Below, in pieces: positions 1-64,000 of a DNA stretch of 64,000 nt. Positions within the stretch are counted from its first letter, which is position 1, and the number at the start of each line of letters is the position of its first letter. Made by a program: the position numbers and the translations under genes. The notes under the pieces were generated by a model. It worked only from the letters and a program-made list of their open reading frames with translations, was not told where the DNA came from and ran no database searches. The DNA comes from Escherichia phage phiP4: the sequence record PP993145.1, one strand, 5' to 3'.

Positions 1-1522
1 TTAGGATGCACTGTAATATGCCACCAGACACCTGATTTGCATCGGAAGTTCTTACAAGATTAAGAGCGTAGAATTGTGGAGTACTTGTCCAATCATACGA
101 TTGAAAAATCTTCCACTCGGTCCAATCCCAGCCAGTTGTCGAGGATTGCTTGATGTATTGGCGCATATAGAATGAACCATTAATGGAGTTGTATGGAAAA
201 TACAACTGGGTAGCCCCCTGCGGACCATTAGCGTTATTCTGCATTACAAGTAGTGCACCAGCACTATTTACAGGAAAATGACTTGCTGATGTAGCGCCGG
301 TATTGGCACCTTGATGATAAAAACCTGCTCTAGTACCATCAAGCATGTTAAGGTCCATACCGCCAAGATCTGCTTTTTGGTCCCTCATTGCATTAAGATT
401 GGTTAACGCAGAATTATAGTCACGTGCGCCAGTACCGCCCTGCTCTATTGCTAATGGCTTCCAATTTTGATCAGCTGGACTGTAATATCCCCATCTTCCG
501 CTAGCATCAAGCTGTAAATAACACCCTGTGCTTTTATCGTCAGATGAAAATATAACTGTTCTTTCGCCGGAGCTATGACTGAATCTCGAAACCTCATCTT
601 TTCTTGCGTGTCGAGTCCATTGTGGGCCTGTGCCTGTGCTCCAACGGTAAGTATAAAGCGATCTTGAGGCCCATCCTTGAAATATACCTGTATACCCAGG
701 TGTTCCATCCATCCGACTAATAAAACCAGTAAGGTTACTTTCACCTGATGCAATAGAAGGAAAACCTGTAGCATTTGAGGGGATGGATATAAAGCCAGTA
801 TAATTGGATGGCTCGCCGGAAATATCAGTGCAATAACGTGGGGATGATCCCAGGCCGATAGAAGCTTTCATACCAGAAGCTACACTTTCGGCTTTAGTAG
901 CTGAGGCGGCCGCATTAGTTTCCGAAGTTTTAGCATTAGTTTCTGATACTTTAGCAGCACTAGCACTGTTAGCAGCAGCAGTTTTACTACTATTAGCGTT
1001 AGTTTCAGAGGTTTTAGCGGCAGAAGCAGATGCAGCAGCATTAGTTTCTGAGGTTTTTGCTGCGGAAGCAGATGCAGCAGCAGCAGTTTTGCTACTATTA
1101 GCATTGGTCTCAGAAGTTTTAGCCGCTGTTTCACTAGCTTTTGCGTTAGTTTCTGAAGTTTTTGCAGCCGTCTCACTAGCTTTTGCATTAGTCTCAGAAG
1201 TCTTAGCAGCTTTAGCGCTATTAGCAGAAGCAGTAGCAGAAGAAGCAGACTGAGTTGCAGATTGCTGGGAAGATGCTGCGGAAATTTCTGCTTCATTCTC
1301 GGAATCTTTAGCGTTTAGCTCTGACTGTTTAGCATTAATCTCTGATTGTTTAGCTGCTGCAGCAGAAGCTTTAGAGGATTCTATAGCAGTAGTTAGTTCT
1401 CCTGCCGTAATAGAGCTAATAGAATTAGAAAGCACAACTGTATACTTAGGATATTTGCTTGCAGTTATGCTATTCTGGTCCATGGTGACCATTTGCTGTA
1501 AAATTATTTTAGTTATAGCCAT
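1..1522 (-). CDS. ltf: L-shaped (side) tail fibre protein, pb1-like, partial (3' end runs off window start)
   Basis: Hand translation from ATG at 1522-1520 gives an open frame to position 2 (>=507 aa) starting [16 protein letters not shown], with AKTSETNAKASETAA-type repeats; lies downstream of collar gene as in T5. Not in ORF track because no stop in window. Confidence 0.65.
   Translation of the reverse strand, partial: MAITKIILQQMVTMDQNSITASKYPKYTVVLSNSISSITAGELTTAIESSKASAAAAKQSEINAKQSELNAKDSENEAEISAASSQQSATQSASSATASANSAKAAKTSETNAKASETAAKTSETNAKASETAAKTSETNANSSKTAAAASASAAKTSETNAAASASAAKTSETNANSSKTAAANSASAAKVSETNAKTSETNAAASATKAESVASGMKASIGLGSSPRYCTDISGEPSNYTGFISIPSNATGFPSIASGESNLTGFISRMDGTPGYTGIFQGWASRSLYTYRWSTGTGPQWTRHARKDEVSRFSHSSGERTVIFSSDDKSTGCYLQLDASGRWGYYSPADQNWKPLAIEQGGTGARDYNSALTNLNAMRDQKADLGGMDLNMLDGTRAGFYHQGANTGATSASHFPVNSAGALLVMQNNANGPQGATQLYFPYNSINGSFYMRQYIKQSSTTGWDWTEWKIFQSYDWTSTPQFYALNLVRTSDANQVSGGILQCIL
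880..1300 (-). repeat. In-frame tandem nucleotide repeats inside tail fibre gene (encode SETNAKA/SETAAK repeats)
   Basis: Repeated 'gcattagtttctgaagtttt...gcagc' units visible; ORF-track 138-aa poly-Leu ORF is the wrong frame of this repeat. Confidence 0.7.
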
Positions 1523-1944
1523 TATTGAGTTACCCCATCACTAATATAAACCTTGCCTTCCATAATGCGGAAAGAACTAGTAGCACTACCAACAGCTGTT
1601 CTAGTAATAATTACATCATAGTATCCAGCCAACCTTTGTCTAGGGTTATATCTATCTCTTTCTTTAGATGCTTTGGAAGCAATAGTAGTTACGGCATTAA
1701 CAGGTAGACTTATAGATGCTACTCCTTGATTCGCATCAATAATAGATGTAGTAAAGGATGCTAAAGTTTCAGCTCCATCTTCTAAGCTACTTTTAATACT
1801 TCCTCTAAGAGAGAAGCCAGTAAGATCTACTGGCTTAGATGTAGCAGGATAAACACTATCATCTACATCCATAAATTGCATAAGTAAACCATAAGGTACG
1901 TTCTCATCTACTACTAAATCAATAACTCTATTTTCTGTACTCAT
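1522..1944 (-). CDS. tail collar protein (T5 p132-like), 140 aa
   Basis: 140-aa ORF immediately upstream of tail fibre gene; size and position match T5 p132. Confidence 0.5.
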
Positions 1945-1948
1945 TATT

Positions 1949-4069
1949 TTACCTTATATGGATATACCCGTTTTGCAGGTCTATCTTCATTTTGTAAGAT
2001 CCCTCTGGATTAGAGGATAGTGCTGCTGCACGATCATATATAATATTTACACCAATTTGTGATAAGAAAGCATTATTAGCAACAATTTTACTAGCAGTTA
2101 CCGTACCATTAACTATCATATCACCATGTAAAACCATTGCAGGGCTAGCCCATGCTGAACCATTCCACTGCCTAGTAAACGCTGTTCCTGGTGCCCCACT
2201 TTTATACTCGGTTAATACATCATATTTAACAGGACCAGTACCAAAGTTAGATGTAAAAAACGAATTAGCCTGAGAATCATTCCATGCGGTTAAATTTGCA
2301 ATAGCAAGAGAATACATTCCGGGACCACGTTGTCCATCTGCTCCTGGCCGCCCATCAGCACCTGGTTTTCCATCAGCACCTGGTCTACCATCAGCACCTG
2401 GTCTACCATCAACACCTTCAGTACCACTCCATTGAACTACATCTGACCAACTGGTTCCAGATACTAATTGATTAGTAACAGGGTCCAGAGTACCAGTAGA
2501 GCAGTAAATATTCTGAGTATTAGATGTTCTATTCGGGGGAGTTTTAGACCAACCAGAAGGTGGATATGCAGGGCTTGTTGGTTTAGCAGGTAATGAAGTA
2601 TCTAGAATATAAATAAATACTGTTTGTTTACCTTGTATACCTGTCTCTATATCGATGTCACCGTTAGGTGTGCCAATTACAACCCCACTAGAGATTCTTA
2701 ATGTATCACCATCATAACGAATGTACTGTGTAGCGTTACCAATGTCCAATTTTGGCTTTGCAGTAGCATTATCCATGCCCATCCAAATACCAGATTTTGT
2801 ATCTCCCCAAGTTTTACCCTGAGTATATATTGCTGGATTATCTTGACCAGTCAAATTAGTCATGACAAAGTTCGCAGCATTAATGGTTTTAGTTATTACA
2901 CTTCCATCAACGTTAACTATCTTTTTAATAGGGTCAAAAGATATTGGTGCTTTTCCTTCGGCATCTAGAAGACCTATATTAATAGCACCGGTGGCAGCGT
3001 CTATTAAAAAGGTTTGTTTCCAGGTAGATCCATCTTTAATCTTACCCTTAATATACGCGTAATTTACCTCTATACCAGTTTCGTTAACAAAACTATTATC
3101 TAATGGTGTACTTTCGTTTAGTATAAAGGTCTGTACTGTAGAATCAGTAATACTTTGAGCATCTGGTCCCCAGGCAATAGATGACACTTTAAATTTATGC
3201 TCTACTTTCCATGGGAATGATATAATTGTTGCAGACTGAGCAGCCCCTACGTTGATTTTTTGTGCCTTAGTCCATCCAGTTCTAGCAAATTCTGCTGAAT
3301 CTATATAAGATAGAACGAACTCACGAACGTTAGCACCTGTACCCCTATTCCAATCCCATTGTACACGTAAATCATAACGTTCTTTACCATCAGCTATACG
3401 TGCAGCTTTAAATACAACATTAATAGGGGCTGTAGGAGGTACAAAGTTATATCTAACTTCAAAGACAGTAGGATACTCATAGTATCCAGATGAATCAATA
3501 GTTACTCCATCTGGTAGAGATATTTGTCCAGAAATTCTTACCTTATAGGATCCGATTGGCACACCACCAAACATAATAGTTGGCATCAACGCACCAACGT
3601 AATATTTAACCCACGGATTATTAGCATTAGAATTATTTTTTAATTCTATAGTACAATAATCAGCTTCTCCTGTAGTATCTATATAAACTATTGGCGCTCC
3701 AACACCTACGTCTACAGGCTCTGATTCACATCTAGCACCTGTAATTCTAGGTGCTGACTTCATTTTAAAAGTTTGTTTGTCAGATAGATTAATACCTATC
3801 TGAGCATTAAGTAGTTCAGAGTCTATTATAGAATCATAAAATGCACCCTGAACTTCATAAGTTGTTGTAGGTTTTAGGTTATTAATAGTTACAGAGAAGG
3901 TATCAACTCCAGTAAAATCTCTACGAGTAACGTTGCTACCTTCTTTAAGCCAAAAAGACCTGCCTATAACGTCATAATCAGAATAGATAGAATGCTGGAT
4001 ATACGCCAACGTATATCCAGTTAAGACGCTATTTAGGACCATTTTAGCTGGTGCATTATTTGAAATCAT
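1949..4069 (-). CDS. baseplate/central fibre protein (pb4-like) with collagen-like Gly-X-Y repeats
   Basis: 706-aa ORF downstream of pb3-like gene; [25 protein letters not shown] repeat. Confidence 0.55.
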
Positions 4070-6919
4070 TTAAATAGTAGCCCAACCAACAGATTGCTCA
4101 CCATTTTCCCCTTCTGCTCTAATCCTGAATCGTATTTTACGATTAATTCCTAAAGCACCAGAGTTTAATAGTGCAAAATCCGCCTTATTATATGTTAATA
4201 GATAGTCATAGGTATAGGCATCCTCTATCCTAATACTACGAAGCATTCTATCCTGAGAATCATGTATTTCTAGAGTATAATAAATTTCTGGAATTATTTC
4301 TTCTTCAGGTATTTTATCCCAAGCAAGTTTCACGTCCGGGCCCACAAATTCGGTTACATCTCCAGAAGCTGTATTAGTTACTCTGAAGTTACTAACTACA
4401 CTCAAGTTTCTAGCAGAGTTAAGATCCACGGAAAGAGTAACAGGAGAACTACGTCTACCGTTAATATCAACAGCACGTAATTCAAAAATAGCTAAACCAG
4501 CAGGCTCACCTATAATCTCCTGAACCATCCTTTCATTAGGATTATTCTCTAATTGCTGAATTATGTAAGGGTCTACATGACCTGAATGAGCTATAGAATA
4601 ATATACTACGTTATTAGTAAGACTAGGTAGCCAAGATAGTTCCCCATTTTTACCTATAGCACCTATCATACCGCCAGGAGTTGGTGTATACTTAAAGTCT
4701 CTAGGAGGAAGAACATTATTACTAATATCTGGAATATCATTACCACTATTATCTACTTGATCAGAGTTGATAAATACATCTTCACCATACTCTTGTAGTG
4801 TTAAATTAATCTTACCATCACGAGTATTTTCTACTTCATCTACTAAGAAGAACTTGTCTTTCCACCCATAACGCTCATAAGTAAAAGCAATCGGGTCATT
4901 TGGCTCTATACCAATAAATTTATATGGTACTGAGAAGCTAAGTGTACGTGAGTACCTGGACTTTTTAAGCTCTCTATCAGCGTAACTACGAGCGGTGTAG
5001 TAGTTAGTAATATTTGCAAAAGATAGCTGAAGTTTTTTATCCAAACCCTTATCTTGTTCTTTAAACTTAGAGTTATAGAATGTAATAGAGTTTGTTTTCC
5101 AACTTAGCGCAGGGTCTACTAGGGATGCTTGTACTGAGTTAAACTTATTTCTACCAGTAGTATCAGATAAGTCTAAGTCCCCATAAGTATCTAGAAAACT
5201 TATCTTCAAAGGAGTTGTAGAATGCTTCTCTACAGTTATTCTATACTCGCCAGATAAGTTATTTATAGCTCCGCCAAAAGAATCCAGTACTCCTTGAACA
5301 TTTTTAAATACTGATTCGGAGGTATCTAATATAGTATTTAACTGAACTACTTGGCGATGTTCAGAAATAGAATCACTCCAACCAACATATCTCCAATAGG
5401 GTTGCCAGCTAACCTGATAAGATTCATCAATTATATCTAGAATTTTTGCTTCTGATATAATCTTTTGTAGTGGGAACTGATCTAGAGTTATATTAGCTCC
5501 ATAACGTTCAGAGGTTAGATAGTCCATGAGCTGCCAGATACCATTAAGGCTGGTTTTATCTGCTTTAACAGACCCATCAGAGTTATATACTTTGACTTTC
5601 TTACCTTGTACTTCGGCACTAATTTCTGGAATTTCAGTTCTATTCTCGTTAATAGTAAATCTAACTACAGCATAGGCTGTGTCTAAGAGCTTATAACGAG
5701 AATCCCAGTATTCTGGACCGTTGCCATTTTGATTCTGTAAATAGAAACCTCTTCTTTTAGCAATATCTACTAGTACTTGAGCTGCTGTCTGGTCTGGTTT
5801 GCCATGAAAAGTCCATATTCTTATATCACCATTACCATCGTTATACTTGTACTCCTGGCCATGAACGGAGGGCTGAGAAGTACTTGTACCCGCAGCTAAT
5901 CTATGCATTGTATCGCCCACTAGTTTCTTACGGCCGAAGCAGGTTCTAGCATTGGAATCCGTTTCATCGAAACAGATCATTGGGCTATCACCAATATAGA
6001 AATCTAGAAATCCGTCAATTTCTCCTTCCGAAAACGCATAGACTACATACACTATATTAGGGTTATTTAGCTCAGTATCTGCAAAAATAGGGATACCAGG
6101 AATTTTCTGAACCCCATATACAACAGGTATGAATTTAGCAGCTAAGTTAAAGTCTAAATCAACTTCTTTAGTTACAGTCTCATAATACTTTTTAAGACTG
6201 TAACTTCTTGATAGCCCAAAAAGTTTCTTCTTGGACTGAAGTTTATAGCGTTCTTCTTTTACCTGATATTTAGCTAATATAGTAGTACTTTTATTAGAGT
6301 GGAAGAAACCATAGTCTTCTTGATATTCAGGACGTTTAGCACCATTTGAAGGCTGAAGAGTCCCATTAACAACTTCAAGACCTCGGTGAGAAGCATCATC
6401 AGTATAACGACCATTCACTCTATCAAAATCATAGAACTGGTTAGAACAGTTCCATGTTATAACAGAAGTTCCTATACCGGAAGTACTAACATTATCCTTT
6501 ATTCCTCCACCAGTAATTTTACCACGAAAGAATAGTAAAGGTCCATTAGTATCAGGATCTACAGGAAGAATATTACCTTCTTCATCAATTATAGCTTGAT
6601 GTATAGTGATAGTTCTATCTAAGAAAGATACTCCATTTTGAACTAGTTTTAATACTTCATCTTCTGCTGTACCAGTTATGGTAAAAGATAGGCTACCAAT
6701 AGATAGTTCACGGTTTTGTTTATGAGAGCCGATACTTTTTACTTTACCAGATCTATATAAGATTCCGTTATAAGTAACATCTCTAAAGTAGTCAGTTAAA
6801 TAAATATAAGTAGCAGCAGAGCCTGATGAACTAGGAAGCTCTAAAGCTATAAGACAAGCTGTTTTTAGCTTGTCATGAGTATTAAGATATGTTTTAGCAC
6901 TATCGAGTATCTGCTTCAT
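4070..6919 (-). CDS. baseplate hub protein (pb3-like), 949 aa
   Basis: 949 aa, same length as T5 pb3; follows distal tail protein gene. Confidence 0.7.
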   Translation of the reverse strand: MKQILDSAKTYLNTHDKLKTACLIALELPSSSGSAATYIYLTDYFRDVTYNGILYRSGKVKSIGSHKQNRELSIGSLSFTITGTAEDEVLKLVQNGVSFLDRTITIHQAIIDEEGNILPVDPDTNGPLLFFRGKITGGGIKDNVSTSGIGTSVITWNCSNQFYDFDRVNGRYTDDASHRGLEVVNGTLQPSNGAKRPEYQEDYGFFHSNKSTTILAKYQVKEERYKLQSKKKLFGLSRSYSLKKYYETVTKEVDLDFNLAAKFIPVVYGVQKIPGIPIFADTELNNPNIVYVVYAFSEGEIDGFLDFYIGDSPMICFDETDSNARTCFGRKKLVGDTMHRLAAGTSTSQPSVHGQEYKYNDGNGDIRIWTFHGKPDQTAAQVLVDIAKRRGFYLQNQNGNGPEYWDSRYKLLDTAYAVVRFTINENRTEIPEISAEVQGKKVKVYNSDGSVKADKTSLNGIWQLMDYLTSERYGANITLDQFPLQKIISEAKILDIIDESYQVSWQPYWRYVGWSDSISEHRQVVQLNTILDTSESVFKNVQGVLDSFGGAINNLSGEYRITVEKHSTTPLKISFLDTYGDLDLSDTTGRNKFNSVQASLVDPALSWKTNSITFYNSKFKEQDKGLDKKLQLSFANITNYYTARSYADRELKKSRYSRTLSFSVPYKFIGIEPNDPIAFTYERYGWKDKFFLVDEVENTRDGKINLTLQEYGEDVFINSDQVDNSGNDIPDISNNVLPPRDFKYTPTPGGMIGAIGKNGELSWLPSLTNNVVYYSIAHSGHVDPYIIQQLENNPNERMVQEIIGEPAGLAIFELRAVDINGRRSSPVTLSVDLNSARNLSVVSNFRVTNTASGDVTEFVGPDVKLAWDKIPEEEIIPEIYYTLEIHDSQDRMLRSIRIEDAYTYDYLLTYNKADFALLNSGALGINRKIRFRIRAEGENGEQSVGWATI

Positions 6920-7530
6920 AGACTTTCCCTCAAGGAAAGTGAAATACCAGAGTAAGTACCATTGTTATTTAATGTAGAACCAAAAGAATCAGCATTCATT
7001 AGCTTAGTTCTAAATAAGATACCATTAAAAACTGGTTTTTCACTACCCGTAGTAGTAATAAATAGGTCAGGGTATAAGGATAAGTTCCATACATTTCCTG
7101 AGCTAGTAAAATTTGTTATTTTATAGACTTTTGGGTGATTTGATAATTTAAATAGATCTCCAGCTTTTGGTAGTCCTGTCAAGGTTCCATTAGTATTTAG
7201 TATAATCTGAGAACCTTTCTGTCCTGCTGGTATAGTAACATTTTTAGTATCACCACGTACTCTAAATGCTTCATACTGAGGTAGAAGTACTTCTAGATAA
7301 TCTCCAGTTCTTTTATATTCTAAAATTTTAGAATCTAGGAACGCATATTCATCTGGGAAAAGTTCCGGGTATGATATATTAATTCCCCAGTATTGAGCAG
7401 ATATTTTAACCTCTTTGACTTTACCATTAGGTAATTCATCACGAATCATAGGGTCATTATCTACTACGTTGACGCTTTCAAAACCTAACCCTGGGTATTC
7501 TGGGTTCGTGTATGGATCTGGTAGTCTCAT
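6916..7530 (-). CDS. distal tail protein (pb9-like), 204 aa
   Basis: 204 aa, immediately downstream of tape measure gene; matches T5 pb9 size and position. Confidence 0.65.
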   Translation of the reverse strand: MRLPDPYTNPEYPGLGFESVNVVDNDPMIRDELPNGKVKEVKISAQYWGINISYPELFPDEYAFLDSKILEYKRTGDYLEVLLPQYEAFRVRGDTKNVTIPAGQKGSQIILNTNGTLTGLPKAGDLFKLSNHPKVYKITNFTSSGNVWNLSLYPDLFITTTGSEKPVFNGILFRTKLMNADSFGSTLNNNGTYSGISLSLRESL

Positions 7531-7639
7531 AGTTAATTTCTCCTCTTTAATAACAATATTATAATAGTATTGGAAAATTTTATCAAGAAATTTTTATTTT
7601 TCCATAAAGAAAAGGAGGACATAAAGTCCTCCTCCAATA

Positions 7640-10600
7640 TTACATATTACCAAGAGATTTAAGGGTGGATCCATTCTCGTTAAGAGCCAGTTCCACGGCA
7701 TCTCTTAAAGCAGTGCTGTTATTCGATGCAAAATCTCTAAAGCTAGCAGCATCCATTGTGCTAATATTCAGAATGATTGGTCTTCCAGAGGTAGTCTTTG
7801 ATCCATCGGAAAGCTGATCATTAGGTGTGGCTTTCATAGGAACCATAGGAGTTACTACTTCGGTACCGTGCTCACCCATTTGATAGCTAACTCCAGGGTA
7901 CATCATACCACCCTCAGCACGCGGAACAAATGAATTGGCATTACCAATACCCTTATCACCACGTAGGTAGGATAATTCTCCTGAACTAGCTTGCATAGAT
8001 ACATCAATGTTCTTCTGTCGCTCACCTAAAGTTAGGTACTGAGTAGTATCTGCTCCAGAATCTGCAATAGAAGACATACCAGATGCAGAAGATGCTTGAG
8101 CAAGAGCTAAGGCACCTGCCAAACCTGCCGCCACCATCAAAGGAATAGAGAACGGGTATGGTACAGCTGTTGCCGCTTGCATTACTGCTACTGCTGTCTG
8201 GATAATAATTTGTTTCTTAGCTGCATCTTGCTGAATTTTTAACTTTTCAGCTTCTAACTTTTTCAGTTTAGCTTTAGATGCTTCAGATTTACCATCTCGT
8301 TTCTGTTCTGCTGCAATAGCCTGGTCAATCGCACTAACCTGCTGACTAGCACTATACTGAATCACAGAAGATACAGCTTGCATACCTGCTGCGATCGTAG
8401 AAGTAGTATCTAAAGACCCCATGGAGAACTGAATCATAGCATTGGTTAAATTACCCATGCTTTGAGCCACAGCAGTTGCTTCGGAGTTTAGCTCAGATAA
8501 CTTAGAGATTGCCTGATCATAAGAAGCCATTCTATTTCCCATATCAGCAAAATCTTTGTCTTTTCCAGATAGTCCAGTTGTAGGAGTATACACAGCACCT
8601 AAAGAAGACCCAACAGAAGCTTGCATTTGAGCATTACGTTGTGCTGTTAAAGCCGATATCTGAGCCCTTGTCTTGGCTATTTCAGCATTCCAACGCATCT
8701 GCTCATTAGCATTACCCTTAGTAAGTTCCTTCATCTGAGTATAAAAGTCTAACTGCATTTCCATTTTTTGCATTTCCCCTGCCAGAGGGAACATGGAAGT
8801 TAGGGTATTTTCAAAGGCTTCTTGCCTTTTACTGGTCATTTCAGCTTGCTGGTCCTGACGGAATTTCCATATTTCACGTTCAATTTGGGCTTGAGAACGT
8901 CTAGACTGTTCAGCCTCTTTCTGTTTGTCCGCTTGTTTTGTATACCATTCGTACTTCTCTTTTTCAATGGTCAATTCAAGATTTAACTGCGCTAGACGAT
9001 ACTGAGTATCTGTCATAGTACGGTTATTTAAGAGAGCTATCTCACGATCTACACCAAGAATTTTATCTGTGTAATCCTTGACCTTCTTCTGAGCTTCCAT
9101 ACCCTGATTGGTAAGTTTAAGTTTCTCCAGCTGAATTTTTTCAATTTCTTTCTCAACAGCTTTATTTCCCTGGTTTGTTTGAAGAACACGGCGTAAAGCA
9201 GCTTCTTGCTCTTCTAACTGTTGGAGTTCTAAACGCCTACCGGCTTCCTGTGCCTTTTCTTTATCTTTAGTTTGGTTGTATACGTCAGCTATCTTCTGTT
9301 GAACTGCTAACTGGTTCTTAGTCTCATTACCAGTTAGTTTAACGTACTCAGATAAGGCCTGAGACGCAGTTTTCATTTCAGACAGAGTGTTAAACCCTAA
9401 GTTGAGACTTTTAACATACTCATCCGCACTCTTACCAGTTCCTGCGGAGAGAGATTCTACATTTCTAATTACCTCTTCAAAAGTTGCACTAGTTTTAGCA
9501 GCGGTATCTGTACTATTAGCTATATTTTGAAAGTCGTTAGCTAAATCACTAGACGTTTTCTTAGTTTGGTTATATGCTTTTTGTTGCTCTGTCAGACCCT
9601 TTAGAGCAGCAGAATTAAAATCATATACAGCATCTGGGTCATATACATCTTTCTGTAGATTAATCTGTTTCTGGAACTCCGGATTAGCCTTTGCAGCAGC
9701 AGCTCCTGCAGTTTGGAAGGCTGATTTCCAAGCAGTAAGATTCTCTGTAGAATCTTCTACTTCTTTATCTAATCTACTTACTTGTAGTCCCATAGCGGCA
9801 GTTTCTGCTACAAATTGTTTATTAGCTTCCGAAGCACCTGCTGCTGCAAGACCAACAGGAATACCTTCACCAACTTGACGTATAGCTAATTTTGTATAGA
9901 AATCTGCTTGTTCCATTCGTTTATCGAACTCAGATTTTAGCTTATTACGCTTATCAAGAGATTCCTTATACATATCTAGAGCTTTATTATAGCCTTCTTC
10001 AGAAGCAGCCAAACTTAAAGCAACAGCACCAACGTTGGTAGGGTCTATCTGTCTATTAGTTTTTTCTTGAGCTCTAGCTGCTTCAGCAGATACAGAAGCC
10101 TGAGAAGTATAAAATACTGTGTTGATAGCATCAATTACTGGTCCTAAGTACTTAGCAGCAGCTTGTTGTATTGTTCTTAGTGCAGCATCTGCGTTAGCAG
10201 CAAACTGCTCCCACGGAGTAGCACGTAAAACTTCATCTAAGTAACCAAAACGTTTAGTAGATTCTGCTATAACAGCATTAGCATACGCTTGCTGTTTCTG
10301 GAAGGTAGTAAGGCTATTAATATTATATGTTATACCTGTGTTTGCAGCATTTAACTGTTTAACGTAATCAGCATAAGCATCGTTAAGACGAATAGTAACA
10401 CCAAGTTCATCCAGAAGTTCGATTTCTTGTTTAGATACACCCTTAATTACACGGTTAAGTGCATCAGTCATATCAACACCAAGAACAGCAGCAGCACGAC
10501 GAGCTACTAAACCAAATTTATTAAGTTGTTCGGCATCAAATCCATAAGCGGACGCTGAAGATGCCTGTCTCATTGCTTCTTCAAAAGAAATAGCATATCC

Positions 10601-11323
10601 AGCAGCTTCTTGTAGTGATCTAGCAAGGGACTGAACAGGAGTACCTGTCTGAGTACCTACTATAACACCAAATTTTTCAAGACGATTTAACTGATCACCT
10701 AGTTTAAGTTGTTCGAATGCAGATTGCAAAACGAAGATGTTGGAAGCAATAGCAGCGTATAACAGTGGTAAACCGCCACCTACCTTAGCCATTGCCGCAA
10801 AATCACGAGTTGCACCACGTGCTGAACCAGAAGTATTACCAATGGCTCTAGAAGCTCTACCAGCGGCACCAGCAGTATCATTAAAACCTCTAGCTGTACC
10901 ACCTAAAACTCTATTGGTGTCATACAGCCTATCTTGAACTTTCTCTGTTGCAGCTGCAACATCATTACCCATTGCTTTAACAGATCTAGAAACTCCATCG
11001 AATCCAACTTCTAGTTTATCCGTTACTTCAATAAGCTGGATAGCCAGGTAATCTAGCTTATCACCAATACCATCAATGGATTTAGTGATACCAGCCATAC
11101 CCCTACTAGCTTGCATTTTAGTAAGACTTTTTGCTGCCCTATCCGCTGCCCTCTCAATGGAGTAAAGGGTTTTGGGCATTTTACCTAACTGCTCATTTGT
11201 CAGTTCGGAAGCAGCAGCAGCGTTTTCCAACGCATCAGATACGTTTTCAATAGACTTTGCAGTACGAGTTGCCCCCTTCTGCTTAACATCTATTAATAAT
11301 TCTCGTATTAGCTTATCAGTCAT
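7640..11323 (-). CDS. tail tape measure protein (pb2-like), 1227 aa
   Basis: Very long alpha-helical/coiled-coil ORF with Ala/Gln-rich repeats between chaperones and distal tail protein. Confidence 0.85.
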   Translation of the reverse strand: MTDKLIRELLIDVKQKGATRTAKSIENVSDALENAAAASELTNEQLGKMPKTLYSIERAADRAAKSLTKMQASRGMAGITKSIDGIGDKLDYLAIQLIEVTDKLEVGFDGVSRSVKAMGNDVAAATEKVQDRLYDTNRVLGGTARGFNDTAGAAGRASRAIGNTSGSARGATRDFAAMAKVGGGLPLLYAAIASNIFVLQSAFEQLKLGDQLNRLEKFGVIVGTQTGTPVQSLARSLQEAAGYAISFEEAMRQASSASAYGFDAEQLNKFGLVARRAAAVLGVDMTDALNRVIKGVSKQEIELLDELGVTIRLNDAYADYVKQLNAANTGITYNINSLTTFQKQQAYANAVIAESTKRFGYLDEVLRATPWEQFAANADAALRTIQQAAAKYLGPVIDAINTVFYTSQASVSAEAARAQEKTNRQIDPTNVGAVALSLAASEEGYNKALDMYKESLDKRNKLKSEFDKRMEQADFYTKLAIRQVGEGIPVGLAAAGASEANKQFVAETAAMGLQVSRLDKEVEDSTENLTAWKSAFQTAGAAAAKANPEFQKQINLQKDVYDPDAVYDFNSAALKGLTEQQKAYNQTKKTSSDLANDFQNIANSTDTAAKTSATFEEVIRNVESLSAGTGKSADEYVKSLNLGFNTLSEMKTASQALSEYVKLTGNETKNQLAVQQKIADVYNQTKDKEKAQEAGRRLELQQLEEQEAALRRVLQTNQGNKAVEKEIEKIQLEKLKLTNQGMEAQKKVKDYTDKILGVDREIALLNNRTMTDTQYRLAQLNLELTIEKEKYEWYTKQADKQKEAEQSRRSQAQIEREIWKFRQDQQAEMTSKRQEAFENTLTSMFPLAGEMQKMEMQLDFYTQMKELTKGNANEQMRWNAEIAKTRAQISALTAQRNAQMQASVGSSLGAVYTPTTGLSGKDKDFADMGNRMASYDQAISKLSELNSEATAVAQSMGNLTNAMIQFSMGSLDTTSTIAAGMQAVSSVIQYSASQQVSAIDQAIAAEQKRDGKSEASKAKLKKLEAEKLKIQQDAAKKQIIIQTAVAVMQAATAVPYPFSIPLMVAAGLAGALALAQASSASGMSSIADSGADTTQYLTLGERQKNIDVSMQASSGELSYLRGDKGIGNANSFVPRAEGGMMYPGVSYQMGEHGTEVVTPMVPMKATPNDQLSDGSKTTSGRPIILNISTMDAASFRDFASNNSTALRDAVELALNENGSTLKSLGNM

Positions 11324-11338
11324 GTTTTATTTTTCCCA

Positions 11339-11371
11339 ATAAAAAAGGCTCTGGGCAAATCACCCAGAGCC
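11339..11371 (-). terminator. intrinsic terminator/attenuator hairpin between tail chaperone and tape measure genes
   Basis: ggctctggg-N7-cccagagcc stem followed by U-run on minus strand. Confidence 0.5.
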
Positions 11372-11406
11372 AAGCCTCATCGTGGAACGCCCATTGGAGG
11401 AAACTT

Positions 11407-11775
11407 TTACCGTGCTCGAGATTTAGCATGTGGCTTAACGTTAGGAATCCTTCCGTTTTGCGGTTTATGCTTCTCAGCACGTTTACGTGCAGCATCTACA
11501 GCTTTAGCATCAAATATATTGATAATGTGTAGAACAAATTCTTTTTCTATAGGATCAGTAATCCCATAAATATCAAATAAAACACCTAGAGCAGCTTTAT
11601 CTTTGCCTATAAAGATAGGAAAGTCACCCGGTATGAAACAGTCAATTAGACTATTATAAATATTCATACTAATAGCTACAATAGGTGGAAAATCTTCAAG
11701 TTCAACAGGCATAGCTTTAGGATCAGGTTCTATACCCATTGACTCACAAAGTATTAAATATTGTTGTTTAGTCAT
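11407..11775 (-). CDS. tail assembly chaperone (putative), 122 aa
   Basis: Small ORF directly upstream of tape measure gene. Confidence 0.4.
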   Translation of the reverse strand: MTKQQYLILCESMGIEPDPKAMPVELEDFPPIVAISMNIYNSLIDCFIPGDFPIFIGKDKAALGVLFDIYGITDPIEKEFVLHIINIFDAKAVDAARKRAEKHKPQNGRIPNVKPHAKSRAR

Positions 11776-11836
11776 TTTAGATGCTGAGCTTTTAATACAC
11801 TTATCAGCAAAGTCAGCAACAGCATCTAATAGTTCT

Positions 11837-12241
11837 TTACGCTTTTGAGCTACGAAAAGTGTCTAAGTGGAACACTGTCTGGTTGATCCAAGAATCAAAC
11901 GCAGCAGAGTTCTGCATAAGCATTACAGCATTATCACGGCTAAAAGGAACCTCAGTAGCAGGATCAGCATCTGTTTCAATCAGCATCAGTTTTTCAACGT
12001 CACCTACGGTCAAGCCAGTCCAGCCCTTAATCGCAGCATCAACGAAGGCTTCAATAAACTTATCATCATCCTGTACCTGAATCAAAGTACCGTTAACCCA
12101 TTCGTCACGCTTAGCAGAAGTGATAACTCGCTTAGAAGTAGCACGAGACATATAATTAAGCTCTAGCTTAAAGTTCGGCATACCTGGGTATGAAAGAGTG
12201 ACAGTACGAGTTTCTAGAGTAATATCTTTTAAGTTAATCAT
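11837..12241 (-). CDS. tail assembly chaperone (putative), 134 aa
   Basis: Small ORF between tail tube region and tape measure gene. Confidence 0.4.
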   Translation of the reverse strand: MINLKDITLETRTVTLSYPGMPNFKLELNYMSRATSKRVITSAKRDEWVNGTLIQVQDDDKFIEAFVDAAIKGWTGLTVGDVEKLMLIETDADPATEVPFSRDNAVMLMQNSAAFDSWINQTVFHLDTFRSSKA

Positions 12242-13137
12242 TATTTTCTTTCTCCAAAGAAGTTTATTTCTACAGGATCTGAATCAGCAGTAGGTATTAC
12301 ATCATACTCTACCTGATACAAATCTGAGAAGTTTAGGCGTTTTGAAATACGTGCTAAAGGGAATGTTATAGAAACATATTTATTTTTAATAATTAGGGGA
12401 GTTCTTGTTTCAGGATCTAGATTCAAGAACTTATCTCCTACCAATCTCTTAACGTAATAGAAAGCTAGCGTTGCGGAAGCATTCATTTCATTGACATAAG
12501 CTCGTTTATTAGTATAAACTTTGTTTATATCAAATATACTTCTATCTTCTCTCCAAGAACATTGTTGTTGGAAGGACATAGATGCTGAAATTAATGCCGG
12601 CAGCGGCGCGCTATTAGTATACACAGCTGGGGGACTATACGGAAGTACTTCACCTTGTGTAATTGTATATCCATCACGGAAAGTAGATACTTCAGAGAAT
12701 TTTCCAGACTCAATACCAACATTTAGAATTGGTACACTCTTATCTAGAGAAAAATCAACTGTTGATACATAACAGTTTTCGAAATAAATACAGCTATTAT
12801 TATAATTAATAATATACATATTGAACATAATAGGTTCAATATTGGGAGTATTTCTTGGCAAAAATAAAGAATTCCCCTCACGCGTGAATCCCATCCAATC
12901 AAAGAAATTAGACTCAATAAGCGTAGTACTGAAATTTATTGCCAATGAAATAGATGAAGGATCTTGAGCATTAATAATAGAGTCTGCATAGTTAGTACGA
13001 TTATGGATAGTACGTCTAAGAGTCTTAAACTCTTGAAAAGACGTACTAGCATCATAGTTAGAGAGGGCATCGAAATGATACCCCCTACCATCGTACTCAA
13101 TAACTATTTTAGACTCTCGCATGAGAGAATAAAACAT
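12241..13137 (-). CDS. tail protein, 298 aa (possible collar p140-like)
   Basis: ORF between tail tube and chaperone genes; function by position only. Confidence 0.3.
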   Translation of the reverse strand: MFYSLMRESKIVIEYDGRGYHFDALSNYDASTSFQEFKTLRRTIHNRTNYADSIINAQDPSSISLAINFSTTLIESNFFDWMGFTREGNSLFLPRNTPNIEPIMFNMYIINYNNSCIYFENCYVSTVDFSLDKSVPILNVGIESGKFSEVSTFRDGYTITQGEVLPYSPPAVYTNSAPLPALISASMSFQQQCSWREDRSIFDINKVYTNKRAYVNEMNASATLAFYYVKRLVGDKFLNLDPETRTPLIIKNKYVSITFPLARISKRLNFSDLYQVEYDVIPTADSDPVEINFFGERK

Positions 13138-13141
13138 TTAA

Positions 13142-14533
13142 TTAACCACCTGTTACAGTAATCTGTTTAGTGCCTTTAACTCCGGAACCATCTTTAGCAG
13201 TAGCTTCCACAGTTACTGCACCAGTTTTACTAGCATTTGCTGTTAGTAACCCTGTTGCGCTGATAGTGGCTGCATCACCGGCAGTAATAGCCCAGGTAAC
13301 ATCCTTATTCCTTGCAGAAGAAGGAGTAACTTCAACACTCATCTGAAGAGTTTGTCCAGTCCGAACAGAAGTAGCCTCACCGGCAGATTTAACAGTAATT
13401 GCAGTTACAGCATCAGTAGCACCATCACCATTAACAATCAAGTTATTAATAGTTGTTTTAGTATATTTACTAGAGAAACCTAAGTAACCCTCATCACCAG
13501 CATCTAGGTCTGACGGAATAGCCTTAAACTCTACTGAAGTACCAAGTACATCATCAGTTTCAATAGTAGGAATATTAACGTGGGCTTGTTTAGCTACTAG
13601 AATAGCTGCAGGACGTTCATTATCGTACTCGCCACCAAGTACTAGAGCGATTTCGAAACGATTAACTACCTTCAGAGTTTTGATAAGATCTTTATACAGT
13701 TCCATGGAACCAAGAGATTTATCATTCAGATAAGCAGTTAATGAACCAGTTAATTCAAAAGCACCAGTAAAGGAACCAATTGGAATAGTAACACGGGACA
13801 TTACATTAGGTGTTAAATAAGTAATGTTGTTGTTAATAGTAAAAGTACCACCGGTAATCGGTATGTCATAAGACTTATTGGTATCCATGTCCTTGATCTT
13901 CAAGATCGTTAGTTTGTTCTTAATATAAGAACCCTGGATAGTCATATAAGTTTCATCATCAATACCTAGCTGATCTGGGTCAAATGGGGCGGAATCCAGA
14001 GGAATAAGCTGATTACCATTACCAGACCAAGTTACACGGCCAATATCTTCGATATCAACGTTAACTTCTGCCTGATTAATCTGACAGGAATCAATATAAC
14101 TCCATGCTTTATCAGTCAGAATATAAATATGTAACATTGCTAACTCATGATAGGAGTTATCTTTGAAGTTAACCATGAAGTTAGTTGTGTTATTGTGTGC
14201 CCCTGTATTACCTTCTAAGTTAATAGCTTTACCACTAGAAAGTGCATGCCATAACATATAGTCAGGAACAATTTGTTTGCTAGTAGTTTTATCTTTATAC
14301 GGTAGGATGTAAGTAGAAAAACTCCACTCAGCTGCGTTTAAAGAGTCGTTAAAACGTTTAGAACCACGAGTTGGACGCGGACCAGCTTCATTAACAGTAA
14401 TATCTGTTGAGTTACTGTCCTGACCCCAAGAAATATCATCCTGAACTAGAATCTCTTGCGTGTTGGTCTTATTATGACCAGTCTTAACCGTAGACACGAA
14501 GATTCGAGTATTACGTAATAGTTGTAAAGACAT
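13142..14533 (-). CDS. tail tube protein (pb6-like), 463 aa, C-terminal Ig-like domain
   Basis: 463 aa (T5 pb6 is 464); C-terminal VTWAITAGDAATISATG...VTVEATAKDGSG Ig-like (Big_2-type) segment. Confidence 0.75.
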   Translation of the reverse strand: MSLQLLRNTRIFVSTVKTGHNKTNTQEILVQDDISWGQDSNSTDITVNEAGPRPTRGSKRFNDSLNAAEWSFSTYILPYKDKTTSKQIVPDYMLWHALSSGKAINLEGNTGAHNNTTNFMVNFKDNSYHELAMLHIYILTDKAWSYIDSCQINQAEVNVDIEDIGRVTWSGNGNQLIPLDSAPFDPDQLGIDDETYMTIQGSYIKNKLTILKIKDMDTNKSYDIPITGGTFTINNNITYLTPNVMSRVTIPIGSFTGAFELTGSLTAYLNDKSLGSMELYKDLIKTLKVVNRFEIALVLGGEYDNERPAAILVAKQAHVNIPTIETDDVLGTSVEFKAIPSDLDAGDEGYLGFSSKYTKTTINNLIVNGDGATDAVTAITVKSAGEATSVRTGQTLQMSVEVTPSSARNKDVTWAITAGDAATISATGLLTANASKTGAVTVEATAKDGSGVKGTKQITVTGG

Positions 14534-14559
14534 TTAATTATTTTCTCCTAATCTGTAAC

Positions 14560-15045
14560 TTATCTGCGAAGTGACCTACGTGGAGGCTGATACCTCACTG
14601 TTACATTTATTTCTGCTAAACCATATGGGGCCAGTAGACCCTCATCTGTACTAACTGATGTAATGATCATATCAGTTGCCTCACATGGGAAGGTCGATCC
14701 ATTAGGTTTACTAACAGTATATTCTAAATTTCCACCTGTGTCAATAACGGTTTTTATATCCGCTACGAGTTTTTCAAGTTGCTCTTGAATGTCTGTTTTC
14801 TCTTTATCGTACACCAGGATTGGAAGTTCTAAAAACATCCACTGTTGGCCTGAAGGAAGATACTGCCCAGTTTCAGTTCCGATATGAACTGCCACATAAG
14901 GAAACTCTCGTATTTCCTCAAATTTATAAGTTTGACGAGAAACGTTTCCGTATAGGTTATTAAAATATTCGTCAGGTTGAGAACCATCCATTTGTTTAGA
15001 GATTCGATCAACCATAGCTTGTGCAATACTTGTTCTATGATCCAT
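14560..15045 (-). CDS. head-tail joining/tail completion protein (putative), 161 aa
   Basis: Position between capsid and tail tube genes. Confidence 0.35.
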   Translation of the reverse strand: MDHRTSIAQAMVDRISKQMDGSQPDEYFNNLYGNVSRQTYKFEEIREFPYVAVHIGTETGQYLPSGQQWMFLELPILVYDKEKTDIQEQLEKLVADIKTVIDTGGNLEYTVSKPNGSTFPCEATDMIITSVSTDEGLLAPYGLAEINVTVRYQPPRRSLRR

Positions 15046-15048
15046 TTA

Positions 15049-15816
15049 TTAGGTTCCTTGATTAACCTTAATTTTATATCTGGAGTGAATCAGGTCTCTT
15101 GCAGCCTTTGCTATAGCCTCACCAATAAGTTTTTGTGGGTTTCTAGCGCCAGGATAAGGTCGTAGAGATAATCTTCTGTAGGTAGATACTGCCGGATTGA
15201 ACACAGAATATGGACGAGTCATATAATTATATGTTACGTTCAATTCAGGAGAGCCTTTACTGGTTTCAGAATCACGAAGCATAACATCTTTAATTTTTAA
15301 AGAGTTTGCAAAGCGACCGGTCCTAAATTTTAGTGGTGCTCCCGCTTTTTTCATATCCTTTATTAAGTATTCTTTAGCAACTATCTCTAGTATAACTTTC
15401 ATATTGCTATTAGACACAAAACGTCCAGAAGCACCTGTTACTGCACCAGAGTATCCATCTTCAACATCACTAGGATCACCAAAGTTTACCTGCACTCTAC
15501 CAGTAGAACGTTTTTTACCTACTGAGGATTTTTTACCAGCAGTTGCTTGTATTAGGTTTTCTAGAGCACCTAAATCTCCAGAAAGATCTAAACTAGAGGA
15601 TACAGCTTTTAGTATAGAGGCTGTTCTAACATCAAGAAGATCTTGGGATACAGGTTTTGAAAACTTAAAAGATACTTGAGCAACAGTACCATCTCTGGTA
15701 GGATCTTTTAGCCCTGTTTCAACAGAGTATACAACAGTATTCTTATTATTTTCAGATCGTCCTGCAGTATCTAGCTGCTCTTTAATAATTTGTTTAGCTA
15801 GATCGGAAAGAGACAT
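15049..15816 (-). CDS. structural protein (putative tail terminator/completion), 255 aa
   Basis: Position in head-tail connector block. Confidence 0.35.
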   Translation of the reverse strand: MSLSDLAKQIIKEQLDTAGRSENNKNTVVYSVETGLKDPTRDGTVAQVSFKFSKPVSQDLLDVRTASILKAVSSSLDLSGDLGALENLIQATAGKKSSVGKKRSTGRVQVNFGDPSDVEDGYSGAVTGASGRFVSNSNMKVILEIVAKEYLIKDMKKAGAPLKFRTGRFANSLKIKDVMLRDSETSKGSPELNVTYNYMTRPYSVFNPAVSTYRRLSLRPYPGARNPQKLIGEAIAKAARDLIHSRYKIKVNQGT

Positions 15817-16328
15817 TATACTCTCCTATATACTTCAATAATAGTACGAATATGCTCTGGAATACCAGACTTAGTGCTATTGAAGGTTACTGTTTCCCCA
15901 CCAATTGTTTTAGCTTGGCGGTAATCTTGTTTGTGCCAATGATCTACTAGCATACATGCTGCAAGTTTGAGATCTTCAGGTATTGGATTGAATCCACCTT
16001 GTGTATACGCTACATCCATATAACCTTCTGGAGGATTAAATTTGAGAAGGATAATACCGTCAGAGTATAGCTTATACTGCTCTGGGTCAATCTCATTATC
16101 GTTAATCGTCACTTTAGTTACGGAGGTAGCAGATGGTGAGCTCAGAAAATATTTTCTACGTGTAGGTTTTGTATTGATTAACTGGTCTACCGCATCAGCA
16201 TCATCCATGCCTAGAAGGCTCGTGATCAGCGCATTGGCAGCAGTAATCATCATTTCTACACCAGATTCTAATTCAGGTCGTTTTAAACCACCATATAATC
16301 TATAATCTTCGGCTGTGATGATTTGCAT
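15816..16328 (-). CDS. head completion/adaptor protein (putative), 170 aa
   Basis: First ORF after capsid-gene terminator. Confidence 0.35.
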   Translation of the reverse strand: MQIITAEDYRLYGGLKRPELESGVEMMITAANALITSLLGMDDADAVDQLINTKPTRRKYFLSSPSATSVTKVTINDNEIDPEQYKLYSDGIILLKFNPPEGYMDVAYTQGGFNPIPEDLKLAACMLVDHWHKQDYRQAKTIGGETVTFNSTKSGIPEHIRTIIEVYRRV

Positions 16329-16339
16329 TTATTTTTCCC

Positions 16340-16366
16340 AATAAAAAAGGAGAGCCGAAGCTCTCC
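16340..16366 (-). terminator. intrinsic terminator downstream of major capsid gene
   Basis: ggagagc-cgaa-gctctcc hairpin plus U-run on minus strand. Confidence 0.6.
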
Positions 16367-16387
16367 TTATCGGCTGAAAAGCCTGTA

Positions 16388-17764
16388 TTAAGATGCAGCG
16401 TAAGCACCGGATACAACGCCATTTTCAAAGTAACGTTGCAGGTTAACACGCTGAGTAACGTAGTACGCGTCACGCTGTTTACCAGCTTGGCGCTCACGTT
16501 CAACAGTAACAGCACGCTGACGCGGCATTACGAAGTTATCTTTGTAAACAATAACTGCGAACTCTGCGGAGGTAGCTTTAGCCGGGAAGAACTCAGAAAC
16601 TACAACCGGCAGACCGTAAATACGACCGACCTGACCTTGCAGTTTAACAGCATCATTACCAACCTGGGCAACATCCTGCCATTCTTCATCTTCCAACAGA
16701 TCGTAATAAGCATCCATAGATACGATCAGTACCAGTTTGCTCAGTTTCAGACCATGACGGCCCAGTTTACGACGCAGTTTAGAGATAGTTTTAGCAGTTA
16801 CCAGAACAGAACCATCAGCTTTAGCTTCAGTAATAACTTTAGCACTATCGCCTTCAGCCAGTTTCAGCAGACCTTTCGGCTTACCAGTACCGTCACCAGT
16901 CATAAACGCTTCTTCGATAGAAACAGCGTGTGCTTCAATCAGACGCTTACGCAGCAGCGGTAGCAGGGAGAAGATTGCATCTTCTTCAGTTTCATCAGTA
17001 ATGAAGGACTTAGCAGCCAGTTTATAGGTTTTGAACTGAATTTCAGTCAGAGCACCTTTAACTTCGTTACCAGTAGTAGTGTCAGTACCATATGTATTAG
17101 CATCTACCCAAGTAGCTTTACCAGCATCTGGTTCAACCAGCATAGTAAGAATTTTGCTGGACATTGGTAGCTCTTCAAACAAAGCACCAACTACTAGTTC
17201 TTTCTGCAGGTCACGAATAATACGCTGGGAGAAAATAGTTTCATAGCTTTCACTAGAAACTTCTACTGAAGAGGACTGGTTTACAGTTTTCAGGTGTCTC
17301 TGGCCATGTTCGGTATCAAATACACCTTTTTCCATCACGTAAGACAGAAGAACCAGTTTTTCAACTTCATCTTCAAAGTTTTCCTGAGTACCGTACAGTG
17401 CTTTAGCTACGCTATCACCAACGAAGGAACGACCTTCACGAGCTGCTAGCAGAGATTTAATTTCATCCTGGAGACCAACAATAGTTTCCTGCTGTTTTTC
17501 TACAGTCTGTGCAAACAGTTCTGCGCTCTTTTTAGATTTTTCATCCAGGGATTTAACCAGTTCCAGAGCTTCTTCTAGCTTCTGACGATCTTCGCCAACT
17601 GCTTTAGAAACTAGATCATTCATACGAGCCAGTTCTTTTTCTTCCTGCTCTTTACGCATACGTTCAGCTTCAGCAGCTTTCTGAGCAGCGGTCAGACCTT
17701 CCAGAGATTTAGCCAGATCACCCAGACCAAGTTCTTCTTTCAGCTTATTAATATCAATAGTCAT
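16388..17764 (-). CDS. major capsid protein precursor (pb8-like), 458 aa
   Basis: 458 aa (same as T5 pb8), coiled-coil N-terminal delta domain then HK97-like body; follows prohead protease. Confidence 0.85.
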   Translation of the reverse strand: MTIDINKLKEELGLGDLAKSLEGLTAAQKAAEAERMRKEQEEKELARMNDLVSKAVGEDRQKLEEALELVKSLDEKSKKSAELFAQTVEKQQETIVGLQDEIKSLLAAREGRSFVGDSVAKALYGTQENFEDEVEKLVLLSYVMEKGVFDTEHGQRHLKTVNQSSSVEVSSESYETIFSQRIIRDLQKELVVGALFEELPMSSKILTMLVEPDAGKATWVDANTYGTDTTTGNEVKGALTEIQFKTYKLAAKSFITDETEEDAIFSLLPLLRKRLIEAHAVSIEEAFMTGDGTGKPKGLLKLAEGDSAKVITEAKADGSVLVTAKTISKLRRKLGRHGLKLSKLVLIVSMDAYYDLLEDEEWQDVAQVGNDAVKLQGQVGRIYGLPVVVSEFFPAKATSAEFAVIVYKDNFVMPRQRAVTVERERQAGKQRDAYYVTQRVNLQRYFENGVVSGAYAAS

Positions 17765-17781
17765 TTTTAAATAATTCTCCG

Positions 17782-18414
17782 TTATTCTTTAACGTAGCCT
17801 AAAGCTATCGCAAGTTTTTCTAGTTCAGAAAGATTACGTTCTTGAGCTGGGACAGCTTTAGAACTTATTGCAGTAAAAGATTTACGCCATTCAGTATAAT
17901 CATGACCATTCATGCTCTTAGCGAGATTGAATGTCGAGTCCTGATTACAAGGTACAGAAACTACCGAAACTTCGTATAGTTCTAAATCTTTAATAATAAA
18001 TATATCAGTAGCTTCATCCCACTCTGCATCTAGGCAGCGGAATCCGATACTAAAAGTTTTCAGTACACCGTTTTTAATTAGTGAAAAGATAGCCGGATCA
18101 GAACTTTCATAGATCTCGCATTCGATTTCGAGACCCATTTCAGTAGGGTTAAGATCAATACACTTGCCGATTGGACGACGATGGTCGTGTCCGAAAAGAA
18201 TAATCGGGTTTTTCATGTAGTTAGCAAGTGCATTAGATGTTTTCCATGCCGAAGCAGGGATTACATCACCAGCGCGATCTTTACTAATTGTATTAGCGAA
18301 TCCACGGATTTTTACAACACCCTCTTTGGATTCGCTATCAATAGATTTAATATAAGCATCTAAATGAACCGGTGCTGATTTTAACTTGTTATAGTCAATA
18401 GCAGCTTGTGTCAT
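17782..18414 (-). CDS. prohead protease (pb11-like), 210 aa
   Basis: 210 aa ORF between decoration/portal and capsid genes. Confidence 0.7.
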   Translation of the reverse strand: MTQAAIDYNKLKSAPVHLDAYIKSIDSESKEGVVKIRGFANTISKDRAGDVIPASAWKTSNALANYMKNPIILFGHDHRRPIGKCIDLNPTEMGLEIECEIYESSDPAIFSLIKNGVLKTFSIGFRCLDAEWDEATDIFIIKDLELYEVSVVSVPCNQDSTFNLAKSMNGHDYTEWRKSFTAISSKAVPAQERNLSELEKLAIALGYVKE

Positions 18415-18417
18415 TTA

Positions 18418-18909
18418 TTAGCCTCCAACACCGGGATTAACCGTTACTGTACATGCAGTAGAATCCTTACTAACTTTCTTACTATCTGTTACAGTTACTT
18501 TATAAGCTCCAGAATCCCCAGTAGCTGCTGCAGACTTAGTATAGGTAGCATCTGTAGCATCTGGAATAGGAGCACCATCTTTAGTCCAAGCATAAGTATA
18601 CGGACCAGTGCCACCGGTTGCAGTAACAGAAAGTGTTAACGCTGCTCCCTCTTCAACAGACATGCTAGCAGCTAAATCCTTGGAAAGAGTTAAGGGTGGA
18701 GCAGGCGGAGCAGGAGGAACTGCTGCACCATAAGCCTCTACAAATTTCTTCCATACTTTACGGTTAGTATGCGCAGATGAAAGTCCTAGTTCTCTACGCA
18801 GAAAAGCATAGCTAGGAACATATTTATGCGCAGCAACCGTAGCAAAGAAGATATGAGATTCTGGCAGTTTTTCACCAAAAATGGCCTTTAGACCACTATA
18901 ATCAATCAT
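18418..18909 (-). CDS. capsid decoration protein (pb10-like), 163 aa
   Basis: N-terminal domain, PPAPPAPP linker, C-terminal Ig-like domain. Confidence 0.6.
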   Translation of the reverse strand: MIDYSGLKAIFGEKLPESHIFFATVAAHKYVPSYAFLRRELGLSSAHTNRKVWKKFVEAYGAAVPPAPPAPPLTLSKDLAASMSVEEGAALTLSVTATGGTGPYTYAWTKDGAPIPDATDATYTKSAAATGDSGAYKVTVTDSKKVSKDSTACTVTVNPGVGG

Positions 18910-20123
18910 TCTTTATCTCCCTCGGTGGAACCTTGAGGTCTACCACCTTCTTGACCGGATACACCTGTTGCAGAACCAGCAACGTTAGCAGGAATACGAA
19001 TCTTATTCATCTGCTCATCATCTAAAGGTTCAAGGTTCAGCTCTAAACGAGCTTCATTACCAGTTATAATACCATTATTAACCAATGAGGTTAAATGTTT
19101 AGCCTCAGATTCTTTATCTGGTGTTAATGCAGCTACTTCCTTAGTATTAGGAGTAATCTTATAACCAAAAAAGAAAGTAAGAGAACTAGTCAGTTTGTTC
19201 AGCATAGGGATGATAGTCATGTAATAGAACAGCTCGATATTTGGTCGAATGTTCGCATTATTACCACCATCAAGTAGCACTTGCGGAACACCAAAGGCTA
19301 GACAGATGGATTTATTAAATCCTTCAATGTCTTCCTTAAAGTCTAGATCTTTAAAAGAGGATATTTGGGAGTACGGTTTAGCTTTCATACCACCATCTAG
19401 AATCAGGACAGAGGACTGACCAGTACTAGGATTATAATCTAGTTGTAATTCTTCTTGTTTACGCTCACGCAATTTCTTGTTCAGGATTTCATCCGTCTCA
19501 AGAATAAGACCAATCACGGTTCCGTTATCAAGGAATTTCTCTTTAAAGTTAAGCATCTTAGAACGCTTCTCAAGAGAATCAATAACAGTAGCAACACGAG
19601 ATTGTCCAGAAATTTGAGAATTTGTGCCACACACGTAACTGTTATCCTTTATAAAGATAATCTCATCTACGCGATAGTCTATCTGATTATTAAATATAAA
19701 TTTTTTGATAAACTTATTGGCATCTGCCTCTACTTGCACTAGTGCAGCAGGGACATGGTAAAGTGCTGTGCCATCCCAATAGATGTATGCACAACCTTCA
19801 AAAAGTAGGTCAGTGACTACAAGTCTACGGAATGTGCTTATATCCATGAATGGATTAGGTCGTACATTTAAGAGAGTGTCTAGAGTCTTTGTCTTGATGC
19901 CATTAGCATACGTGACAATATTATATTTATCTCCGACAGTATAAGAACACTCCGCCGCACTATCTATAACCATATTAGCAGTTCTATTGAGAATCTCAAT
20001 TTTACTGTAGGCTTGTCCAGTGGTAAAAGGCTTACGGTTAGTGCGATGACTAACTGGTTCCATGTCTCTTATAATACGTTGACCCGGATTTAGCTTTTCA
20101 GTAATCCAGCTTTTAAAACCCAT
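18906..20123 (-). CDS. portal protein (pb7-like), 405 aa
   Basis: Position between terminase and protease; size. Confidence 0.75.
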   Translation of the reverse strand: MGFKSWITEKLNPGQRIIRDMEPVSHRTNRKPFTTGQAYSKIEILNRTANMVIDSAAECSYTVGDKYNIVTYANGIKTKTLDTLLNVRPNPFMDISTFRRLVVTDLLFEGCAYIYWDGTALYHVPAALVQVEADANKFIKKFIFNNQIDYRVDEIIFIKDNSYVCGTNSQISGQSRVATVIDSLEKRSKMLNFKEKFLDNGTVIGLILETDEILNKKLRERKQEELQLDYNPSTGQSSVLILDGGMKAKPYSQISSFKDLDFKEDIEGFNKSICLAFGVPQVLLDGGNNANIRPNIELFYYMTIIPMLNKLTSSLTFFFGYKITPNTKEVAALTPDKESEAKHLTSLVNNGIITGNEARLELNLEPLDDEQMNKIRIPANVAGSATGVSGQEGGRPQGSTEGDKE

Positions 20124-20647
20124 TATAAGAACCTTGCGAATCCTGATTTTGTTTCAGTCTTGACTTGTGTCTTTTCTTGAGGATTCTGTAATTTGTCTTT
20201 CTGCTTTTGAACCCACACTTTTTGCTTATTAGCAGAAAATAAGGGAGGTTCTTTTGTGTAAACCTTATGTAATAATTGGTGATGGTGTACACAAAGGGTA
20301 ACAGTGTCTTCTACTAGCTCATGCCTATATCGATCATAGAATGCCGTCCTATTTGAGAGGACTGTTTCTTCGTCAGTGAAATCCAATTGGAGTTCTTTAG
20401 CAAATTTTTTAACTAGTAGAGACACCGTATGGTAATGATGAAGTTCTAATTCTTCAGCACAACCGCAGATAGCACATTGAGAGTCTTTTTTATATTGACT
20501 TTTTATTCCGTCTCTCATAAGGGATATAGCATCGCGTTTATATTTTACATTGCTTGCCATAGTGTTCTCCTCAACTGTATGAATATAGTATACATAATCG
20601 TATCGAATTTGTAAAGGGGATTTTAAAATGCAGGAATGGGATACCAA
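20123..20647 (-). CDS. HNH endonuclease-like protein, 174 aa
   Basis: Cys-x2-Cys and HH motifs (CAICGCAEELELHHYH); sits between terminase and portal. Confidence 0.5.
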   Translation of the reverse strand: MVSHSCILKSPLQIRYDYVYYIHTVEENTMASNVKYKRDAISLMRDGIKSQYKKDSQCAICGCAEELELHHYHTVSLLVKKFAKELQLDFTDEETVLSNRTAFYDRYRHELVEDTVTLCVHHHQLLHKVYTKEPPLFSANKQKVWVQKQKDKLQNPQEKTQVKTETKSGFARFL

Positions 20648-20674
20648 CTGAGTAGTATCCCATCCTATACTTAT

Positions 20675-21991
20675 TTATTTACCACGGGAAATAGAGTAAA
20701 TTCCATAGCGCAGCGCATCACAAAGGTGAGAGTTAGCATCATGACGTGGTTTTTCACGTGATAATTTTTCTTCACCTTCTTGGAAATCCCACTTATAGTT
20801 CTGCAATGCATGAATTAATGAGGAACATGAAGCGTCTACAATAATCTTACCCTGCTGGAATAGCGCTTGCAAGCATGCTAGGCCATCTAGGACAGATTTC
20901 TTAGCGGGAGCAGAGGCAATTTCATGTTCATAAGCTAAGTCCTGACGGAACTGAGCTGCTGCAGAGTCAACGAAGATACGATCTACATTATAACGATCTA
21001 TACAGTGCTGAATATACGCAGCATGCTGAGCTGTGGTTTTCTCAGCCTGCTGGTACTCTTCTAATACATAGTAAGTATCTGTATCATAGTGATACTTGAT
21101 AGTAAGAACTGCTGTAGGATCACGATAACCAACGTCAATGCCAAGCAACGTTTCGAATGCTTCATCATCTTTAAAGAAGTGACGCATACCTTTAAGGTCT
21201 TTAACATGATCAATAGCATTAAAGGTATCAAAGATCTGACCTTCGAATACAGAGAAGTCAGCCTCGTATTCTTGGCGGAAGTAGTTTTTACTAACAGTAC
21301 GACGTGCCTCCTCAATATCATTCAGGTCAGCACGTGGATTATCACGATATGTACCATGAATAGATACCCAGTTAGGCAACGTATCATCAAACCCATAGGC
21401 ATAAAATTCTTTAAACCAGTTACCACCACGAGGAGTAGAGATAAACAGAGCCTTAGAATTAGGTTTATCTAGGGTAGGACGCAACTGAACTCTAAAGGCA
21501 TCACCACCTACATCGGAAATTGCCGCCTCGTCAAAGATGATAAAGTCATATGAACGTCCAACCGCGGAGTCGGCCTGCGCCGCGGAAGCTAGTTTAAACA
21601 GCGAGCCGTTTGCCAGCTCAATCTCTTTATCTTTAGCATTCTCACGTTCGGTTTGCAATCCATACTTCTTAATAAGACCACGAATCTGAGACCATCCGAT
21701 GTTGGCTAGTGAATAGTTAGGAGCAACTACTAGTACTTTTACATTAGGTTCCAGCAATTTTAGGAACCCAAGCGTATATGCTATGAAGGATTTACCTACA
21801 CGGCGTGATACACACGCCGTTACAAAACGATGTCTAGGATCTTCTAGCGCATTGATAATTGCTATTTGAGGACCATTAGGTGTAATACCTTCTTGTGCTA
21901 GTATTCCCGAAACAGGTAGACGAAAGAAACGTTTATCTATTCCGAAATCTATAACATCTACTGTATTAACGTAGGGTCTTGATACTTCCAT
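20675..21991 (-). CDS. terminase large subunit, 438 aa
   Basis: Walker A-like RRVGKS, C-terminal nuclease-like region, position upstream of portal. Confidence 0.8.
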   Translation of the reverse strand: MEVSRPYVNTVDVIDFGIDKRFFRLPVSGILAQEGITPNGPQIAIINALEDPRHRFVTACVSRRVGKSFIAYTLGFLKLLEPNVKVLVVAPNYSLANIGWSQIRGLIKKYGLQTERENAKDKEIELANGSLFKLASAAQADSAVGRSYDFIIFDEAAISDVGGDAFRVQLRPTLDKPNSKALFISTPRGGNWFKEFYAYGFDDTLPNWVSIHGTYRDNPRADLNDIEEARRTVSKNYFRQEYEADFSVFEGQIFDTFNAIDHVKDLKGMRHFFKDDEAFETLLGIDVGYRDPTAVLTIKYHYDTDTYYVLEEYQQAEKTTAQHAAYIQHCIDRYNVDRIFVDSAAAQFRQDLAYEHEIASAPAKKSVLDGLACLQALFQQGKIIVDASCSSLIHALQNYKWDFQEGEEKLSREKPRHDANSHLCDALRYGIYSISRGK

Positions 21992-22473
21992 TACTTCTTA
22001 CCTCCAGTAGCTAGGGAAGTAATTAAGTCCATGTAGTTTTGATCCCCAGCTCCAGCAATAATATTATTCTGGATATTGGTCTGATTAGCAGGAGCACGGA
22101 CGGCAGCTTTAGCTTTTTCTAGTTCCACCATCATTTTCATCTCTTCCATCTTCATTTTATGTGCCTTCCAGAGAATATCCATAATATCCTGGTCAGAACC
22201 CATGCCAGTTTCTTCCAATTCCTCTAGCTTACGTTTAATAACTTCATCTAGAACACCGAACAAACGATCTCTATTACGGAAACCACTTTCCATAAAAATA
22301 TCGTTTAAGTAGTTCTTAACCTCACTACGATTCATAATATCTCGGAAAGCAATTTCGGACATTCCAAGACTACGTGCGGCAGAAGGCACATCACTGCCAC
22401 ACTGTAAATAAGCTTCAATTACATCCATCCCTTCAGGGGACATAAGATCTGGTACTAATACATCATTTGCCAT
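21991..22473 (-). CDS. terminase small subunit (putative), 160 aa
   Basis: HTH-like N-terminus, start overlaps stop of large terminase gene region. Confidence 0.45.
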
Positions 22474-22483
22474 ATTTCCTCCT

Positions 22484-24271
22484 TTAGGTAAGGCGTTGAA
22501 CTGTTACTCGTAGTCTCGGTAAGAAAACTGCAGCGGATTCATTTGCATGTATAACTACACCTAACTCAGCGTTACCGTTACCCAAATTTTTAATAGTATA
22601 AATAAATCCACTTCTAGTGAATGTTAAATCATCAGGTCGACTAGCCCACTGCTGTGTATAGCTATAAGAAGCTGTAGTATGGAAGGGCACCAACTGATTG
22701 GGTGGTAAAGTTAATATTTGATGGAATACCCCGTCACCACCTGTATAACTTTGTTGTCTTCTACCTTGCACCTGCCACGCAGTACCACCATATGTTCGTA
22801 TAGGACCTCCTGCTGTATTAAGATTTCCGGCAACTACTTCAGTAGTTAGGATTACTGTAGAGTTTGCATTAGGTAATCCAAGACCTACTGTAGATAGGGC
22901 TACATACTTATTCCCTGTACCTGGATAAGAGGGGTTTATGTCATCACCTATGTAAGTACTAGCTACGTTATTTGGTAGTAATCGTAAAGGTACTGAAGAA
23001 GGTCCCCAAACAACTCCATGCTCATTACCTATAGTATTATTATTGGAATTAACATACCATTGTTTACCAGCAGAGAATTTGTAAATACTTATCTGAGACT
23101 TAGAACCTCCATAATTTACAGGCGACCATAAAGAACCTTTGTTAGAGCCTACAATTTCACATCTTGCTGTAGTATCTCCAAAGACTCCGGTATAAGCAAC
23201 GTTATTACCAATATATTCCATATCAGGTCTAGATGATAAGTTACCAAAAGCATTCTGATTAATGAATTTGTAACTGGTGTTTGGAAGACTAACACCTTTT
23301 ATAGTAAAGTTAGAAGGACTTATACGAATATCAGACCCAGTAAAAGGATTACTAGCAACGCTCATACTACCATTAGAGTATCTAAGATTCAGCACATACC
23401 AAATAACTTTGGTCGGAGTAATATTATAGCTATCTTGAACATACTTCTTCTTTGCTGCCTGTGATGCTAAATTAGATGTCGAGCCCCTACATACATAAAC
23501 CTTATTCGGATAGGTCGAAGAATTATATAGTACACTCACATTACTTGGCGTAGTGCCTTTTTTACCCGCGTATCCACGTATATTGGAGTTACAAACATAA
23601 AACCAATTATGACCCCTTTTCCCAGCCCCTATAGGGGCTTGCCAATTAGGGTGCCAGAAGTCAACATTACCACTATTTATAGATACTTTAGACGCCCCAG
23701 CTGGAAATCCTGCTAAAGTCCATGCTCTACCGATAGCTTCACCGGCATATGCCCCTCCAGGTCTGTATAAGTTAAATCCAGAAGCCTGTGATATAGTACC
23801 GCCAGTACCCTGTCTAGCTATTGACTCTTCATGGCCCAGACTAGAGTTATAAGTATAAGTACCATGTGCTAAACTATTACCAGATGCAAAAGCTGACGTA
23901 AGACCTAATTCAGCACCAGCCCTACCAATAGGGGGGTCTTCAAAAAATGCAAGAAATTGTCCAACCTGGGATTGAGTACCATTAAGAAAAGCTCTATGTG
24001 TACCATTTATCTCAACAGCGGTTAGTATAACCCTACCAGGATCATTACTCTTTAGGTTAGCTATTACAGAAGGCATCTGACATACAAAAAACCCATTTCC
24101 AGCGCTACTTAATGCACTTTCATAAGTACTCTCAACTAGAACAAAGGGCATATCAGAGTGAAATATAGTATTGGCATTAGGAGTTTTGTGAGCATTAATA
24201 TCCCCACCATTCACTTTGTTTAGTGATAATACAGTTTTACCATCACTATATTTTCCAGCGAAAAAACCCAT
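22484..24271 (-). CDS. receptor-binding tail protein (pb5/Oad-like), 595 aa
   Basis: N-terminus MGFFAGK...LSL...GGD.N.H..P...TIFHSDM resembles T5 pb5; divergently paired with llp-like gene. Confidence 0.65.
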
Positions 24272-24356
24272 ATAATCTCCTATTATAAAAATGTATTTGC
24301 TTTCATCTCTCTATTTTGCTATAATATATTCATAAATTAGAAATGGAGAGATAAAT

Positions 24357-24623
24357 ATGAAAAAGTTTGTGATTGCACTAGTTGCCACAGTTATGTTATC
24401 TGGTTGTGCACCTGCTCCCAAACCATTTTGTACGGGATTTGTAAAATCTTTTGGTGGTGCGGGAGAAGAACATTACGGTCTCAAGGTTCAAAAAGTTCGT
24501 ATTAAGGGAGATCGCTTTCCAGTAGTACAGCTCCGTACTAAGTTTGGATGGTGGGATCTCAGTCAGTTTGACCTTAAATATGGTGATTGTAAATTTAAAC
24601 TAGAACAATCTAATTACTTGTAA
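24357..24623 (+). CDS. llp: Llp-like lipoprotein (lytic conversion / receptor-blocking), 88 aa
   Basis: Signal peptide with lipobox LSGC; divergent from RBP gene as in T5. Confidence 0.55.
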   Translation: MKKFVIALVATVMLSGCAPAPKPFCTGFVKSFGGAGEEHYGLKVQKVRIKGDRFPVVQLRTKFGWWDLSQFDLKYGDCKFKLEQSNYL

Positions 24624-25017
24624 TTAGTATAAAACAAAAAGACATCCAAGTAAACTAAATTTTTTATTTCTTGGATGGTGTACTGGCAGAAACCACTATG
24701 TAAGAAAATTAGAAGTCCTTCTAGAAAGTCACGAGTATGGTTGGTTATGCACAAATTATAAAATATTTATTGGAGCACGAAATATATGTCAAACAAAAGA
24801 AAGAACAGACGCGGAGAAGTGTACAATAGCTGGATAAATAGTTTTGGGTTCGGAACTATCTTATTCCTAGTCTTCGTAGGTTTTTGGTTAGCAGCTATGG
24901 TGGGGTGGATTTAATGGAATGGGTAATTATTGCACTGCTGGGGATTGTGATTATTGGGCAGTGTATTCTAGATAATCACTTAGCTAGAATTGAAACCTTA
25001 CTATCGGAGAAACGTAA

Positions 25018-25212
25018 ATGATGGAAGCGGCAGTTACACTAATAGTAATATTAGTCTGGGTAATCCTCATTGTCTCTCGTATCGTGTATCTCCGCCTAAA
25101 AACTCTAGAGGCTCAGGTAAAACAACAACAAGTTATTATAGAAAAGCTAGTACTACTGCAACGTTGTGATAGCACCCGTATTCTGCAAATTGAGAGGGAA
25201 TTAGATGTTTAG
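25018..25212 (+). CDS. small membrane protein, 64 aa
   Basis: Single hydrophobic helix; at left edge of repeat block. Confidence 0.3.
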   Translation: MMEAAVTLIVILVWVILIVSRIVYLRLKTLEAQVKQQQVIIEKLVLLQRCDSTRILQIERELDV

Positions 25213-25450
25213 TATTATAATTGCTTTTATTATCGGGATACTCGCGGGGGTTTTCGGGACGACTGCGGCAATCAATAAGCACCGGAAATATATTGCGGGA
25301 GTGTCGCGGGAGATTGCGGAAAGGGAGCGGAAGTTTGACGAGAAACGTGCGGAGTTTGAGAGGGAATGGTCGGATGGATCTCGGGCGTCGCGGAAGAGAT
25401 TCCGTGAGTTCAGACCAGAACACAGGTTTGATGACCCTTCTATGCGCTAA
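25205..25450 (+). CDS. small membrane protein, 81 aa
   Basis: N-terminal TM helix then charged tail. Confidence 0.3.
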   Translation: MFSIIIAFIIGILAGVFGTTAAINKHRKYIAGVSREIAERERKFDEKRAEFEREWSDGSRASRKRFREFRPEHRFDDPSMR

Positions 25451-25601
25451 TTTGACTTTTGCCAAATTTCATAAGATTACACATGGAGGTGTGTCCAGTG
25501 GCCTCCCGGATGAGAATGAGTCTCATTACCGCCTGGTACTTAGCAAGCTAATAGTCACGATATGCAATGATAACATACCGTGACTATTTCAATTTTAATT
25601 A

Positions 25602-26336
25602 TTACGCGACTTTTAATTTCTCAATATATTGTTGCGGGCTGCAACTATATTCTGCGCGTTCTTCCTCGGTCATACTTTCCCAACATAATTTCAATCGGTC
25701 CGCTAGGAACTGATAATCATTATCATCATCAAGCGATTCATCAATAAAGGTTCCGCCTATCAATGCCACGCCGATTGATAGAATATCATTAACGGCTTGC
25801 GCATCCAGCGTTTTAAATCCGTATGATGCCGCCGCCGCCAATACTCCTTTATGGTCATCAATCATTGTAAAATCAGCGTTCGGGTATAATTGTTTGAATA
25901 GCTCGAAATAATAACTTTTATATACTGCATCCTTGCTGTGGTATATTTCGCTAACCTTATCAGCCGTAAAATATTTGTGAAGTGTATCGCGGGAAAATAC
26001 ACGGATATTGGTATCCCCACGCCCGCGCAATCCTTGTTTGCGTAGGAAGTAATAATCTGACTTGCTCATCAGGCGAGCGGTGCAAATAATGTTTAAAGTA
26101 TTTGCGTCATTCATGCATTGGCGCATATATTCCACCAAAGGCAATAAAGTATCTTGCATTATTAAATGATGCTTGCAAGCCTCGTTTTTGTATTTATTTA
26201 AATCTAAATTCCCGTCGCTATCAAAGCAAGGCGCTACACGATGGAATGAATTAACGATAGTGCCATCAAGATCCCAAATCATGACGCGGGAAATATGCGG
26301 AAAATTACGGGTAATATTCGTTTTAACTTGATTCAT
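25602..26336 (-). CDS. dmp: 5'-deoxyribonucleotidase (HAD family), pre-early
   Basis: HAD motif I WDLDGTIVNS; start chosen at internal Met with GGAG RBS (244 aa); ORF-track start is 26378. Confidence 0.65.
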   Translation of the reverse strand: MNQVKTNITRNFPHISRVMIWDLDGTIVNSFHRVAPCFDSDGNLDLNKYKNEACKHHLIMQDTLLPLVEYMRQCMNDANTLNIICTARLMSKSDYYFLRKQGLRGRGDTNIRVFSRDTLHKYFTADKVSEIYHSKDAVYKSYYFELFKQLYPNADFTMIDDHKGVLAAAASYGFKTLDAQAVNDILSIGVALIGGTFIDESLDDDNDYQFLADRLKLCWESMTEEERAEYSCSPQQYIEKLKVA

Positions 26337-26416
26337 TTTGTTACGTTCTCCAATAAAGGGATCTAGTTTATCCAGCATTGCCCGCTATTTATAAGCGGGC
26401 AATAATAAATCAACTA

Positions 26417-26809
26417 TTAAAGGCCATAAGCCAACGCATCAGCGATAAAACTAATATCCTCGCCAGATACACCGGAACGAATACCAGCACAAGTATATAC
26501 TTTCGCGCTAGATAGCTGATCATCAAAGCAAGCTGGGCAAGGCGCGACAACTGCAAACGCAAGGCCAGCTTTCACGGCGTCGATGATAATCGTTTCCTGC
26601 TTCACCGTATCAACATAAACGCCCGCGGCCTTGATGTGACTACTTGCGCGGCCTTGCGTATAGGCGAAAGTCGTGATCTGTAGCGCCTCATTAAACTCAA
26701 TTAAGTCATCAACAACGTGACCGGCCTCAACGTGATACCGCTCACCATTTGAATAAACCAGAACGATTGAGGACTGAGCGCGATCGAATGGAATATTTTG
26801 CTTTTTCAT
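26417..26809 (-). CDS. cytidine/deoxycytidylate deaminase-like zinc-binding protein, 130 aa
   Basis: H-x-E (YHVEAG) and PCxxC (APCPAC) motifs typical of CDA-fold deaminases. Confidence 0.45.
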   Translation of the reverse strand: MKKQNIPFDRAQSSIVLVYSNGERYHVEAGHVVDDLIEFNEALQITTFAYTQGRASSHIKAAGVYVDTVKQETIIIDAVKAGLAFAVVAPCPACFDDQLSSAKVYTCAGIRSGVSGEDISFIADALAYGL

Positions 26810-26881
26810 ATTTATAAAACTCCAATTAATTTAATAAACTTTTATAGCGGCTATATTTCAAGCCGCTGGGGAATAATTTAA

Positions 26882-28546
26882 TTACGCGAAAAATTTGCCG
26901 TTTTTAAAGTCAATCAAAGTGCGCTGCCCGTTCGCATAGGTAATTAAATGCGTTTGCGTCCAACTTGACGCGCCAACGTTGTAACCCATATCCAGACTAC
27001 CAGCAACGCCAGCGGTATAAACGCCGCCGTAAATGCTGGCGGTGTGGGTGTGCCCCGTGTTTAATTTGCCCAATTTCTTAAACTGCTTCGGATTACCACG
27101 GCTGCCGTTAATGCCGTTGTGACCGTGTACGCCGCATTCAATGCCTGCAATTTTAAATGATTGGTCAGTGGTCAGGAAAATTGCGTTAAACTCGCAACCT
27201 GCGACGTCACGCAGCGCATAATCCAGCACGTTGAAAGTATCGTCATGATTACCGATTGCCGCGTAAATCGCAGCATTAAGGCGGTGATATAGTTCCGCAT
27301 TGGCTGGATCGTCTTTAATGTTAGCATTGCGATCATCAAGCCAACGGGATAACGCCAAATCGTGGTTTGATTCGACAATGATCGTTTGACTAAAATCGCG
27401 CTCCATTGACTCCAGCACGCGCCCGGTATCGATCAGATCATCCAGAACTTTATCACGTCCGGCTGCATACTGTTTCGCTAGGAATACACCAGAGGCGCGA
27501 TTATGATGATTGCGCGATGTAAAATCATGCACGTCATGCACAAACTGATATTTAGGCTTGAGAATATCAAGCAAGCTGTTTTCGCCAGCCCATGACGCTG
27601 CGGCGCACTCCTCATCTAATTTCTCGGCGTGTACGTCGCCATATTGCAAGCCTAAAACATGCCCCGACGTTTCAAAACATCCGGCGGGAGTGGCGCAAAT
27701 ATTCAAATCGTAAAACATGCCGCTTTCGTCCATCGTTTCAAGCTGGCGAACAAAAAATTCCCCGTCCTCGTCGAACTCAACAATCAGCGCACCGTAATTA
27801 TGCAGCGCCTCCGCTTTTTGCCCTGCTTTTTGCTGAATGTAGTTTTTGAGCGTTGCCGTTCCGGTTGAGTACATGCGGCGTACTACTTCACCTTTGAGAG
27901 CTGGCACGCTTTCAGCGGTGATTTTAGCGTGACCAATTGCCAGACCTTCCAGATTAAGCGCGGTTGCAGTTTCAGCAAATCCAGATAGCGGATAATCTGC
28001 CGTTGGCAAAACATTAATTTCAGCCATGAAAGCAAAACGGCGATTGTTTAAAAACACGTTTTTGCTGCAAATATATTTATCAAACGCGGAATCATATTTT
28101 ACACCGTCTGCGCCTTCTCCGTTCTGAAAACCGTTTTTATTATAAATATACTTAGAAACAAGCAAATCAGCGCCGATAAATTTAGCATATTGTTCAAGCG
28201 AGGCTAAAAAGTTTTTATGCGGGAAAGTATTGTTCTGAATTGATGTAATAATAAAGCGTTTGCCCTGTTTTACTTCCCACTGTTCCACCGTGCTGGAAAT
28301 AATTCCAGCCGCCTCGGGGCGCTCGTCGTTTTTAATGGCTTTTGCTACTTTCGCCGCTTTTGGTTTTGCTGGTTTATTTGCTTCCAGCCAATCACAAATC
28401 GCGGTCGAGTGTTTCGTTGTATCGTAGACCGCTTTTGATATATCGTCGCAGACTTCCAGCTTAGTAGCGCGCAGACGTTTACCGTAGAAATTAAAGTCAG
28501 CGGCCAGCTTCAGGATAACGGTTTGTTTTTCTGCGGAAATAATCAT
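26882..28546 (-). CDS. A1: A1 protein (calcineurin-like metallophosphoesterase), pre-early
   Basis: GDVHAE and GNHD metallophosphatase motifs; start set at internal Met with GGAG RBS (ORF track extends to 28636). Confidence 0.6.
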   Translation of the reverse strand: MIISAEKQTVILKLAADFNFYGKRLRATKLEVCDDISKAVYDTTKHSTAICDWLEANKPAKPKAAKVAKAIKNDERPEAAGIISSTVEQWEVKQGKRFIITSIQNNTFPHKNFLASLEQYAKFIGADLLVSKYIYNKNGFQNGEGADGVKYDSAFDKYICSKNVFLNNRRFAFMAEINVLPTADYPLSGFAETATALNLEGLAIGHAKITAESVPALKGEVVRRMYSTGTATLKNYIQQKAGQKAEALHNYGALIVEFDEDGEFFVRQLETMDESGMFYDLNICATPAGCFETSGHVLGLQYGDVHAEKLDEECAAASWAGENSLLDILKPKYQFVHDVHDFTSRNHHNRASGVFLAKQYAAGRDKVLDDLIDTGRVLESMERDFSQTIIVESNHDLALSRWLDDRNANIKDDPANAELYHRLNAAIYAAIGNHDDTFNVLDYALRDVAGCEFNAIFLTTDQSFKIAGIECGVHGHNGINGSRGNPKQFKKLGKLNTGHTHTASIYGGVYTAGVAGSLDMGYNVGASSWTQTHLITYANGQRTLIDFKNGKFFA

Positions 28547-28635
28547 AATAATAAACTCCATTAAAGGGATAAGGTTAATAACGGCAATATTGCCAAATAT
28601 AACGCCTCCAATAATAGGCGTTATAATTTGCAACA

Positions 28636-28881
28636 TTAATTTAAAGGCATCAGGCTAGAACTAACACCACAAACAACGGCGGCAATAAAACAAATCAGGC
28701 CCAAACGCTTCGCTAACTTAGATTTGCGTTTAAAATAATACGAATCTAAATCATTTTGAAAATATGCGAACAATAACGAGGCCGCCATAATAAATAAGCC
28801 TAGAATCAACGATTCAGTAGGGTAAAAGATCATTTTAATAACTCCAGTTAAAGGGAAATTATAGTGGGGAATAATCCCCAC
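28636..28881 (-). CDS. small membrane protein, 81 aa
   Basis: Two predicted TM helices. Confidence 0.4.
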   Translation of the reverse strand: MGIIPHYNFPLTGVIKMIFYPTESLILGLFIMAASLLFAYFQNDLDSYYFKRKSKLAKRLGLICFIAAVVCGVSSSLMPLN

Positions 28882-28890
28882 TATTTAAAT

Positions 28891-29298
28891 TTATTCACCT
28901 GCGGCCTGTTTTACTTCATCGGCAACGCCTAACAACTGCGCCACGGCGTCCAGCGTTTCCAGCTTCGCGCTTTCAAGGCTTGCCAGATCATCGGCGTCCT
29001 TGATAATGCCGGAATCAATAGCGTGTTTTGCAATCACTCGCACGTAATGAGCTTTGCGGATTGAACTACCGCCGCCAACTTTGCGCGGCTTATCGCTTTT
29101 TTGATATGCTTTCGCGCTGGTCAATTTTGAGCGAACTGACACGGGAGAAGCCGCGCCAACTGCTTTCGCAATCTCTTTCAGGCCGTCGCTATTTGCGAAA
29201 TCTAAACCGTTTTCATTGATTAACTGCTGATACATGGTAACAGCTTTTTGGGTGTTTTCTTCGTTCCAAGAAAATTTTGCGGTTTTTGCGTTAGTCAT
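28891..29298 (-). CDS. A2: A2-like pre-early DNA-binding protein, 135 aa
   Basis: Size and position upstream of A1 as in T5; basic C-terminal region. Confidence 0.45.
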   Translation of the reverse strand: MTNAKTAKFSWNEENTQKAVTMYQQLINENGLDFANSDGLKEIAKAVGAASPVSVRSKLTSAKAYQKSDKPRKVGGGSSIRKAHYVRVIAKHAIDSGIIKDADDLASLESAKLETLDAVAQLLGVADEVKQAAGE

Positions 29299-29398
29299 GG
29301 TAAAAACTCCAATTAATTTAATTTAAGGGATTAAATGATTAACTAATGTTAATCGTTATATGCCCCGAACTACTGGGGCATATAAAGTTAACACTATA

Positions 29399-29650
29399 TT
29401 ATAAAACGGCTTCCCATTTTTCGTTACGTTGAACAACCTTTACAACGTCGCCGGATTTAACGCGAACGCTAAAAACGGTTTTTCCGTTGTTACTGCGCTC
29501 ATTTTCAGCGTATACCGCGTCGATTGTATCAAACGGCATAAGCGCCGCGCCTTTAATACGTTCGGCTTTTCCGGTTAATTCATCCGTTTTAGTAACGAAA
29601 GGAATAAAAACAGATTGACCAATTTTCGGCGCGGTAATAACGTTTTGCAT
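29399..29650 (-). CDS. hypothetical protein, 83 aa
   Basis: ORF with upstream RBS. Confidence 0.4.
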   Translation of the reverse strand: MQNVITAPKIGQSVFIPFVTKTDELTGKAERIKGAALMPFDTIDAVYAENERSNNGKTVFSVRVKSGDVVKVVQRNEKWEAVL

Positions 29651-29883
29651 AATATAAACTCCAGTTTATTTGATGGATTGTTCCGCATTATCTGCTAGAA
29701 AATACTAGCAGATAATAAGAAGAAATCCGCTCGCCATTATAAAATCAATTTAAGGAACTCCACGCGGGCCGCTATATCCCAGTTAGGGGGCGGGATGCAT
29801 TATGGTAAGCACCGACCGTCAAATTGTATCAAGTTATCGCTCTTATCGAACTGGGTACATCTTAAAGCCTATCGGCTAGGTTG

Positions 29884-30087
29884 TCAAACTATTTTTTGCA
29901 GTTTTTTATGATTTTCCTTCAGGTCGATCATAATATTTCGCCAGATCATTTCTAGTCCTTGCTGGCGGCCTTTCTTGTACTGCTCAAATCGATATTTTAC
30001 CGATCTTTGCGCTACTGTCAATAAATTTTTTGTTTTGCTATCCAGTGCCTTGCTAGGTTTACCAGTGATCAATAAAGTTTGTTTCAT
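29884..30087 (-). CDS. hypothetical basic protein, 67 aa, bracketed by 17-bp inverted repeats
   Basis: ORF flanked by tcttaaagcctatcggc (29855-29871) and its reverse complement (30118-30134). Confidence 0.3.
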   Translation of the reverse strand: MKQTLLITGKPSKALDSKTKNLLTVAQRSVKYRFEQYKKGRQQGLEMIWRNIMIDLKENHKKLQKIV

Positions 30088-30780
30088 ATCGTCGATTCCT
30101 TATAATGAATAAGTTTACCGCCGATAGGCTTTAAGATATACCCAATTTTTAAAGAGCGCGGCGGTAAACTCCCCGCCGTGTAGTTCGTCATTGCCGCCCT
30201 ACGAGATAAATAATAACAAACAACGAAAAAGGCGCAACCTTATATTTGTAAAGAAATGTAAAGACAAACGCCACCGGACACCGTGCGGCGACCTGGGCGC
30301 GGCGCATTAAAATTAAAAGAAACGGGCGCGCGAATACCACAAAACACAGCAGATAGGCAAGTAATTTTTTCATTTATATTTGCTTTGCCCTACTTGACAA
30401 AATCTAAAAAGCTCGTGGCAGCGATAAACGGCTTATCCCCTTATGATGGGATGGCTAAAAACTTTATTGCGTTCTGGGGCGTTTTAGGCCGCCTATTTTC
30501 GACTTAACAAATCATTAACAAACGCAAAATTGAAAAATAGTTGGAAAAGGTCTTGACTTTTAAAAATCAAGATCAAATGACTTATTTTATAAAATAAATT
30601 AATTGACTTTTATTTGTTAGTATGCATCGGAAAGATAGCAGACTATTAATCACTAGAAGGATGATCATGCTGGTGGATTGTAACGGCCTGAATTATTAGC
30701 AGACTATTAATCACGGAAAAACTCATTAGCCAACTAACTATTTCATGATATATAATATACTTATAAATTAATGAGAAATA

Positions 30781-30863
30781 ATAACTATAAGAAATCATCA
30801 CCATTATAATAATAACTATAAGAAATCATCACCATTATAATAATAACTATAAGAAACTATCGG
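30781..30863. repeat. 31-bp tandem direct repeat, about 2.7 copies
   Basis: ataactataagaaatcatcaccattataata repeated head-to-tail. Confidence 0.8.
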
Positions 30864-30890
30864 CATAAGTGAGAACCACTATCATTTAAG

Positions 30891-30998
30891 TTATCCACAA
30901 TGTTATCCACAGCACAAAATAATTTGACACGATAGGCGGCGATATAAGGGCTTATCCACAGACTTATCCACAGGTTATCCTACTGTATAAATATACAG
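30891..30998. promoter_or_regulatory. DnaA-box cluster (4-5 TTATCCACA-like boxes) including left 40-bp inverted repeat arm (30959-30998)
   Basis: ttatccaca, gttatccacag, cttatccacag x2, ggttatcct read directly. Confidence 0.7.
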
Positions 30999-31263
30999 GG
31001 TAAAAAGGCAGTGTTAACGACTGCAATCAATTTTAAGCGGCCTAAAACGCTTTCTAACGAGCTAAACGCTGTGGGGTAATATTAAAGTAAAGACCCAACG
31101 CGGTGCCCTGGTGGCTTCGCCGTGTTTTGCTCTTTACCGTACCGCTGCGCGGTTATCATAAAAATAGGCGTTAGGCAAGGAAAATAAAAAAGTAAAATAA
31201 TCTTTGCCTATGCTAGAAAATTACCCTTATCATTTACTCACCGATTAACGAGAGGGCCAACAA

Positions 31264-32256
31264 ATGAGGCTATATAAACCAGATAACGCAACCGTCTTAA
31301 AAGGTGCGCTGCGTAACCTGCTGGATGGTAGCAGAACAACCAGCATCCGGCATTTTGTTTTCAATATTGAAACTATTCATCAAAACTTTTTTGATGAATA
31401 TGACGCTTATAATATGAATAGTTTTCTACCGTTATATAAACAAGGGGCAACGCTTGTTTTGTATAATCAGGATTATCAATTGCTCACTAGTCGGGGGCCG
31501 GATACTGATTTCATAATCGTAAAAGGCAACACAGTAAAAGCCTATGATACTGGGGCGGGCTTAGAAGTTTTTTCAATAGAAAACTATGAGGCTAATGATA
31601 ATGATCTTTATGACGTAGAAAATTTTCTTGATTCATTTTGGCGTTATTTATCAGTTGGCTGGAATCGGTCGGATTCTGATGGGTATCGTTTTGCGGCTAT
31701 AATGGCCTTCGATGATAACGGTAATTTTTTGCTACCGTCGGAACTATGCCCGTATGTTTATAATGATCTGATACAGGAGGCCGGTTTTACTTTCTGGAAA
31801 GATGAGGATCAGATTATTAACAGTATAGAAAAACATGCTGTAAATTCTAACACTCAAAGCGTTATCACTCAAACTACTGAAAATAAAGGAAAAAACACTA
31901 TGACCAAGATCGCTAACATCGTTGCCGCCAATAAGTCTGCCGTTGTAAACGCTGCAAAACTGGAAGCGGGTAAAATTGCACTAACTCAAATCACGAAAGT
32001 AGCGGCTAAAAAAGCACCGTTCATGATCAAAGGTTATATCGATACGCCGATTGGTCGCGTAGTAATCGCTAACCTGCTGAGTGTAGCGGTTGACCAGTAC
32101 GCCCCGAGTAACCAGAAAGCGAAAGCGGTAGCGGGGGCGGCTATGGAAGCGGCAATGTTGGAAATGGTGCAAAGTTTTAACATCGCTGAGATGATCGATG
32201 AAATGGTAAAAGGTATCGATATTTCTACTTTTACCAATAACACCGAAAACGAGTAA
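31264..32256 (+). CDS. hypothetical protein, 330 aa
   Basis: First gene of plus-strand cassette between the inverted repeats; no recognisable motif. Confidence 0.45.
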   Translation: MRLYKPDNATVLKGALRNLLDGSRTTSIRHFVFNIETIHQNFFDEYDAYNMNSFLPLYKQGATLVLYNQDYQLLTSRGPDTDFIIVKGNTVKAYDTGAGLEVFSIENYEANDNDLYDVENFLDSFWRYLSVGWNRSDSDGYRFAAIMAFDDNGNFLLPSELCPYVYNDLIQEAGFTFWKDEDQIINSIEKHAVNSNTQSVITQTTENKGKNTMTKIANIVAANKSAVVNAAKLEAGKIALTQITKVAAKKAPFMIKGYIDTPIGRVVIANLLSVAVDQYAPSNQKAKAVAGAAMEAAMLEMVQSFNIAEMIDEMVKGIDISTFTNNTENE

Positions 32257-32377
32257 TAACTAGCCCATTGTAAAGTTTTGTAAAGGCCGCCTTTTATGGT
32301 GGCCTTTTTTGTTATAATGCCTTTACACCGTTTGAGGACGGTTGAAAATTTTCCCAAAAAATTTTGGAGGCTTAAAA

Positions 32378-32607
32378 TGGTTGCTTTTTCTTCTTCTGAC
32401 GCTCTTTTCACTGGAAAAGGCTGGGTATCAAATCGCTGGATTATTCAGGAAATGGTGCAAGAGTACGGCATTGCTAAAACTTATACTACCATTCAGGCGC
32501 TTTATGATAATGATCAAATCGATCAGCAAACGGCGGGCTTTTTACTGGATACCCTGAAGGCGGAACACTGTACCAAAAAACAAGCCGCTAAAATTGTTTT
32601 AATGTAA
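32378..32607 (+). CDS. hypothetical protein, 76 aa
   Basis: Start set at Met preceded by GGAGG RBS (ORF-track start 32296). Confidence 0.4.
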
Positions 32608-32656
32608 TTAATAACGGGGCGAAAGTATCGCCCCACTAACTAGGGGAGTATCACAA

Positions 32657-32839
32657 ATGATTATTTTTCGAGCTTTTTTAGCGGGTATCTTGGGAGCTAT
32701 TTTGACCCTTTTCGCCACCGCTTACGGTATTCAGGATTCCTATTGCGGTTTGGTAAACACAAAACCTATGGTTACTATAGGCGCTGGTATCGCTGTATTT
32801 TCTTATCTGCTGGGCTGCATGAATAGTAAAGGAGAATAA
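32657..32839 (+). CDS. small membrane protein, 60 aa
   Basis: Two hydrophobic segments, RBS present. Confidence 0.4.
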   Translation: MIIFRAFLAGILGAILTLFATAYGIQDSYCGLVNTKPMVTIGAGIAVFSYLLGCMNSKGE

Positions 32840-32841
32840 AA

Positions 32842-33054
32842 ATGATCCGCAACGTTTCTCTTGCACGTTCGAAAGGTTTTAAGCTGGTGGACGCTAACAC
32901 GTTCGAGCGTCCAGATTGCAAGATCGAATATGTAGCACGTAATAAAAATGCCTTTCGTGTTACCGAGAAAAAATTTGATAAGCGCGGCAACGTGATCCTT
33001 GAAACGGTTAGGCACTTTGCCACCTTTTACGCTGCATTTCGTGGGGTACTATGA
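32842..33054 (+). CDS. hypothetical protein, 70 aa
   Basis: RBS AAGGAG upstream. Confidence 0.4.
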   Translation: MIRNVSLARSKGFKLVDANTFERPDCKIEYVARNKNAFRVTEKKFDKRGNVILETVRHFATFYAAFRGVL

Positions 33055-33290
33055 AAAGCGTTATTGTTGTTATCCTTGCAATGGCTGGCGGTTTTATCGC
33101 CACCTTATTTAAGAATGATCCCACTTCGTTGGGTATCTTTATGCTTTTATCGGGCTATCTGATCGGGAGGTTGTCAAATGATAGCGCAAATTAAAACGGC
33201 TTTTCGTTTTTGGGGCGTCCTGCCTTCAATTGGTTTTATTCTGATAATCATTAGTCAGCTAATGATTATCGTTGGCGTTATCTGGGAGCT

Positions 33291-33641
33291 ATGCAAATGA
33301 TCATTTACGAGGGCAATCGCTTTGTTGCTAATTGCCGCCCGGCATTGTTAGCAAACTATTTAAACCAGCTTTCACCAGCTTATAAGGGCGTTATTAATAT
33401 TTACGAGGGCAAGGCGCATTATAAAATCAATGCGGTCGTTGCCCGTGAACTAGCGTTTCAATTTTTAACCTTTGCATCTTGCGACGTTCAGGTTATGGGT
33501 GAGGCGTTAATTGCAGAAAATGAAGACGATTTTATTAATATTTTCCGTAAGGTATGCACCGAGCGCCTGATAATCAAAGGCGCATATATTCAATCCACGG
33601 CTGATAGTATTGAAACAGCGTTTCGAAAGGTGGCGCAATGA
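33291..33641 (+). CDS. hypothetical protein, 116 aa
   Basis: ORF; last sizeable gene of plus-strand cassette. Confidence 0.4.
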   Translation: MQMIIYEGNRFVANCRPALLANYLNQLSPAYKGVINIYEGKAHYKINAVVARELAFQFLTFASCDVQVMGEALIAENEDDFINIFRKVCTERLIIKGAYIQSTADSIETAFRKVAQ

Positions 33642-33793
33642 AACGATGGTTTAATCACTGGTACAAGCGGTTTTTAGTACGCCGTCGCAAGTCTAGGCAT
33701 CAAGATGAGTGGCGGGAGTGGGCAAAGCGTAACGGTTGCCCACTAATATAATAATCACGGGGCGCAACTATCAGGGAGTGCCCCCAATTTTCA

Positions 33794-34370
33794 AATGATA
33801 ATCATTCTCATTTGACCGCGCCCGCGATGGTTAGCCTGCTAATGGTTCGGGTGTTACGTGTCGCCTTGTGTGATCGTTAGCTCGCTAACTAATTTTCAAG
33901 CCTCCTCCAATTTTGCCCTTGTTTTAGTATCCCCACCAAAATTAAACGCGTTAGAATGCGTTTGAGAGCGTTTTAACGCTATATTAGAATTATTCGCTGC
34001 GTAGGAATACTGTATATTTATCCAGTAGGATAAGCTGTGGATAAGTCTGTTAATAACGCCTCAAAATGGCTAGGGTTTTGTCAAGTCAAATCGTGCTGTT
34101 AATAAGTCTGTGGATAACTTAAATAACAGTGTTTCTCACTTCCGTTCTTAAATGAGAATCATTATCATTTGTATTTCACTATCTAACTAATAATCATTCC
34201 ACTATCTAACTAATAATCATTCCACTTTCTAAATGAGAATCATTCCGCTTTTTAAATGAGAATCATTTCACTTTTTAAATGAGATTGATTCTCATTTCAC
34301 TTTCTAAATGCGAATTATTATCATTCTCATTCCGCTTTTTAAATGAGAATGATTCTTATTATCATTCGTA
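33794..34370. promoter_or_regulatory. array of at least 7 Fur-box-like AT-rich palindromes (AAATGAGAATCATT family)
   Basis: 33794-33814 aaatgataatcattctcattt matches 16/19 of GATAATGATAATCATTATC; 34148-34166 matches 15/19; further copies 34231-34366. Confidence 0.45.
34010..34049. repeat. right 40-bp inverted repeat arm with DnaA boxes (partner of 30959-30998)
   Basis: Reverse complement equals left arm with 3 mismatches; extra tgtggataac box at 34103-34112. Confidence 0.75.
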
Positions 34371-34374
34371 TTTA

Positions 34375-34396
34375 GCGCAGAGCAATTGCTCTGCGC
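34375..34396. repeat. perfect 22-bp palindrome gcgcagagcaattgctctgcgc
   Basis: Read directly. Confidence 0.85.
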
Positions 34397-34400
34397 TTTT

Positions 34401-35000
34401 GTGCAAATCCGACATTGCTCCACGGGTGTTACGTGCGGGCGTGTATGTGCGAATCCGACAATTTTTGGTAGTGTGCAAATCCGACCCGAAAAATTTTTAT
34501 AGTGTGCAAATCCGACAATGAATTTTCCTAAAAACTCCAGCAATCCGATGCTGCGCATCAATCCTGTGGAATTAGCTAGAGTATGTGCAAATCCGACATG
34601 GGTTTATTTGTGCGAATCCGACAAGATTTTTGTGACTTCGATTGGAGGGTGTGTGATTGTGTGGGTTTGGGGAGAAGTTGAGAGAGCGAGAGAAAATAAG
34701 AGGAGAAGCTAGAGGGGCAGCAGTGGTGGCGTGCAACGCCTGATTTGCTGCGTTTTTGGGGAGAGTTGAAAAGATTTGGGTTAATTTGAGATTAGTGGAG
34801 ATAAAGTAAAATTTTATTAGCAAAATGGGGCAAAATAGCTTGACAAGTGAAAATTTCTGTGGCTCTAAAAACTCAGGCAATCACGGGCCTTCGGCCCGAA
34901 ATAATGCTGCCATTTTCAGGAGATTATATGTTCCTAAAAACTTAGGCAATTGTGCAAATCCGACCATAAATTTCTAGAAACACAATGTGCAAATCCGACA
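34401..35000. repeat. eight dispersed copies of GTGC(A/G)AATCCGAC(A/C) motif plus AACCGCC and ttcctaaaaac repeats; injection-stop-signal-like noncoding region
   Basis: Copies at 34401, 34447, 34473, 34503, 34585, 34610, 34953, 34987. Confidence 0.75.
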
Positions 35001-35473
35001 GTAATTTCTGGAAATGTGTTTTCAAAAAATGTCTCCTAGAAATAACCGCCCTCCCCATAACCGCCCTGTATTAAACCGCCTAGTATATGTTCCTAGAAAC
35101 TTGGGAGAACCGCCCACTAGAAGCGTGAGATCTCGTGAGTATTTCGTGAGAACTCTGGAGTTTCTAGGAAAGTGTTGTGCCATCCTAGCAGATGAGCGGC
35201 AACCGGTGTATCATCTTGAATGTAAATTATGTGGTCAAAAGTTTTACCTTTAATTTAAGTATAAGATCCCCCAAGATTGGAAGAGATGCTCCACCCCTGG
35301 GATACGAATTGCGTGAGATGGTACAAAACTTCTTAAGATTTCCCTAGTCCTTCGACAAGCTACGGGGGAAATAGAAGTTTCCCATCCACCATCCGTATCC
35401 GGGTGGATCTCTTTATTCTATGTTATTTCATAGAGTTATTATAACATGCAGAAATCATAACGTCAAGTAGAGT

Positions 35474-36364
35474 TTATTCATCGAACATGAGATTTCCTTT
35501 CATCCCCATCTCCGCATACTCCATGAGTTCTTTGATGGATCTCACGGGGTAATCTACTTTACTAAAGTTATCATAGATCTTACATGAACTCTCATACAAC
35601 TCGTTAGGTATCTGCAATTTGTTATCTGTTAGCTTCTCATAACGTGCAGAAGAATTTGTACCGTCAAACAGAACTGCGATAACTGCGGCGATTTGTTTAG
35701 TAAGATCATCTGCTCCTAGAATTATTCTATTAATAGCAATCGTTACTTCATGCTTAGGTTTAGCAGGTGGAAGGATAGGTTTGAGATCCTTAGGTAAAGG
35801 TTCTGTTCCTAGGAATCCTTCTTTTGTGCGGAACCAATAATTATCTAGATCAGATATCGTCTTAGACTTATTCCAAATAGTGAAGCAGGGTTTATTTCCT
35901 TCACGATCTCTGTATTCACGAATTGGAAGGTAATGATCAGGGAATGAATTGAGTGCATCATGCATCGGTGAGCCTGTCTTTTTGAATGACAAACCATACA
36001 ACTCATTATAATTCATAACTTCATCTTCGTAAACATGGAAATCTTTATATGCTGGAAGATTAAACCATTCCTGAAGTGAATGAACTGCAAAACGTTGTGC
36101 CCAAGCATGCATCACTAGAACTCTGTATTCTTTTACTTCATCTTTTGGAGAAGTACCTTTAGCTGTTCTAGCTGAACGAATACAGAACATCTCAACAACA
36201 CGTTTCTCATTTAAAGAGAGTTCAGAATAACAACGTTCATGGCAACCTTCTAGCATTTCTAGAAGTTCACGTAGTTTCTCTACATCGACCGGTGGAAAAG
36301 GTCTTTCTTCAACTGCGAATTTACCAGTTACACCTTTTGGTTTTCTATTACTATAAAATCCCAT
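35474..36364 (-). CDS. hypothetical early protein, 296 aa
   Basis: First ORF after repeat block. Confidence 0.5.
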   Translation of the reverse strand: MGFYSNRKPKGVTGKFAVEERPFPPVDVEKLRELLEMLEGCHERCYSELSLNEKRVVEMFCIRSARTAKGTSPKDEVKEYRVLVMHAWAQRFAVHSLQEWFNLPAYKDFHVYEDEVMNYNELYGLSFKKTGSPMHDALNSFPDHYLPIREYRDREGNKPCFTIWNKSKTISDLDNYWFRTKEGFLGTEPLPKDLKPILPPAKPKHEVTIAINRIILGADDLTKQIAAVIAVLFDGTNSSARYEKLTDNKLQIPNELYESSCKIYDNFSKVDYPVRSIKELMEYAEMGMKGNLMFDE

Positions 36365-36966
36365 TAATTACCTCTCTTATCTTCATTAATAGCAGCTCCC
36401 AACGCTTCAAGGATAGCATCACTCATACTCCCAGGCTTAAGATTATTAAAGTGAGTAACATAAATGGGACTTCTAAAACCCTTAGCATCCGCAGGTGCTA
36501 CGCTTCGCATATCAGATTCAAAAGCTTCTTGAGTGTGTTTCAACTGTACAGAAGGGCCGTAATCTTCCCCAAACTTATATGACTGCGTACTACTTACCAC
36601 ACTCCCACAAGGAACATTGTGCAAATCCGGTGATTTATTTAGCATTGAGATTGTCCCTGACTGCCACGGATCTCTAATAGTCACTGGAGTACTAGGGCGG
36701 TTCACCTCAGTCTTCACAAGTTTATATCCTGCATCGATTAATACGTTAATTAGATTATCAGCTGGGATGCGAGCCTTACCAAAAATCTTACGAGCATCTT
36801 CGAGCTTATCCTCAAGATCTTTACACGCTCTAAGGTCAGTGTGTGCAAATGTTAGCTTCATGGATTTGAATTGTACAGTAGCAGTTAGATCTTTAAAGCT
36901 ATAATCCCATGTGTTCAGTTCATGGTCTGGTACTACTTGAATAGATTGTTGTACATTAAAAGTCAT
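36364..36966 (-). CDS. hypothetical early protein, 200 aa
   Basis: ORF, start overlaps previous stop. Confidence 0.5.
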   Translation of the reverse strand: MTFNVQQSIQVVPDHELNTWDYSFKDLTATVQFKSMKLTFAHTDLRACKDLEDKLEDARKIFGKARIPADNLINVLIDAGYKLVKTEVNRPSTPVTIRDPWQSGTISMLNKSPDLHNVPCGSVVSSTQSYKFGEDYGPSVQLKHTQEAFESDMRSVAPADAKGFRSPIYVTHFNNLKPGSMSDAILEALGAAINEDKRGN

Positions 36967-37151
36967 TATTTATTCTCCAGTTTGTCTAATAGCTTATGAG
37001 CTGCTAGATTATATTGTTTGAGTTCACGATTAAGGATTTGATTCTCACACTTTAGCTCTAGATTCTTATTATTAAGAATATTGCAGATTAGTAGAAGTGC
37101 TAATATTAGTAACAGAGAACCTACGAGCATTAAAAGAAAAAGAGTTTCCAT
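36966..37151 (-). CDS. small membrane protein, 61 aa
   Basis: Hydrophobic N-terminal helix. Confidence 0.35.
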   Translation of the reverse strand: METLFLLMLVGSLLLILALLLICNILNNKNLELKCENQILNRELKQYNLAAHKLLDKLENK

Positions 37152-37693
37152 TATTTTATCTCCATTCTTAACTTTGAAAACTTATTATACCAAACTATAT
37201 GATTATCGTCAATTACAAATTTATGATAACATGCTGGTACGGTATAAGTTCCATAATCTGTGACACGCTGCACAACCTTGTGTGCACACAGTCGACAACC
37301 ATGCCCTTCTAAATGAGATCTAGCAGTTTGCCAGTAATAACCATCATGATCTGGACAATAGATCTCGACTTGCTGTTGCATTGTTTTGTAATTTACACGC
37401 TCATATCCAAAGAAAGCTCCATGAACTGCAACAGCTTTCTTGATAAATATAAGGTTTAGTGCTTCTTGTTGAAAGTCGGGATGTAGCTGCTTAATCTTAG
37501 TTCTATTAATAGATCCATCCGATTTGATGAACCTATTTATTGGAAAGTTGTTAGCTTCCTCGATTAGTAATTCATTTACTTTTTCTCTCATATTATATAC
37601 TCTCACAGCTAAGGTAAAAACATTCGTAAGCATCACCAGTAAACTCTTTATCTTGTAGTATACATTTAGCCTGGTCTTCTGGTACTCCGGCAT
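37151..37693 (-). CDS. hypothetical protein with Cys/His cluster, 180 aa
   Basis: HLEGHGCRLCAH motif. Confidence 0.4.
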   Translation of the reverse strand: MPEYQKTRLNVYYKIKSLLVMLTNVFTLAVRVYNMREKVNELLIEEANNFPINRFIKSDGSINRTKIKQLHPDFQQEALNLIFIKKAVAVHGAFFGYERVNYKTMQQQVEIYCPDHDGYYWQTARSHLEGHGCRLCAHKVVQRVTDYGTYTVPACYHKFVIDDNHIVWYNKFSKLRMEIK

Positions 37694-37850
37694 CTAATAA
37701 TTGTTGTTTACTTGGCTTTTCAGCGAATACTTTTACAAAATATTCACCATCCTGATTATACTCATTTATATCTCTAGTAAGGACATATAATTGCATCTGA
37801 AGTTCCTTGAAACACAAAAGGCCAGAACAATTAAGTCCTGGCCTCTAGAA

Positions 37851-38222
37851 TTAATGAAGTTGTTTACCACTTCTTAAAATAGTGGCCGTTTCCATAAGAT
37901 TTAACGTTGTATCACGCTTTTTGATTTGTTTGTCGAGTTCATCGGTACGTTTGCCAATGTAAGCGTTAATAGCCATATTCATAGCGGAGGCGAGATCTTC
38001 TTTGGTTATCTCTTCGTCATCTAAGGCTAATTTAGCCAAAGAATCGAAAGTACTAGAAAGTCCTATAAGATCAGAAGCTTCCCCAGCCAAAATAGGGTTA
38101 ACATTATCTATTGTTACTTCTAGCATAGAGTTAACAATATCTTCTCCGTCTACTAGACCAGATTCAATATTACTCTCCCATTCCTTCATCTGCTCCAGCA
38201 ATGGATTTTTCTTTTCTGTCAT
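37851..38222 (-). CDS. hypothetical protein, 123 aa
   Basis: ORF. Confidence 0.4.
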   Translation of the reverse strand: MTEKKNPLLEQMKEWESNIESGLVDGEDIVNSMLEVTIDNVNPILAGEASDLIGLSSTFDSLAKLALDDEEITKEDLASAMNMAINAYIGKRTDELDKQIKKRDTTLNLMETATILRSGKQLH

Positions 38223-38631
38223 GGTAGAGGTTTCCTGTGTCAGTTGGTAAGAAGGACGATTGAGCTTTAGGCGGATGTTGTTTAGTAATCCAGTTAAGAA
38301 TCAGTACACGACTAGGAACAATATCAGTGTTGCACCAAAAATCATGAACCCATTGACGAGCATCCTCAAACTTACCAAATTTATATGCTTTCTTAAATAA
38401 TTCAAACCCAAAACAATCTGGTGTAAAGTCTACTTCACGATATTGAATTACTTTAGAACCAGTTAGGTCTTGGATCGCTGCATTAATTTCTGTATGCGAG
38501 AATTTTGTTTCGTGAAACTTATTAAAGAATCGGTAGTTGAAGCGTCCGTTCGTTTCGACAAACAACTGGATGAAGAGATCGTTAAATTGGTTATCAAACC
38601 AGTAATTCTGTAGTTGTTGTAGTGCTGTCAT
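38170..38631 (-). CDS. hypothetical protein, 153 aa
   Basis: ORF. Confidence 0.4.
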   Translation of the reverse strand: MTALQQLQNYWFDNQFNDLFIQLFVETNGRFNYRFFNKFHETKFSHTEINAAIQDLTGSKVIQYREVDFTPDCFGFELFKKAYKFGKFEDARQWVHDFWCNTDIVPSRVLILNWITKQHPPKAQSSFLPTDTGNLYHDRKEKSIAGADEGMGE

Positions 38632-38828
38632 TTACGAACTCCGTTAATTGCCACGATGATGCCTTCGTACATAAAAGGAAGTAGCCCAGAAGTATAGAAG
38701 ATATTTTCCGTTATTCCTAGATGTCGAAAAAGTATATTAAATAACGCTGTTAGAAATACAATCTGAGGCAGTAATACAAAATATTCAGTTACAATCTTTG
38801 GTGCCTGATAAACAAGACGTTTTATCAT
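38628..38828 (-). CDS. small membrane protein, 66 aa
   Basis: Hydrophobic. Confidence 0.35.
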   Translation of the reverse strand: MIKRLVYQAPKIVTEYFVLLPQIVFLTALFNILFRHLGITENIFYTSGLLPFMYEGIIVAINGVRK

Positions 38829-38927
38829 TGTTTTTAAGTCTCCTTATTACTTTGGCCTGCTCCACAATAATAAAAACTGCAAGCACTAATAGTGCTATTA
38901 GCCCAGCAGTAACTGGTACTAAATCAA

Positions 38928-39254
38928 TCATGGGAGACGCCACACGTAATTAGCTGTCTGTAGGATCTTAGTGGTATCATCATGGTACATTACTACAGAC
39001 TTTGGTGAATAGCTATCAGCTAGTTCTTTACGAATCATTTCACACTCTTCACCAGTATCAATATTTTTAACTATCACTTTCATATTAAGTGGTGTTAATA
39101 CAGAAAGTGGTTTCCAAGAGTCCTCAATTTCAATCCCTACCTTTTTCTCGATTAACATGAGGACTTCTAATGTATCGTCCGGAATACTAATATTATTATT
39201 CACAAACTGTAATATCTCATGTAAGGTATTTAATTCATTAAAATTAAGCTTCAT
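38928..39254 (-). CDS. hypothetical protein, 108 aa
   Basis: ORF. Confidence 0.4.
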   Translation of the reverse strand: MKLNFNELNTLHEILQFVNNNISIPDDTLEVLMLIEKKVGIEIEDSWKPLSVLTPLNMKVIVKNIDTGEECEMIRKELADSYSPKSVVMYHDDTTKILQTANYVWRLP

Positions 39255-39489
39255 CTTTAAGAATATCCTCTACCATATCACAAGACTGTTGCAATTCATC
39301 CGCAATTCGTTTAATATCGGTTTTTGTTACTTTACCAACTAACATCACCAGTAACATAGAAAAGATAATAAGTGGAACTGGAATAACAAATAAAGCTACC
39401 TTAACAACATTCTTTGGTGCCCATGTGTGGTACTTAGTAACCAGTACACCAACCACAATTAGATAAAACGCTAGAATAAACATCATCAT
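39244..39489 (-). CDS. small membrane protein, 81 aa
   Basis: Two TM helices. Confidence 0.4.
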   Translation of the reverse strand: MMMFILAFYLIVVGVLVTKYHTWAPKNVVKVALFVIPVPLIIFSMLLVMLVGKVTKTDIKRIADELQQSCDMVEDILKDEA

Positions 39490-39767
39490 TTTTTAATCTC
39501 CGTAATTATCTGTGCACGCATTACTTTATTAGGTAATTTTGTATTCCCAGCTATTGCTTCAATATTGTTTAGTTTTTCTTTTAGAATATCTGAGCGTCTT
39601 TGCGCTAGTTCAATATCTTGTTCTTGTTCTATTAAGCGACAGTGGAGTCCACTATTAGTAATAAGCATACTCTCCATGTTTTTTCGTATGCTTACAATAC
39701 CAATAACCCCACCAATCGCTGCTAGTGTCATAAGCACTAGCAATCCAATGAGAATTTCAATTAACAT
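39486..39767 (-). CDS. small membrane protein, 93 aa
   Basis: N-terminal TM helix. Confidence 0.4.
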   Translation of the reverse strand: MLIEILIGLLVLMTLAAIGGVIGIVSIRKNMESMLITNSGLHCRLIEQEQDIELAQRRSDILKEKLNNIEAIAGNTKLPNKVMRAQIITEIKK

Positions 39768-39930
39768 TAAATACCCCTACATTTTTCGTTATCCGGGACT
39801 AATTTACACATTTCTACATTTAACTCATGGAGAGATTTGTCTACCTCAGTTAAGTGTACGTTAAGAGCAACTATATTATATATTAGTGTTCCTATAAGGA
39901 ATGACAGTATTGAAATTGATACCCTTTCCA

Positions 39931-40200
39931 TTATTTCTTACCTTTCAGTTGCTTAACTTCACGCTCAAAAGATGCTGCACGACGTTCGGCAGTTGCCTGA
40001 TGTTCTTTCGCAAAACGTGCTTCCTGTTTTGCTAGGTTGAACGCCATAGCATTCTTATTCAGGGAATCATACATCTTTTTCATTGCCGGGATAGACATCT
40101 TCATGAGCTGGCCTTCAAAACCCTGCATGTCGAGGAGAATTGCCAGAACGTTAGCCATTTCATTTTTAGTCATGTTTTCCATTAGAATTTCCTCTCTCAT
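39931..40200 (-). CDS. hypothetical protein, 89 aa
   Basis: ORF behind promoter at 40215-40243. Confidence 0.45.
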   Translation of the reverse strand: MREEILMENMTKNEMANVLAILLDMQGFEGQLMKMSIPAMKKMYDSLNKNAMAFNLAKQEARFAKEHQATAERRAASFEREVKQLKGKK

Positions 40201-40214
40201 TAACTTATGAACTT

Positions 40215-40243
40215 ATTATACAGAATTTTAAGGCTTAAAGCAA
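40215..40243 (-). promoter_or_regulatory. sigma70 early promoter (TTGCTT-17-TATAAT)
   Basis: Minus-strand -35 at 40243-40238, -10 at 40220-40215. Confidence 0.6.
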
Positions 40244-40260
40244 CTGAATTTTTTAATTAC

Positions 40261-40689
40261 TTACCAATCGTTAACGAAACCTGAGAACTCAGAAGCCAAT
40301 ACTTGCTCAAATTTTTCTGCAATTTCAGGATGATTTTTGCAAATCAGTTCAATGCACGCTTCTGGCGTCATCCCATCATCTTCAGGATTACCATAGTATT
40401 TATCCCAAAGATCATCAGGAATGATGCGTTCAGCGAGGTCTTGGAAATAAACTGCCTGATACCGTGGAGCCTCTTCAGCAAAAAGTTCTTCGATCTCTTC
40501 GTCTGCCTCACCTCTGTAATCTGCCATTAATAGGGCATCAGTTGCGTAACATTCCCAGACCATCAAGCGTTCAGAGATAGGGTTAGACTTATCCTGAACG
40601 TAGGACTGGAACAAGGTTCGGAAAGTTGCCTTAACTTGTTCAAACTTATCTGCTGCTGCGAAAACTAGAGCTTTATCAACTTTGTTCAT
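40261..40689 (-). CDS. hypothetical acidic protein, 142 aa
   Basis: ORF behind promoter at 40720-40748. Confidence 0.45.
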   Translation of the reverse strand: MNKVDKALVFAAADKFEQVKATFRTLFQSYVQDKSNPISERLMVWECYATDALLMADYRGEADEEIEELFAEEAPRYQAVYFQDLAERIIPDDLWDKYYGNPEDDGMTPEACIELICKNHPEIAEKFEQVLASEFSGFVNDW

Positions 40690-40719
40690 TTTGATTCCTT
40701 CTAATCAATTTATAAAGTA

Positions 40720-40748
40720 ATTATACAGAAACTTAAGCATTTTAGCAA
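40720..40748 (-). promoter_or_regulatory. sigma70 early promoter (TTGCTA-17-TATAAT)
   Basis: Hexamers read on minus strand. Confidence 0.6.
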
Positions 40749-40856
40749 ATAAAACTTTTAATTAAAATGCCTAATCCCGTGCCAATAGCAATACAAATGA
40801 TTATAAGTATTGCTATCGCTTGTATGACTCGTTTAATAATAGCCTCAGCTATATAC

Positions 40857-41378
40857 TTAGACATTTAACATCCAGCTAGTTTTATCATGTGAGGTATACT
40901 TACCACTCATGATGTCTTCCAGACGTACTGGTGATTTTGCATATTCGACACAAACGTTAATATAACGAGGATCCCCCATTAGCTCAAAGTGAGTATGCCC
41001 ATGTAAATTCTTCTTACCTCTCAGCTCCCCATGGTGTATTGGAGCATGGGAAAGCCAGAAGTTTTTATACTTAACTAGTGATTGTACGTTATCTACAACC
41101 CCTATTAAGTCTTTGAAAGATAATCCTTCTCGTTCTAAGTCGTGGTTTCCCAAAACTAACGTAGTTCTAACATTGCCAAAGAGTTTTTCGAACTTTTCCA
41201 AACCATTTCTAGATACAAATGCGTCTCCTAAAATATAGAATACTGTACGCTTATCTTTCACGGATGTAATAGTATCCATAATAAATTCGTCATGCTCTTC
41301 CATAGTAGAGAAGATTGGTCTGAATTTAGTAATATTTGCATGCCCCAAGTGGAGATCACTCCAAAAACAAACTTTCAT
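40857..41378 (-). CDS. calcineurin-like metallophosphoesterase, 173 aa
   Basis: DLHLGH, GDAF, GNHD, HGHTH motifs. Confidence 0.6.
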   Translation of the reverse strand: MKVCFWSDLHLGHANITKFRPIFSTMEEHDEFIMDTITSVKDKRTVFYILGDAFVSRNGLEKFEKLFGNVRTTLVLGNHDLEREGLSFKDLIGVVDNVQSLVKYKNFWLSHAPIHHGELRGKKNLHGHTHFELMGDPRYINVCVEYAKSPVRLEDIMSGKYTSHDKTSWMLNV

Positions 41379-42253
41379 TAAAGAACCCTCTGTACACCAC
41401 AGCTATCTTCCCGGAGTGTAGTAAATGTGGTGATTTTGCCCGTTTCATCGTTAACTTGCGCAACCGTCAACTGCCCGTTGAAAACACCGCCAGTATCAAG
41501 ATAAACACGGTTTTTATAGAGAAGTGGATAAGGAACCCCAGTATGTCCGTGAAACACGAAATCTACCCCTTTAACTTCTGGTACTTCTACCGTGTATTTT
41601 TCTTTAAATCCTGCGTAACGCTGGAAATATGGGTGTTCTTCTCCATTTTTGGACAAGTGGAAGCCTATTTCTTGGATTACATCTCGATCCCATAAATATG
41701 GCTCAACATGGTATCCAGGATGGTCATGTGGGTCTTCCTTAGCTGCTTCTACTTGCGCAATAAGATTATCCCATACTGGGGTTTCTACCTCATTACCACA
41801 TTCTTTGTATGTAAAAGGTACACCACCGTGAACAACACCAAATTTCTTACCACGATGTCTAACAGTTAGGAATATTGGCATTTTTTCAGCCATATCTTCG
41901 GCAATATTTTTAATGGTGTCTGCATCCAGCTCATTCATAGCCCACATACCACCGTTATACATCCAATTAGCCCAATCTCCCACAATCATAAATTGATCAT
42001 GATTACCACGGACACTGATAAAACGTGGATTATACAGGAATTTGGCTAAAACTTGTAGGTTTTGTGTGCCTCGGTCTATTAAGTCTCCGACACATACTAC
42101 GCAATCTTTTTTGCTATTATACCCAGCTAATTTCAACGCATCTTCTAGCAAATCATTGCATCCATGAATATCACCAACGAAAAACAAGTTGGCCTCATCC
42201 GGCACTACTAGAGTTTTATGTACATTAAATTCTTTTTTCATAATTATTCCCAA
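41378..42253 (-). CDS. Ser/Thr protein phosphatase (PPP family), 291 aa
   Basis: GDIHG, GDLIDRG, RGNHD, HGG motifs. Confidence 0.7.
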   Translation of the reverse strand: MGIIMKKEFNVHKTLVVPDEANLFFVGDIHGCNDLLEDALKLAGYNSKKDCVVCVGDLIDRGTQNLQVLAKFLYNPRFISVRGNHDQFMIVGDWANWMYNGGMWAMNELDADTIKNIAEDMAEKMPIFLTVRHRGKKFGVVHGGVPFTYKECGNEVETPVWDNLIAQVEAAKEDPHDHPGYHVEPYLWDRDVIQEIGFHLSKNGEEHPYFQRYAGFKEKYTVEVPEVKGVDFVFHGHTGVPYPLLYKNRVYLDTGGVFNGQLTVAQVNDETGKITTFTTLREDSCGVQRVL

Positions 42254-42517
42254 ATAACAGTTAAAATAGTTGTGCCATAGTCATTAGATAGTTGGAGAGT
42301 ATAACCCTCTTTATAGAGGGCTTTTATAGCTTCATAACTAATTTCATCACGATTAAACTGCACAAAAGAACCCCCCAATCCCCACAGAAGAAACTATTCT
42401 CTTTTTAACATACTTATATGGTTTCTTTCTGCTATTAAGAAGTGCAGCTCTATTTATCCTGGCTAAACGTTTTGCTTGTTCCGCTAACATTTAATCCTCC
42501 AATCAATTTATATAACT

Positions 42518-42546
42518 ATTATACCAAAATTTTTAGCAAAAAGCAA
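42518..42546 (-). promoter_or_regulatory. sigma70 early promoter (TTGCTT-17-TATAAT)
   Basis: Hexamers read on minus strand. Confidence 0.55.
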
Positions 42547-42548
42547 GT

Positions 42549-42580
42549 AAAATAAAAGCCTGATCAGCTAAGATCAGGCT
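42549..42580 (-). terminator. intrinsic terminator (hairpin agcctgatc/gatcaggct)
   Basis: 9-bp stem with U-run, downstream of 42588 gene. Confidence 0.55.
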
Positions 42581-42587
42581 TTGTTTA

Positions 42588-42878
42588 TTAGTCCTCTGGA
42601 TTATCATCCAGGAAATTTTTAATAGCTTCGTGCATAGTTTCTTTACGAAGCTGACGTCCAATCAGAATATGATTAGCTTCTACTCGACCATTGGGTAAAC
42701 GATCCGCCAGAACTACTACAGGAACTTGGCGCACACCAAATTTCTGCATTAATTCTGTATTATCAGTCTCTTTATGGATTTCCAAATTATAGTCACTGAC
42801 TACTTTATCAAATACTGGCTCAAACATTTTGCAAGGGTTGCAAGTGGAACCTTTCAATAGATATACTAATTTACTCAT
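42588..42878 (-). CDS. thioredoxin-like protein (CxPC active site), 96 aa
   Basis: CNPCKMFEP resembles thioredoxin WCGPCKMIAP. Confidence 0.5.
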   Translation of the reverse strand: MSKLVYLLKGSTCNPCKMFEPVFDKVVSDYNLEIHKETDNTELMQKFGVRQVPVVVLADRLPNGRVEANHILIGRQLRKETMHEAIKNFLDDNPED

Positions 42879-43302
42879 AGTTATTAATGGCCTCTAAGAA
42901 GTTTTTCATAGTTTTTACGGTTGCGGTGCTTAGATCAAGATTTACACCCAAACACTCGGTTAATGCTTCCTGATAAGGAGCCTTCAATCTGCCTTCTGGG
43001 ACTTCTACCTTTTTATACTCTTTATTTTTGACCTTTTTAATCATAGTCTCTAGTACAAGAAGCGGTAATTTAGCACCTTCAATATCAGTACCCAAAAGTT
43101 CAGTTAAAATTTTATTAAGATCAAGACGAGTTAACTTTTTGCCCTTAGACATAGATGCACCTACCTTTGTATCAATAGATTTTTCCGCTTTCTTTTCGAG
43201 CTTTTTGTACTCAGGAGAGTCATGATCACGGAGTGCAATGTTTAGCTCGTAATGTGGTATACGAAAATGTTCCGCCATTTGAGTATAGAAACGATCAGAC
43301 AT
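42871..43302 (-). CDS. hypothetical protein, 143 aa
   Basis: ORF behind promoter 43336-43364. Confidence 0.45.
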   Translation of the reverse strand: MSDRFYTQMAEHFRIPHYELNIALRDHDSPEYKKLEKKAEKSIDTKVGASMSKGKKLTRLDLNKILTELLGTDIEGAKLPLLVLETMIKKVKNKEYKKVEVPEGRLKAPYQEALTECLGVNLDLSTATVKTMKNFLEAINNYE

Positions 43303-43335
43303 AATATATACCTCTCTTAACTAATTTATGTATAT

Positions 43336-43364
43336 ATTATATAATAACTAGGGCTAAAAGTCAA
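43336..43364 (-). promoter_or_regulatory. sigma70 early promoter (TTGACT-17-TATAAT)
   Basis: Hexamers read on minus strand. Confidence 0.55.
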
Positions 43365-43377
43365 CTACTTTTTTATC

Positions 43378-43794
43378 TTAATCTACTACATGTATAAATC
43401 TTTTCCTAACTAGATACATAGTTATTGGGTAAATTGAGTACATAAGTATCGGGGAGAAAAGGGTGAAATACGCTGTAACTCCCCCAGCTAACATCAAAGG
43501 TATTAATGCTAGAGTAAGGGCCATAAGAATCATGCCGAATGAAACAGCCAAAGCTATGGATATAGGATTCTCTAGTTCCATCCATAACCAACAATATTTC
43601 GTATCTCTATGGCAATTGCATTTACAAACGCCGAATGAACCCATAATTATATACTCTAGTCCGTGAATAACCTTTATTAATAAGCTATTTCGGGTAGTTA
43701 ATGCAAGGATAGTAAAGACTATCATTAAAACGAATACTACTAGACTTATTTTCCAGATACCTAGCAGCATCATAGTGAATAGTTCTGCAAACAT
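43378..43794 (-). CDS. multi-pass membrane protein, 138 aa
   Basis: Several hydrophobic helices. Confidence 0.45.
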   Translation of the reverse strand: MFAELFTMMLLGIWKISLVVFVLMIVFTILALTTRNSLLIKVIHGLEYIIMGSFGVCKCNCHRDTKYCWLWMELENPISIALAVSFGMILMALTLALIPLMLAGGVTAYFTLFSPILMYSIYPITMYLVRKRFIHVVD

Positions 43795-43871
43795 GGCTTT
43801 CTCCTATCTTTAAAAATTATTAAAGCCCCCTTTGCCTAAAAAGGCGGGAATATTCCCGCCTCAGTTATTAA

Positions 43872-44285
43872 TTAAACTAGTTCGACATGACCGCCATCAT
43901 AGGTACCACGTTTTATTTCATCGTGGTAATCTCCCGAAGCATTCCAATCAGCACCAAAACGAAGTTTAATGCCTAGTTCTTTACCAGCTTGTTCAAAAGC
44001 CTTTTTAACTGCCCAAAATGCTTCTAAATCATTCCAATCAATTTTGCCATTAATGTATGGAGCAAAATCAAGGGCATCCCCAGTAATATGCTTGCTTTTA
44101 CTAGGATCTTTTAAAAATGAAGTACCATTAGCAATATTCTGGGCACTTTGTGCTACTGTACGAATACCCTGTACGATTGTGAAATCATATGGAGATAATT
44201 CTAAAGCTCTACGAGCTACTTTTTGTAGCTCTGGCTTAACGGTAGCTAATTGTTTTTCGCTATTTTTACCAAATTTAAAACTCAT
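43872..44285 (-). CDS. endolysin, L-alanyl-D-glutamate peptidase (M15 family), 137 aa
   Basis: SKHITGDALDF zinc-peptidase motif; sequence matches my recollection of T5 EndoT5. Confidence 0.75.
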   Translation of the reverse strand: MSFKFGKNSEKQLATVKPELQKVARRALELSPYDFTIVQGIRTVAQSAQNIANGTSFLKDPSKSKHITGDALDFAPYINGKIDWNDLEAFWAVKKAFEQAGKELGIKLRFGADWNASGDYHDEIKRGTYDGGHVELV

Positions 44286-44938
44286 ATTGATCTACCTAAA
44301 GATCTCTGTTGTGGGGAACAGAGCTTTGTTAAATACTCGTTAAATTTCTCAGAATCGGCTGCATCTACAGGATTATCTTTCCAAGCAATACCAATATATC
44401 CAGCATAGATATTGTTTAGATTGAAATACGGACAAGTGTATATGTAATTAAAAGTAACGTTCTTAAACGCAGGTATATTTAACCCCATATATTTATTTAC
44501 TTTTACACTTAAATCCGATGCGTAGTTAAAGCCTTCCAAGTGACGTCTATATAGCTCAGACGTTTTATTTACCGCTTTATCGGCCAAGTCAGCCCTATCT
44601 AATTGCGCATTGCTTTCCCATGCAATAATGTTAGAATAATCATTAATGGCATCGGGTTTATACTTGACGACAAAAACAGCATCCGCACCCGTTTGAGAAA
44701 AGAGTACCATGCTCTTTTCTCTAGCTACATTAGGAAAGTTATCTATCCTTTGAGTTTGAACATCCTGTAGAACCGCAGACGTGGAGAAAGTCTTTAAGAA
44801 TGACATCACCTCGCTAGTATTACTAACAAATAAGAAAATAATGACAGCAACTAAGATAGTTAGCAGACGTTTAAGAAGCGATGCTGGATCTTTCGCTTCT
44901 TGGAGCAGTACCGTTAATAATTGTAAGAACTTTTCCAA
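44282..44938 (-). CDS. holin (putative), 218 aa
   Basis: Directly upstream of endolysin gene with overlap; N-terminal TM segment. Confidence 0.5.
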   Translation of the reverse strand: MEKFLQLLTVLLQEAKDPASLLKRLLTILVAVIIFLFVSNTSEVMSFLKTFSTSAVLQDVQTQRIDNFPNVAREKSMVLFSQTGADAVFVVKYKPDAINDYSNIIAWESNAQLDRADLADKAVNKTSELYRRHLEGFNYASDLSVKVNKYMGLNIPAFKNVTFNYIYTCPYFNLNNIYAGYIGIAWKDNPVDAADSEKFNEYLTKLCSPQQRSLGRSI

Positions 44939-45051
44939 TTGTAACCTCCTCTAACCAGTACCATTATACTAATTTTGGAGGAAAATTACAATGTGTTTTT
45001 AAAGATCACTTCTGGAGCATAAAATTTTGTCGTTGTCAAGAAGAATTTTAG

Positions 45052-45085
45052 ATAAAAGAAAAGCCAGGGTCGTTAAACCCTGGCT
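45052..45085 (-). terminator. intrinsic terminator (agccaggg/ccctggct hairpin)
   Basis: Hairpin plus U-run downstream of 45095 gene. Confidence 0.55.
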
Positions 45086-45094
45086 TAAAACTAC

Positions 45095-45694
45095 TTACTC
45101 TTCTTTATGCTCCTCTGATTGAGGTAACTGGGCTTTATTATATTGCTCAGATCGATATTTTGCCAAGATTTCAATACGCTTATGGATTTCTTTGCTATCT
45201 AGATAGATATTTTTGTTGTCTTTTACCATCTCGTCGATTTCGTCTATTGAGAAGAACGGATAGTAGACATCTAGCATCATATCTTCTACGAACTTGTTGT
45301 AAGATTCATAGGCTTTCTTGATTTCTTGACCCTTCTCACAGAATCCGCCAGAGAACGTGTGTCCCATTAGCGTAGCATGTGGATGTACTACCCACCCATG
45401 GCAGGATAAGAAAATTGTGCAGTAAGCAGAAGCACTAGGACCAACCAGATGTCCTATAACTGTTCCACGGCAATTAGCAATTAAGTTAGATAACTGTGCA
45501 GCAGTATCAACATAACCACCCGGGCCATTAATCATCAGATTAATTTCGTCGTCCTCATGTGCCTGCATAAGTACCATTGATAAATCACGGTATTCATCAG
45601 GTGGACCTAATTCTTCATCAAAGAAAAAGGTATACTCATTAGATTGGCGAATGGAGTGAAACAGGTTAGTCTTTTCTTCTTTTTTATTAGTCAT
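45095..45694 (-). CDS. ClpP-like serine peptidase, 199 aa
   Basis: INGPGG...GPSAS...VHPHATLMGH arrangement resembles ClpP. Confidence 0.5.
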   Translation of the reverse strand: MTNKKEEKTNLFHSIRQSNEYTFFFDEELGPPDEYRDLSMVLMQAHEDDEINLMINGPGGYVDTAAQLSNLIANCRGTVIGHLVGPSASAYCTIFLSCHGWVVHPHATLMGHTFSGGFCEKGQEIKKAYESYNKFVEDMMLDVYYPFFSIDEIDEMVKDNKNIYLDSKEIHKRIEILAKYRSEQYNKAQLPQSEEHKEE

Positions 45695-45706
45695 AGCGAT
45701 CCTTGA

Positions 45707-46459
45707 TTATCCAACTAGTGGTTCTAGCTCTAAGTCACAGAAGTTATAAACTTCTAGTTTAAGGTTATTGATACCATCGAATTTATTAACTAATTCGTGA
45801 GTAATATATTTTGCAGGAATACCACTTTCAGATGGATGATCTGATTTAATAGTGAACTTCTGCTCAGCGGGCACTACATTTACTATCAAAGAATCCATAT
45901 CTAAATGGTTTGTTTCTCTGAGTAACTCTCCTTCATTGGGGAATCTAACATCTGTTATTACGGCGACATCTGGGTCGTCTTTAGCGATGGATTGCTCCAG
46001 AATTATGAGCCAAATGCGTTCATGCACCAGCTGCCTTCCTAGCTCTGTCCCTACGAGCTGTAACATTTTTCTCGGAGAAATAAATAAACTATAAAGTCCG
46101 TCTTCTTTATTCTCTGAGATAAGTTGTTGAGGATTAAGGTATTTTTCCTCAAAAATAGGCCAAACGTACGAGAAGTCTTCAAACTTATCGATACCGTACT
46201 TAAACCATACATCTCTGGCTCGCTCCAATTGAGATTGTGTGACCGTAAACCATTGGTCAATCTCTTTTCCTCTGCGCTCTCCTAGAAACTCTGGAGTTAC
46301 ACCGAGGATTACGGATGCAAGTTCATAAACTGGCTTAGCAAAACTATAACGACGAGAAAAACACGTTGGATACGTGTCATTACACCAATCGATAATTAAT
46401 TTTGCAACGGTATCTTTTCCCGAACCAGCTTCACCATGTAAACCGACTAATACTGACAT
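45707..46459 (-). CDS. deoxynucleoside monophosphate kinase, 250 aa
   Basis: P-loop GEAGSGKDT; size matches T5 dNMP kinase. Confidence 0.65.
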   Translation of the reverse strand: MSVLVGLHGEAGSGKDTVAKLIIDWCNDTYPTCFSRRYSFAKPVYELASVILGVTPEFLGERRGKEIDQWFTVTQSQLERARDVWFKYGIDKFEDFSYVWPIFEEKYLNPQQLISENKEDGLYSLFISPRKMLQLVGTELGRQLVHERIWLIILEQSIAKDDPDVAVITDVRFPNEGELLRETNHLDMDSLIVNVVPAEQKFTIKSDHPSESGIPAKYITHELVNKFDGINNLKLEVYNFCDLELEPLVG

Positions 46460-46812
46460 TAATCTTTCCTATTGTTAATTGGTGGATAATATACTAAACA
46501 ACGTTTTTCTTGCAAATCTTGACGATAGAAGCAAACCATACTTGTCAGTCGTGAAATATATGAATATTCTGCCTCACGGCATTTTGCCAACATATTCCAA
46601 TCTTTATATGGTACAACAACTACTACGCCATCTTCTCCATTTGTAGCTAATTTCTTTTCAAACTTAAAGTCAAAGCTACAAGGTTGAAGTCCTTTAGGCC
46701 AATCTACATGAGCTGTTGGTAACTCATGTGAGGGTTCTGACTCTATTTCTTGTGCACAGCCTGTGATTGTGATTGCGGCTGCGAGCAGTATTCCAAGTTT
46801 CCAGTTAAACAT
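46459..46812 (-). CDS. lipoprotein, possible o-spanin-like, 117 aa
   Basis: Signal peptide with lipobox ITGC; overlaps upstream gene by 70 nt. Confidence 0.35.
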   Translation of the reverse strand: MFNWKLGILLAAAITITGCAQEIESEPSHELPTAHVDWPKGLQPCSFDFKFEKKLATNGEDGVVVVVPYKDWNMLAKCREAEYSYISRLTSMVCFYRQDLQEKRCLVYYPPINNRKD

Positions 46813-47192
46813 GCTAATCTTTCCTCGAACTCTTTACTCTGCTTTTTAGCAATTAATGTTACCAATCCAGGCTTTGCAGCTATAATGTCTTGACGACTAA
46901 GTGCTTTATCAAGCTGACTAATTTTCTTATCTAAGTCTGCTTGAGAAATATTATTCATCGTGAAATACTGATTCATTCTAGTCTCACGAAGTTCACTTTC
47001 AGCTTTCACCTTATTAAGGGAAGTCTCTAGAGAAGAAATCTTTTTAGTAGCTACTGCAAGATCTCCCGCTAAAGTCTCCACTTTATCTACTAAGTGATAA
47101 GCACCGAATCCGATGCCTATCGCTAGACCTGCTCCCAGGATATACCACTTACCGTGCCATATTCCTGAAAGAAGTTTTTGTATCAAATCCAT
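46743..47192 (-). CDS. membrane-anchored coiled-coil protein, possible i-spanin-like, 149 aa
   Basis: N-terminal TM then coiled coil; overlapping-gene architecture. Confidence 0.35.
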   Translation of the reverse strand: MDLIQKLLSGIWHGKWYILGAGLAIGIGFGAYHLVDKVETLAGDLAVATKKISSLETSLNKVKAESELRETRMNQYFTMNNISQADLDKKISQLDKALSRQDIIAAKPGLVTLIAKKQSKEFEERLACLTGNLEYCSQPQSQSQAVHKK

Positions 47193-47847
47193 GCGCTGCT
47201 AACCTGTCTTTATCTGATACTTTAATCATATCAGGCTCACCAGTTCCTAGTACACCGAAGATATACTGTTCGAGAACTTGGTGTAAACGGTATAAGTTAC
47301 TTTCAATTTCCTGCCACGGAATACCTGACTGATGGAAACGAATGTTAGTCTGAATTACGAAGTTACGAACATCATCGTTATCGTTCTTTTTAATACCTTT
47401 CACATATGCAATCGGTACGCGCAGTTCGGATAAGATACGTTCTGCTTTAGGTTTTGCTTCAGCTAGCAGATCACGCATTGTTTCACGAACATCTCCACGA
47501 CTCTTATCCATTAAGTAAGAGCGAGCATGCAATCCCATCTCTTCCATTTTATCGAACATAGTGTCGAGATTAAACGTTTTGAAGCTAAATGCTGGATGCC
47601 AGCAGTACAGCTCGTGTAACCAGTAAACTTCACCTGCAACAAACAGTGGATTTACGAAGTATTCGAAATCACCACGGAAAGATAGTGAACCATCACGAAA
47701 TACCTGGCGAGTATGCACAATGTTCTTTTCTGCATCATCGGTTACTTTAACCAGCAACTCCTCAGTTTTACGTTCCCACACACGATCTGGGTCGAACAAA
47801 CTGTTCTGCAAATCATACACATCGGCGAACTTAGAAATAATCCTCAT
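47149..47847 (-). CDS. hypothetical protein, 232 aa
   Basis: ORF behind promoter 47869-47897. Confidence 0.45.
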   Translation of the reverse strand: MRIISKFADVYDLQNSLFDPDRVWERKTEELLVKVTDDAEKNIVHTRQVFRDGSLSFRGDFEYFVNPLFVAGEVYWLHELYCWHPAFSFKTFNLDTMFDKMEEMGLHARSYLMDKSRGDVRETMRDLLAEAKPKAERILSELRVPIAYVKGIKKNDNDDVRNFVIQTNIRFHQSGIPWQEIESNLYRLHQVLEQYIFGVLGTGEPDMIKVSDKDRLAAHGFDTKTSFRNMAR

Positions 47848-47868
47848 ATTTAATCCTCTTGCCTCAAT

Positions 47869-47897
47869 CTATAAACATATTATACAAAAGTTTGGGC
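47869..47897 (-). promoter_or_regulatory. sigma70 early promoter (TTGCTT-17-TATAAT)
   Basis: Hexamers read on minus strand. Confidence 0.55.
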
Positions 47898-47920
47898 ATC
47901 TAAGCAACTAAAATTTTATT

Positions 47921-47957
47921 ATAAAAATAGCCCAGTCGCAAAAGTGCAGGCTGGGCT
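47921..47957 (-). terminator. intrinsic terminator (agcccag/ctgggct hairpin)
   Basis: Hairpin plus U-run. Confidence 0.5.
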
Positions 47958-48001
47958 TTGTCATTATTTGCTTTTGCTAGTAAGTTGATTTAGTATCAAT
48001 C

Positions 48002-48382
48002 TTATGTAATATTAGTTTCTCTAGCTTTGCGTAGTACCCCTGCGTTTCTCCACAATTTGATGTCAGCAACTGTTTCTTTATATGGAGCAATGGTAGAACC
48101 AATTGGGCCAGCAACTAATAACCCAAAGAACCCTACAATACGCATGTAGAACAAGCATTCTTTGGCTGTCATATTATTTACTGCTTTTTTCTGCTTTTCA
48201 TCTTTAAACTTCTGTTCTTGATCATCAATACGTAGATACTTAATAAACCATTCAGCAGAATATTCGTCCAAATGTCTAATAATAGCTATCGCATATACAG
48301 CACCGATTAAAAACCAAGTTGTAACAAGAATTAGTAATATAGTCATATTATCTCCAGTTATGGCTAGCAGCCACCTCACCAC
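48002..48382 (-). CDS. membrane protein, 126 aa
   Basis: Hydrophobic helices. Confidence 0.4.
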   Translation of the reverse strand: MVRWLLAITGDNMTILLILVTTWFLIGAVYAIAIIRHLDEYSAEWFIKYLRIDDQEQKFKDEKQKKAVNNMTAKECLFYMRIVGFFGLLVAGPIGSTIAPYKETVADIKLWRNAGVLRKARETNIT

Positions 48383-48456
48383 TTACCGCACTAAGGGGCA
48401 CGACTCCCTTATCCGTAACAGTTGCAGGTGACGCAACTCGGTCCTACGCGAGTTCT

Positions 48457-48741
48457 TTAAGTATTCTGCATTTCAGCTTTAAATTTTTTCATATTACGAG
48501 TTTTTCTATAAAAGAAAAACACAGATGTTGGGCCTAGAAGAATATCTACAATAAATATCATAGATCTAGCACATCTGAGTAATGTTTTATCATCAAGAGG
48601 TGGCAGATCTAACGGTCGAGTTTTATGTATAACGTATAATATTACATCTTTATTCTTAGAAATATACAGATCATCAACCAAGCTGTAAATAGCAACCACA
48701 GATCCAATGACGAACCAAAGAGCAAATGGAGAGATAATCAT
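48457..48741 (-). CDS. membrane protein, 94 aa
   Basis: Hydrophobic helices. Confidence 0.4.
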   Translation of the reverse strand: MIISPFALWFVIGSVVAIYSLVDDLYISKNKDVILYVIHKTRPLDLPPLDDKTLLRCARSMIFIVDILLGPTSVFFFYRKTRNMKKFKAEMQNT

Positions 48742-49034
48742 TTCAGATCCTTTTCATTAATTAGAATATTAGTAAACAGTGGAGTAAATCCTAGACTCAT
48801 AGTGGGTCCAAAGGTTTTCATAGCTACCCATAACTGCAGGGTAATCATCCCATCTTTAATCTCTGGATCTTTATATTCACCAATACGTTTTTTGGCAAAG
48901 GCAACTACATCTGGGTTATTTTTATTTTCCTGAATATAGTCATGCCAAAACTGAGTATTCTCACTACGTAGGAATGTTAAAACATCCTTAGTTGCTGGGA
49001 TCTGCACTGTGCTGTTGATGTTTAGTCTTTTCAC
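48738..49034 (-). CDS. hypothetical protein, 98 aa
   Basis: ORF. Confidence 0.35.
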   Translation of the reverse strand: MKRLNINSTVQIPATKDVLTFLRSENTQFWHDYIQENKNNPDVVAFAKKRIGEYKDPEIKDGMITLQLWVAMKTFGPTMSLGFTPLFTNILINEKDLK

Positions 49035-49431
49035 GTTCTTCTCTCCGACGTTTACTTTCTTTCATCATATGAGCTGCTACAACTTCATGGTAGTAGTCAT
49101 TAATGTTACCTTCTGGCAAGAAATGCTTAATAGTCTCTAACTGACAAATAACTCGATGAAGATGGTTATTTGGTAGACACAATTTTATACCTGCAACAAA
49201 TCCTGAGAAGCCTGGAATACTGAACATGGGTTTGGCTTCTACTCTACCTTCAGAGTTGATGTTAAGCTCAATTGAAATACCCATTTTCATGCTATAAAGC
49301 TGGCAATATTCTCCATTACCAGACCTTGACCAAACAGTGAAGTCCTCATCAATTTGATCTTGGATTTCTGTAATTGCAAATTTAATTCTAGGGTCTAAAT
49401 TATTCATCTTCACCTTCAAAGTCGCAATCAT
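48988..49431 (-). CDS. hypothetical protein, 147 aa
   Basis: ORF. Confidence 0.35.
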   Translation of the reverse strand: MIATLKVKMNNLDPRIKFAITEIQDQIDEDFTVWSRSGNGEYCQLYSMKMGISIELNINSEGRVEAKPMFSIPGFSGFVAGIKLCLPNNHLHRVICQLETIKHFLPEGNINDYYHEVVAAHMMKESKRRREEREKTKHQQHSADPSN

Positions 49432-49786
49432 AACGACAAGTAAAAGAATCAGAACTATTAGTACGTTGAGTGGTTATTTCACCGCGTTTGCTAATAGTAA
49501 CGGCTGGAGTAGAGAAGTTTTTATTAGTATATATTTCTACTTTACCATTACGTTCCTTAACATCACGAACTTTACCATACTCGGTAATAATGCCGTTCTG
49601 TTGGACTTTAACATTACCATTTTTCATAGAAACTTTGGTAGACGCCAGAGAACCGAAACTAACTGCGGAGATCATCAGTGCAATAATAAACTTATTCATC
49701 TTCATCCTCCCCACTACAATCACGACATACATCATAATCGTTGAAAGAACGTTCGTGGGCTTCACACCACCAAGAACAAGAATCAC
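49400..49786 (-). CDS. secreted protein with signal peptide, 128 aa
   Basis: Signal-peptide-like MKMNKFIIALMISAVSFGSLAS downstream of N-terminal extension. Confidence 0.35.
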   Translation of the reverse strand: MILVLGGVKPTNVLSTIMMYVVIVVGRMKMNKFIIALMISAVSFGSLASTKVSMKNGNVKVQQNGIITEYGKVRDVKERNGKVEIYTNKNFSTPAVTISKRGEITTQRTNSSDSFTCRYDCDFEGEDE

Positions 49787-49973
49787 AGAGAAACATTTCG
49801 GTTTTCTCCAGTGCTTGACCTAAAAGATCATCAGCTTCCTCAGCAGTAATCTTCAATCCGCACACATCTGCCACACGTTCTTTAATTAAACGACCTGCTT
49901 CGTGGTAAGACATACAGGTTCCCGCAACATCATGTTCAAGAACATGAACAGCACAGTCTAGACGAGTTTTCAT
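49692..49973 (-). CDS. Cys-rich acidic protein, 93 aa
   Basis: CDSCSWWC...CRDC cluster; behind promoter 50004-50032. Confidence 0.4.
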   Translation of the reverse strand: MKTRLDCAVHVLEHDVAGTCMSYHEAGRLIKERVADVCGLKITAEEADDLLGQALEKTEMFLCDSCSWWCEAHERSFNDYDVCRDCSGEDEDE

Positions 49974-50003
49974 TTCAAACCTCTCTCATCAATTTATAAA
50001 CAT

Positions 50004-50032
50004 ATTATAGCAAGAAAAGAGAGGTTTAGCAA
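50004..50032 (-). promoter_or_regulatory. sigma70 early promoter (TTGCTA-17-TATAAT)
   Basis: -35 at 50032-50027, -10 at 50009-50004 on minus strand. Confidence 0.6.
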
Positions 50033-50049
50033 ATGAATTATTTCAGAAT

Positions 50050-50397
50050 TTAGTCATAGCACCACCATAACCCACGTTTACGCATGTCATGATCGCGATT
50101 ATAATCATAATTTTCTGGATCTTTCATCACGCGGTGGAGTTCTTGACGATTCCCTTGACGAACCATTTTATTAGAATGCCACTTAACATTCTTACTAATA
50201 GAATTCCAGTTATAACCATCCTTTTTCTCATTACGAATGGTTGCTTCCTTCATTTCTTTTTTGATGTCGTCCCAGGATTTGGCATAAATAACACGAATCC
50301 AGTAGCCATTTTCTTTGAGGAAAGAATATTCTTGAGAGAATTGTTCTTTAGACTTCCACCACTGATCACCAGATTGTCTACGATAAGTACGGCTCAT
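50050..50397 (-). CDS. hypothetical basic protein, 115 aa
   Basis: ORF. Confidence 0.4.
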   Translation of the reverse strand: MSRTYRRQSGDQWWKSKEQFSQEYSFLKENGYWIRVIYAKSWDDIKKEMKEATIRNEKKDGYNWNSISKNVKWHSNKMVRQGNRQELHRVMKDPENYDYNRDHDMRKRGLWWCYD

Positions 50398-50462
50398 ATT
50401 ACCTCCATTAAGTCTTTTAAATTAACCTAATGTGGATGAATTTTATTATACATATATTATGT

Positions 50463-50499
50463 ACCTTTATACAGAAAAACCCCAGACTACTTATTCAAT
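50463..50499 (-). terminator. intrinsic terminator (aaccccag/ctggggtt hairpin)
   Basis: Hairpin plus U-run. Confidence 0.5.
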
Positions 50500-50518
50500 A
50501 GCTGGGGTTTGTTATTAA

Positions 50519-50824
50519 TTACAGATCGGGGCGTTCATCTTCGAACGCTACGAAGCCATCAAATTCATCATTTGAAATACCACCAGTATAGGTGATGTCC
50601 GCAATCATCGCTTCCATTTTCCTGATCTCCGAGGTTTTCATACCTGCTTTACTATTCTTATAATATTTGCGAGGGTTCCCACACATCCAACAAGAACAGA
50701 TGCAAGGAGTAGTAGTGATAATACCTAACCGCTTAGGGCTTTCTTCATGTGGAAAGACTGTCCAATACTTCTTACGGTTGTTCTTCACACGTTGCCGGTG
50801 ATGGCGTCTTAATGCTCGATCCAC
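50519..50824 (-). CDS. hypothetical protein with CxC cluster, 101 aa
   Basis: ORF. Confidence 0.4.
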   Translation of the reverse strand: MDRALRRHHRQRVKNNRKKYWTVFPHEESPKRLGIITTTPCICSCWMCGNPRKYYKNSKAGMKTSEIRKMEAMIADITYTGGISNDEFDGFVAFEDERPDL

Positions 50825-50905
50825 ACATTTCTCCTAAAACTTGGGAGATAAACGGAGTTTGCTCGACTACCTTGCGTAGCTGGGAGAAATCGTATCCAAA
50901 CCCCA

Positions 50906-51274
50906 TTACATCGCCTGAGTAAATGTACGACTAATAACGTCGTTCTGTTGTTCACGAGTCAGTGCATTAAATCGAACAGCGTAGCCAGAGACACGGATGG
51001 TCAACTGAGGATATTTTTCAGGATGTTTCTGCGCATCCAAAAGCTGATCACGGCTTAACACATTGACATTTAGGTGCTGACCACCTTCGATTTGAGGGAC
51101 GACTTCCACCTTAACTTCACGGAAGGATTCAGGATCGAATTGCGGTGTGATACCTTCTAGATCTTCAACTAGAACTTTCTGTTTAAGTTCACCGTTGTCG
51201 GAGTATAGCTGAATAATCTGATTTTCATGAACAAGGTTAATTACGCCAGATTTAAGATTTTGATATGCTTTCAT
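50906..51274 (-). CDS. grcA: autonomous glycyl radical cofactor (GrcA/YfiD-like), 122 aa
   Basis: C-terminal [11 protein letters not shown]...[20 protein letters not shown] closely matches GrcA glycyl-radical domain. Confidence 0.75.
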
Positions 51275-51316
51275 TAGATCTCCCCGATGTTAGAATTTGG
51301 CTCAGCTTTTTATTCT

Positions 51317-51511
51317 TTATACTTTTCCATAGTATACGGAAACTGTCTTACCAGTTTGGTTCATGACATATGCTACTTCATCTTCTTTTAAAAAGATGGC
51401 TTGGTCTACTCCAACTATAGCCAATCTTTTATTTCTAGGATTAAAGCTTACACTTTTGCCTGTATGAATCTGTTCCCCATTCTTGGCTGACATTATTTTA
51501 ATTGTTAACAT
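51317..51511 (-). CDS. hypothetical protein, 64 aa
   Basis: ORF. Confidence 0.35.
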   Translation of the reverse strand: MLTIKIMSAKNGEQIHTGKSVSFNPRNKRLAIVGVDQAIFLKEDEVAYVMNQTGKTVSVYYGKV

Positions 51512-51549
51512 AGCTGCTCCTAAATTTAGCTATCTCTAGCTATTTTAAT

Positions 51550-51625
51550 GGTAGTTAGTAGTGGATTTGAACCACTGTAATCGCTCCGTATGAAGGAGGT
51601 GCATAACCGCTCTGCCAACTAACTA
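51550..51625 (-). tRNA. tRNA-Met/Ile2 (anticodon CAT)
   Basis: Hand fold: acceptor AGTTAGT/ACTAACT, T-arm AGTGG-TTCAAAT-CCACT, loop TTCATAC, CCA encoded. Confidence 0.65.
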
Positions 51626-51720
51626 TTATGTTTTACTAGACTAAGTAAGTATTCTTTATACTCTTTAGTCCAATTAGCTTTTTTAAACTTTCCTGGACGC
51701 ATAGTCTTAATTCCTAAATT

Positions 51721-51797
51721 TGGTACTCCGGGAGGGATTTAAACCCCCGATCTCTCGGTTATCAGCCGAGTGCTTTAGATCGCTAAGCTACCGAAGT
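51721..51797 (-). tRNA. tRNA-Ile (anticodon GAT)
   Basis: Anticodon stem CTCGG/CCGAG loop CTGATAA; CCA encoded. Confidence 0.7.
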
Positions 51798-51798
51798 A

Positions 51799-52026
51799 TT
51801 AACATTTTACAGCAGAACGTTTGCCATTTCTAGGCGCACCTGGAAGTCGTGCACGTTCTGCCATTATTCGCTTAATCTTTGAGATATTTTCTAGTGTTTG
51901 TTTTTCAGGCTTAATACCTGAAACACTACACCACTGACTACCATCCCATGCGGTAATGATCATAACACCATTACTCATGATCTTTTCTGTGAAAGTAATC
52001 CTCATTATAGCAACTCGTCTAAGCAA
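51799..52026 (-). CDS. hypothetical protein, 75 aa
   Basis: ORF between tRNA genes. Confidence 0.3.
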   Translation of the reverse strand: MLRRVAIMRITFTEKIMSNGVMIITAWDGSQWCSVSGIKPEKQTLENISKIKRIMAERARLPGAPRNGKRSAVKC

Positions 52027-52298
52027 GAGGTATATTTAAGTTTACCATCTTTATCTACTTTGATTTCGACTTCCGCTCGTGGTACTTGACGAACTACACC
52101 ATGAATCATCTTATAGCGAATGCCTTTAGCTGGTTCATGCTCTTTTGGAAATACTTGCTTAACCGTTACTACCTTGAAACCCTCACGCGGTGTTAACACT
52201 ACTACTTGATCACCTTTTTTGATCTTCCAAGAGCTAGGAAATTCATAGGTATAGCGTTGACCACCAGTTTGGAACACAACAGAAAGATAACGTTTCAT
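52005..52298 (-). CDS. hypothetical protein, 97 aa
   Basis: ORF behind promoter 52329-52357. Confidence 0.4.
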   Translation of the reverse strand: MKRYLSVVFQTGGQRYTYEFPSSWKIKKGDQVVVLTPREGFKVVTVKQVFPKEHEPAKGIRYKMIHGVVRQVPRAEVEIKVDKDGKLKYTSCLDELL

Positions 52299-52328
52299 TT
52301 GGTTTCCCTCTCATTAATTTATATAAAT

Positions 52329-52357
52329 ATTATAACAAGAAATAAGAGAGAAAGCAA
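52329..52357 (-). promoter_or_regulatory. sigma70 early promoter (TTGCTT-17-TATAAT)
   Basis: Hexamers read on minus strand. Confidence 0.55.
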
Positions 52358-52365
52358 ATGAATTT

Positions 52366-52560
52366 TTAATAGAGTTTAGTCACTTCATAAACTATACTAC
52401 GAGATTCTTTATTACGTTCTATTAAATTAGCGTATGCTTTTTCAGCTTCGTTTTTAGTATTAAAGTCTATAACGTGGGAGGTATTAGCTCTGTTTGATTG
52501 ACTATACCAGATAACTACTAGGAGTTTAAACATACTAGTCCTTAAATTGGTGCTGGGCAC
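52366..52560 (-). CDS. hypothetical protein, 64 aa
   Basis: ORF; 3' end overlaps tRNA by a few nt. Confidence 0.3.
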   Translation of the reverse strand: MPSTNLRTSMFKLLVVIWYSQSNRANTSHVIDFNTKNEAEKAYANLIERNKESRSIVYEVTKLY

Positions 52561-52634
52561 AGGATTCGAACCTGCAGTGGGATTACTCCTCCTGATTACA
52601 AATCAGGTGCATTCAACCATTCTGCCAACCCAGC
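52548..52634 (-). tRNA. tRNA-Thr-like (anticodon TGT), 87 nt with 15-nt variable arm
   Basis: Acceptor GCTGGGT/GCCCAGC, A73, stem CCTGA/TCAGG loop TTTGTAA, GGA-GTAA-TCC hairpin in variable region. Confidence 0.5.
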
Positions 52635-52799
52635 AGAACCCGTTATTTCAACGGGATTTCTTTTTCAATAACAGGAGACTTATCAGTCATAACTGTCATT
52701 GCCATTTGTTGTAGAAATTCAAAGGTGAAGGCTACACGTTCTTCACCAATCTCTACTTCTACACGTTTCTTTTGTTTATCGATCTTGACTTTTAGGTTA

Positions 52800-53021
52800 T
52801 CAGCCATCTTCGGGTTCTCGTTGCTGTGCTACTTCTAGCCAGTCTGGTAGAAGAAACTTTGTACGAAATTCTTCGTAAGTTTCTTTGGGATAAAAGCTAA
52901 AACCTCCTTTCTCATCATTCAGGATAACAGAGCCGTCCGTTTGTTCGTATGCTCGGTATGTTTCTCCAATAACAATAACTCGTTTATCGGTACTTTTATT
53001 ACGAAACTCAAAAACGTGCAT
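52800..53021 (-). CDS. hypothetical protein, 73 aa
   Basis: ORF. Confidence 0.35.
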   Translation of the reverse strand: MHVFEFRNKSTDKRVIVIGETYRAYEQTDGSVILNDEKGGFSFYPKETYEEFRTKFLLPDWLEVAQQREPEDG

Positions 53022-53037
53022 AACGTTTCCTTAAAGT

Positions 53038-53113
53038 TGGAGCGGCTAGAGGGAATCGAACCCTACTCAGCGAGGCTTGGAAGGCCTGCGACACAACCCG
53101 TGTGCTTAACCGC
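53038..53113 (-). tRNA. tRNA-Gly (anticodon TCC)
   Basis: 76 nt, T-loop TTCGATT, anticodon loop CTTCCAA, CCA encoded. Confidence 0.6.
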
Positions 53114-53121
53114 TTATTATT

Positions 53122-53197
53122 TGGCTGGAGAAGGAGGAATCGAACCTACCATTAACGGAGTCAAAGGCCGTTGTGCTAACCGTTACACTACTCTCCA
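53122..53197 (-). tRNA. tRNA-Gln (anticodon TTG)
   Basis: 76 nt, loop CTTTGAC, acceptor TGGAGAG/TTCTCCA. Confidence 0.65.
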
Positions 53198-53203
53198 ATT
53201 GTT

Positions 53204-53279
53204 TGGCTGGGATGCCACGGATCGAACGTGGAACCTTCGGAGTCAGAGGCCGACGATCTGCCAATTGATCTACATCCCA
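53204..53279 (-). tRNA. tRNA-Gln (anticodon CTG)
   Basis: 76 nt, loop CTCTGAC, acceptor TGGGATG/CATCCCA. Confidence 0.65.
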
Positions 53280-53288
53280 AGAATGCTA

Positions 53289-53525
53289 TTAGCTAGATGC
53301 TGTTTCTACTGGCTGAGAAACAGCAGGCTGTTCTAACGTATCTGGTGCTGATACAGAGAAAAGAGCTTGTAATGCTGCAATATCACGCTCGTAAGTATCA
53401 ATACGAGTAGTAAGAGTATCTACCATCTGTTTATGGTAGGATAAGTTATTCTGAGATTCATCTCGAAGAGTTTGCAGTTCTGCAAGACGTGTTAACATAA
53501 TTTCACTAATTAAAGCATTACTCAT
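53289..53525 (-). CDS. hypothetical coiled-coil protein, 78 aa
   Basis: ORF. Confidence 0.35.
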   Translation of the reverse strand: MSNALISEIMLTRLAELQTLRDESQNNLSYHKQMVDTLTTRIDTYERDIAALQALFSVSAPDTLEQPAVSQPVETASS

Positions 53526-53715
53526 TTGTTTCTCCTAAGTTTTCCTGTTCTTCTAAACGTTTGCCTTCATGATCTACTCGAATAACTCCGCATCCTTCGC
53601 AAATCACAACTGCACCATAACCTTCTTTGACCTCAGCTTCTGTAATCAAACCAGAAAGATCACCAGTATCTCTGCCCCACATATCAATGGAGCATTGTTT
53701 GCAGAAATCAGCCAT
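53518..53715 (-). CDS. hypothetical zinc-ribbon-like protein, 65 aa
   Basis: CxxC...CxxC pairs. Confidence 0.35.
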   Translation of the reverse strand: MADFCKQCSIDMWGRDTGDLSGLITEAEVKEGYGAVVICEGCGVIRVDHEGKRLEEQENLGETNE

Positions 53716-53740
53716 ATTTTATTTCCTATTTAAGTTAATT

Positions 53741-53817
53741 TGGGGTGGCTAGTGGAATTCGAATCCACATAGGCCTGATTCACAATCAGGATCATTAACC
53801 AATTATGATATAGCCAC
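53741..53817 (-). tRNA. tRNA-His (anticodon GTG)
   Basis: Stem CCTGA/TCAGG loop TTGTGAA, acceptor GTGGCTA/TAGCCAC, discriminator C. Confidence 0.75.
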
Positions 53818-54380
53818 AATTGAAAACTCGCAGGGTTAGCGAAACCTTCCTCAATTAGCATGTTCTAGAATACTAATCAAGTTATCTCCTATTGCACGCA
53901 GCTCAAGACGAGTACGAATTTTCAATTGTGGCGGCTCTCAGAAACTCTTCTACTCTAGCTTTAGCAGCTTACTCCCGAACGCATGTCGGGGAAGTCTTAC
54001 CAAGAGCATCAAATAGCACCGTTACACTTTGAGCCATAGATGTATCAAGAAGCAGAAGGATTTGAACCTTCACGAGATAGACCAGTTATCTCAGCCGCTT
54101 TATGAGGTATGTTGCAGGGAGTGGATGTTCCCTATAAACCTTTTAGGCAGCCCCGTCTACCGATTCCGGCATACTTCAAGAATTTTTTATAAACCAGCAG
54201 AAGCCTCATTTAAAGCATCAACAATAGCTTCACGTTGGGTCATTCCATACCCGGTGGAATCTAGGTGTGGCAAATAAGCCATCCATCCCTTATCTGTTTC
54301 ATGAAGACATGCTTTAAATTTTTTACCATCCTTCATTGTTACAGTAACTGTTTTGCTCATAAGATTTCCTTATAGTTAAT

Positions 54381-54470
54381 TGGCAGAAGATAATGGAGTC
54401 GAACCATCACCGTATCGCTACAGCGGGCTGGTTTTCAAGACCAGTTACGTACCACTACGTCCTATCTTCT
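54381..54470 (-). tRNA. tRNA-Ser (anticodon TGA), class II
   Basis: 90 nt, stem CTGGT/ACCAG loop CTTGAAA, long variable arm. Confidence 0.7.
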
Positions 54471-54483
54471 AGTATTTATTATA

Positions 54484-54831
54484 CTAATAGTCACTCGTAC
54501 TAGTGAAGTTTTCTACTTTTCCACAGATTTTACAAGTCCTACGATGATAGTAGGTAATTTTTACTTTAGACCAGCCATCGTGATCATTACCTAGGTTTTC
54601 TGTTACTCCCCAAGTATGAGAACACTCATTTTCAATTTGCTTAGTAAGAGCGTTATAGCGAGTATAAAACTCCTCCTGAGCAATAGCAAATTCTTTCTGT
54701 AGTTTATCACGAGCAATAATAGCACGTTCCAGATATGTTAAATCAGGCATTCCAGCTTTTTCAGCAACATCTATAATCTTATCTTCATCTAAAGATGCTA
54801 AAAACTCTAGAGCTTTATCTTTTGTTAGCAT
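54484..54831 (-). CDS. hypothetical protein with C-terminal CxxC pair, 115 aa
   Basis: ORF. Confidence 0.4.
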   Translation of the reverse strand: MLTKDKALEFLASLDEDKIIDVAEKAGMPDLTYLERAIIARDKLQKEFAIAQEEFYTRYNALTKQIENECSHTWGVTENLGNDHDGWSKVKITYYHRRTCKICGKVENFTSTSDY

Positions 54832-54850
54832 TATTATTACCTCAAGTGTT

Positions 54851-54941
54851 TGGCGGAAGAGGAGAGATTTGAACTCTCAAGCCGTTTTACCAGTCAGCCA
54901 CTTTCCAAGCGGTTTTCGTCACCAATTCGATTTGCTCTTCC
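54851..54941 (-). tRNA. tRNA-Ser (anticodon GGA), class II
   Basis: 91 nt, T-arm GAGAG-TTCAAAT-CTCTC, loop TTGGAAA. Confidence 0.6.
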
Positions 54942-55043
54942 AATAATAAGATGATGCCTCTATCACACCAGGCAGTTACGCCTCGCTGGGATTCGAACCC
55001 ATTAAAACAGCTCAACCGAGATAGTAGGTTTAATTTACTCTGA

Positions 55044-55120
55044 CCATCAAATTTGGTGCGTGACAAGGGATTCGAACCCTCAAAACCCGACTTCTAAGGA
55101 CGGTATGTATGCCAATTCCA
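55044..55120 (-). tRNA. tRNA with anticodon TAG (Leu codon CUA) but class I short variable loop
   Basis: 77 nt, acceptor GCGTGAT/GTCACGC, A73, loop CTTAGAA, 5-nt variable GTTTT; covaries with tRNA at 59288. Confidence 0.55.
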
Positions 55121-55135
55121 TCAATCACGCATATT

Positions 55136-55214
55136 TGGTGGAGAATAACGGAATCGAACCGTTCTGATGTCCTCGGTGCAAGCGAGGTGTCCACTCCATG
55201 CAGACCCATTCCCC
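55136..55214 (-). tRNA. tRNA-Ala (anticodon TGC) with G3:U70
   Basis: Stem CCTCG/CGAGG loop CTTGCAC; G3-U70 wobble in acceptor. Confidence 0.75.
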
Positions 55215-55229
55215 AAATTCTTTAGTTTA

Positions 55230-55411
55230 CTAAGGCTATTAGCTCGGCGTAACTACAGCACCTTCGCTTCGAGCGGAAGGAACTGCGTCATCTCGCAAAC
55301 CCAATACACTATTCAGTTGCCGCTGAATCTAGTGGACCAATCTAGAACTTCTCCCGAATCAGGGGGATCGTGCTTTTTGGCAGCCAGTCCTAGGTCGAGC
55401 TAATACCTTAG
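55230..55411 (-). ncRNA. candidate structured small RNA closed by a 16-bp terminal helix
   Basis: 55230-55246 pairs with 55396-55411 (one bulge); internal hairpins; promoter at 55453-55481 on same strand; no credible ORF. Confidence 0.4.
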
Positions 55412-55452
55412 TGAACTATGATGAGGATTTCTCCTCATCAATTTATATAAAT

Positions 55453-55481
55453 ATTATAACAAGAAATTAAGCATCAAGCAA
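55453..55481 (-). promoter_or_regulatory. sigma70 early promoter (TTGCTT-17-TATAAT) upstream of ncRNA candidate
   Basis: Hexamers read on minus strand. Confidence 0.55.
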
Positions 55482-55500
55482 CTGCGTTTTTTCTTGAAAT

Positions 55501-55579
55501 TGGTAGATCGCCTGGGACTCGAACCCAGAACCTTCCGATTAAAAGTCGGATGCTACTAAACCTATTGAGCTAGCGATCT
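55501..55579 (-). tRNA. tRNA-Lys (anticodon TTT)
   Basis: Stem TCCGA/TCGGA loop CTTTTAA, acceptor AGATCGC/GCGATCT. Confidence 0.7.
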
Positions 55580-55768
55580 ATTAGTAACCATTATACACTT
55601 CTTTAATAGAGTGGACTTTTAAGTAAGGGTGATTAGTACTAAACTCTACCATTACTTCATCCCAATTTTTACCATAATGAGCAAGTAAGGATTTTGATGT
55701 ATTCTTACCTAATCGTTTATCACTTACTACTAATCGAAATACTTTCATTTCGAAATCCTCTATTAAAA

Positions 55769-55846
55769 TGGAAGCGGGTGCAGGAATCGAACCTACCTCT
55801 TTCTAGCTTATGAGACTAGCGATCTCTACCAGAGATCTAACCCGCG
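55769..55846 (-). tRNA. tRNA-Met (anticodon CAT), C1-U72 mismatch
   Basis: Loop CTCATAA, acceptor CGCGGGT/ACCCGCT with unpaired 1-72. Confidence 0.6.
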
Positions 55847-55852
55847 ATTATT

Positions 55853-55928
55853 TGGTCAGTGCGGCAGGACTCGAACCTGCGACCCGAAGCATCCAAGGCT
55901 CCCACGCTACCAACTGCGCTACGCACTG
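55853..55928 (-). tRNA. tRNA-Pro (anticodon TGG)
   Basis: 76 nt, loop CTTGGAT, acceptor CAGTGCG/CGCACTG. Confidence 0.7.
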
Positions 55929-55959
55929 TTAATTTTTGTTAACTCACTTTATAAGATAT

Positions 55960-55988
55960 ATTATACAGAGAATTAAGCAGAATAGCAA
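55960..55988 (-). promoter_or_regulatory. sigma70 promoter (TTGCTA-17-TATAAT) driving tRNA-Pro/Met unit
   Basis: Hexamers read on minus strand immediately upstream of tRNA-Pro. Confidence 0.55.
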
Positions 55989-56380
55989 ATGAATTTTTAA
56001 TAAATTTACTTATTGTGTAGGCCACCTAGAGGCTATGAACCCCACGGCTGACAAAGAAGTTTGCGAGACTTCTCTTAAATGCCAGAATAGACCCGCCGAT
56101 CTATCGGAACCTACATAATAAGTAAACTTTATAGTGTCATTCTAGACAGGACTCGAACCTGTTATCACTTGTGCGGACTTACGAGAACCATTCTTTCACT
56201 CGAATCGAACGAGCTTCTGCCCTCGCCAAGCTGGTTTCCCCATCAACCACGCTAGAATGTTTGATTGTTTTCAGTGCAAGAGTCCGAGTCTTGGACACGA
56301 CCGCTTCGCAAGTACATAGGCAGCTTATCATGAGTCAGCACTTCCGAATTGCTAGCTCCGTGTTCTGCACTGAAATTTTA

Positions 56381-56728
56381 TTAGTTTAACCGTAAAGTAT
56401 TATCTACTTCACCATTAATTGTTCGGCATTCTTCTGGGATTGCCGGGGTAGCCTTATATTCCCACCACTCAGCACCATCATATTCCCCACGTTCTAACCA
56501 AGTTCCATCGGCAAACCATACATTACCATAAAGTAATTGTCCACCGTATCCAGAATCATATTCAAAGTCTAGGTTATTAAGAAAATCCTCAATATCTTCT
56601 TCTGTATAACCTAAAGGTAATACCCAAACTTTTTTATCCCCATAATACCCGAATTCTATTTTAATACACTTAACTTCAGAATTAGTATTTTTTAAGGCAA
56701 GTAACAACTCTTCTTTAGCATTACGCAT
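56381..56728 (-). CDS. hypothetical protein, 115 aa
   Basis: ORF. Confidence 0.4.
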   Translation of the reverse strand: MRNAKEELLLALKNTNSEVKCIKIEFGYYGDKKVWVLPLGYTEEDIEDFLNNLDFEYDSGYGGQLLYGNVWFADGTWLERGEYDGAEWWEYKATPAIPEECRTINGEVDNTLRLN

Positions 56729-56753
56729 AATATATTCTCATACTGAATTAATT

Positions 56754-56830
56754 TGGCGCGACCGATGGGATTCGAACCCACATTCTCTCCCGTGACAGGG
56801 GAGTACCATTACCAAGCCAGCCCCGGTCGC
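56754..56830 (-). tRNA. tRNA-Asp (anticodon GTC)
   Basis: Stem CTCCC/GGGAG loop CTGTCAC, acceptor GCGACCG/CGGTCGC. Confidence 0.75.
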
Positions 56831-56839
56831 ATGATCTGT

Positions 56840-57025
56840 TTATTCAGCTTTGAGTTTTTCAATAGCTGCATTAAGTTCTTTAAGAAACTCTTTTCGTACA
56901 TTAAGACGATTGAGACTTACTAGTATATCATGTTTAAGTTCTTCGATGTATTTCTTCTCAACTTCAATATTGTTGATAGTGCTATCACGATGAACTTCTA
57001 ACTGTGCAATTACATTCTTGGACAT
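56840..57025 (-). CDS. hypothetical coiled-coil protein, 61 aa
   Basis: ORF. Confidence 0.3.
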   Translation of the reverse strand: MSKNVIAQLEVHRDSTINNIEVEKKYIEELKHDILVSLNRLNVRKEFLKELNAAIEKLKAE

Positions 57026-57126
57026 GCTTATTTCCTCAGTTATTAATGAAAATGGTATCTGTGGCTGAATTCGATGTCAGCAATGATAGCTGGTTGGCTA
57101 CCGGTTTACTTAACTCTACACAGAAT

Positions 57127-57209
57127 TTGGCGGGCCGTGTAGGATTCGAACCTACGTTGTCTTTCGACATGGATTAACAGTCCACCGCCAAACCGCTTGG
57201 CTAACGACC
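57127..57209 (-). tRNA. tRNA-Asn-like (anticodon GTT), 83 nt with 13-nt GNRA-capped variable arm
   Basis: Anticodon arm GGACTGTTAATCC as in E. coli tRNA-Asn, G73, Ser/Tyr-like D-arm AGCCAAGCGGTTTGGC, variable GTC-GAAA-GAC. Confidence 0.5.
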
Positions 57210-57362
57210 CTAAATTTATATTGCTGACTAGGATTTTCACCTAGACGGAGTTAGCACCGTAGCGTGTAGCGGCATACCTCTCCAAACCGTGCCTCATCTT
57301 TCAATTACGGAGACAGTGTTCCTACGCGTGCCTGAATTGATTTAACAATTCTTTCAGCAAAT

Positions 57363-57438
57363 TGGACGACCGCATGAGATTTGAACTCACATAAAAAGGA
57401 TTTGCAATCCTTCGCCTAAGCCATTCAGCCAACGGTCG
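57363..57438 (-). tRNA. tRNA-Cys (anticodon GCA)
   Basis: Stem AAGGA/TCCTT loop TTGCAAA. Confidence 0.7.
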
Positions 57439-57505
57439 ATTTATTATCTTTCATAACGTGCAGCTACATGGTCGGAACCACAACACTTAAATCTAACTAA
57501 TCGTT

Positions 57506-57748
57506 TCATTTAACACGCTCCGGTAGATCTTCTAGTTTATATTCAGTAGCCACATTAGCAGCATCTAAAAGTAATCCCATGTGTTTAAGGATTTTAGTGA
57601 TAGATTCGCCTTTGGCTTCTTCTACGAAAGAACGTAGATGAACAAAGTCAATTCCACCGTCCATACCAGAGAAAATATTTAGTAAGCGAAGCATTACCAG
57701 CTTACGTTCATTCAATTCTTGTTCTGTCATGTTGCTTCTCCAGTTCAA
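57506..57748 (-). CDS. hypothetical protein, 80 aa
   Basis: ORF behind promoter 57760-57788. Confidence 0.4.
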   Translation of the reverse strand: MNWRSNMTEQELNERKLVMLRLLNIFSGMDGGIDFVHLRSFVEEAKGESITKILKHMGLLLDAANVATEYKLEDLPERVK

Positions 57749-57759
57749 TTTATATAATT

Positions 57760-57788
57760 ATTATACAGAACTTTTGGAAACTAAGCAA
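57760..57788 (-). promoter_or_regulatory. sigma70 early promoter (TTGCTT-17-TATAAT)
   Basis: Hexamers read on minus strand. Confidence 0.55.
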
Positions 57789-58068
57789 CTACATTTTTTA
57801 AGAATTTGATGCCTTTCTTTTTCTTCTTATATTTCCACGTTAAGGGATTCTGTCGATTATGAACGCTTGAGATCTTCGTCTCGTCAAAGTTCTTCAATAT
57901 CATGTAATCACAAGATAATTGTTCTAGTGGAATGTGATCACCGTCAAAAGCGTATACATAAGGCTGTTGACTAGCACGATAATGATAGACTTTGTTAATT
58001 CTACGTTTCAGCGACTTATCCGCGCAGTAAATAAAGAAGTTTTCAGGATGCATCAGCAGCTCCTTCAA
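57781..58068 (-). CDS. hypothetical protein, 95 aa
   Basis: ORF. Confidence 0.35.
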   Translation of the reverse strand: MKELLMHPENFFIYCADKSLKRRINKVYHYRASQQPYVYAFDGDHIPLEQLSCDYMILKNFDETKISSVHNRQNPLTWKYKKKKKGIKFLKNVVA

Positions 58069-58135
58069 TTTGGTGCACCCTGTTCGTATCGAACGAACCT
58101 CTCAAGCTCTTCAGGCAAGCGCTAATCCATCTCAG
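58061..58135 (-). tRNA. tRNA-Phe (anticodon GAA), U-U mismatches in anticodon stem
   Basis: 75 nt, D-stem GCTG/TAGC, loop CTGAAGA. Confidence 0.5.
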
Positions 58136-58142
58136 CTAAAGG

Positions 58143-58219
58143 TGCAAATTTTTGGCAAACCTACTAGGACTCGAACCTAGACCGTACGGTTTTGGAGACC
58201 GACATGCTGTCCAGTAACA
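58143..58219 (-). tRNA. tRNA-Trp (anticodon CCA), two U-U mismatches in acceptor stem
   Basis: Loop CTCCAAA as in E. coli tRNA-Trp; T-arm CTAGG-TTCGAGT-CCTAG. Confidence 0.5.
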
Positions 58220-58227
58220 CTCTAGGA

Positions 58228-58304
58228 ATGCAGGAATTGGCGTCCTGTGAGGGGATCGAACCCGCAAATCCTACCTTGAAAGGGTAGTGACTTTACCAGT
58301 TTGT
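58228..58304 (-). tRNA. tRNA-Glu (anticodon TTC)
   Basis: Stem CTACC/GGTAG loop CTTTCAA, acceptor GTCCTGT/ACAGGAC. Confidence 0.7.
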
Positions 58305-58310
58305 CTAACA

Positions 58311-58398
58311 GGACTTAAATTGGTGGGGAAAGATGGAGTCGAACCACCCGAGTCGCAATGACAACTGATTTACAGTCAGCTCTGCTACCACTTACAGA
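58311..58398 (-). tRNA. tRNA-Tyr (anticodon GTA), class II
   Basis: 88 nt, loop CTGTAAA, long variable arm, acceptor GGGGAAA/TTTCCCC. Confidence 0.7.
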
Positions 58399-58539
58399 AT
58401 ATTTCCCCATATTTAGAAGTATTCAAAAAATTCTCATTTAAACACTTTTAAATATGTTTCCAAATTAGATAAATATTATATCAAGTTTTATAGCACTGAG
58501 CAAGTCAAATTTTAAAGAACTTGCTCAGTGCTGTATTAG

Positions 58540-58815
58540 TTAGTCGAACTTAGGAGTGACAGTTAAGGAGAATGGAAGTTCGAAAACTTCTTCACCCTCA
58601 TCACTAACAGTAATTACACGACCTTTAAGTTCAGACATTGAAATATCAATATCAGCTTTTGCATCTGGAGCCATGCCAGCTTCAACACATTTAGCTTTAA
58701 TTTCCGGTAGAAGTTCTACATCGTAGAAATAAAGCCATTCAATCTCACCTTCCCAGCCTTCCCAGGATTTACAGATTGCACTTTCAATACCAGCTGCTAT
58801 AACACGATTTTGCAT
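58540..58815 (-). CDS. hypothetical acidic protein, 91 aa
   Basis: ORF behind promoter 58845-58874. Confidence 0.4.
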   Translation of the reverse strand: MQNRVIAAGIESAICKSWEGWEGEIEWLYFYDVELLPEIKAKCVEAGMAPDAKADIDISMSELKGRVITVSDEGEEVFELPFSLTVTPKFD

Positions 58816-58844
58816 TCGTTAACTCCTCCATCAATTTATATAAC

Positions 58845-58874
58845 TATTATACCAGAAATTTAAAGCAAAAGGCA
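58845..58874 (-). promoter_or_regulatory. sigma70 early promoter (TTGCCT-18-TATAAT)
   Basis: Hexamers read on minus strand. Confidence 0.45.
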
Positions 58875-58905
58875 AGTACATTTTTAAAAATTCTGTTTGG
58901 AAGAG

Positions 58906-59112
58906 CTAAACTCCAGACTCTTCAGCCAAGTCTAGACTAATAAGAGATATAGCCATAATTGCTGCTCCATGTTCTTTTTCTCCAGTTTCTTTAGCTAGAG
59001 TTATAATATCAAGAAATTGCTTATGAAAATCTGCAACCTCTTGAGTTAAACCCGCCTCAGCAATCATACCTTTAAGCATGAAACGTTGTGCGGTAATTTC
59101 AGGATTAGCCAT
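58906..59112 (-). CDS. hypothetical protein, 68 aa
   Basis: ORF. Confidence 0.35.
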   Translation of the reverse strand: MANPEITAQRFMLKGMIAEAGLTQEVADFHKQFLDIITLAKETGEKEHGAAIMAISLISLDLAEESGV

Positions 59113-59287
59113 GTTGTTTCTCCAGTTTCATCTTTAATAGTCTACAAATAAAATCAATGTCTTCATCCGTGCCTAGATCTCTATCTTCAAGAGTTGCCTT
59201 GAAGTTTTTAGTCAATTCCATGAGAATAACTTCTCTAGAACGACGTGTTGGCGGAGGTGGATGTCTATACATCTTATTTCCTTAATT

Positions 59288-59364
59288 TGGTAGGGGTGGT
59301 GGGATTCGAACCCACAAAACCTGAATTTTAAGTCCAGTACCTATGCCAATTCGATTACACCCCC
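59288..59364 (-). tRNA. tRNA with anticodon TAA (Leu codon UUA/UUG) but class I short variable loop
   Basis: 77 nt, loop CTTAAAA, A73, variable GTTTT; compensatory changes vs tRNA at 55044 support the fold. Confidence 0.55.
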
Positions 59365-59465
59365 ATGTAATCAGTTTATTAGTTGATACATATTATAGCC
59401 TAGTGAAAATCCTACTACTAATCCCACAAACCAACCAATATAATAATCTTTTAGTTTCACAGGTA

Positions 59466-59651
59466 TTATCCTCGTTCAATATCTAGGGAAATACCGCAGT
59501 TAGGATTAATACCTGTACCATTGCAATTTGCGCAAACCCAGATATTGCAAAAAGTATCTCCTGCTTCTGCATCAGAACTTTCACCAATTCCCCTACACTC
59601 AGGGCAGGCACATTCCTCTAGCTCTTGCTTGAGTTCTTGAAACTTGGACAT
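59466..59651 (-). CDS. zinc-ribbon protein, 61 aa
   Basis: CPEC...CANC Cys pairs. Confidence 0.4.
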   Translation of the reverse strand: MSKFQELKQELEECACPECRGIGESSDAEAGDTFCNIWVCANCNGTGINPNCGISLDIERG

Positions 59652-59659
59652 ATAGTCTC

Positions 59660-59848
59660 CTAGTTAATTACTTTTGAGGCTTCTAAAGCATTGACGTAGT
59701 AAACATCTTCTACATTATACATATAGTCTACTACTTTGTCCATAGCATGGAGTTCAGATGTAGCCTTTACTAGTCTGTACCCTTGCTTAAACTCGTCCGA
59801 ATGTTCTCTATCTTGTGCAAATTTAACAGAAACTATGAATAATTCCAT
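59660..59848 (-). CDS. hypothetical protein, 62 aa
   Basis: ORF. Confidence 0.35.
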   Translation of the reverse strand: MELFIVSVKFAQDREHSDEFKQGYRLVKATSELHAMDKVVDYMYNVEDVYYVNALEASKVIN

Positions 59849-59867
59849 TAGTTGTCCTTATTTAATT

Positions 59868-59945
59868 TGGTGGCTCCCCGAGGATTCGAACCTACGTACC
59901 TTCCGGTTATGAGCCGGGTGCTCATACCATATGAGCTTGAGAACC
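59868..59945 (-). tRNA. tRNA-Met (anticodon CAT), initiator-like anticodon arm
   Basis: CCCGG-CTCATAA-CCGGAAGG resembles E. coli tRNA-fMet. Confidence 0.6.
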
Positions 59946-59951
59946 AAAATC

Positions 59952-60040
59952 TGGCGGAAGAAGTGGGAATCGAACCCACAAGGCTATATTTCAAGCCGAC
60001 AGATTAGCAATCTGCTGCAATACCGTTATGCTATTCTTCC
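59952..60040 (-). tRNA. tRNA-Ser (anticodon GCT), class II
   Basis: 89 nt, loop TTGCTAA, variable arm GGCT...AGCC. Confidence 0.65.
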
Positions 60041-60055
60041 GAATTTATAAGATAT

Positions 60056-60084
60056 ATTATATTAGAAATTTAGCTTCATAGCAA
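60056..60084 (-). promoter_or_regulatory. sigma70 promoter (TTGCTA-17-TATAAT) driving tRNA-Ser/Met unit
   Basis: Hexamers read on minus strand upstream of tRNA-Ser(GCT). Confidence 0.55.
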
Positions 60085-60580
60085 GAAAATTTTTCAAGTT
60101 TTCGGTAGACATCTCATCCACATCTACAGGAGAAACAAAGCCGTTTAATTTTCTAGCAAATTTTTCACCTGCAGGGTCATTATCCCCGACAGCTACCAAT
60201 TTAAAAGGTAATAATTTCAGTTGCTTTAATAACGCTTTTCCTGGAGAAGAACCCAACATTGCCAGGGCTGGATAACCAGCGTTATGTAACGCAACTGCCT
60301 TAAATACAGATTCAGCAATCAATACTACTTTTTCATCTCCATTGAGAGTTTCTAGTCCCCATACACACTGGATAGTAGAATAAGTAAAATATTTAGCTTC
60401 AAATGGGCACTTACCATGACCTTTTGGAGCAGAAGGATTATACGTCTGATAGCCTCTCAACATCCCAGAGAAGTCATACAACGGGACTGTTAGCCATCCT
60501 TCCGGACTTAACCAGCAATGATATTTATCTGTATCAAATCCTCTAGATAAGAGGTGCTGTGTTAGCTCATCAACATTCAT
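60062..60580 (-). CDS. Toprim-domain protein (putative), 172 aa
   Basis: IAESVF (Glu) and GDNDPAGEK (DxD) motifs; start moved to internal Met with GAGAGAGG RBS because promoter lies inside ORF-track N-terminus. Confidence 0.4.
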   Translation of the reverse strand: MNVDELTQHLLSRGFDTDKYHCWLSPEGWLTVPLYDFSGMLRGYQTYNPSAPKGHGKCPFEAKYFTYSTIQCVWGLETLNGDEKVVLIAESVFKAVALHNAGYPALAMLGSSPGKALLKQLKLLPFKLVAVGDNDPAGEKFARKLNGFVSPVDVDEMSTENLKNFLAMKLNF

Positions 60581-60610
60581 ATTTGGTTCCTCTCTCAAAT
60601 TTATAGATAT

Positions 60611-60639
60611 ATTATACAGAGAATTTAGCATTCAAGCAA
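60611..60639 (-). promoter_or_regulatory. sigma70 early promoter (TTGCTT-17-TATAAT)
   Basis: Hexamers read on minus strand. Confidence 0.55.
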
Positions 60640-60755
60640 TCAAATTTTTTAACTTTTTAGAGGAAAATCATATGGCACTTAAGGGTAGCAGATAAGTGGT
60701 GAGGACCAAAATTTGTGACCCCACTAAAAATCCGGGGGTAATTTTTAAAGACCCC

Positions 60756-60784
60756 TTGACATTTTCTCGGGGGTAGTGTAAAGT
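60756..60784 (+). promoter_or_regulatory. sigma70 promoter (TTGACA-17-TAAAGT) for plus-strand operon
   Basis: Hexamers read on plus strand upstream of 60847 start. Confidence 0.5.
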
Positions 60785-60846
60785 ATACGTTATGGATGAG
60801 TGATCAAAGAGACACACATTTTCTATATACTAGGAGGTGTCAAAAA

Positions 60847-61833
60847 ATGACAGAAGAAGTAGCTAAGAGTCCTGAGACCGTCGCTAGCGTTGCAGCAGAA
60901 CTGCACCGTCACGAGGAATCGGATAAGAAAAAGTGGGAGAAGGTCAGAGCCTACGAAGAGAAACATCGCGAACACGACGATGAAGAAGATGACGATGATG
61001 AACATTGTCATAAATATGGAAAACATAAAATGCAAGAACCAGTAAACGTATTCACTAGTGGCTTCCCTGGCCTACTGGGTGGTTACCCAGCAAACGCAGG
61101 TGCTTTCGGTGGTGAAGGTATGGGACTATTCGGAGCTATCCTAATCGGTGCTCTATTAACAGGCGGATTCGGTGGTTTCGGTGGATTCGGTGGACGTGGT
61201 GTAGTTGGTGATGGTACCGCAGTTGATGCAGTACTTCAGAACCAAGATACCGCTAGTATTCTAGCAGCTATTAACACTACTCGTACAGAAGCTAACCAGG
61301 GTACTGGAGCTGTTTTAAGCGCAGTTAACAATGGTTTTAGCCAGACATCCCAAAACCAGAGCCGTGATACTCAGTCTGTACTAACTACGATCTATGGTAC
61401 AGGTGCTAATCTGTCTAATCAGATCTGCCAGGAAACTCGCAACGTTATTCAGGGTCAGTTCGATCTTTCTCGCCAGATTGATCAATCTTTCGCAGCTAAC
61501 CAGATAGCTCGTGCACAAGATAAGTTTGATTCTGCACAGATCGCTTTCCAGCAGACTTTACAAACTAATAACCAGTTTGCCGCTGTTCAGGCTCAGATGT
61601 GTGCTAACCAGAACTCTCTGGAACGTCAGATCGCTGAATGTTGCTGTGAACTTCAGACTGCGATCGCTGGTGTAACTACTGCGCGTATCCAGGATGAGTT
61701 AGACGCATGTCGCCTACGTGAAGCAATCGCTGCTGGTAGCGGTGCTAACGGTCAGGTAATTAATCAAATCGCTTTAAGTCTTGGTGCTATCACTCAGACT
61801 CTGGCTGGTCTGCAGGCTAAACTGCCGGCTTAA
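60847..61833 (+). CDS. membrane protein with glycine-zipper TM segment and Gln/Asn-rich helical domain, 328 aa
   Basis: AGGAGG RBS before ATG 60847; GLFGAILIGALLTGGFGGFGGFGG; acidic N-terminus. Confidence 0.5.
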   Translation: MTEEVAKSPETVASVAAELHRHEESDKKKWEKVRAYEEKHREHDDEEDDDDEHCHKYGKHKMQEPVNVFTSGFPGLLGGYPANAGAFGGEGMGLFGAILIGALLTGGFGGFGGFGGRGVVGDGTAVDAVLQNQDTASILAAINTTRTEANQGTGAVLSAVNNGFSQTSQNQSRDTQSVLTTIYGTGANLSNQICQETRNVIQGQFDLSRQIDQSFAANQIARAQDKFDSAQIAFQQTLQTNNQFAAVQAQMCANQNSLERQIAECCCELQTAIAGVTTARIQDELDACRLREAIAAGSGANGQVINQIALSLGAITQTLAGLQAKLPA

Positions 61834-61854
61834 TATTAAGGGGAGGAGCCCATT

Positions 61855-62259
61855 ATGAGTAAATATGGTTTTGTAAATAACGGACTTAATCAAAGTATGG
61901 GCTCCCAGCAGCCCATGCCGGGTCTGGATAACCCCTACTTACAACAGTTGCAACAGCGTTTAGCAGAAGCGCAACAGATGCAGCAACAACTCCAGCAAAA
62001 CCCTGGAAGTGTGAGTCCTATGCAAATGATGCAGCAAATGAGCGGGCAGTCGCAAATGCCTCAACAAATGCAGCAACAGGTGCCGCAGCAGCAAACCCAA
62101 CAACCGCAGGTTTCTGCGGAAGGACAGGCAGTACTAGCCCTTTTCGAAGACTTCGCAAAGACAGAGGATGGGAAACAGCTTGTATCACTTATGGGTAAGT
62201 TTAATAGCTTCTGCCAAAGCCAAGTTGCAAAAGCTCAAAATGGTGGTAATAACTCCTAA
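61855..62259 (+). CDS. Gln-rich low-complexity protein, 134 aa
   Basis: GGAGG RBS; QQ-rich repeats. Confidence 0.45.
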   Translation: MSKYGFVNNGLNQSMGSQQPMPGLDNPYLQQLQQRLAEAQQMQQQLQQNPGSVSPMQMMQQMSGQSQMPQQMQQQVPQQQTQQPQVSAEGQAVLALFEDFAKTEDGKQLVSLMGKFNSFCQSQVAKAQNGGNNS

Positions 62260-62268
62260 GGAGGAATT

Positions 62269-62463
62269 ATGTGTTGCAGAAAATCTGTTTCGTGCTGCCC
62301 AATGCCTGTAACACGTTGTTGCTCTCCAGCAATGTTTACGCAAATACCGGCGTTCAATCCGTTTGCCTTTAAACCTATTCTTATCCTGCCCCCTAGAGTA
62401 GATTTTCAGTCAAGATTGGCCTCCCGTATGGGTGGTTGCTGTACACCGAGAGTGTGGTTCTAA
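62269..62463 (+). CDS. Cys-rich small protein, 64 aa
   Basis: Four CC doublets; RBS AAGGAGG upstream. Confidence 0.4.
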   Translation: MCCRKSVSCCPMPVTRCCSPAMFTQIPAFNPFAFKPILILPPRVDFQSRLASRMGGCCTPRVWF

Positions 62464-62475
62464 ACCAAAAAACAA

Positions 62476-62510
62476 AAGCCCCTGCCGAAAGGTAAGGGGC
62501 TTTTTCTTTT
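62476..62510 (+). terminator. intrinsic terminator of plus-strand operon
   Basis: agcccct...aggggct hairpin followed by T-run. Confidence 0.65.
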
Positions 62511-62520
62511 GCCTTAAATA

Positions 62521-62554
62521 CAGAAAAGCCCGCGCTCTCGGAGGAAACGCGGGC
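62521..62554 (-). terminator. intrinsic terminator after SPFH gene
   Basis: gcccgcg...cgcgggc hairpin plus U-run on minus strand. Confidence 0.6.
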
Positions 62555-62579
62555 TTGGTTCGAAGATTACGTGTAACTA

Positions 62580-63527
62580 TTACTTGTTACGCATATCCAT
62601 GATCATTTGACCATCGTAGCCAGTACCTACCACAGTCTGAGGCACACCACCTTGATACTTCTGAGCACGAATCATTTCAACTTCCAGTTGCTTCCAGCGA
62701 ATCATCTCAGGAGTAATGGTACGTTGCAATGCGGCGTTAGCTTCAGCTTCTTTTTTAGCTGCGTACAGTTTAGCATCTGCGTCACGTTCGTTAGCAATAG
62801 CCTGGTTATTACGGGCTTCACGGTCTGCTTCTGCCTGTTTAACTTTTTGCTGTGCTTCTTGTTCAACACGAGCCAACTCAGCTTTTGCAGCATTAACTTG
62901 CTCTTCACGAACTTTGGTATTCTGTACCTGTTCCATGATTACTGGTGGCAGAGTAATATCCTGAAGGAATACCTGCTTAACTGTGTAACCATATGGGCGT
63001 GCATACTCTTCAACTTCTTGTTGAATTGCAGTTTGCAATTGAGCCTGAATTTTAGCATCAAACAAATCTTGTGCTTTAGGTACAGACTTACCAAACTCAC
63101 GAATAGTAGACAGTAATTTTTCAGTTACATATTTGTCTAACGCTTGATCCTGAGTACCCGCATTAATACGGTTAATCGGTGCCTTAGAACCATCAAACTG
63201 CAACATAACAGTCAGGTCAACAGTGGATTTAAACTTATCCTGGCTAGGAACCTGAAGTTTATCTAATTTTACAGCAATATCTTTTGTACTAAAAGTATCG
63301 AAAGATGCAAATGGGTTTACAAGATGGAAACCCGGTAATACTGGGTTAGGATCTACTTTACCCAGAAATGTTTGGGTTTTAACCGTACCATCAGAAACAA
63401 TAGTATATGAATTAAAGGCTAGAATCAAGCCTGCTAAACCAACTACAGCACCAATACCCCAACGTTTAATAGTACGAATTACTTTCTGCTCAGAAGTCAG
63501 TTCTTTCATATTTTTAGTATTAAACAT
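62580..63527 (-). CDS. SPFH/band-7 (stomatin/HflK-like) membrane protein, 315 aa
   Basis: N-terminal TM helix, central domain, C-terminal Ala/Glu/Lys/Gln coiled coil typical of SPFH proteins. Confidence 0.55.
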   Translation of the reverse strand: MFNTKNMKELTSEQKVIRTIKRWGIGAVVGLAGLILAFNSYTIVSDGTVKTQTFLGKVDPNPVLPGFHLVNPFASFDTFSTKDIAVKLDKLQVPSQDKFKSTVDLTVMLQFDGSKAPINRINAGTQDQALDKYVTEKLLSTIREFGKSVPKAQDLFDAKIQAQLQTAIQQEVEEYARPYGYTVKQVFLQDITLPPVIMEQVQNTKVREEQVNAAKAELARVEQEAQQKVKQAEADREARNNQAIANERDADAKLYAAKKEAEANAALQRTITPEMIRWKQLEVEMIRAQKYQGGVPQTVVGTGYDGQMIMDMRNK

Positions 63528-63561
63528 ATATTTCCTTTGTTTTAGTTACAGTTAATAAAAT

Positions 63562-63636
63562 TGGCCGAGGTGACAGGATTCGAACCTGCATAAAGGAATT
63601 TAGAAGACTCCTGCCTCTCCCTTAGACTACACCCCG
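63562..63636 (-). tRNA. tRNA-Arg (anticodon TCT)
   Basis: 75 nt, stem GGAGT/ATTCC loop CTTCTAA, acceptor CGGGGTG/CACCTCG. Confidence 0.65.
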
Positions 63637-64000
63637 TTTAAGTATTTTTAAGAACTCTCGTAAAAACTCTTAAAAATACAGACGATACCGGGAGAGTCAT
63701 AAGTCTCACTCATTAAGTATTTCAAGACAAAATACAGTAACGTCTATTATTTTCCAGTTTAAGTCAAGGTGACTTAGTGGTTATGTCCTGCGGTATATTG
63801 AGGACTCGGTTAGGCTTGGGGTCATGACTTCCCGCCTTTTGCTGCTACTCAACAGGAGTTATCGCGAATTACCTGTGCTATTGTGCACCATTAGTGACAT
63901 CTCTCATGTCAGCATTTCCCACTTTGTGGATAGCTTGAAAAACTACTCCGATATGGAGAAAGAACTTCACTATCCTAGAATACCTTCTAAAGTTCTTCTT

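What the first reader, a model, noticed from the sequence alone, without database searches (positions are those of the whole stretch)
60756..63636. Convergent locus: SPFH/band-7 membrane protein facing a plus-strand operon of glycine-zipper, Gln-rich and Cys-rich proteins
Three plus-strand genes with their own TTGACA promoter and terminator converge on a minus-strand SPFH-family gene. Plus-strand genes are rare in this genome and the GC content is locally higher. SPFH proteins scaffold membrane microdomains and regulate FtsH-type proteases; the partner with a GxxxG-rich TM helix and Q/N-rich domain is unrecognised. It could be a membrane-remodelling, superinfection-exclusion or anti-defence module.
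Basis: inference. Interest (0 to 1): 0.6.

Follow-up and report, generated by a model that had tools for sequence, protein, structure and literature searches.

The report
Mobile membrane-protein cassette beside SPFH gene
In this T5-like phage, a self-contained, horizontally mobile three-gene unit (a membrane-anchored helical-rod protein with two small partners, all of unknown function) sits tail-to-tail with an unrelated, widely conserved phage SPFH (prohibitin-like) gene; both are real, but they are two independent units, not one module.

Summary
Three plus-strand genes (A 60847-61833, B 61855-62259, C 62269-62463) have their own TTGACA promoter and hairpin terminator. They converge on a minus-strand gene (62580-63527) that is a clear SPFH/Band_7 protein. 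The region has the highest GC in the window.

The "module" reading does not hold.
- A-B-C is a clean 1.86-kb insertion/deletion. About half of T5-like phages lack it but keep the SPFH gene.
- The same A-B-C trio occurs without any SPFH gene in a distant T5-like phage, in Pseudomonas phage KPP23 and in a lambdoid phage.
- The SPFH protein occurs without A-B-C in hundreds of T5-like and T4-like phages.

A belongs to a large unannotated phage family (661 cluster representatives). Its members are found in T5-like, crAss-like and Firmicutes phages. The family has a glycine-rich hydrophobic anchor, a roughly 200-residue Q/N-rich helical rod and a near-invariant CCC motif. B and C occur only alongside the proteobacterial A subfamily.

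The function is not known. My best inference is an early-expressed accessory ("moron") cassette that builds an inner-membrane-anchored rod complex acting at the envelope, with superinfection exclusion the likeliest role. Spanin and virion roles are disfavoured. Interest is moderate.

The parts
60670..62524 (.). Extent of the insertion/deletion that carries the whole A-B-C cassette
   Evidence: blastn of phage DT57C against the window: homology ends at 60669 and resumes at 62525, with 67 nt in DT57C in place of 1,855 bp here. GC is 0.463 against a window mean of 0.391.
60756..60784 (+). Sigma-70-type promoter TTGACA-17-TAAAGT (equivalent to 'P12' in the T5 record)
   Evidence: 10/12 matches. 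The T5 record AY543070 annotates promoter P12 upstream of T5.077. The same core is present in the distant relative L009.
60832..60837 (+). Shine-Dalgarno AGGAGG, 9 nt before the ATG of gene A
   Evidence: Sequence read directly.
60847..61833 (+). Gene A (T5.077 homologue), 328 aa. It has an acidic, His-rich N-terminal domain with a helix at residues 12-45, a glycine-rich hydrophobic anchor at about residues 92-117, and a Q/N-rich helical rod at residues 125-325 with CCC at 265-267.
   Evidence: phrog_8119 E=3e-204. Homologue searches. AlphaFold2 with 102 sequences gives pLDDT 72 and one helix spanning 175-325. CCC is present in 94/102 relatives.
61855..62259 (+). Gene B (T5.078 homologue), 134 aa. 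It has a conserved N-terminal helix (PYLQQLQQRLAEAQ), a variable Q/P-rich linker and a conserved C-terminal domain (LFEEFAKTEDGKQLV..GKFNSFCQS).
   Evidence: phrog_7894 E=4e-76. Alignment across four phage lineages. The family is found only next to A.
62269..62463 (+). Gene C (unnamed third CDS in the T5 record), 64 aa, cysteine-rich (MCC..SCCPMPVTRCC..GGCC).
   Evidence: A 64-aa ORF is kept in all T5-like loci examined, and tblastn finds it in 25/25 T5-like loci that carry A. Differences fall mostly on third codon positions (26/37/68), and it is the frame with the fewest stop codons (only the terminal stop, against 2-4 in the other two forward frames). A small Cys-rich ORF follows B in L009, L010/KPP23 and L013, and L013 shares the CCPMPVxRCC motif.
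62474..62510 (+). Intrinsic terminator of the cassette (hairpin plus UUUUUCUUUU)
   Evidence: Fold dG -21.4 kcal/mol, z -3.4. Annotated as a terminator in BB1 and T5. Equivalent hairpins follow C in L009 and L013.
62516..62556 (-). Intrinsic terminator of the SPFH transcription unit. Its stem contains the GCGC nick-site consensus that the T5 record annotates.
   Evidence: 12-bp stem, 7 GC pairs. Fold dG -20.7 kcal/mol, z -4.0. It is retained in DT57C, which lacks the cassette. Nick annotation in T5.
62580..63527 (-). SPFH/Band_7 protein (T5.080 homologue), 315 aa. It has a basic N-terminus, one TM segment (about residues 24-41), an SPFH domain (52-225) and an Ala/Glu/Lys-rich C-terminal helical region. 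This is an independent unit and not part of the cassette.
   Evidence: Pfam PF01145 E=2e-17. PDB QmcA and prohibitins. Present in 725 phage records, including T4-like phages. It contains no cysteine, so the 'lipoprotein' label of phrog_200 cannot be right (sequence).
63562..63636 (-). tRNA-Arg(UCU), immediately upstream of the SPFH gene in the same minus-strand unit
   Evidence: ARAGORN. Rfam tRNA 49.3 bits. T5 annotation gives P16-17 -> rnaX -> tRNA-Arg -> T5.080.

Best explanation
Two independent units lie back to back.

(1) Genes A-B-C with their own promoter and terminator form a 1.86-kb autonomous accessory cassette, a 'moron'. It was acquired horizontally and is dispensable for T5-like phages. 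This step is shown.

The consensus sigma-70 promoter should be read by unmodified host RNA polymerase, so expression is probably early. This step is inferred.

A inserts into the inner membrane through its glycine-rich hydrophobic segment. Its roughly 200-residue Q/N-rich helix (about 22-30 nm, with hendecad periodicity) assembles into an oligomeric rod. The near-invariant CCC row staples the rod or binds metal. This step is inferred from sequence and the AlphaFold model.

B (helix, flexible Q/P linker, small globular domain) and C (Cys-rich mini-protein) have no export signals. They occur only with the A subfamily that carries the extra charged, His-rich N-terminal domain. They most likely dock on that domain on the cytoplasmic side. 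This step is inferred from co-occurrence.

The most likely role is an envelope-level accessory function that protects the infected cell. I favour superinfection exclusion or blocking of incoming DNA or effectors. This is the weakest step, at roughly 0.3 probability on its own.

(2) The SPFH gene is the last gene of a separate minus-strand unit (rnaX, tRNA-Arg, SPFH). It encodes an N-in, periplasm-facing SPFH protein of the HflK/C-prohibitin type. By analogy it forms a membrane cage or microdomain. It is conserved across T5-like and many T4-like phages regardless of the cassette.
For: Autonomy and mobility:
- The promoter, terminator and all three genes lie inside one indel that DT57C and about half of T5-like records lack, while those records keep both flanks.
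- A occurs in 222 phage records and SPFH in 725.
- GC is 0.463 against 0.391, the highest in the window.
- The same A-B-C order occurs in L009 (a distant T5-like phage), in L010/KPP23 (Pseudomonas siphovirus, diverging from the terminase gene) and in L013 (lambdoid, between antiterminator Q and holin/lysozyme/Rz, on the opposite strand). None has an SPFH gene within 5-6 kb.
- All 25 T5-like loci with A also have B and C.

Protein A:
- 661 cluster representatives match at E<=1e-3.
- 94/102 relatives carry CCC. The rod is 21% Q+N and only 13% charged.
- AlphaFold2 gives pLDDT 72 with a single helix spanning 175-325. Hydrophobic periodicity is 3.67.

Accessory position of the family: it lies downstream of the lysis cassette, before the integrase or at the end of the late operon, in Butyrivibrio virus Ceridwen, Dulem virus 33 and bajarodcaudo virus 5.

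Not virion, not spanin: KPP23 virion mass spectrometry found nine proteins, none of them ORF072-074 (PMC4031330). KPP23's spanins are KPP23_008 plus an overlapping ORF (PMC6139136 supplement). B and C have no lipobox or hydrophobic segment.

SPFH.
Against: - No experiment bears on function, and I found no paper on T5.076-T5.080.
- The exclusion role rests only on base rates for membrane-protein morons and on gene position.
- Topology is unresolved, and the clues conflict. The low-charge Q/N-rich rod looks extracytoplasmic. The charged 90-residue N-domain of the T5 type argues for N-in. Across the family, however, basic residues favour the C-terminal flank of the anchor (41 sequences against 7), and a third of members have no K/R in the N-tail. 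That argues for N-out/C-in.
- The family sits at a fixed place in many crAss-like genomes, between the lysis/transcription genes and the virion genes. That could mean a core life-cycle role rather than an accessory one.
- The T5-type cassette is nearly absent from bacterial genomes. There was one distant hit in 185,579 species representatives, and the lambdoid (L013) copy, the only cassette sequence searched there, has no match in 5,426 E. coli genomes. It is therefore not a common lysogenic-conversion element.
- Early timing is inferred from promoter type only.
Confidence: 0.45

Rival explanations
1. One reading: the SPFH protein and the A-B-C proteins work together as one membrane module. 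For example, the SPFH scaffold organises or regulates the glycine-rich protein, or both act on FtsH.
For: They are adjacent and convergent and share a bidirectional terminator region in every T5-like phage that has the cassette (25/25 loci). Both A and SPFH are predicted membrane proteins.
Against: Roughly half of T5-like phages carry SPFH alone. The cassette occurs in L009, L010/KPP23 and L013 with no SPFH gene in the flanks. The SPFH protein is 60-78% identical in T4-like Klebsiella, Enterobacter, Cronobacter and Aeromonas phages that lack the cassette. They are separate transcription units with separate terminators. No A-family context examined elsewhere contains a Band_7 gene.
Confidence: 0.06
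2. Lysis accessory: A is a lysis-related membrane protein. It could be a spanin-like or fusion-like element, or a holin regulator. In this view the glycine-rich segment perturbs membranes at the end of infection.
For: A-family genes lie within 1-2 kb downstream of endolysin and holin genes in crAss-like cr4_1, Butyrivibrio virus Ceridwen, Dulem virus 33 and bajarodcaudo virus 5. In the lambdoid L013 the cassette abuts holin-lysozyme-Rz. The architecture is an anchor plus a long helical rod with cysteines, as in i-spanins. A profile of the family gives weak hits to influenza HA2 and coronavirus S2 heptad regions (E 0.03-0.2). The anchor contains GLFGAI, as does the HA2 fusion peptide (own knowledge).
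Against: The PDB hits are not significant and Foldseek finds nothing. In T5-like phages and KPP23 the cassette is far from the lysis genes. KPP23 and L013 already have canonical spanins. There is no lipoprotein partner. The family also occurs in phages of Gram-positive-type hosts, which need no spanin. The cassette is dispensable in T5-like phages. A position downstream of lysis genes is also the classic moron slot.
Confidence: 0.15
3. Cytoplasm-facing scaffold or metal-binding complex: A is N-out/C-in. The rod, B and C assemble on the cytoplasmic face of the membrane, with cysteine and histidine clusters binding Zn, Cu or Ni. The complex tethers or sequesters a host or phage factor, for example for anti-defence or to organise replication at the membrane, as phi29 p16.7 does.
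For: Positive-inside statistics for the family favour C-in (41 against 7). B and C lack export signals. The median is 7 cysteines per A protein, with an invariant CCC(E). C resembles metallothionein-like peptides (MSCNCGCGG in L013). A proteins of Firmicutes phages end in CGCGC-type tails. His-rich N-domains such as HHYHHHHHEH occur in Epseptimavirus variants.
Against: The rod is very poor in charged residues (13%), unlike typical cytoplasmic coiled coils (the comparison is own knowledge). Exporting the 90-residue charged N-domain of the T5 type without a signal peptide is unusual. There is no homology to any metal-binding family. No PADLOC or other defence-related hit.
Confidence: 0.2
4. Virion component: A is a fibre or spike-like structural protein, as its crAss-like relatives are annotated ('spike protein/glycoprotein', 'outer capsid protein/viral fiber').
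For: Annotations in crAss-like genomes. In crAss-like phages the gene lies just upstream of virion genes (DUF7841, CrAss_Ring_2). The shape is a long helical rod. The rod composition resembles viral fibre and fusion coiled coils.
Against: Those labels trace to weak coiled-coil similarity, not to experiment. KPP23 virion mass spectrometry did not detect A, B or C (PMC4031330). In T5-like phages the cassette lies in the tRNA-gene region (22 tRNA genes from 51549 to 63636), has a sigma-70 promoter and is optional. In siphoviruses of Firmicutes it lies outside the structural module. A strongly hydrophobic anchor is atypical for fibres.
Confidence: 0.06

Closest known systems
Phage 'morons' (autonomous accessory units with their own promoter and terminator, e.g. 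lambda bor/lom, HK97/HK022 morons; own knowledge of Juhala/Hendrix 2000)
   Same: The unit has its own sigma-70 promoter and intrinsic terminator, deviant GC, clean presence/absence between close relatives, and occurrence in unrelated phage backbones, including the Q-to-lysis slot of a lambdoid phage.
   Different: It carries three genes rather than one. It is found mostly in virulent phages (T5-like, KPP23) rather than prophages. The products have no known function.
SPFH family: E. coli HflK/HflC, QmcA; prohibitins
   Same: For the 62580-63527 product: the Band_7 domain passes Pfam's threshold. There is a single N-terminal TM segment and a C-terminal helical region. QmcA and prohibitin are the best solved relatives. 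The basic N-terminus predicts N-in/C-out, as in HflK/C (inference).
   Different: It matches no NCBIfam model at E<=0.01, so no HflK, HflC or QmcA model claims it. No NfeD or FtsH partner gene is adjacent. It forms a phage-specific clade shared by T5-like and T4-like phages. phrog_200 mislabels it as 'lipoprotein', although it contains no cysteine.
PHROGs 8119 / 16490 / 9288 and the crAss-like 'spike protein/glycoprotein' or 'outer capsid protein/viral fiber' genes
   Same: Protein A and its relatives match these profiles (18, 20 and 6 of 27 members). The crAss-like genes are true homologues.
   Different: These groups have no assigned function. The crAss labels are annotation transfers from coiled-coil similarity. 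The T5-type subfamily adds a charged, His-rich N-domain and the partners B and C.
Two-component spanins (lambda Rz/Rz1)
   Same: An inner-membrane anchor plus a long helical region with cysteines. Several relatives lie close to lysis genes.
   Different: There is no outer-membrane lipoprotein partner. The cassette is not in the lysis cassette of T5-like phages or KPP23. Canonical spanins coexist with it in KPP23 and L013. A is twice the usual i-spanin length. The family occurs in phages of Gram-positive-type hosts.
Class I viral fusion proteins (influenza HA2, coronavirus S2 HR1)
   Same: A glycine-rich hydrophobic segment followed by a long Q/N-rich helix. A cluster of weak profile hits points to these proteins.
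   Different: E-values are 0.03-0.2, which is not significant. There is no fold match, no second heptad region and no C-terminal anchor. The periodicity is hendecad rather than heptad. This is a resemblance only.
Phage superinfection-exclusion membrane proteins (T4 Imm/Sp, P22 SieA, T5 Llp, lactococcal Sie2009; own knowledge)
   Same: Small, non-essential, membrane-targeted products expressed from host-type promoters and sitting in variable or moron positions.
   Different: There is no sequence or structural similarity to any of them, and no exclusion phenotype has been tested. A is much larger and has two dedicated partners.

Membership tests
SPFH / Band_7 (62580-63527 product) | SPFH domain above the curated Pfam threshold | tested here: met
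   PF01145 E=2e-17, 64.2 bits against a cut-off of 23.6, residues 52-225. PDB QmcA 1.8e-6, prohibitin-2 8.6e-5.
SPFH / Band_7 (62580-63527 product) | N-terminal membrane anchor followed by a C-terminal helical oligomerisation region | tested here: met
   Read from the sequence: basic residues 1-22, a hydrophobic stretch at about 24-41, and an Ala/Glu/Lys/Gln-rich stretch at 225-290. The PDB alignment to QmcA covers residues 42-266. Oligomeric cage formation is not testable here.
HflK/HflC or QmcA orthologue | Match to a curated NCBIfam model (HflK, HflC, QmcA or any other), and an operon partner (HflK with HflC; QmcA with NfeD/YbbJ) | tested here: not met
   No NCBIfam hit at E<=0.01. The neighbours are tRNA-Arg/rnaX and a terminator, with no second SPFH or NfeD gene adjacent.
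Bacterial lipoprotein (phrog_200 label for the SPFH protein) | Lipobox with an invariant cysteine after a signal peptide | tested here: not met
   The 315-aa protein contains no cysteine (sequence).
Moron (autonomous accessory cassette) | Own promoter and own terminator flanking the genes | tested here: met
   Equivalent terminators follow C in L009 and L013. The promoter core is conserved in L009. Promoter activity itself is not testable here.
Moron (autonomous accessory cassette) | Presence/absence polymorphism between close relatives, deviant base composition, and occurrence in unrelated phages | tested here: met
   The indel 60670-62524 against DT57C. A is present in 222 of about 440 T5-like records. 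GC is in the top 0.8%. The cassette occurs in KPP23, L009 and L013.
Two-component spanin | An i-spanin (TM plus periplasmic coiled coil) paired with an o-spanin lipoprotein gene that is embedded, overlapping or adjacent | tested here: not met
   B and C have no lipobox or signal-like hydrophobic segment. KPP23's spanins are elsewhere, at KPP23_008. L013 has a separate Phage_lysis (Rz) gene.
Class I viral fusion protein | Significant sequence or fold similarity to HA2, S2 or gp41-type trimers, with HR1/HR2 and a C-terminal anchor | tested here: not met
   The best profile hits have E 0.03-0.2. Foldseek finds no match at E<=0.001 in PDB or BFVD. There is no C-terminal hydrophobic segment (sequence).
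Known anti-phage defence proteins (PADLOC) | Match to a defence-system profile | tested here: not met
   No hit for A, B, C or SPFH at E<=0.01.
Gly-anchor/rod/CCC family (unnamed; phrog_8119/16490) | Glycine-rich hydrophobic segment (..GGFGGFGG..), a helical Q/N-rich rod of about 200 residues, and a CCC(E) motif | tested here: met
   Alignments A1, A2 and A5. CCC is present in 94/102 and G110/G112 in more than 90%. The profile search finds 661 representatives.
Superinfection-exclusion protein | Blocks entry or DNA injection of a second phage | not testable with these tools
   This requires infection assays. Only positional and architectural arguments are available.

The most novel reading that the evidence does not exclude
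The glycine-anchor/rod/CCC proteins are a previously unrecognised, pan-phage class of membrane-anchored, cysteine-stapled helical rods. They are shared by Crassvirales, Firmicutes siphoviruses, T5-like, lambdoid and Pseudomonas phages. Each rod spans the cell envelope (about 22-30 nm) and acts as a general entry-blocking or membrane-fusion-like device. The proteobacterial version has recruited two dedicated cytoplasmic partners (B and C) that couple it to metal or redox state.
Probability: 0.12. Interest if true: 0.75.

Novelty: new variant of a known kind. Interest (0 to 1): 0.45.

Why it matters
The practical result is a correction. The locus is not an SPFH-centred module. It is an optional, horizontally mobile three-gene cassette that landed next to a conserved phage SPFH gene.

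The cassette's main protein belongs to a large phage protein family, with at least 661 clusters at 50% identity. The family has no Pfam entry and no assigned function, and it is present in a large share of crAss-like gut phages. A natural knock-out series exists, because T5-like phages occur with and without the cassette, many of them in culture collections such as BASEL. The function is therefore directly testable in E. coli K-12.

If the family turns out to control entry, exclusion or envelope integrity, that result would annotate hundreds of gut-phage genes at once.

The phage SPFH gene is a separate open question. It is shared at 60-78% identity between T5-like and T4-like phages.

Tried and rejected
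- Pfam, NCBIfam and PADLOC scans of A, B and C gave no hits.
- PDB sequence searches with single sequences and with profiles of A and B gave only sub-threshold coiled-coil hits: HA2/spike for A, nothing for B.
- AlphaFold2 with a shallow alignment was poor (pLDDT 52). With 102 sequences it improved (pLDDT 72) but shows only an extended helix.
- Foldseek against PDB and BFVD found nothing significant; the best hit was vimentin at E=2. The afdb50 library was not available.
- The search for related loci with the broad family alignments failed because no conserved 7-10-column stretch exists.
- With the T5-type alignment it found only one distant hit in GTDB genomes and only T5-like phages in IMG/VR.
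- The lambdoid version has no match in complete E. coli genomes.
- Literature searches for T5.076-T5.080, the T5p locus tags, 'T5 + SPFH' and 'SPFH + superinfection exclusion' found nothing relevant.
- The crAss 'spike protein' literature hit concerned unrelated tail spikes.
- I rejected the spanin idea: no lipoprotein partner exists, and canonical spanins are present elsewhere in KPP23 and L013.
- I rejected the 'lipoprotein' label for the SPFH protein because it has no cysteine.
- I rejected the 345-aa ORF start at 60796 in favour of 60847.
- Rfam hits over the terminators (anti-hemB, ctRNA_p42d) are far below gathering scores and reflect hairpins only.
- The downstream genes of A relatives in crAss-like and Firmicutes phages are not homologous to B or C.

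Full report
**What the window is.** The 3.1-kb region matches 441 phage records at 80-99% identity. Nearly all are T5-like phages (Demerecviridae: Tequintavirus, Epseptimavirus) of Escherichia and Salmonella. The locus lies in the tRNA-gene region of the genome, which holds 22 tRNA genes between 51549 and 63636. The genes correspond to T5.076 (a stand-alone Toprim protein, 60062-60631, minus strand), T5.077, T5.078, an unnamed third CDS, and T5.080.

**Checking the observation.**
- The promoter TTGACA-17-TAAAGT lies at 60756-60784. Consensus hits in this stretch are not above chance (6 found, 8.5 expected), so the pattern alone is weak evidence.
- The T5 record annotates 'promoter P12' at the same place. 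The -35/-10 core is also kept in a phage whose A protein is only 36% identical.
- Gene A starts at 60847 behind AGGAGG, not at 60796.
- Back-to-back hairpin terminators fold at -21.4 and -20.7 kcal/mol, with z-scores of -3.4 and -4.0. The T5 record calls the site an efficient bidirectional terminator.
- The minus-strand gene is an SPFH protein. Pfam Band_7 scores 64.2 bits against a cut-off of 23.6. QmcA and prohibitins are the nearest solved structures.
- GC is 0.463 against 0.391 for the window. This is the richest stretch of the whole 64 kb.
- Almost all long ORFs in the window are on the minus strand.

**The third small gene is real.** The 64-aa Cys-rich ORF C is kept in every T5-like locus examined. 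Differences are concentrated at third codon positions, and it is the frame with the fewest stop codons (only its terminal stop). A small Cys-rich ORF directly follows B in three other phage lineages. Most begin MCC; the L013 copy begins MSC. The L013 copy shares the motif CCPMPVxRCC and a C-terminal GGCC with the T5 type. KPP23 and T5 annotate it independently.

**Two units, not one module.** Phage DT57C aligns to the window up to 60669 and again from 62525. It has 67 nt where the window has 1,855 bp. The missing block contains the promoter, A, B, C and the plus-strand terminator. The SPFH gene and its own terminator remain.

The counts across the phage collection tell the same story.
- A is found in 222 records.
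- The SPFH protein is found in 725 records. About 430 of these are T5-like at 90% identity or more.
- Of 443 records matching the region, only 213 cover 80% or more of it.

All 25 T5-like loci with A also have B and C in the same order. Conversely, the A-B-C trio occurs in three other settings.
- A distant T5-like contig, L009, where two other membrane proteins occupy the SPFH position.
- Pseudomonas siphovirus KPP23/RSP and a related contig, L010, next to the terminase gene and diverging from it.
- A lambdoid contig, L013, between the Q antiterminator and holin-lysozyme-Rz, on the opposite strand.

None of these has an SPFH gene within 5-6 kb. Each copy of the trio ends in a hairpin terminator.

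The SPFH protein is 60-78% identical in T4-like Klebsiella, Enterobacter, Cronobacter and Aeromonas phages that lack the cassette. In the T5 record it is the last gene of a separate unit, P16-17 -> rnaX -> tRNA-Arg -> T5.080. The convergent arrangement is therefore an accident of where a mobile cassette inserted.

**Protein A.** It has no Pfam, NCBIfam or PADLOC hit. A word-based search found T5-like homologues down to 36% identity. It also found four distant proteins sharing a GGFGGFGG hydrophobic segment and an invariant CCC. A profile search of 1.84 billion representatives found 661 proteins at E<=1e-3. Most are 250-340 aa.

In a 102-sequence alignment, 94 sequences carry CCC, usually as CCCE. 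The glycines of the anchor are more than 90% conserved. The region after the anchor is 21% Gln+Asn, 21% Ala+Gly and only 13% charged. The median is 7 cysteines per protein.

AlphaFold2 with this alignment gives pLDDT 72. It predicts a confident N-terminal helix (12-45, pLDDT ~95), a disordered acidic/His-rich stretch, the anchor, a helix at 135-169 and one continuous helix at 175-325. Hydrophobic periodicity is 3.67 residues (hendecad) rather than 3.5. Foldseek finds no significant match in PDB or BFVD. A profile search of PDB sequences yields only a cluster of sub-threshold hits to influenza HA2 and coronavirus S2 heptad regions (E 0.03-0.2). This probably explains why crAss-like homologues are annotated 'spike protein/glycoprotein' or 'outer capsid protein/viral fiber'.

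**Where the family lives.**
- In crAss-like phages it sits between the lysis/transcription genes and the virion genes.
- In Butyrivibrio virus Ceridwen, Dulem virus 33 and bajarodcaudo virus 5 it follows the lysis cassette. It lies at the end of the late operon, or just before the integrase. This is the classic slot for accessory genes.
- In these phages A is followed by a conserved 130-150-aa beta-rich protein (phrog_31654 or phrog_20016). That protein is unrelated to B or C.

**Proteins B and C.** B has a conserved N-terminal helix, a variable Q/P-rich linker and a conserved 45-residue C-terminal domain. Single-sequence and profile searches find it only in cassette contexts. B and C have no signal peptide, lipobox or hydrophobic segment. 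They co-occur only with the A subfamily that carries the extra charged, often His-rich N-terminal domain. I infer that they dock on that domain in the cytoplasm.

**Topology is unresolved.**
- The rod's low-charge, Q/N-rich composition looks extracytoplasmic. The charged N-domain of the T5 type also argues for N-in/C-out.
- Across the family, basic residues sit more often on the C-terminal flank of the anchor (41 sequences against 7). A third of members have no Lys or Arg at all in the N-tail. This argues for N-out/C-in.

I keep both readings open and treat the cytoplasm-facing scaffold/metal-binding version as the main rival.

**What it is not.**
- Not a spanin. It has no lipoprotein partner. 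KPP23's spanins are KPP23_008 plus an overlapping ORF (PMC6139136 supplement). L013 has its own Rz gene. The family also occurs in phages of Gram-positive-type hosts.
- Probably not a virion protein. KPP23 virion mass spectrometry identified nine proteins, and none was ORF072-074 (PMC4031330). In T5-like phages the cassette is optional and has a host-type promoter.
- Not a common prophage cargo. There was one distant hit among 185,579 species genomes, and none in 5,426 E. coli genomes for the lambdoid (L013) copy, the only one searched there.
- Not essential, as the natural deletions show.

**Most likely mechanism.** The shown steps are the autonomous unit, horizontal mobility, dispensability, and independence from SPFH. 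The inferred steps follow.
- Host RNA polymerase transcribes the cassette early from P12.
- A anchors in the inner membrane and forms an oligomeric rod of about 22-30 nm. The CCC row staples the rod or binds metal.
- B and C bind the cytoplasmic N-domain.
- The complex serves an accessory envelope-level function.

Given gene position, architecture and base rates for membrane-protein morons, I consider superinfection exclusion or entry blocking the most probable single role, at about 0.3. A cytoplasm-facing scaffold/metal role follows at about 0.2, and a lysis accessory role at about 0.15.

**The SPFH gene.** It has a basic N-terminus, one TM segment, an SPFH domain and a helical C-terminal region. 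By the positive-inside rule it is N-in with the SPFH domain in the periplasm, as for HflK/C (inference). It matches no NCBIfam model at E<=0.01 and has no NfeD or second SPFH partner nearby. The 'lipoprotein' name carried by phrog_200 and several genome records is wrong, because the protein has no cysteine. Its function in phage infection is unknown. By analogy it would form a membrane cage or microdomain, possibly around FtsH-like clients.

**Novelty and score.** All four genes are already in databases as hypothetical proteins, and some records already name the SPFH domain. Four points are new here.
- The cassette and the SPFH gene are independent.
- A-B-C is a mobile three-gene unit present in four phage lineages.
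- The small Cys-rich gene is real.
- A belongs to a large, unnamed, cross-phylum phage family defined by a glycine-rich anchor, a long rod and a CCC motif.

I found no literature on any of these proteins. This is a useful, testable lead rather than a surprising mechanism, and I score interest at 0.45.

Noticed in passing
window 62526-62556 (minus-strand terminator stem; GCGC at about 62536-62541): The T5 record annotates a 'major DNA single-chain interruption' (nick consensus Pu-GCGC) between the two terminators. The same GCGC lies in the stem of the SPFH terminator here, so a genomic nick site may coincide with the terminator hairpin.
   Followed up: partly
window 63637-64000 (continues beyond the window): By homology to T5, this is the 3' part of rnaX, a 719-nt 'stable RNA with unknown functions'. 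It is transcribed from promoter P16-17 ahead of tRNA-Arg and the SPFH gene. Rfam has no family for it.
   Followed up: partly
window 62580-63527; locus L023 3474-4400: The SPFH protein is 74-78% identical in T4-like Klebsiella, Enterobacter and Cronobacter phages, and about 60% identical in Aeromonas phages. This implies exchange between unrelated virulent phage families. In Klebsiella phage Roth27 it lies beside an rI-like 'lysis inhibition protein' and a NadR-like cytidyltransferase. Epseptimaviruses also have a NadR-like gene next to this locus.
   Followed up: partly
window 60062-60631 (-): A stand-alone 189-aa Toprim-domain protein (T5.076; Pfam Toprim_2, phrog_849 'DNA primase') with no primase zinc finger or helicase part. 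It forms the left flank of the cassette insertion site.
   Followed up: no
L003 8926-9345, L012 7783-8169, L011 7670-8125, L020 5631-6050, L021 5716-6135: In crAss-like and Firmicutes phages the A-family gene is followed by a conserved 130-150-aa beta-rich protein (phrog_31654 or phrog_20016, unknown function). This suggests that the family generally works with a small partner, which differs between host groups.
   Followed up: partly
L009 7573-9206 (-): In a distant T5-like contig, the position taken by the SPFH gene in T5 is occupied by two other predicted membrane proteins (190 aa and 353 aa). Neither has a Pfam, NCBIfam or PADLOC hit.
   Followed up: partly
Proteins P0033, P0034, P0043, P0054, P0058 (C-termini) compared with window 62269-62463: A-family proteins from Firmicutes-type phages end in Pro/Cys-rich tails (e.g. 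PNPYTGCCNQYSNCGCGCNG). These resemble the separate Cys-rich protein C of the proteobacterial cassette in composition, so C may be a detached equivalent of that tail. The similarity is compositional only and was not statistically testable.
   Followed up: no
window 59466-59651 (-): A small 61-aa protein with DnaJ-like CxxCxGxG zinc-finger repeats, annotated 'antitermination protein Q(-like)' in relatives. The label looks like an over-interpretation.
   Followed up: no
window 60847-61833 compared with L015, L017, L019, L041: Among T5-like phages, A varies much more (73-100% identity) than the neighbouring SPFH protein (91-100%) or C (88-97%). The variation includes His-rich insertions (HHYHHHHHEH) in the N-domain of Epseptimavirus variants.
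   Followed up: partly
window 62470-62559: Weak Rfam hits (anti-hemB 29 bits against a cut-off of 49.5; ctRNA_p42d 24.5 against 50) fall on the two terminator hairpins. They are best read as chance matches to hairpin-plus-U-tract shapes.
   Followed up: yes
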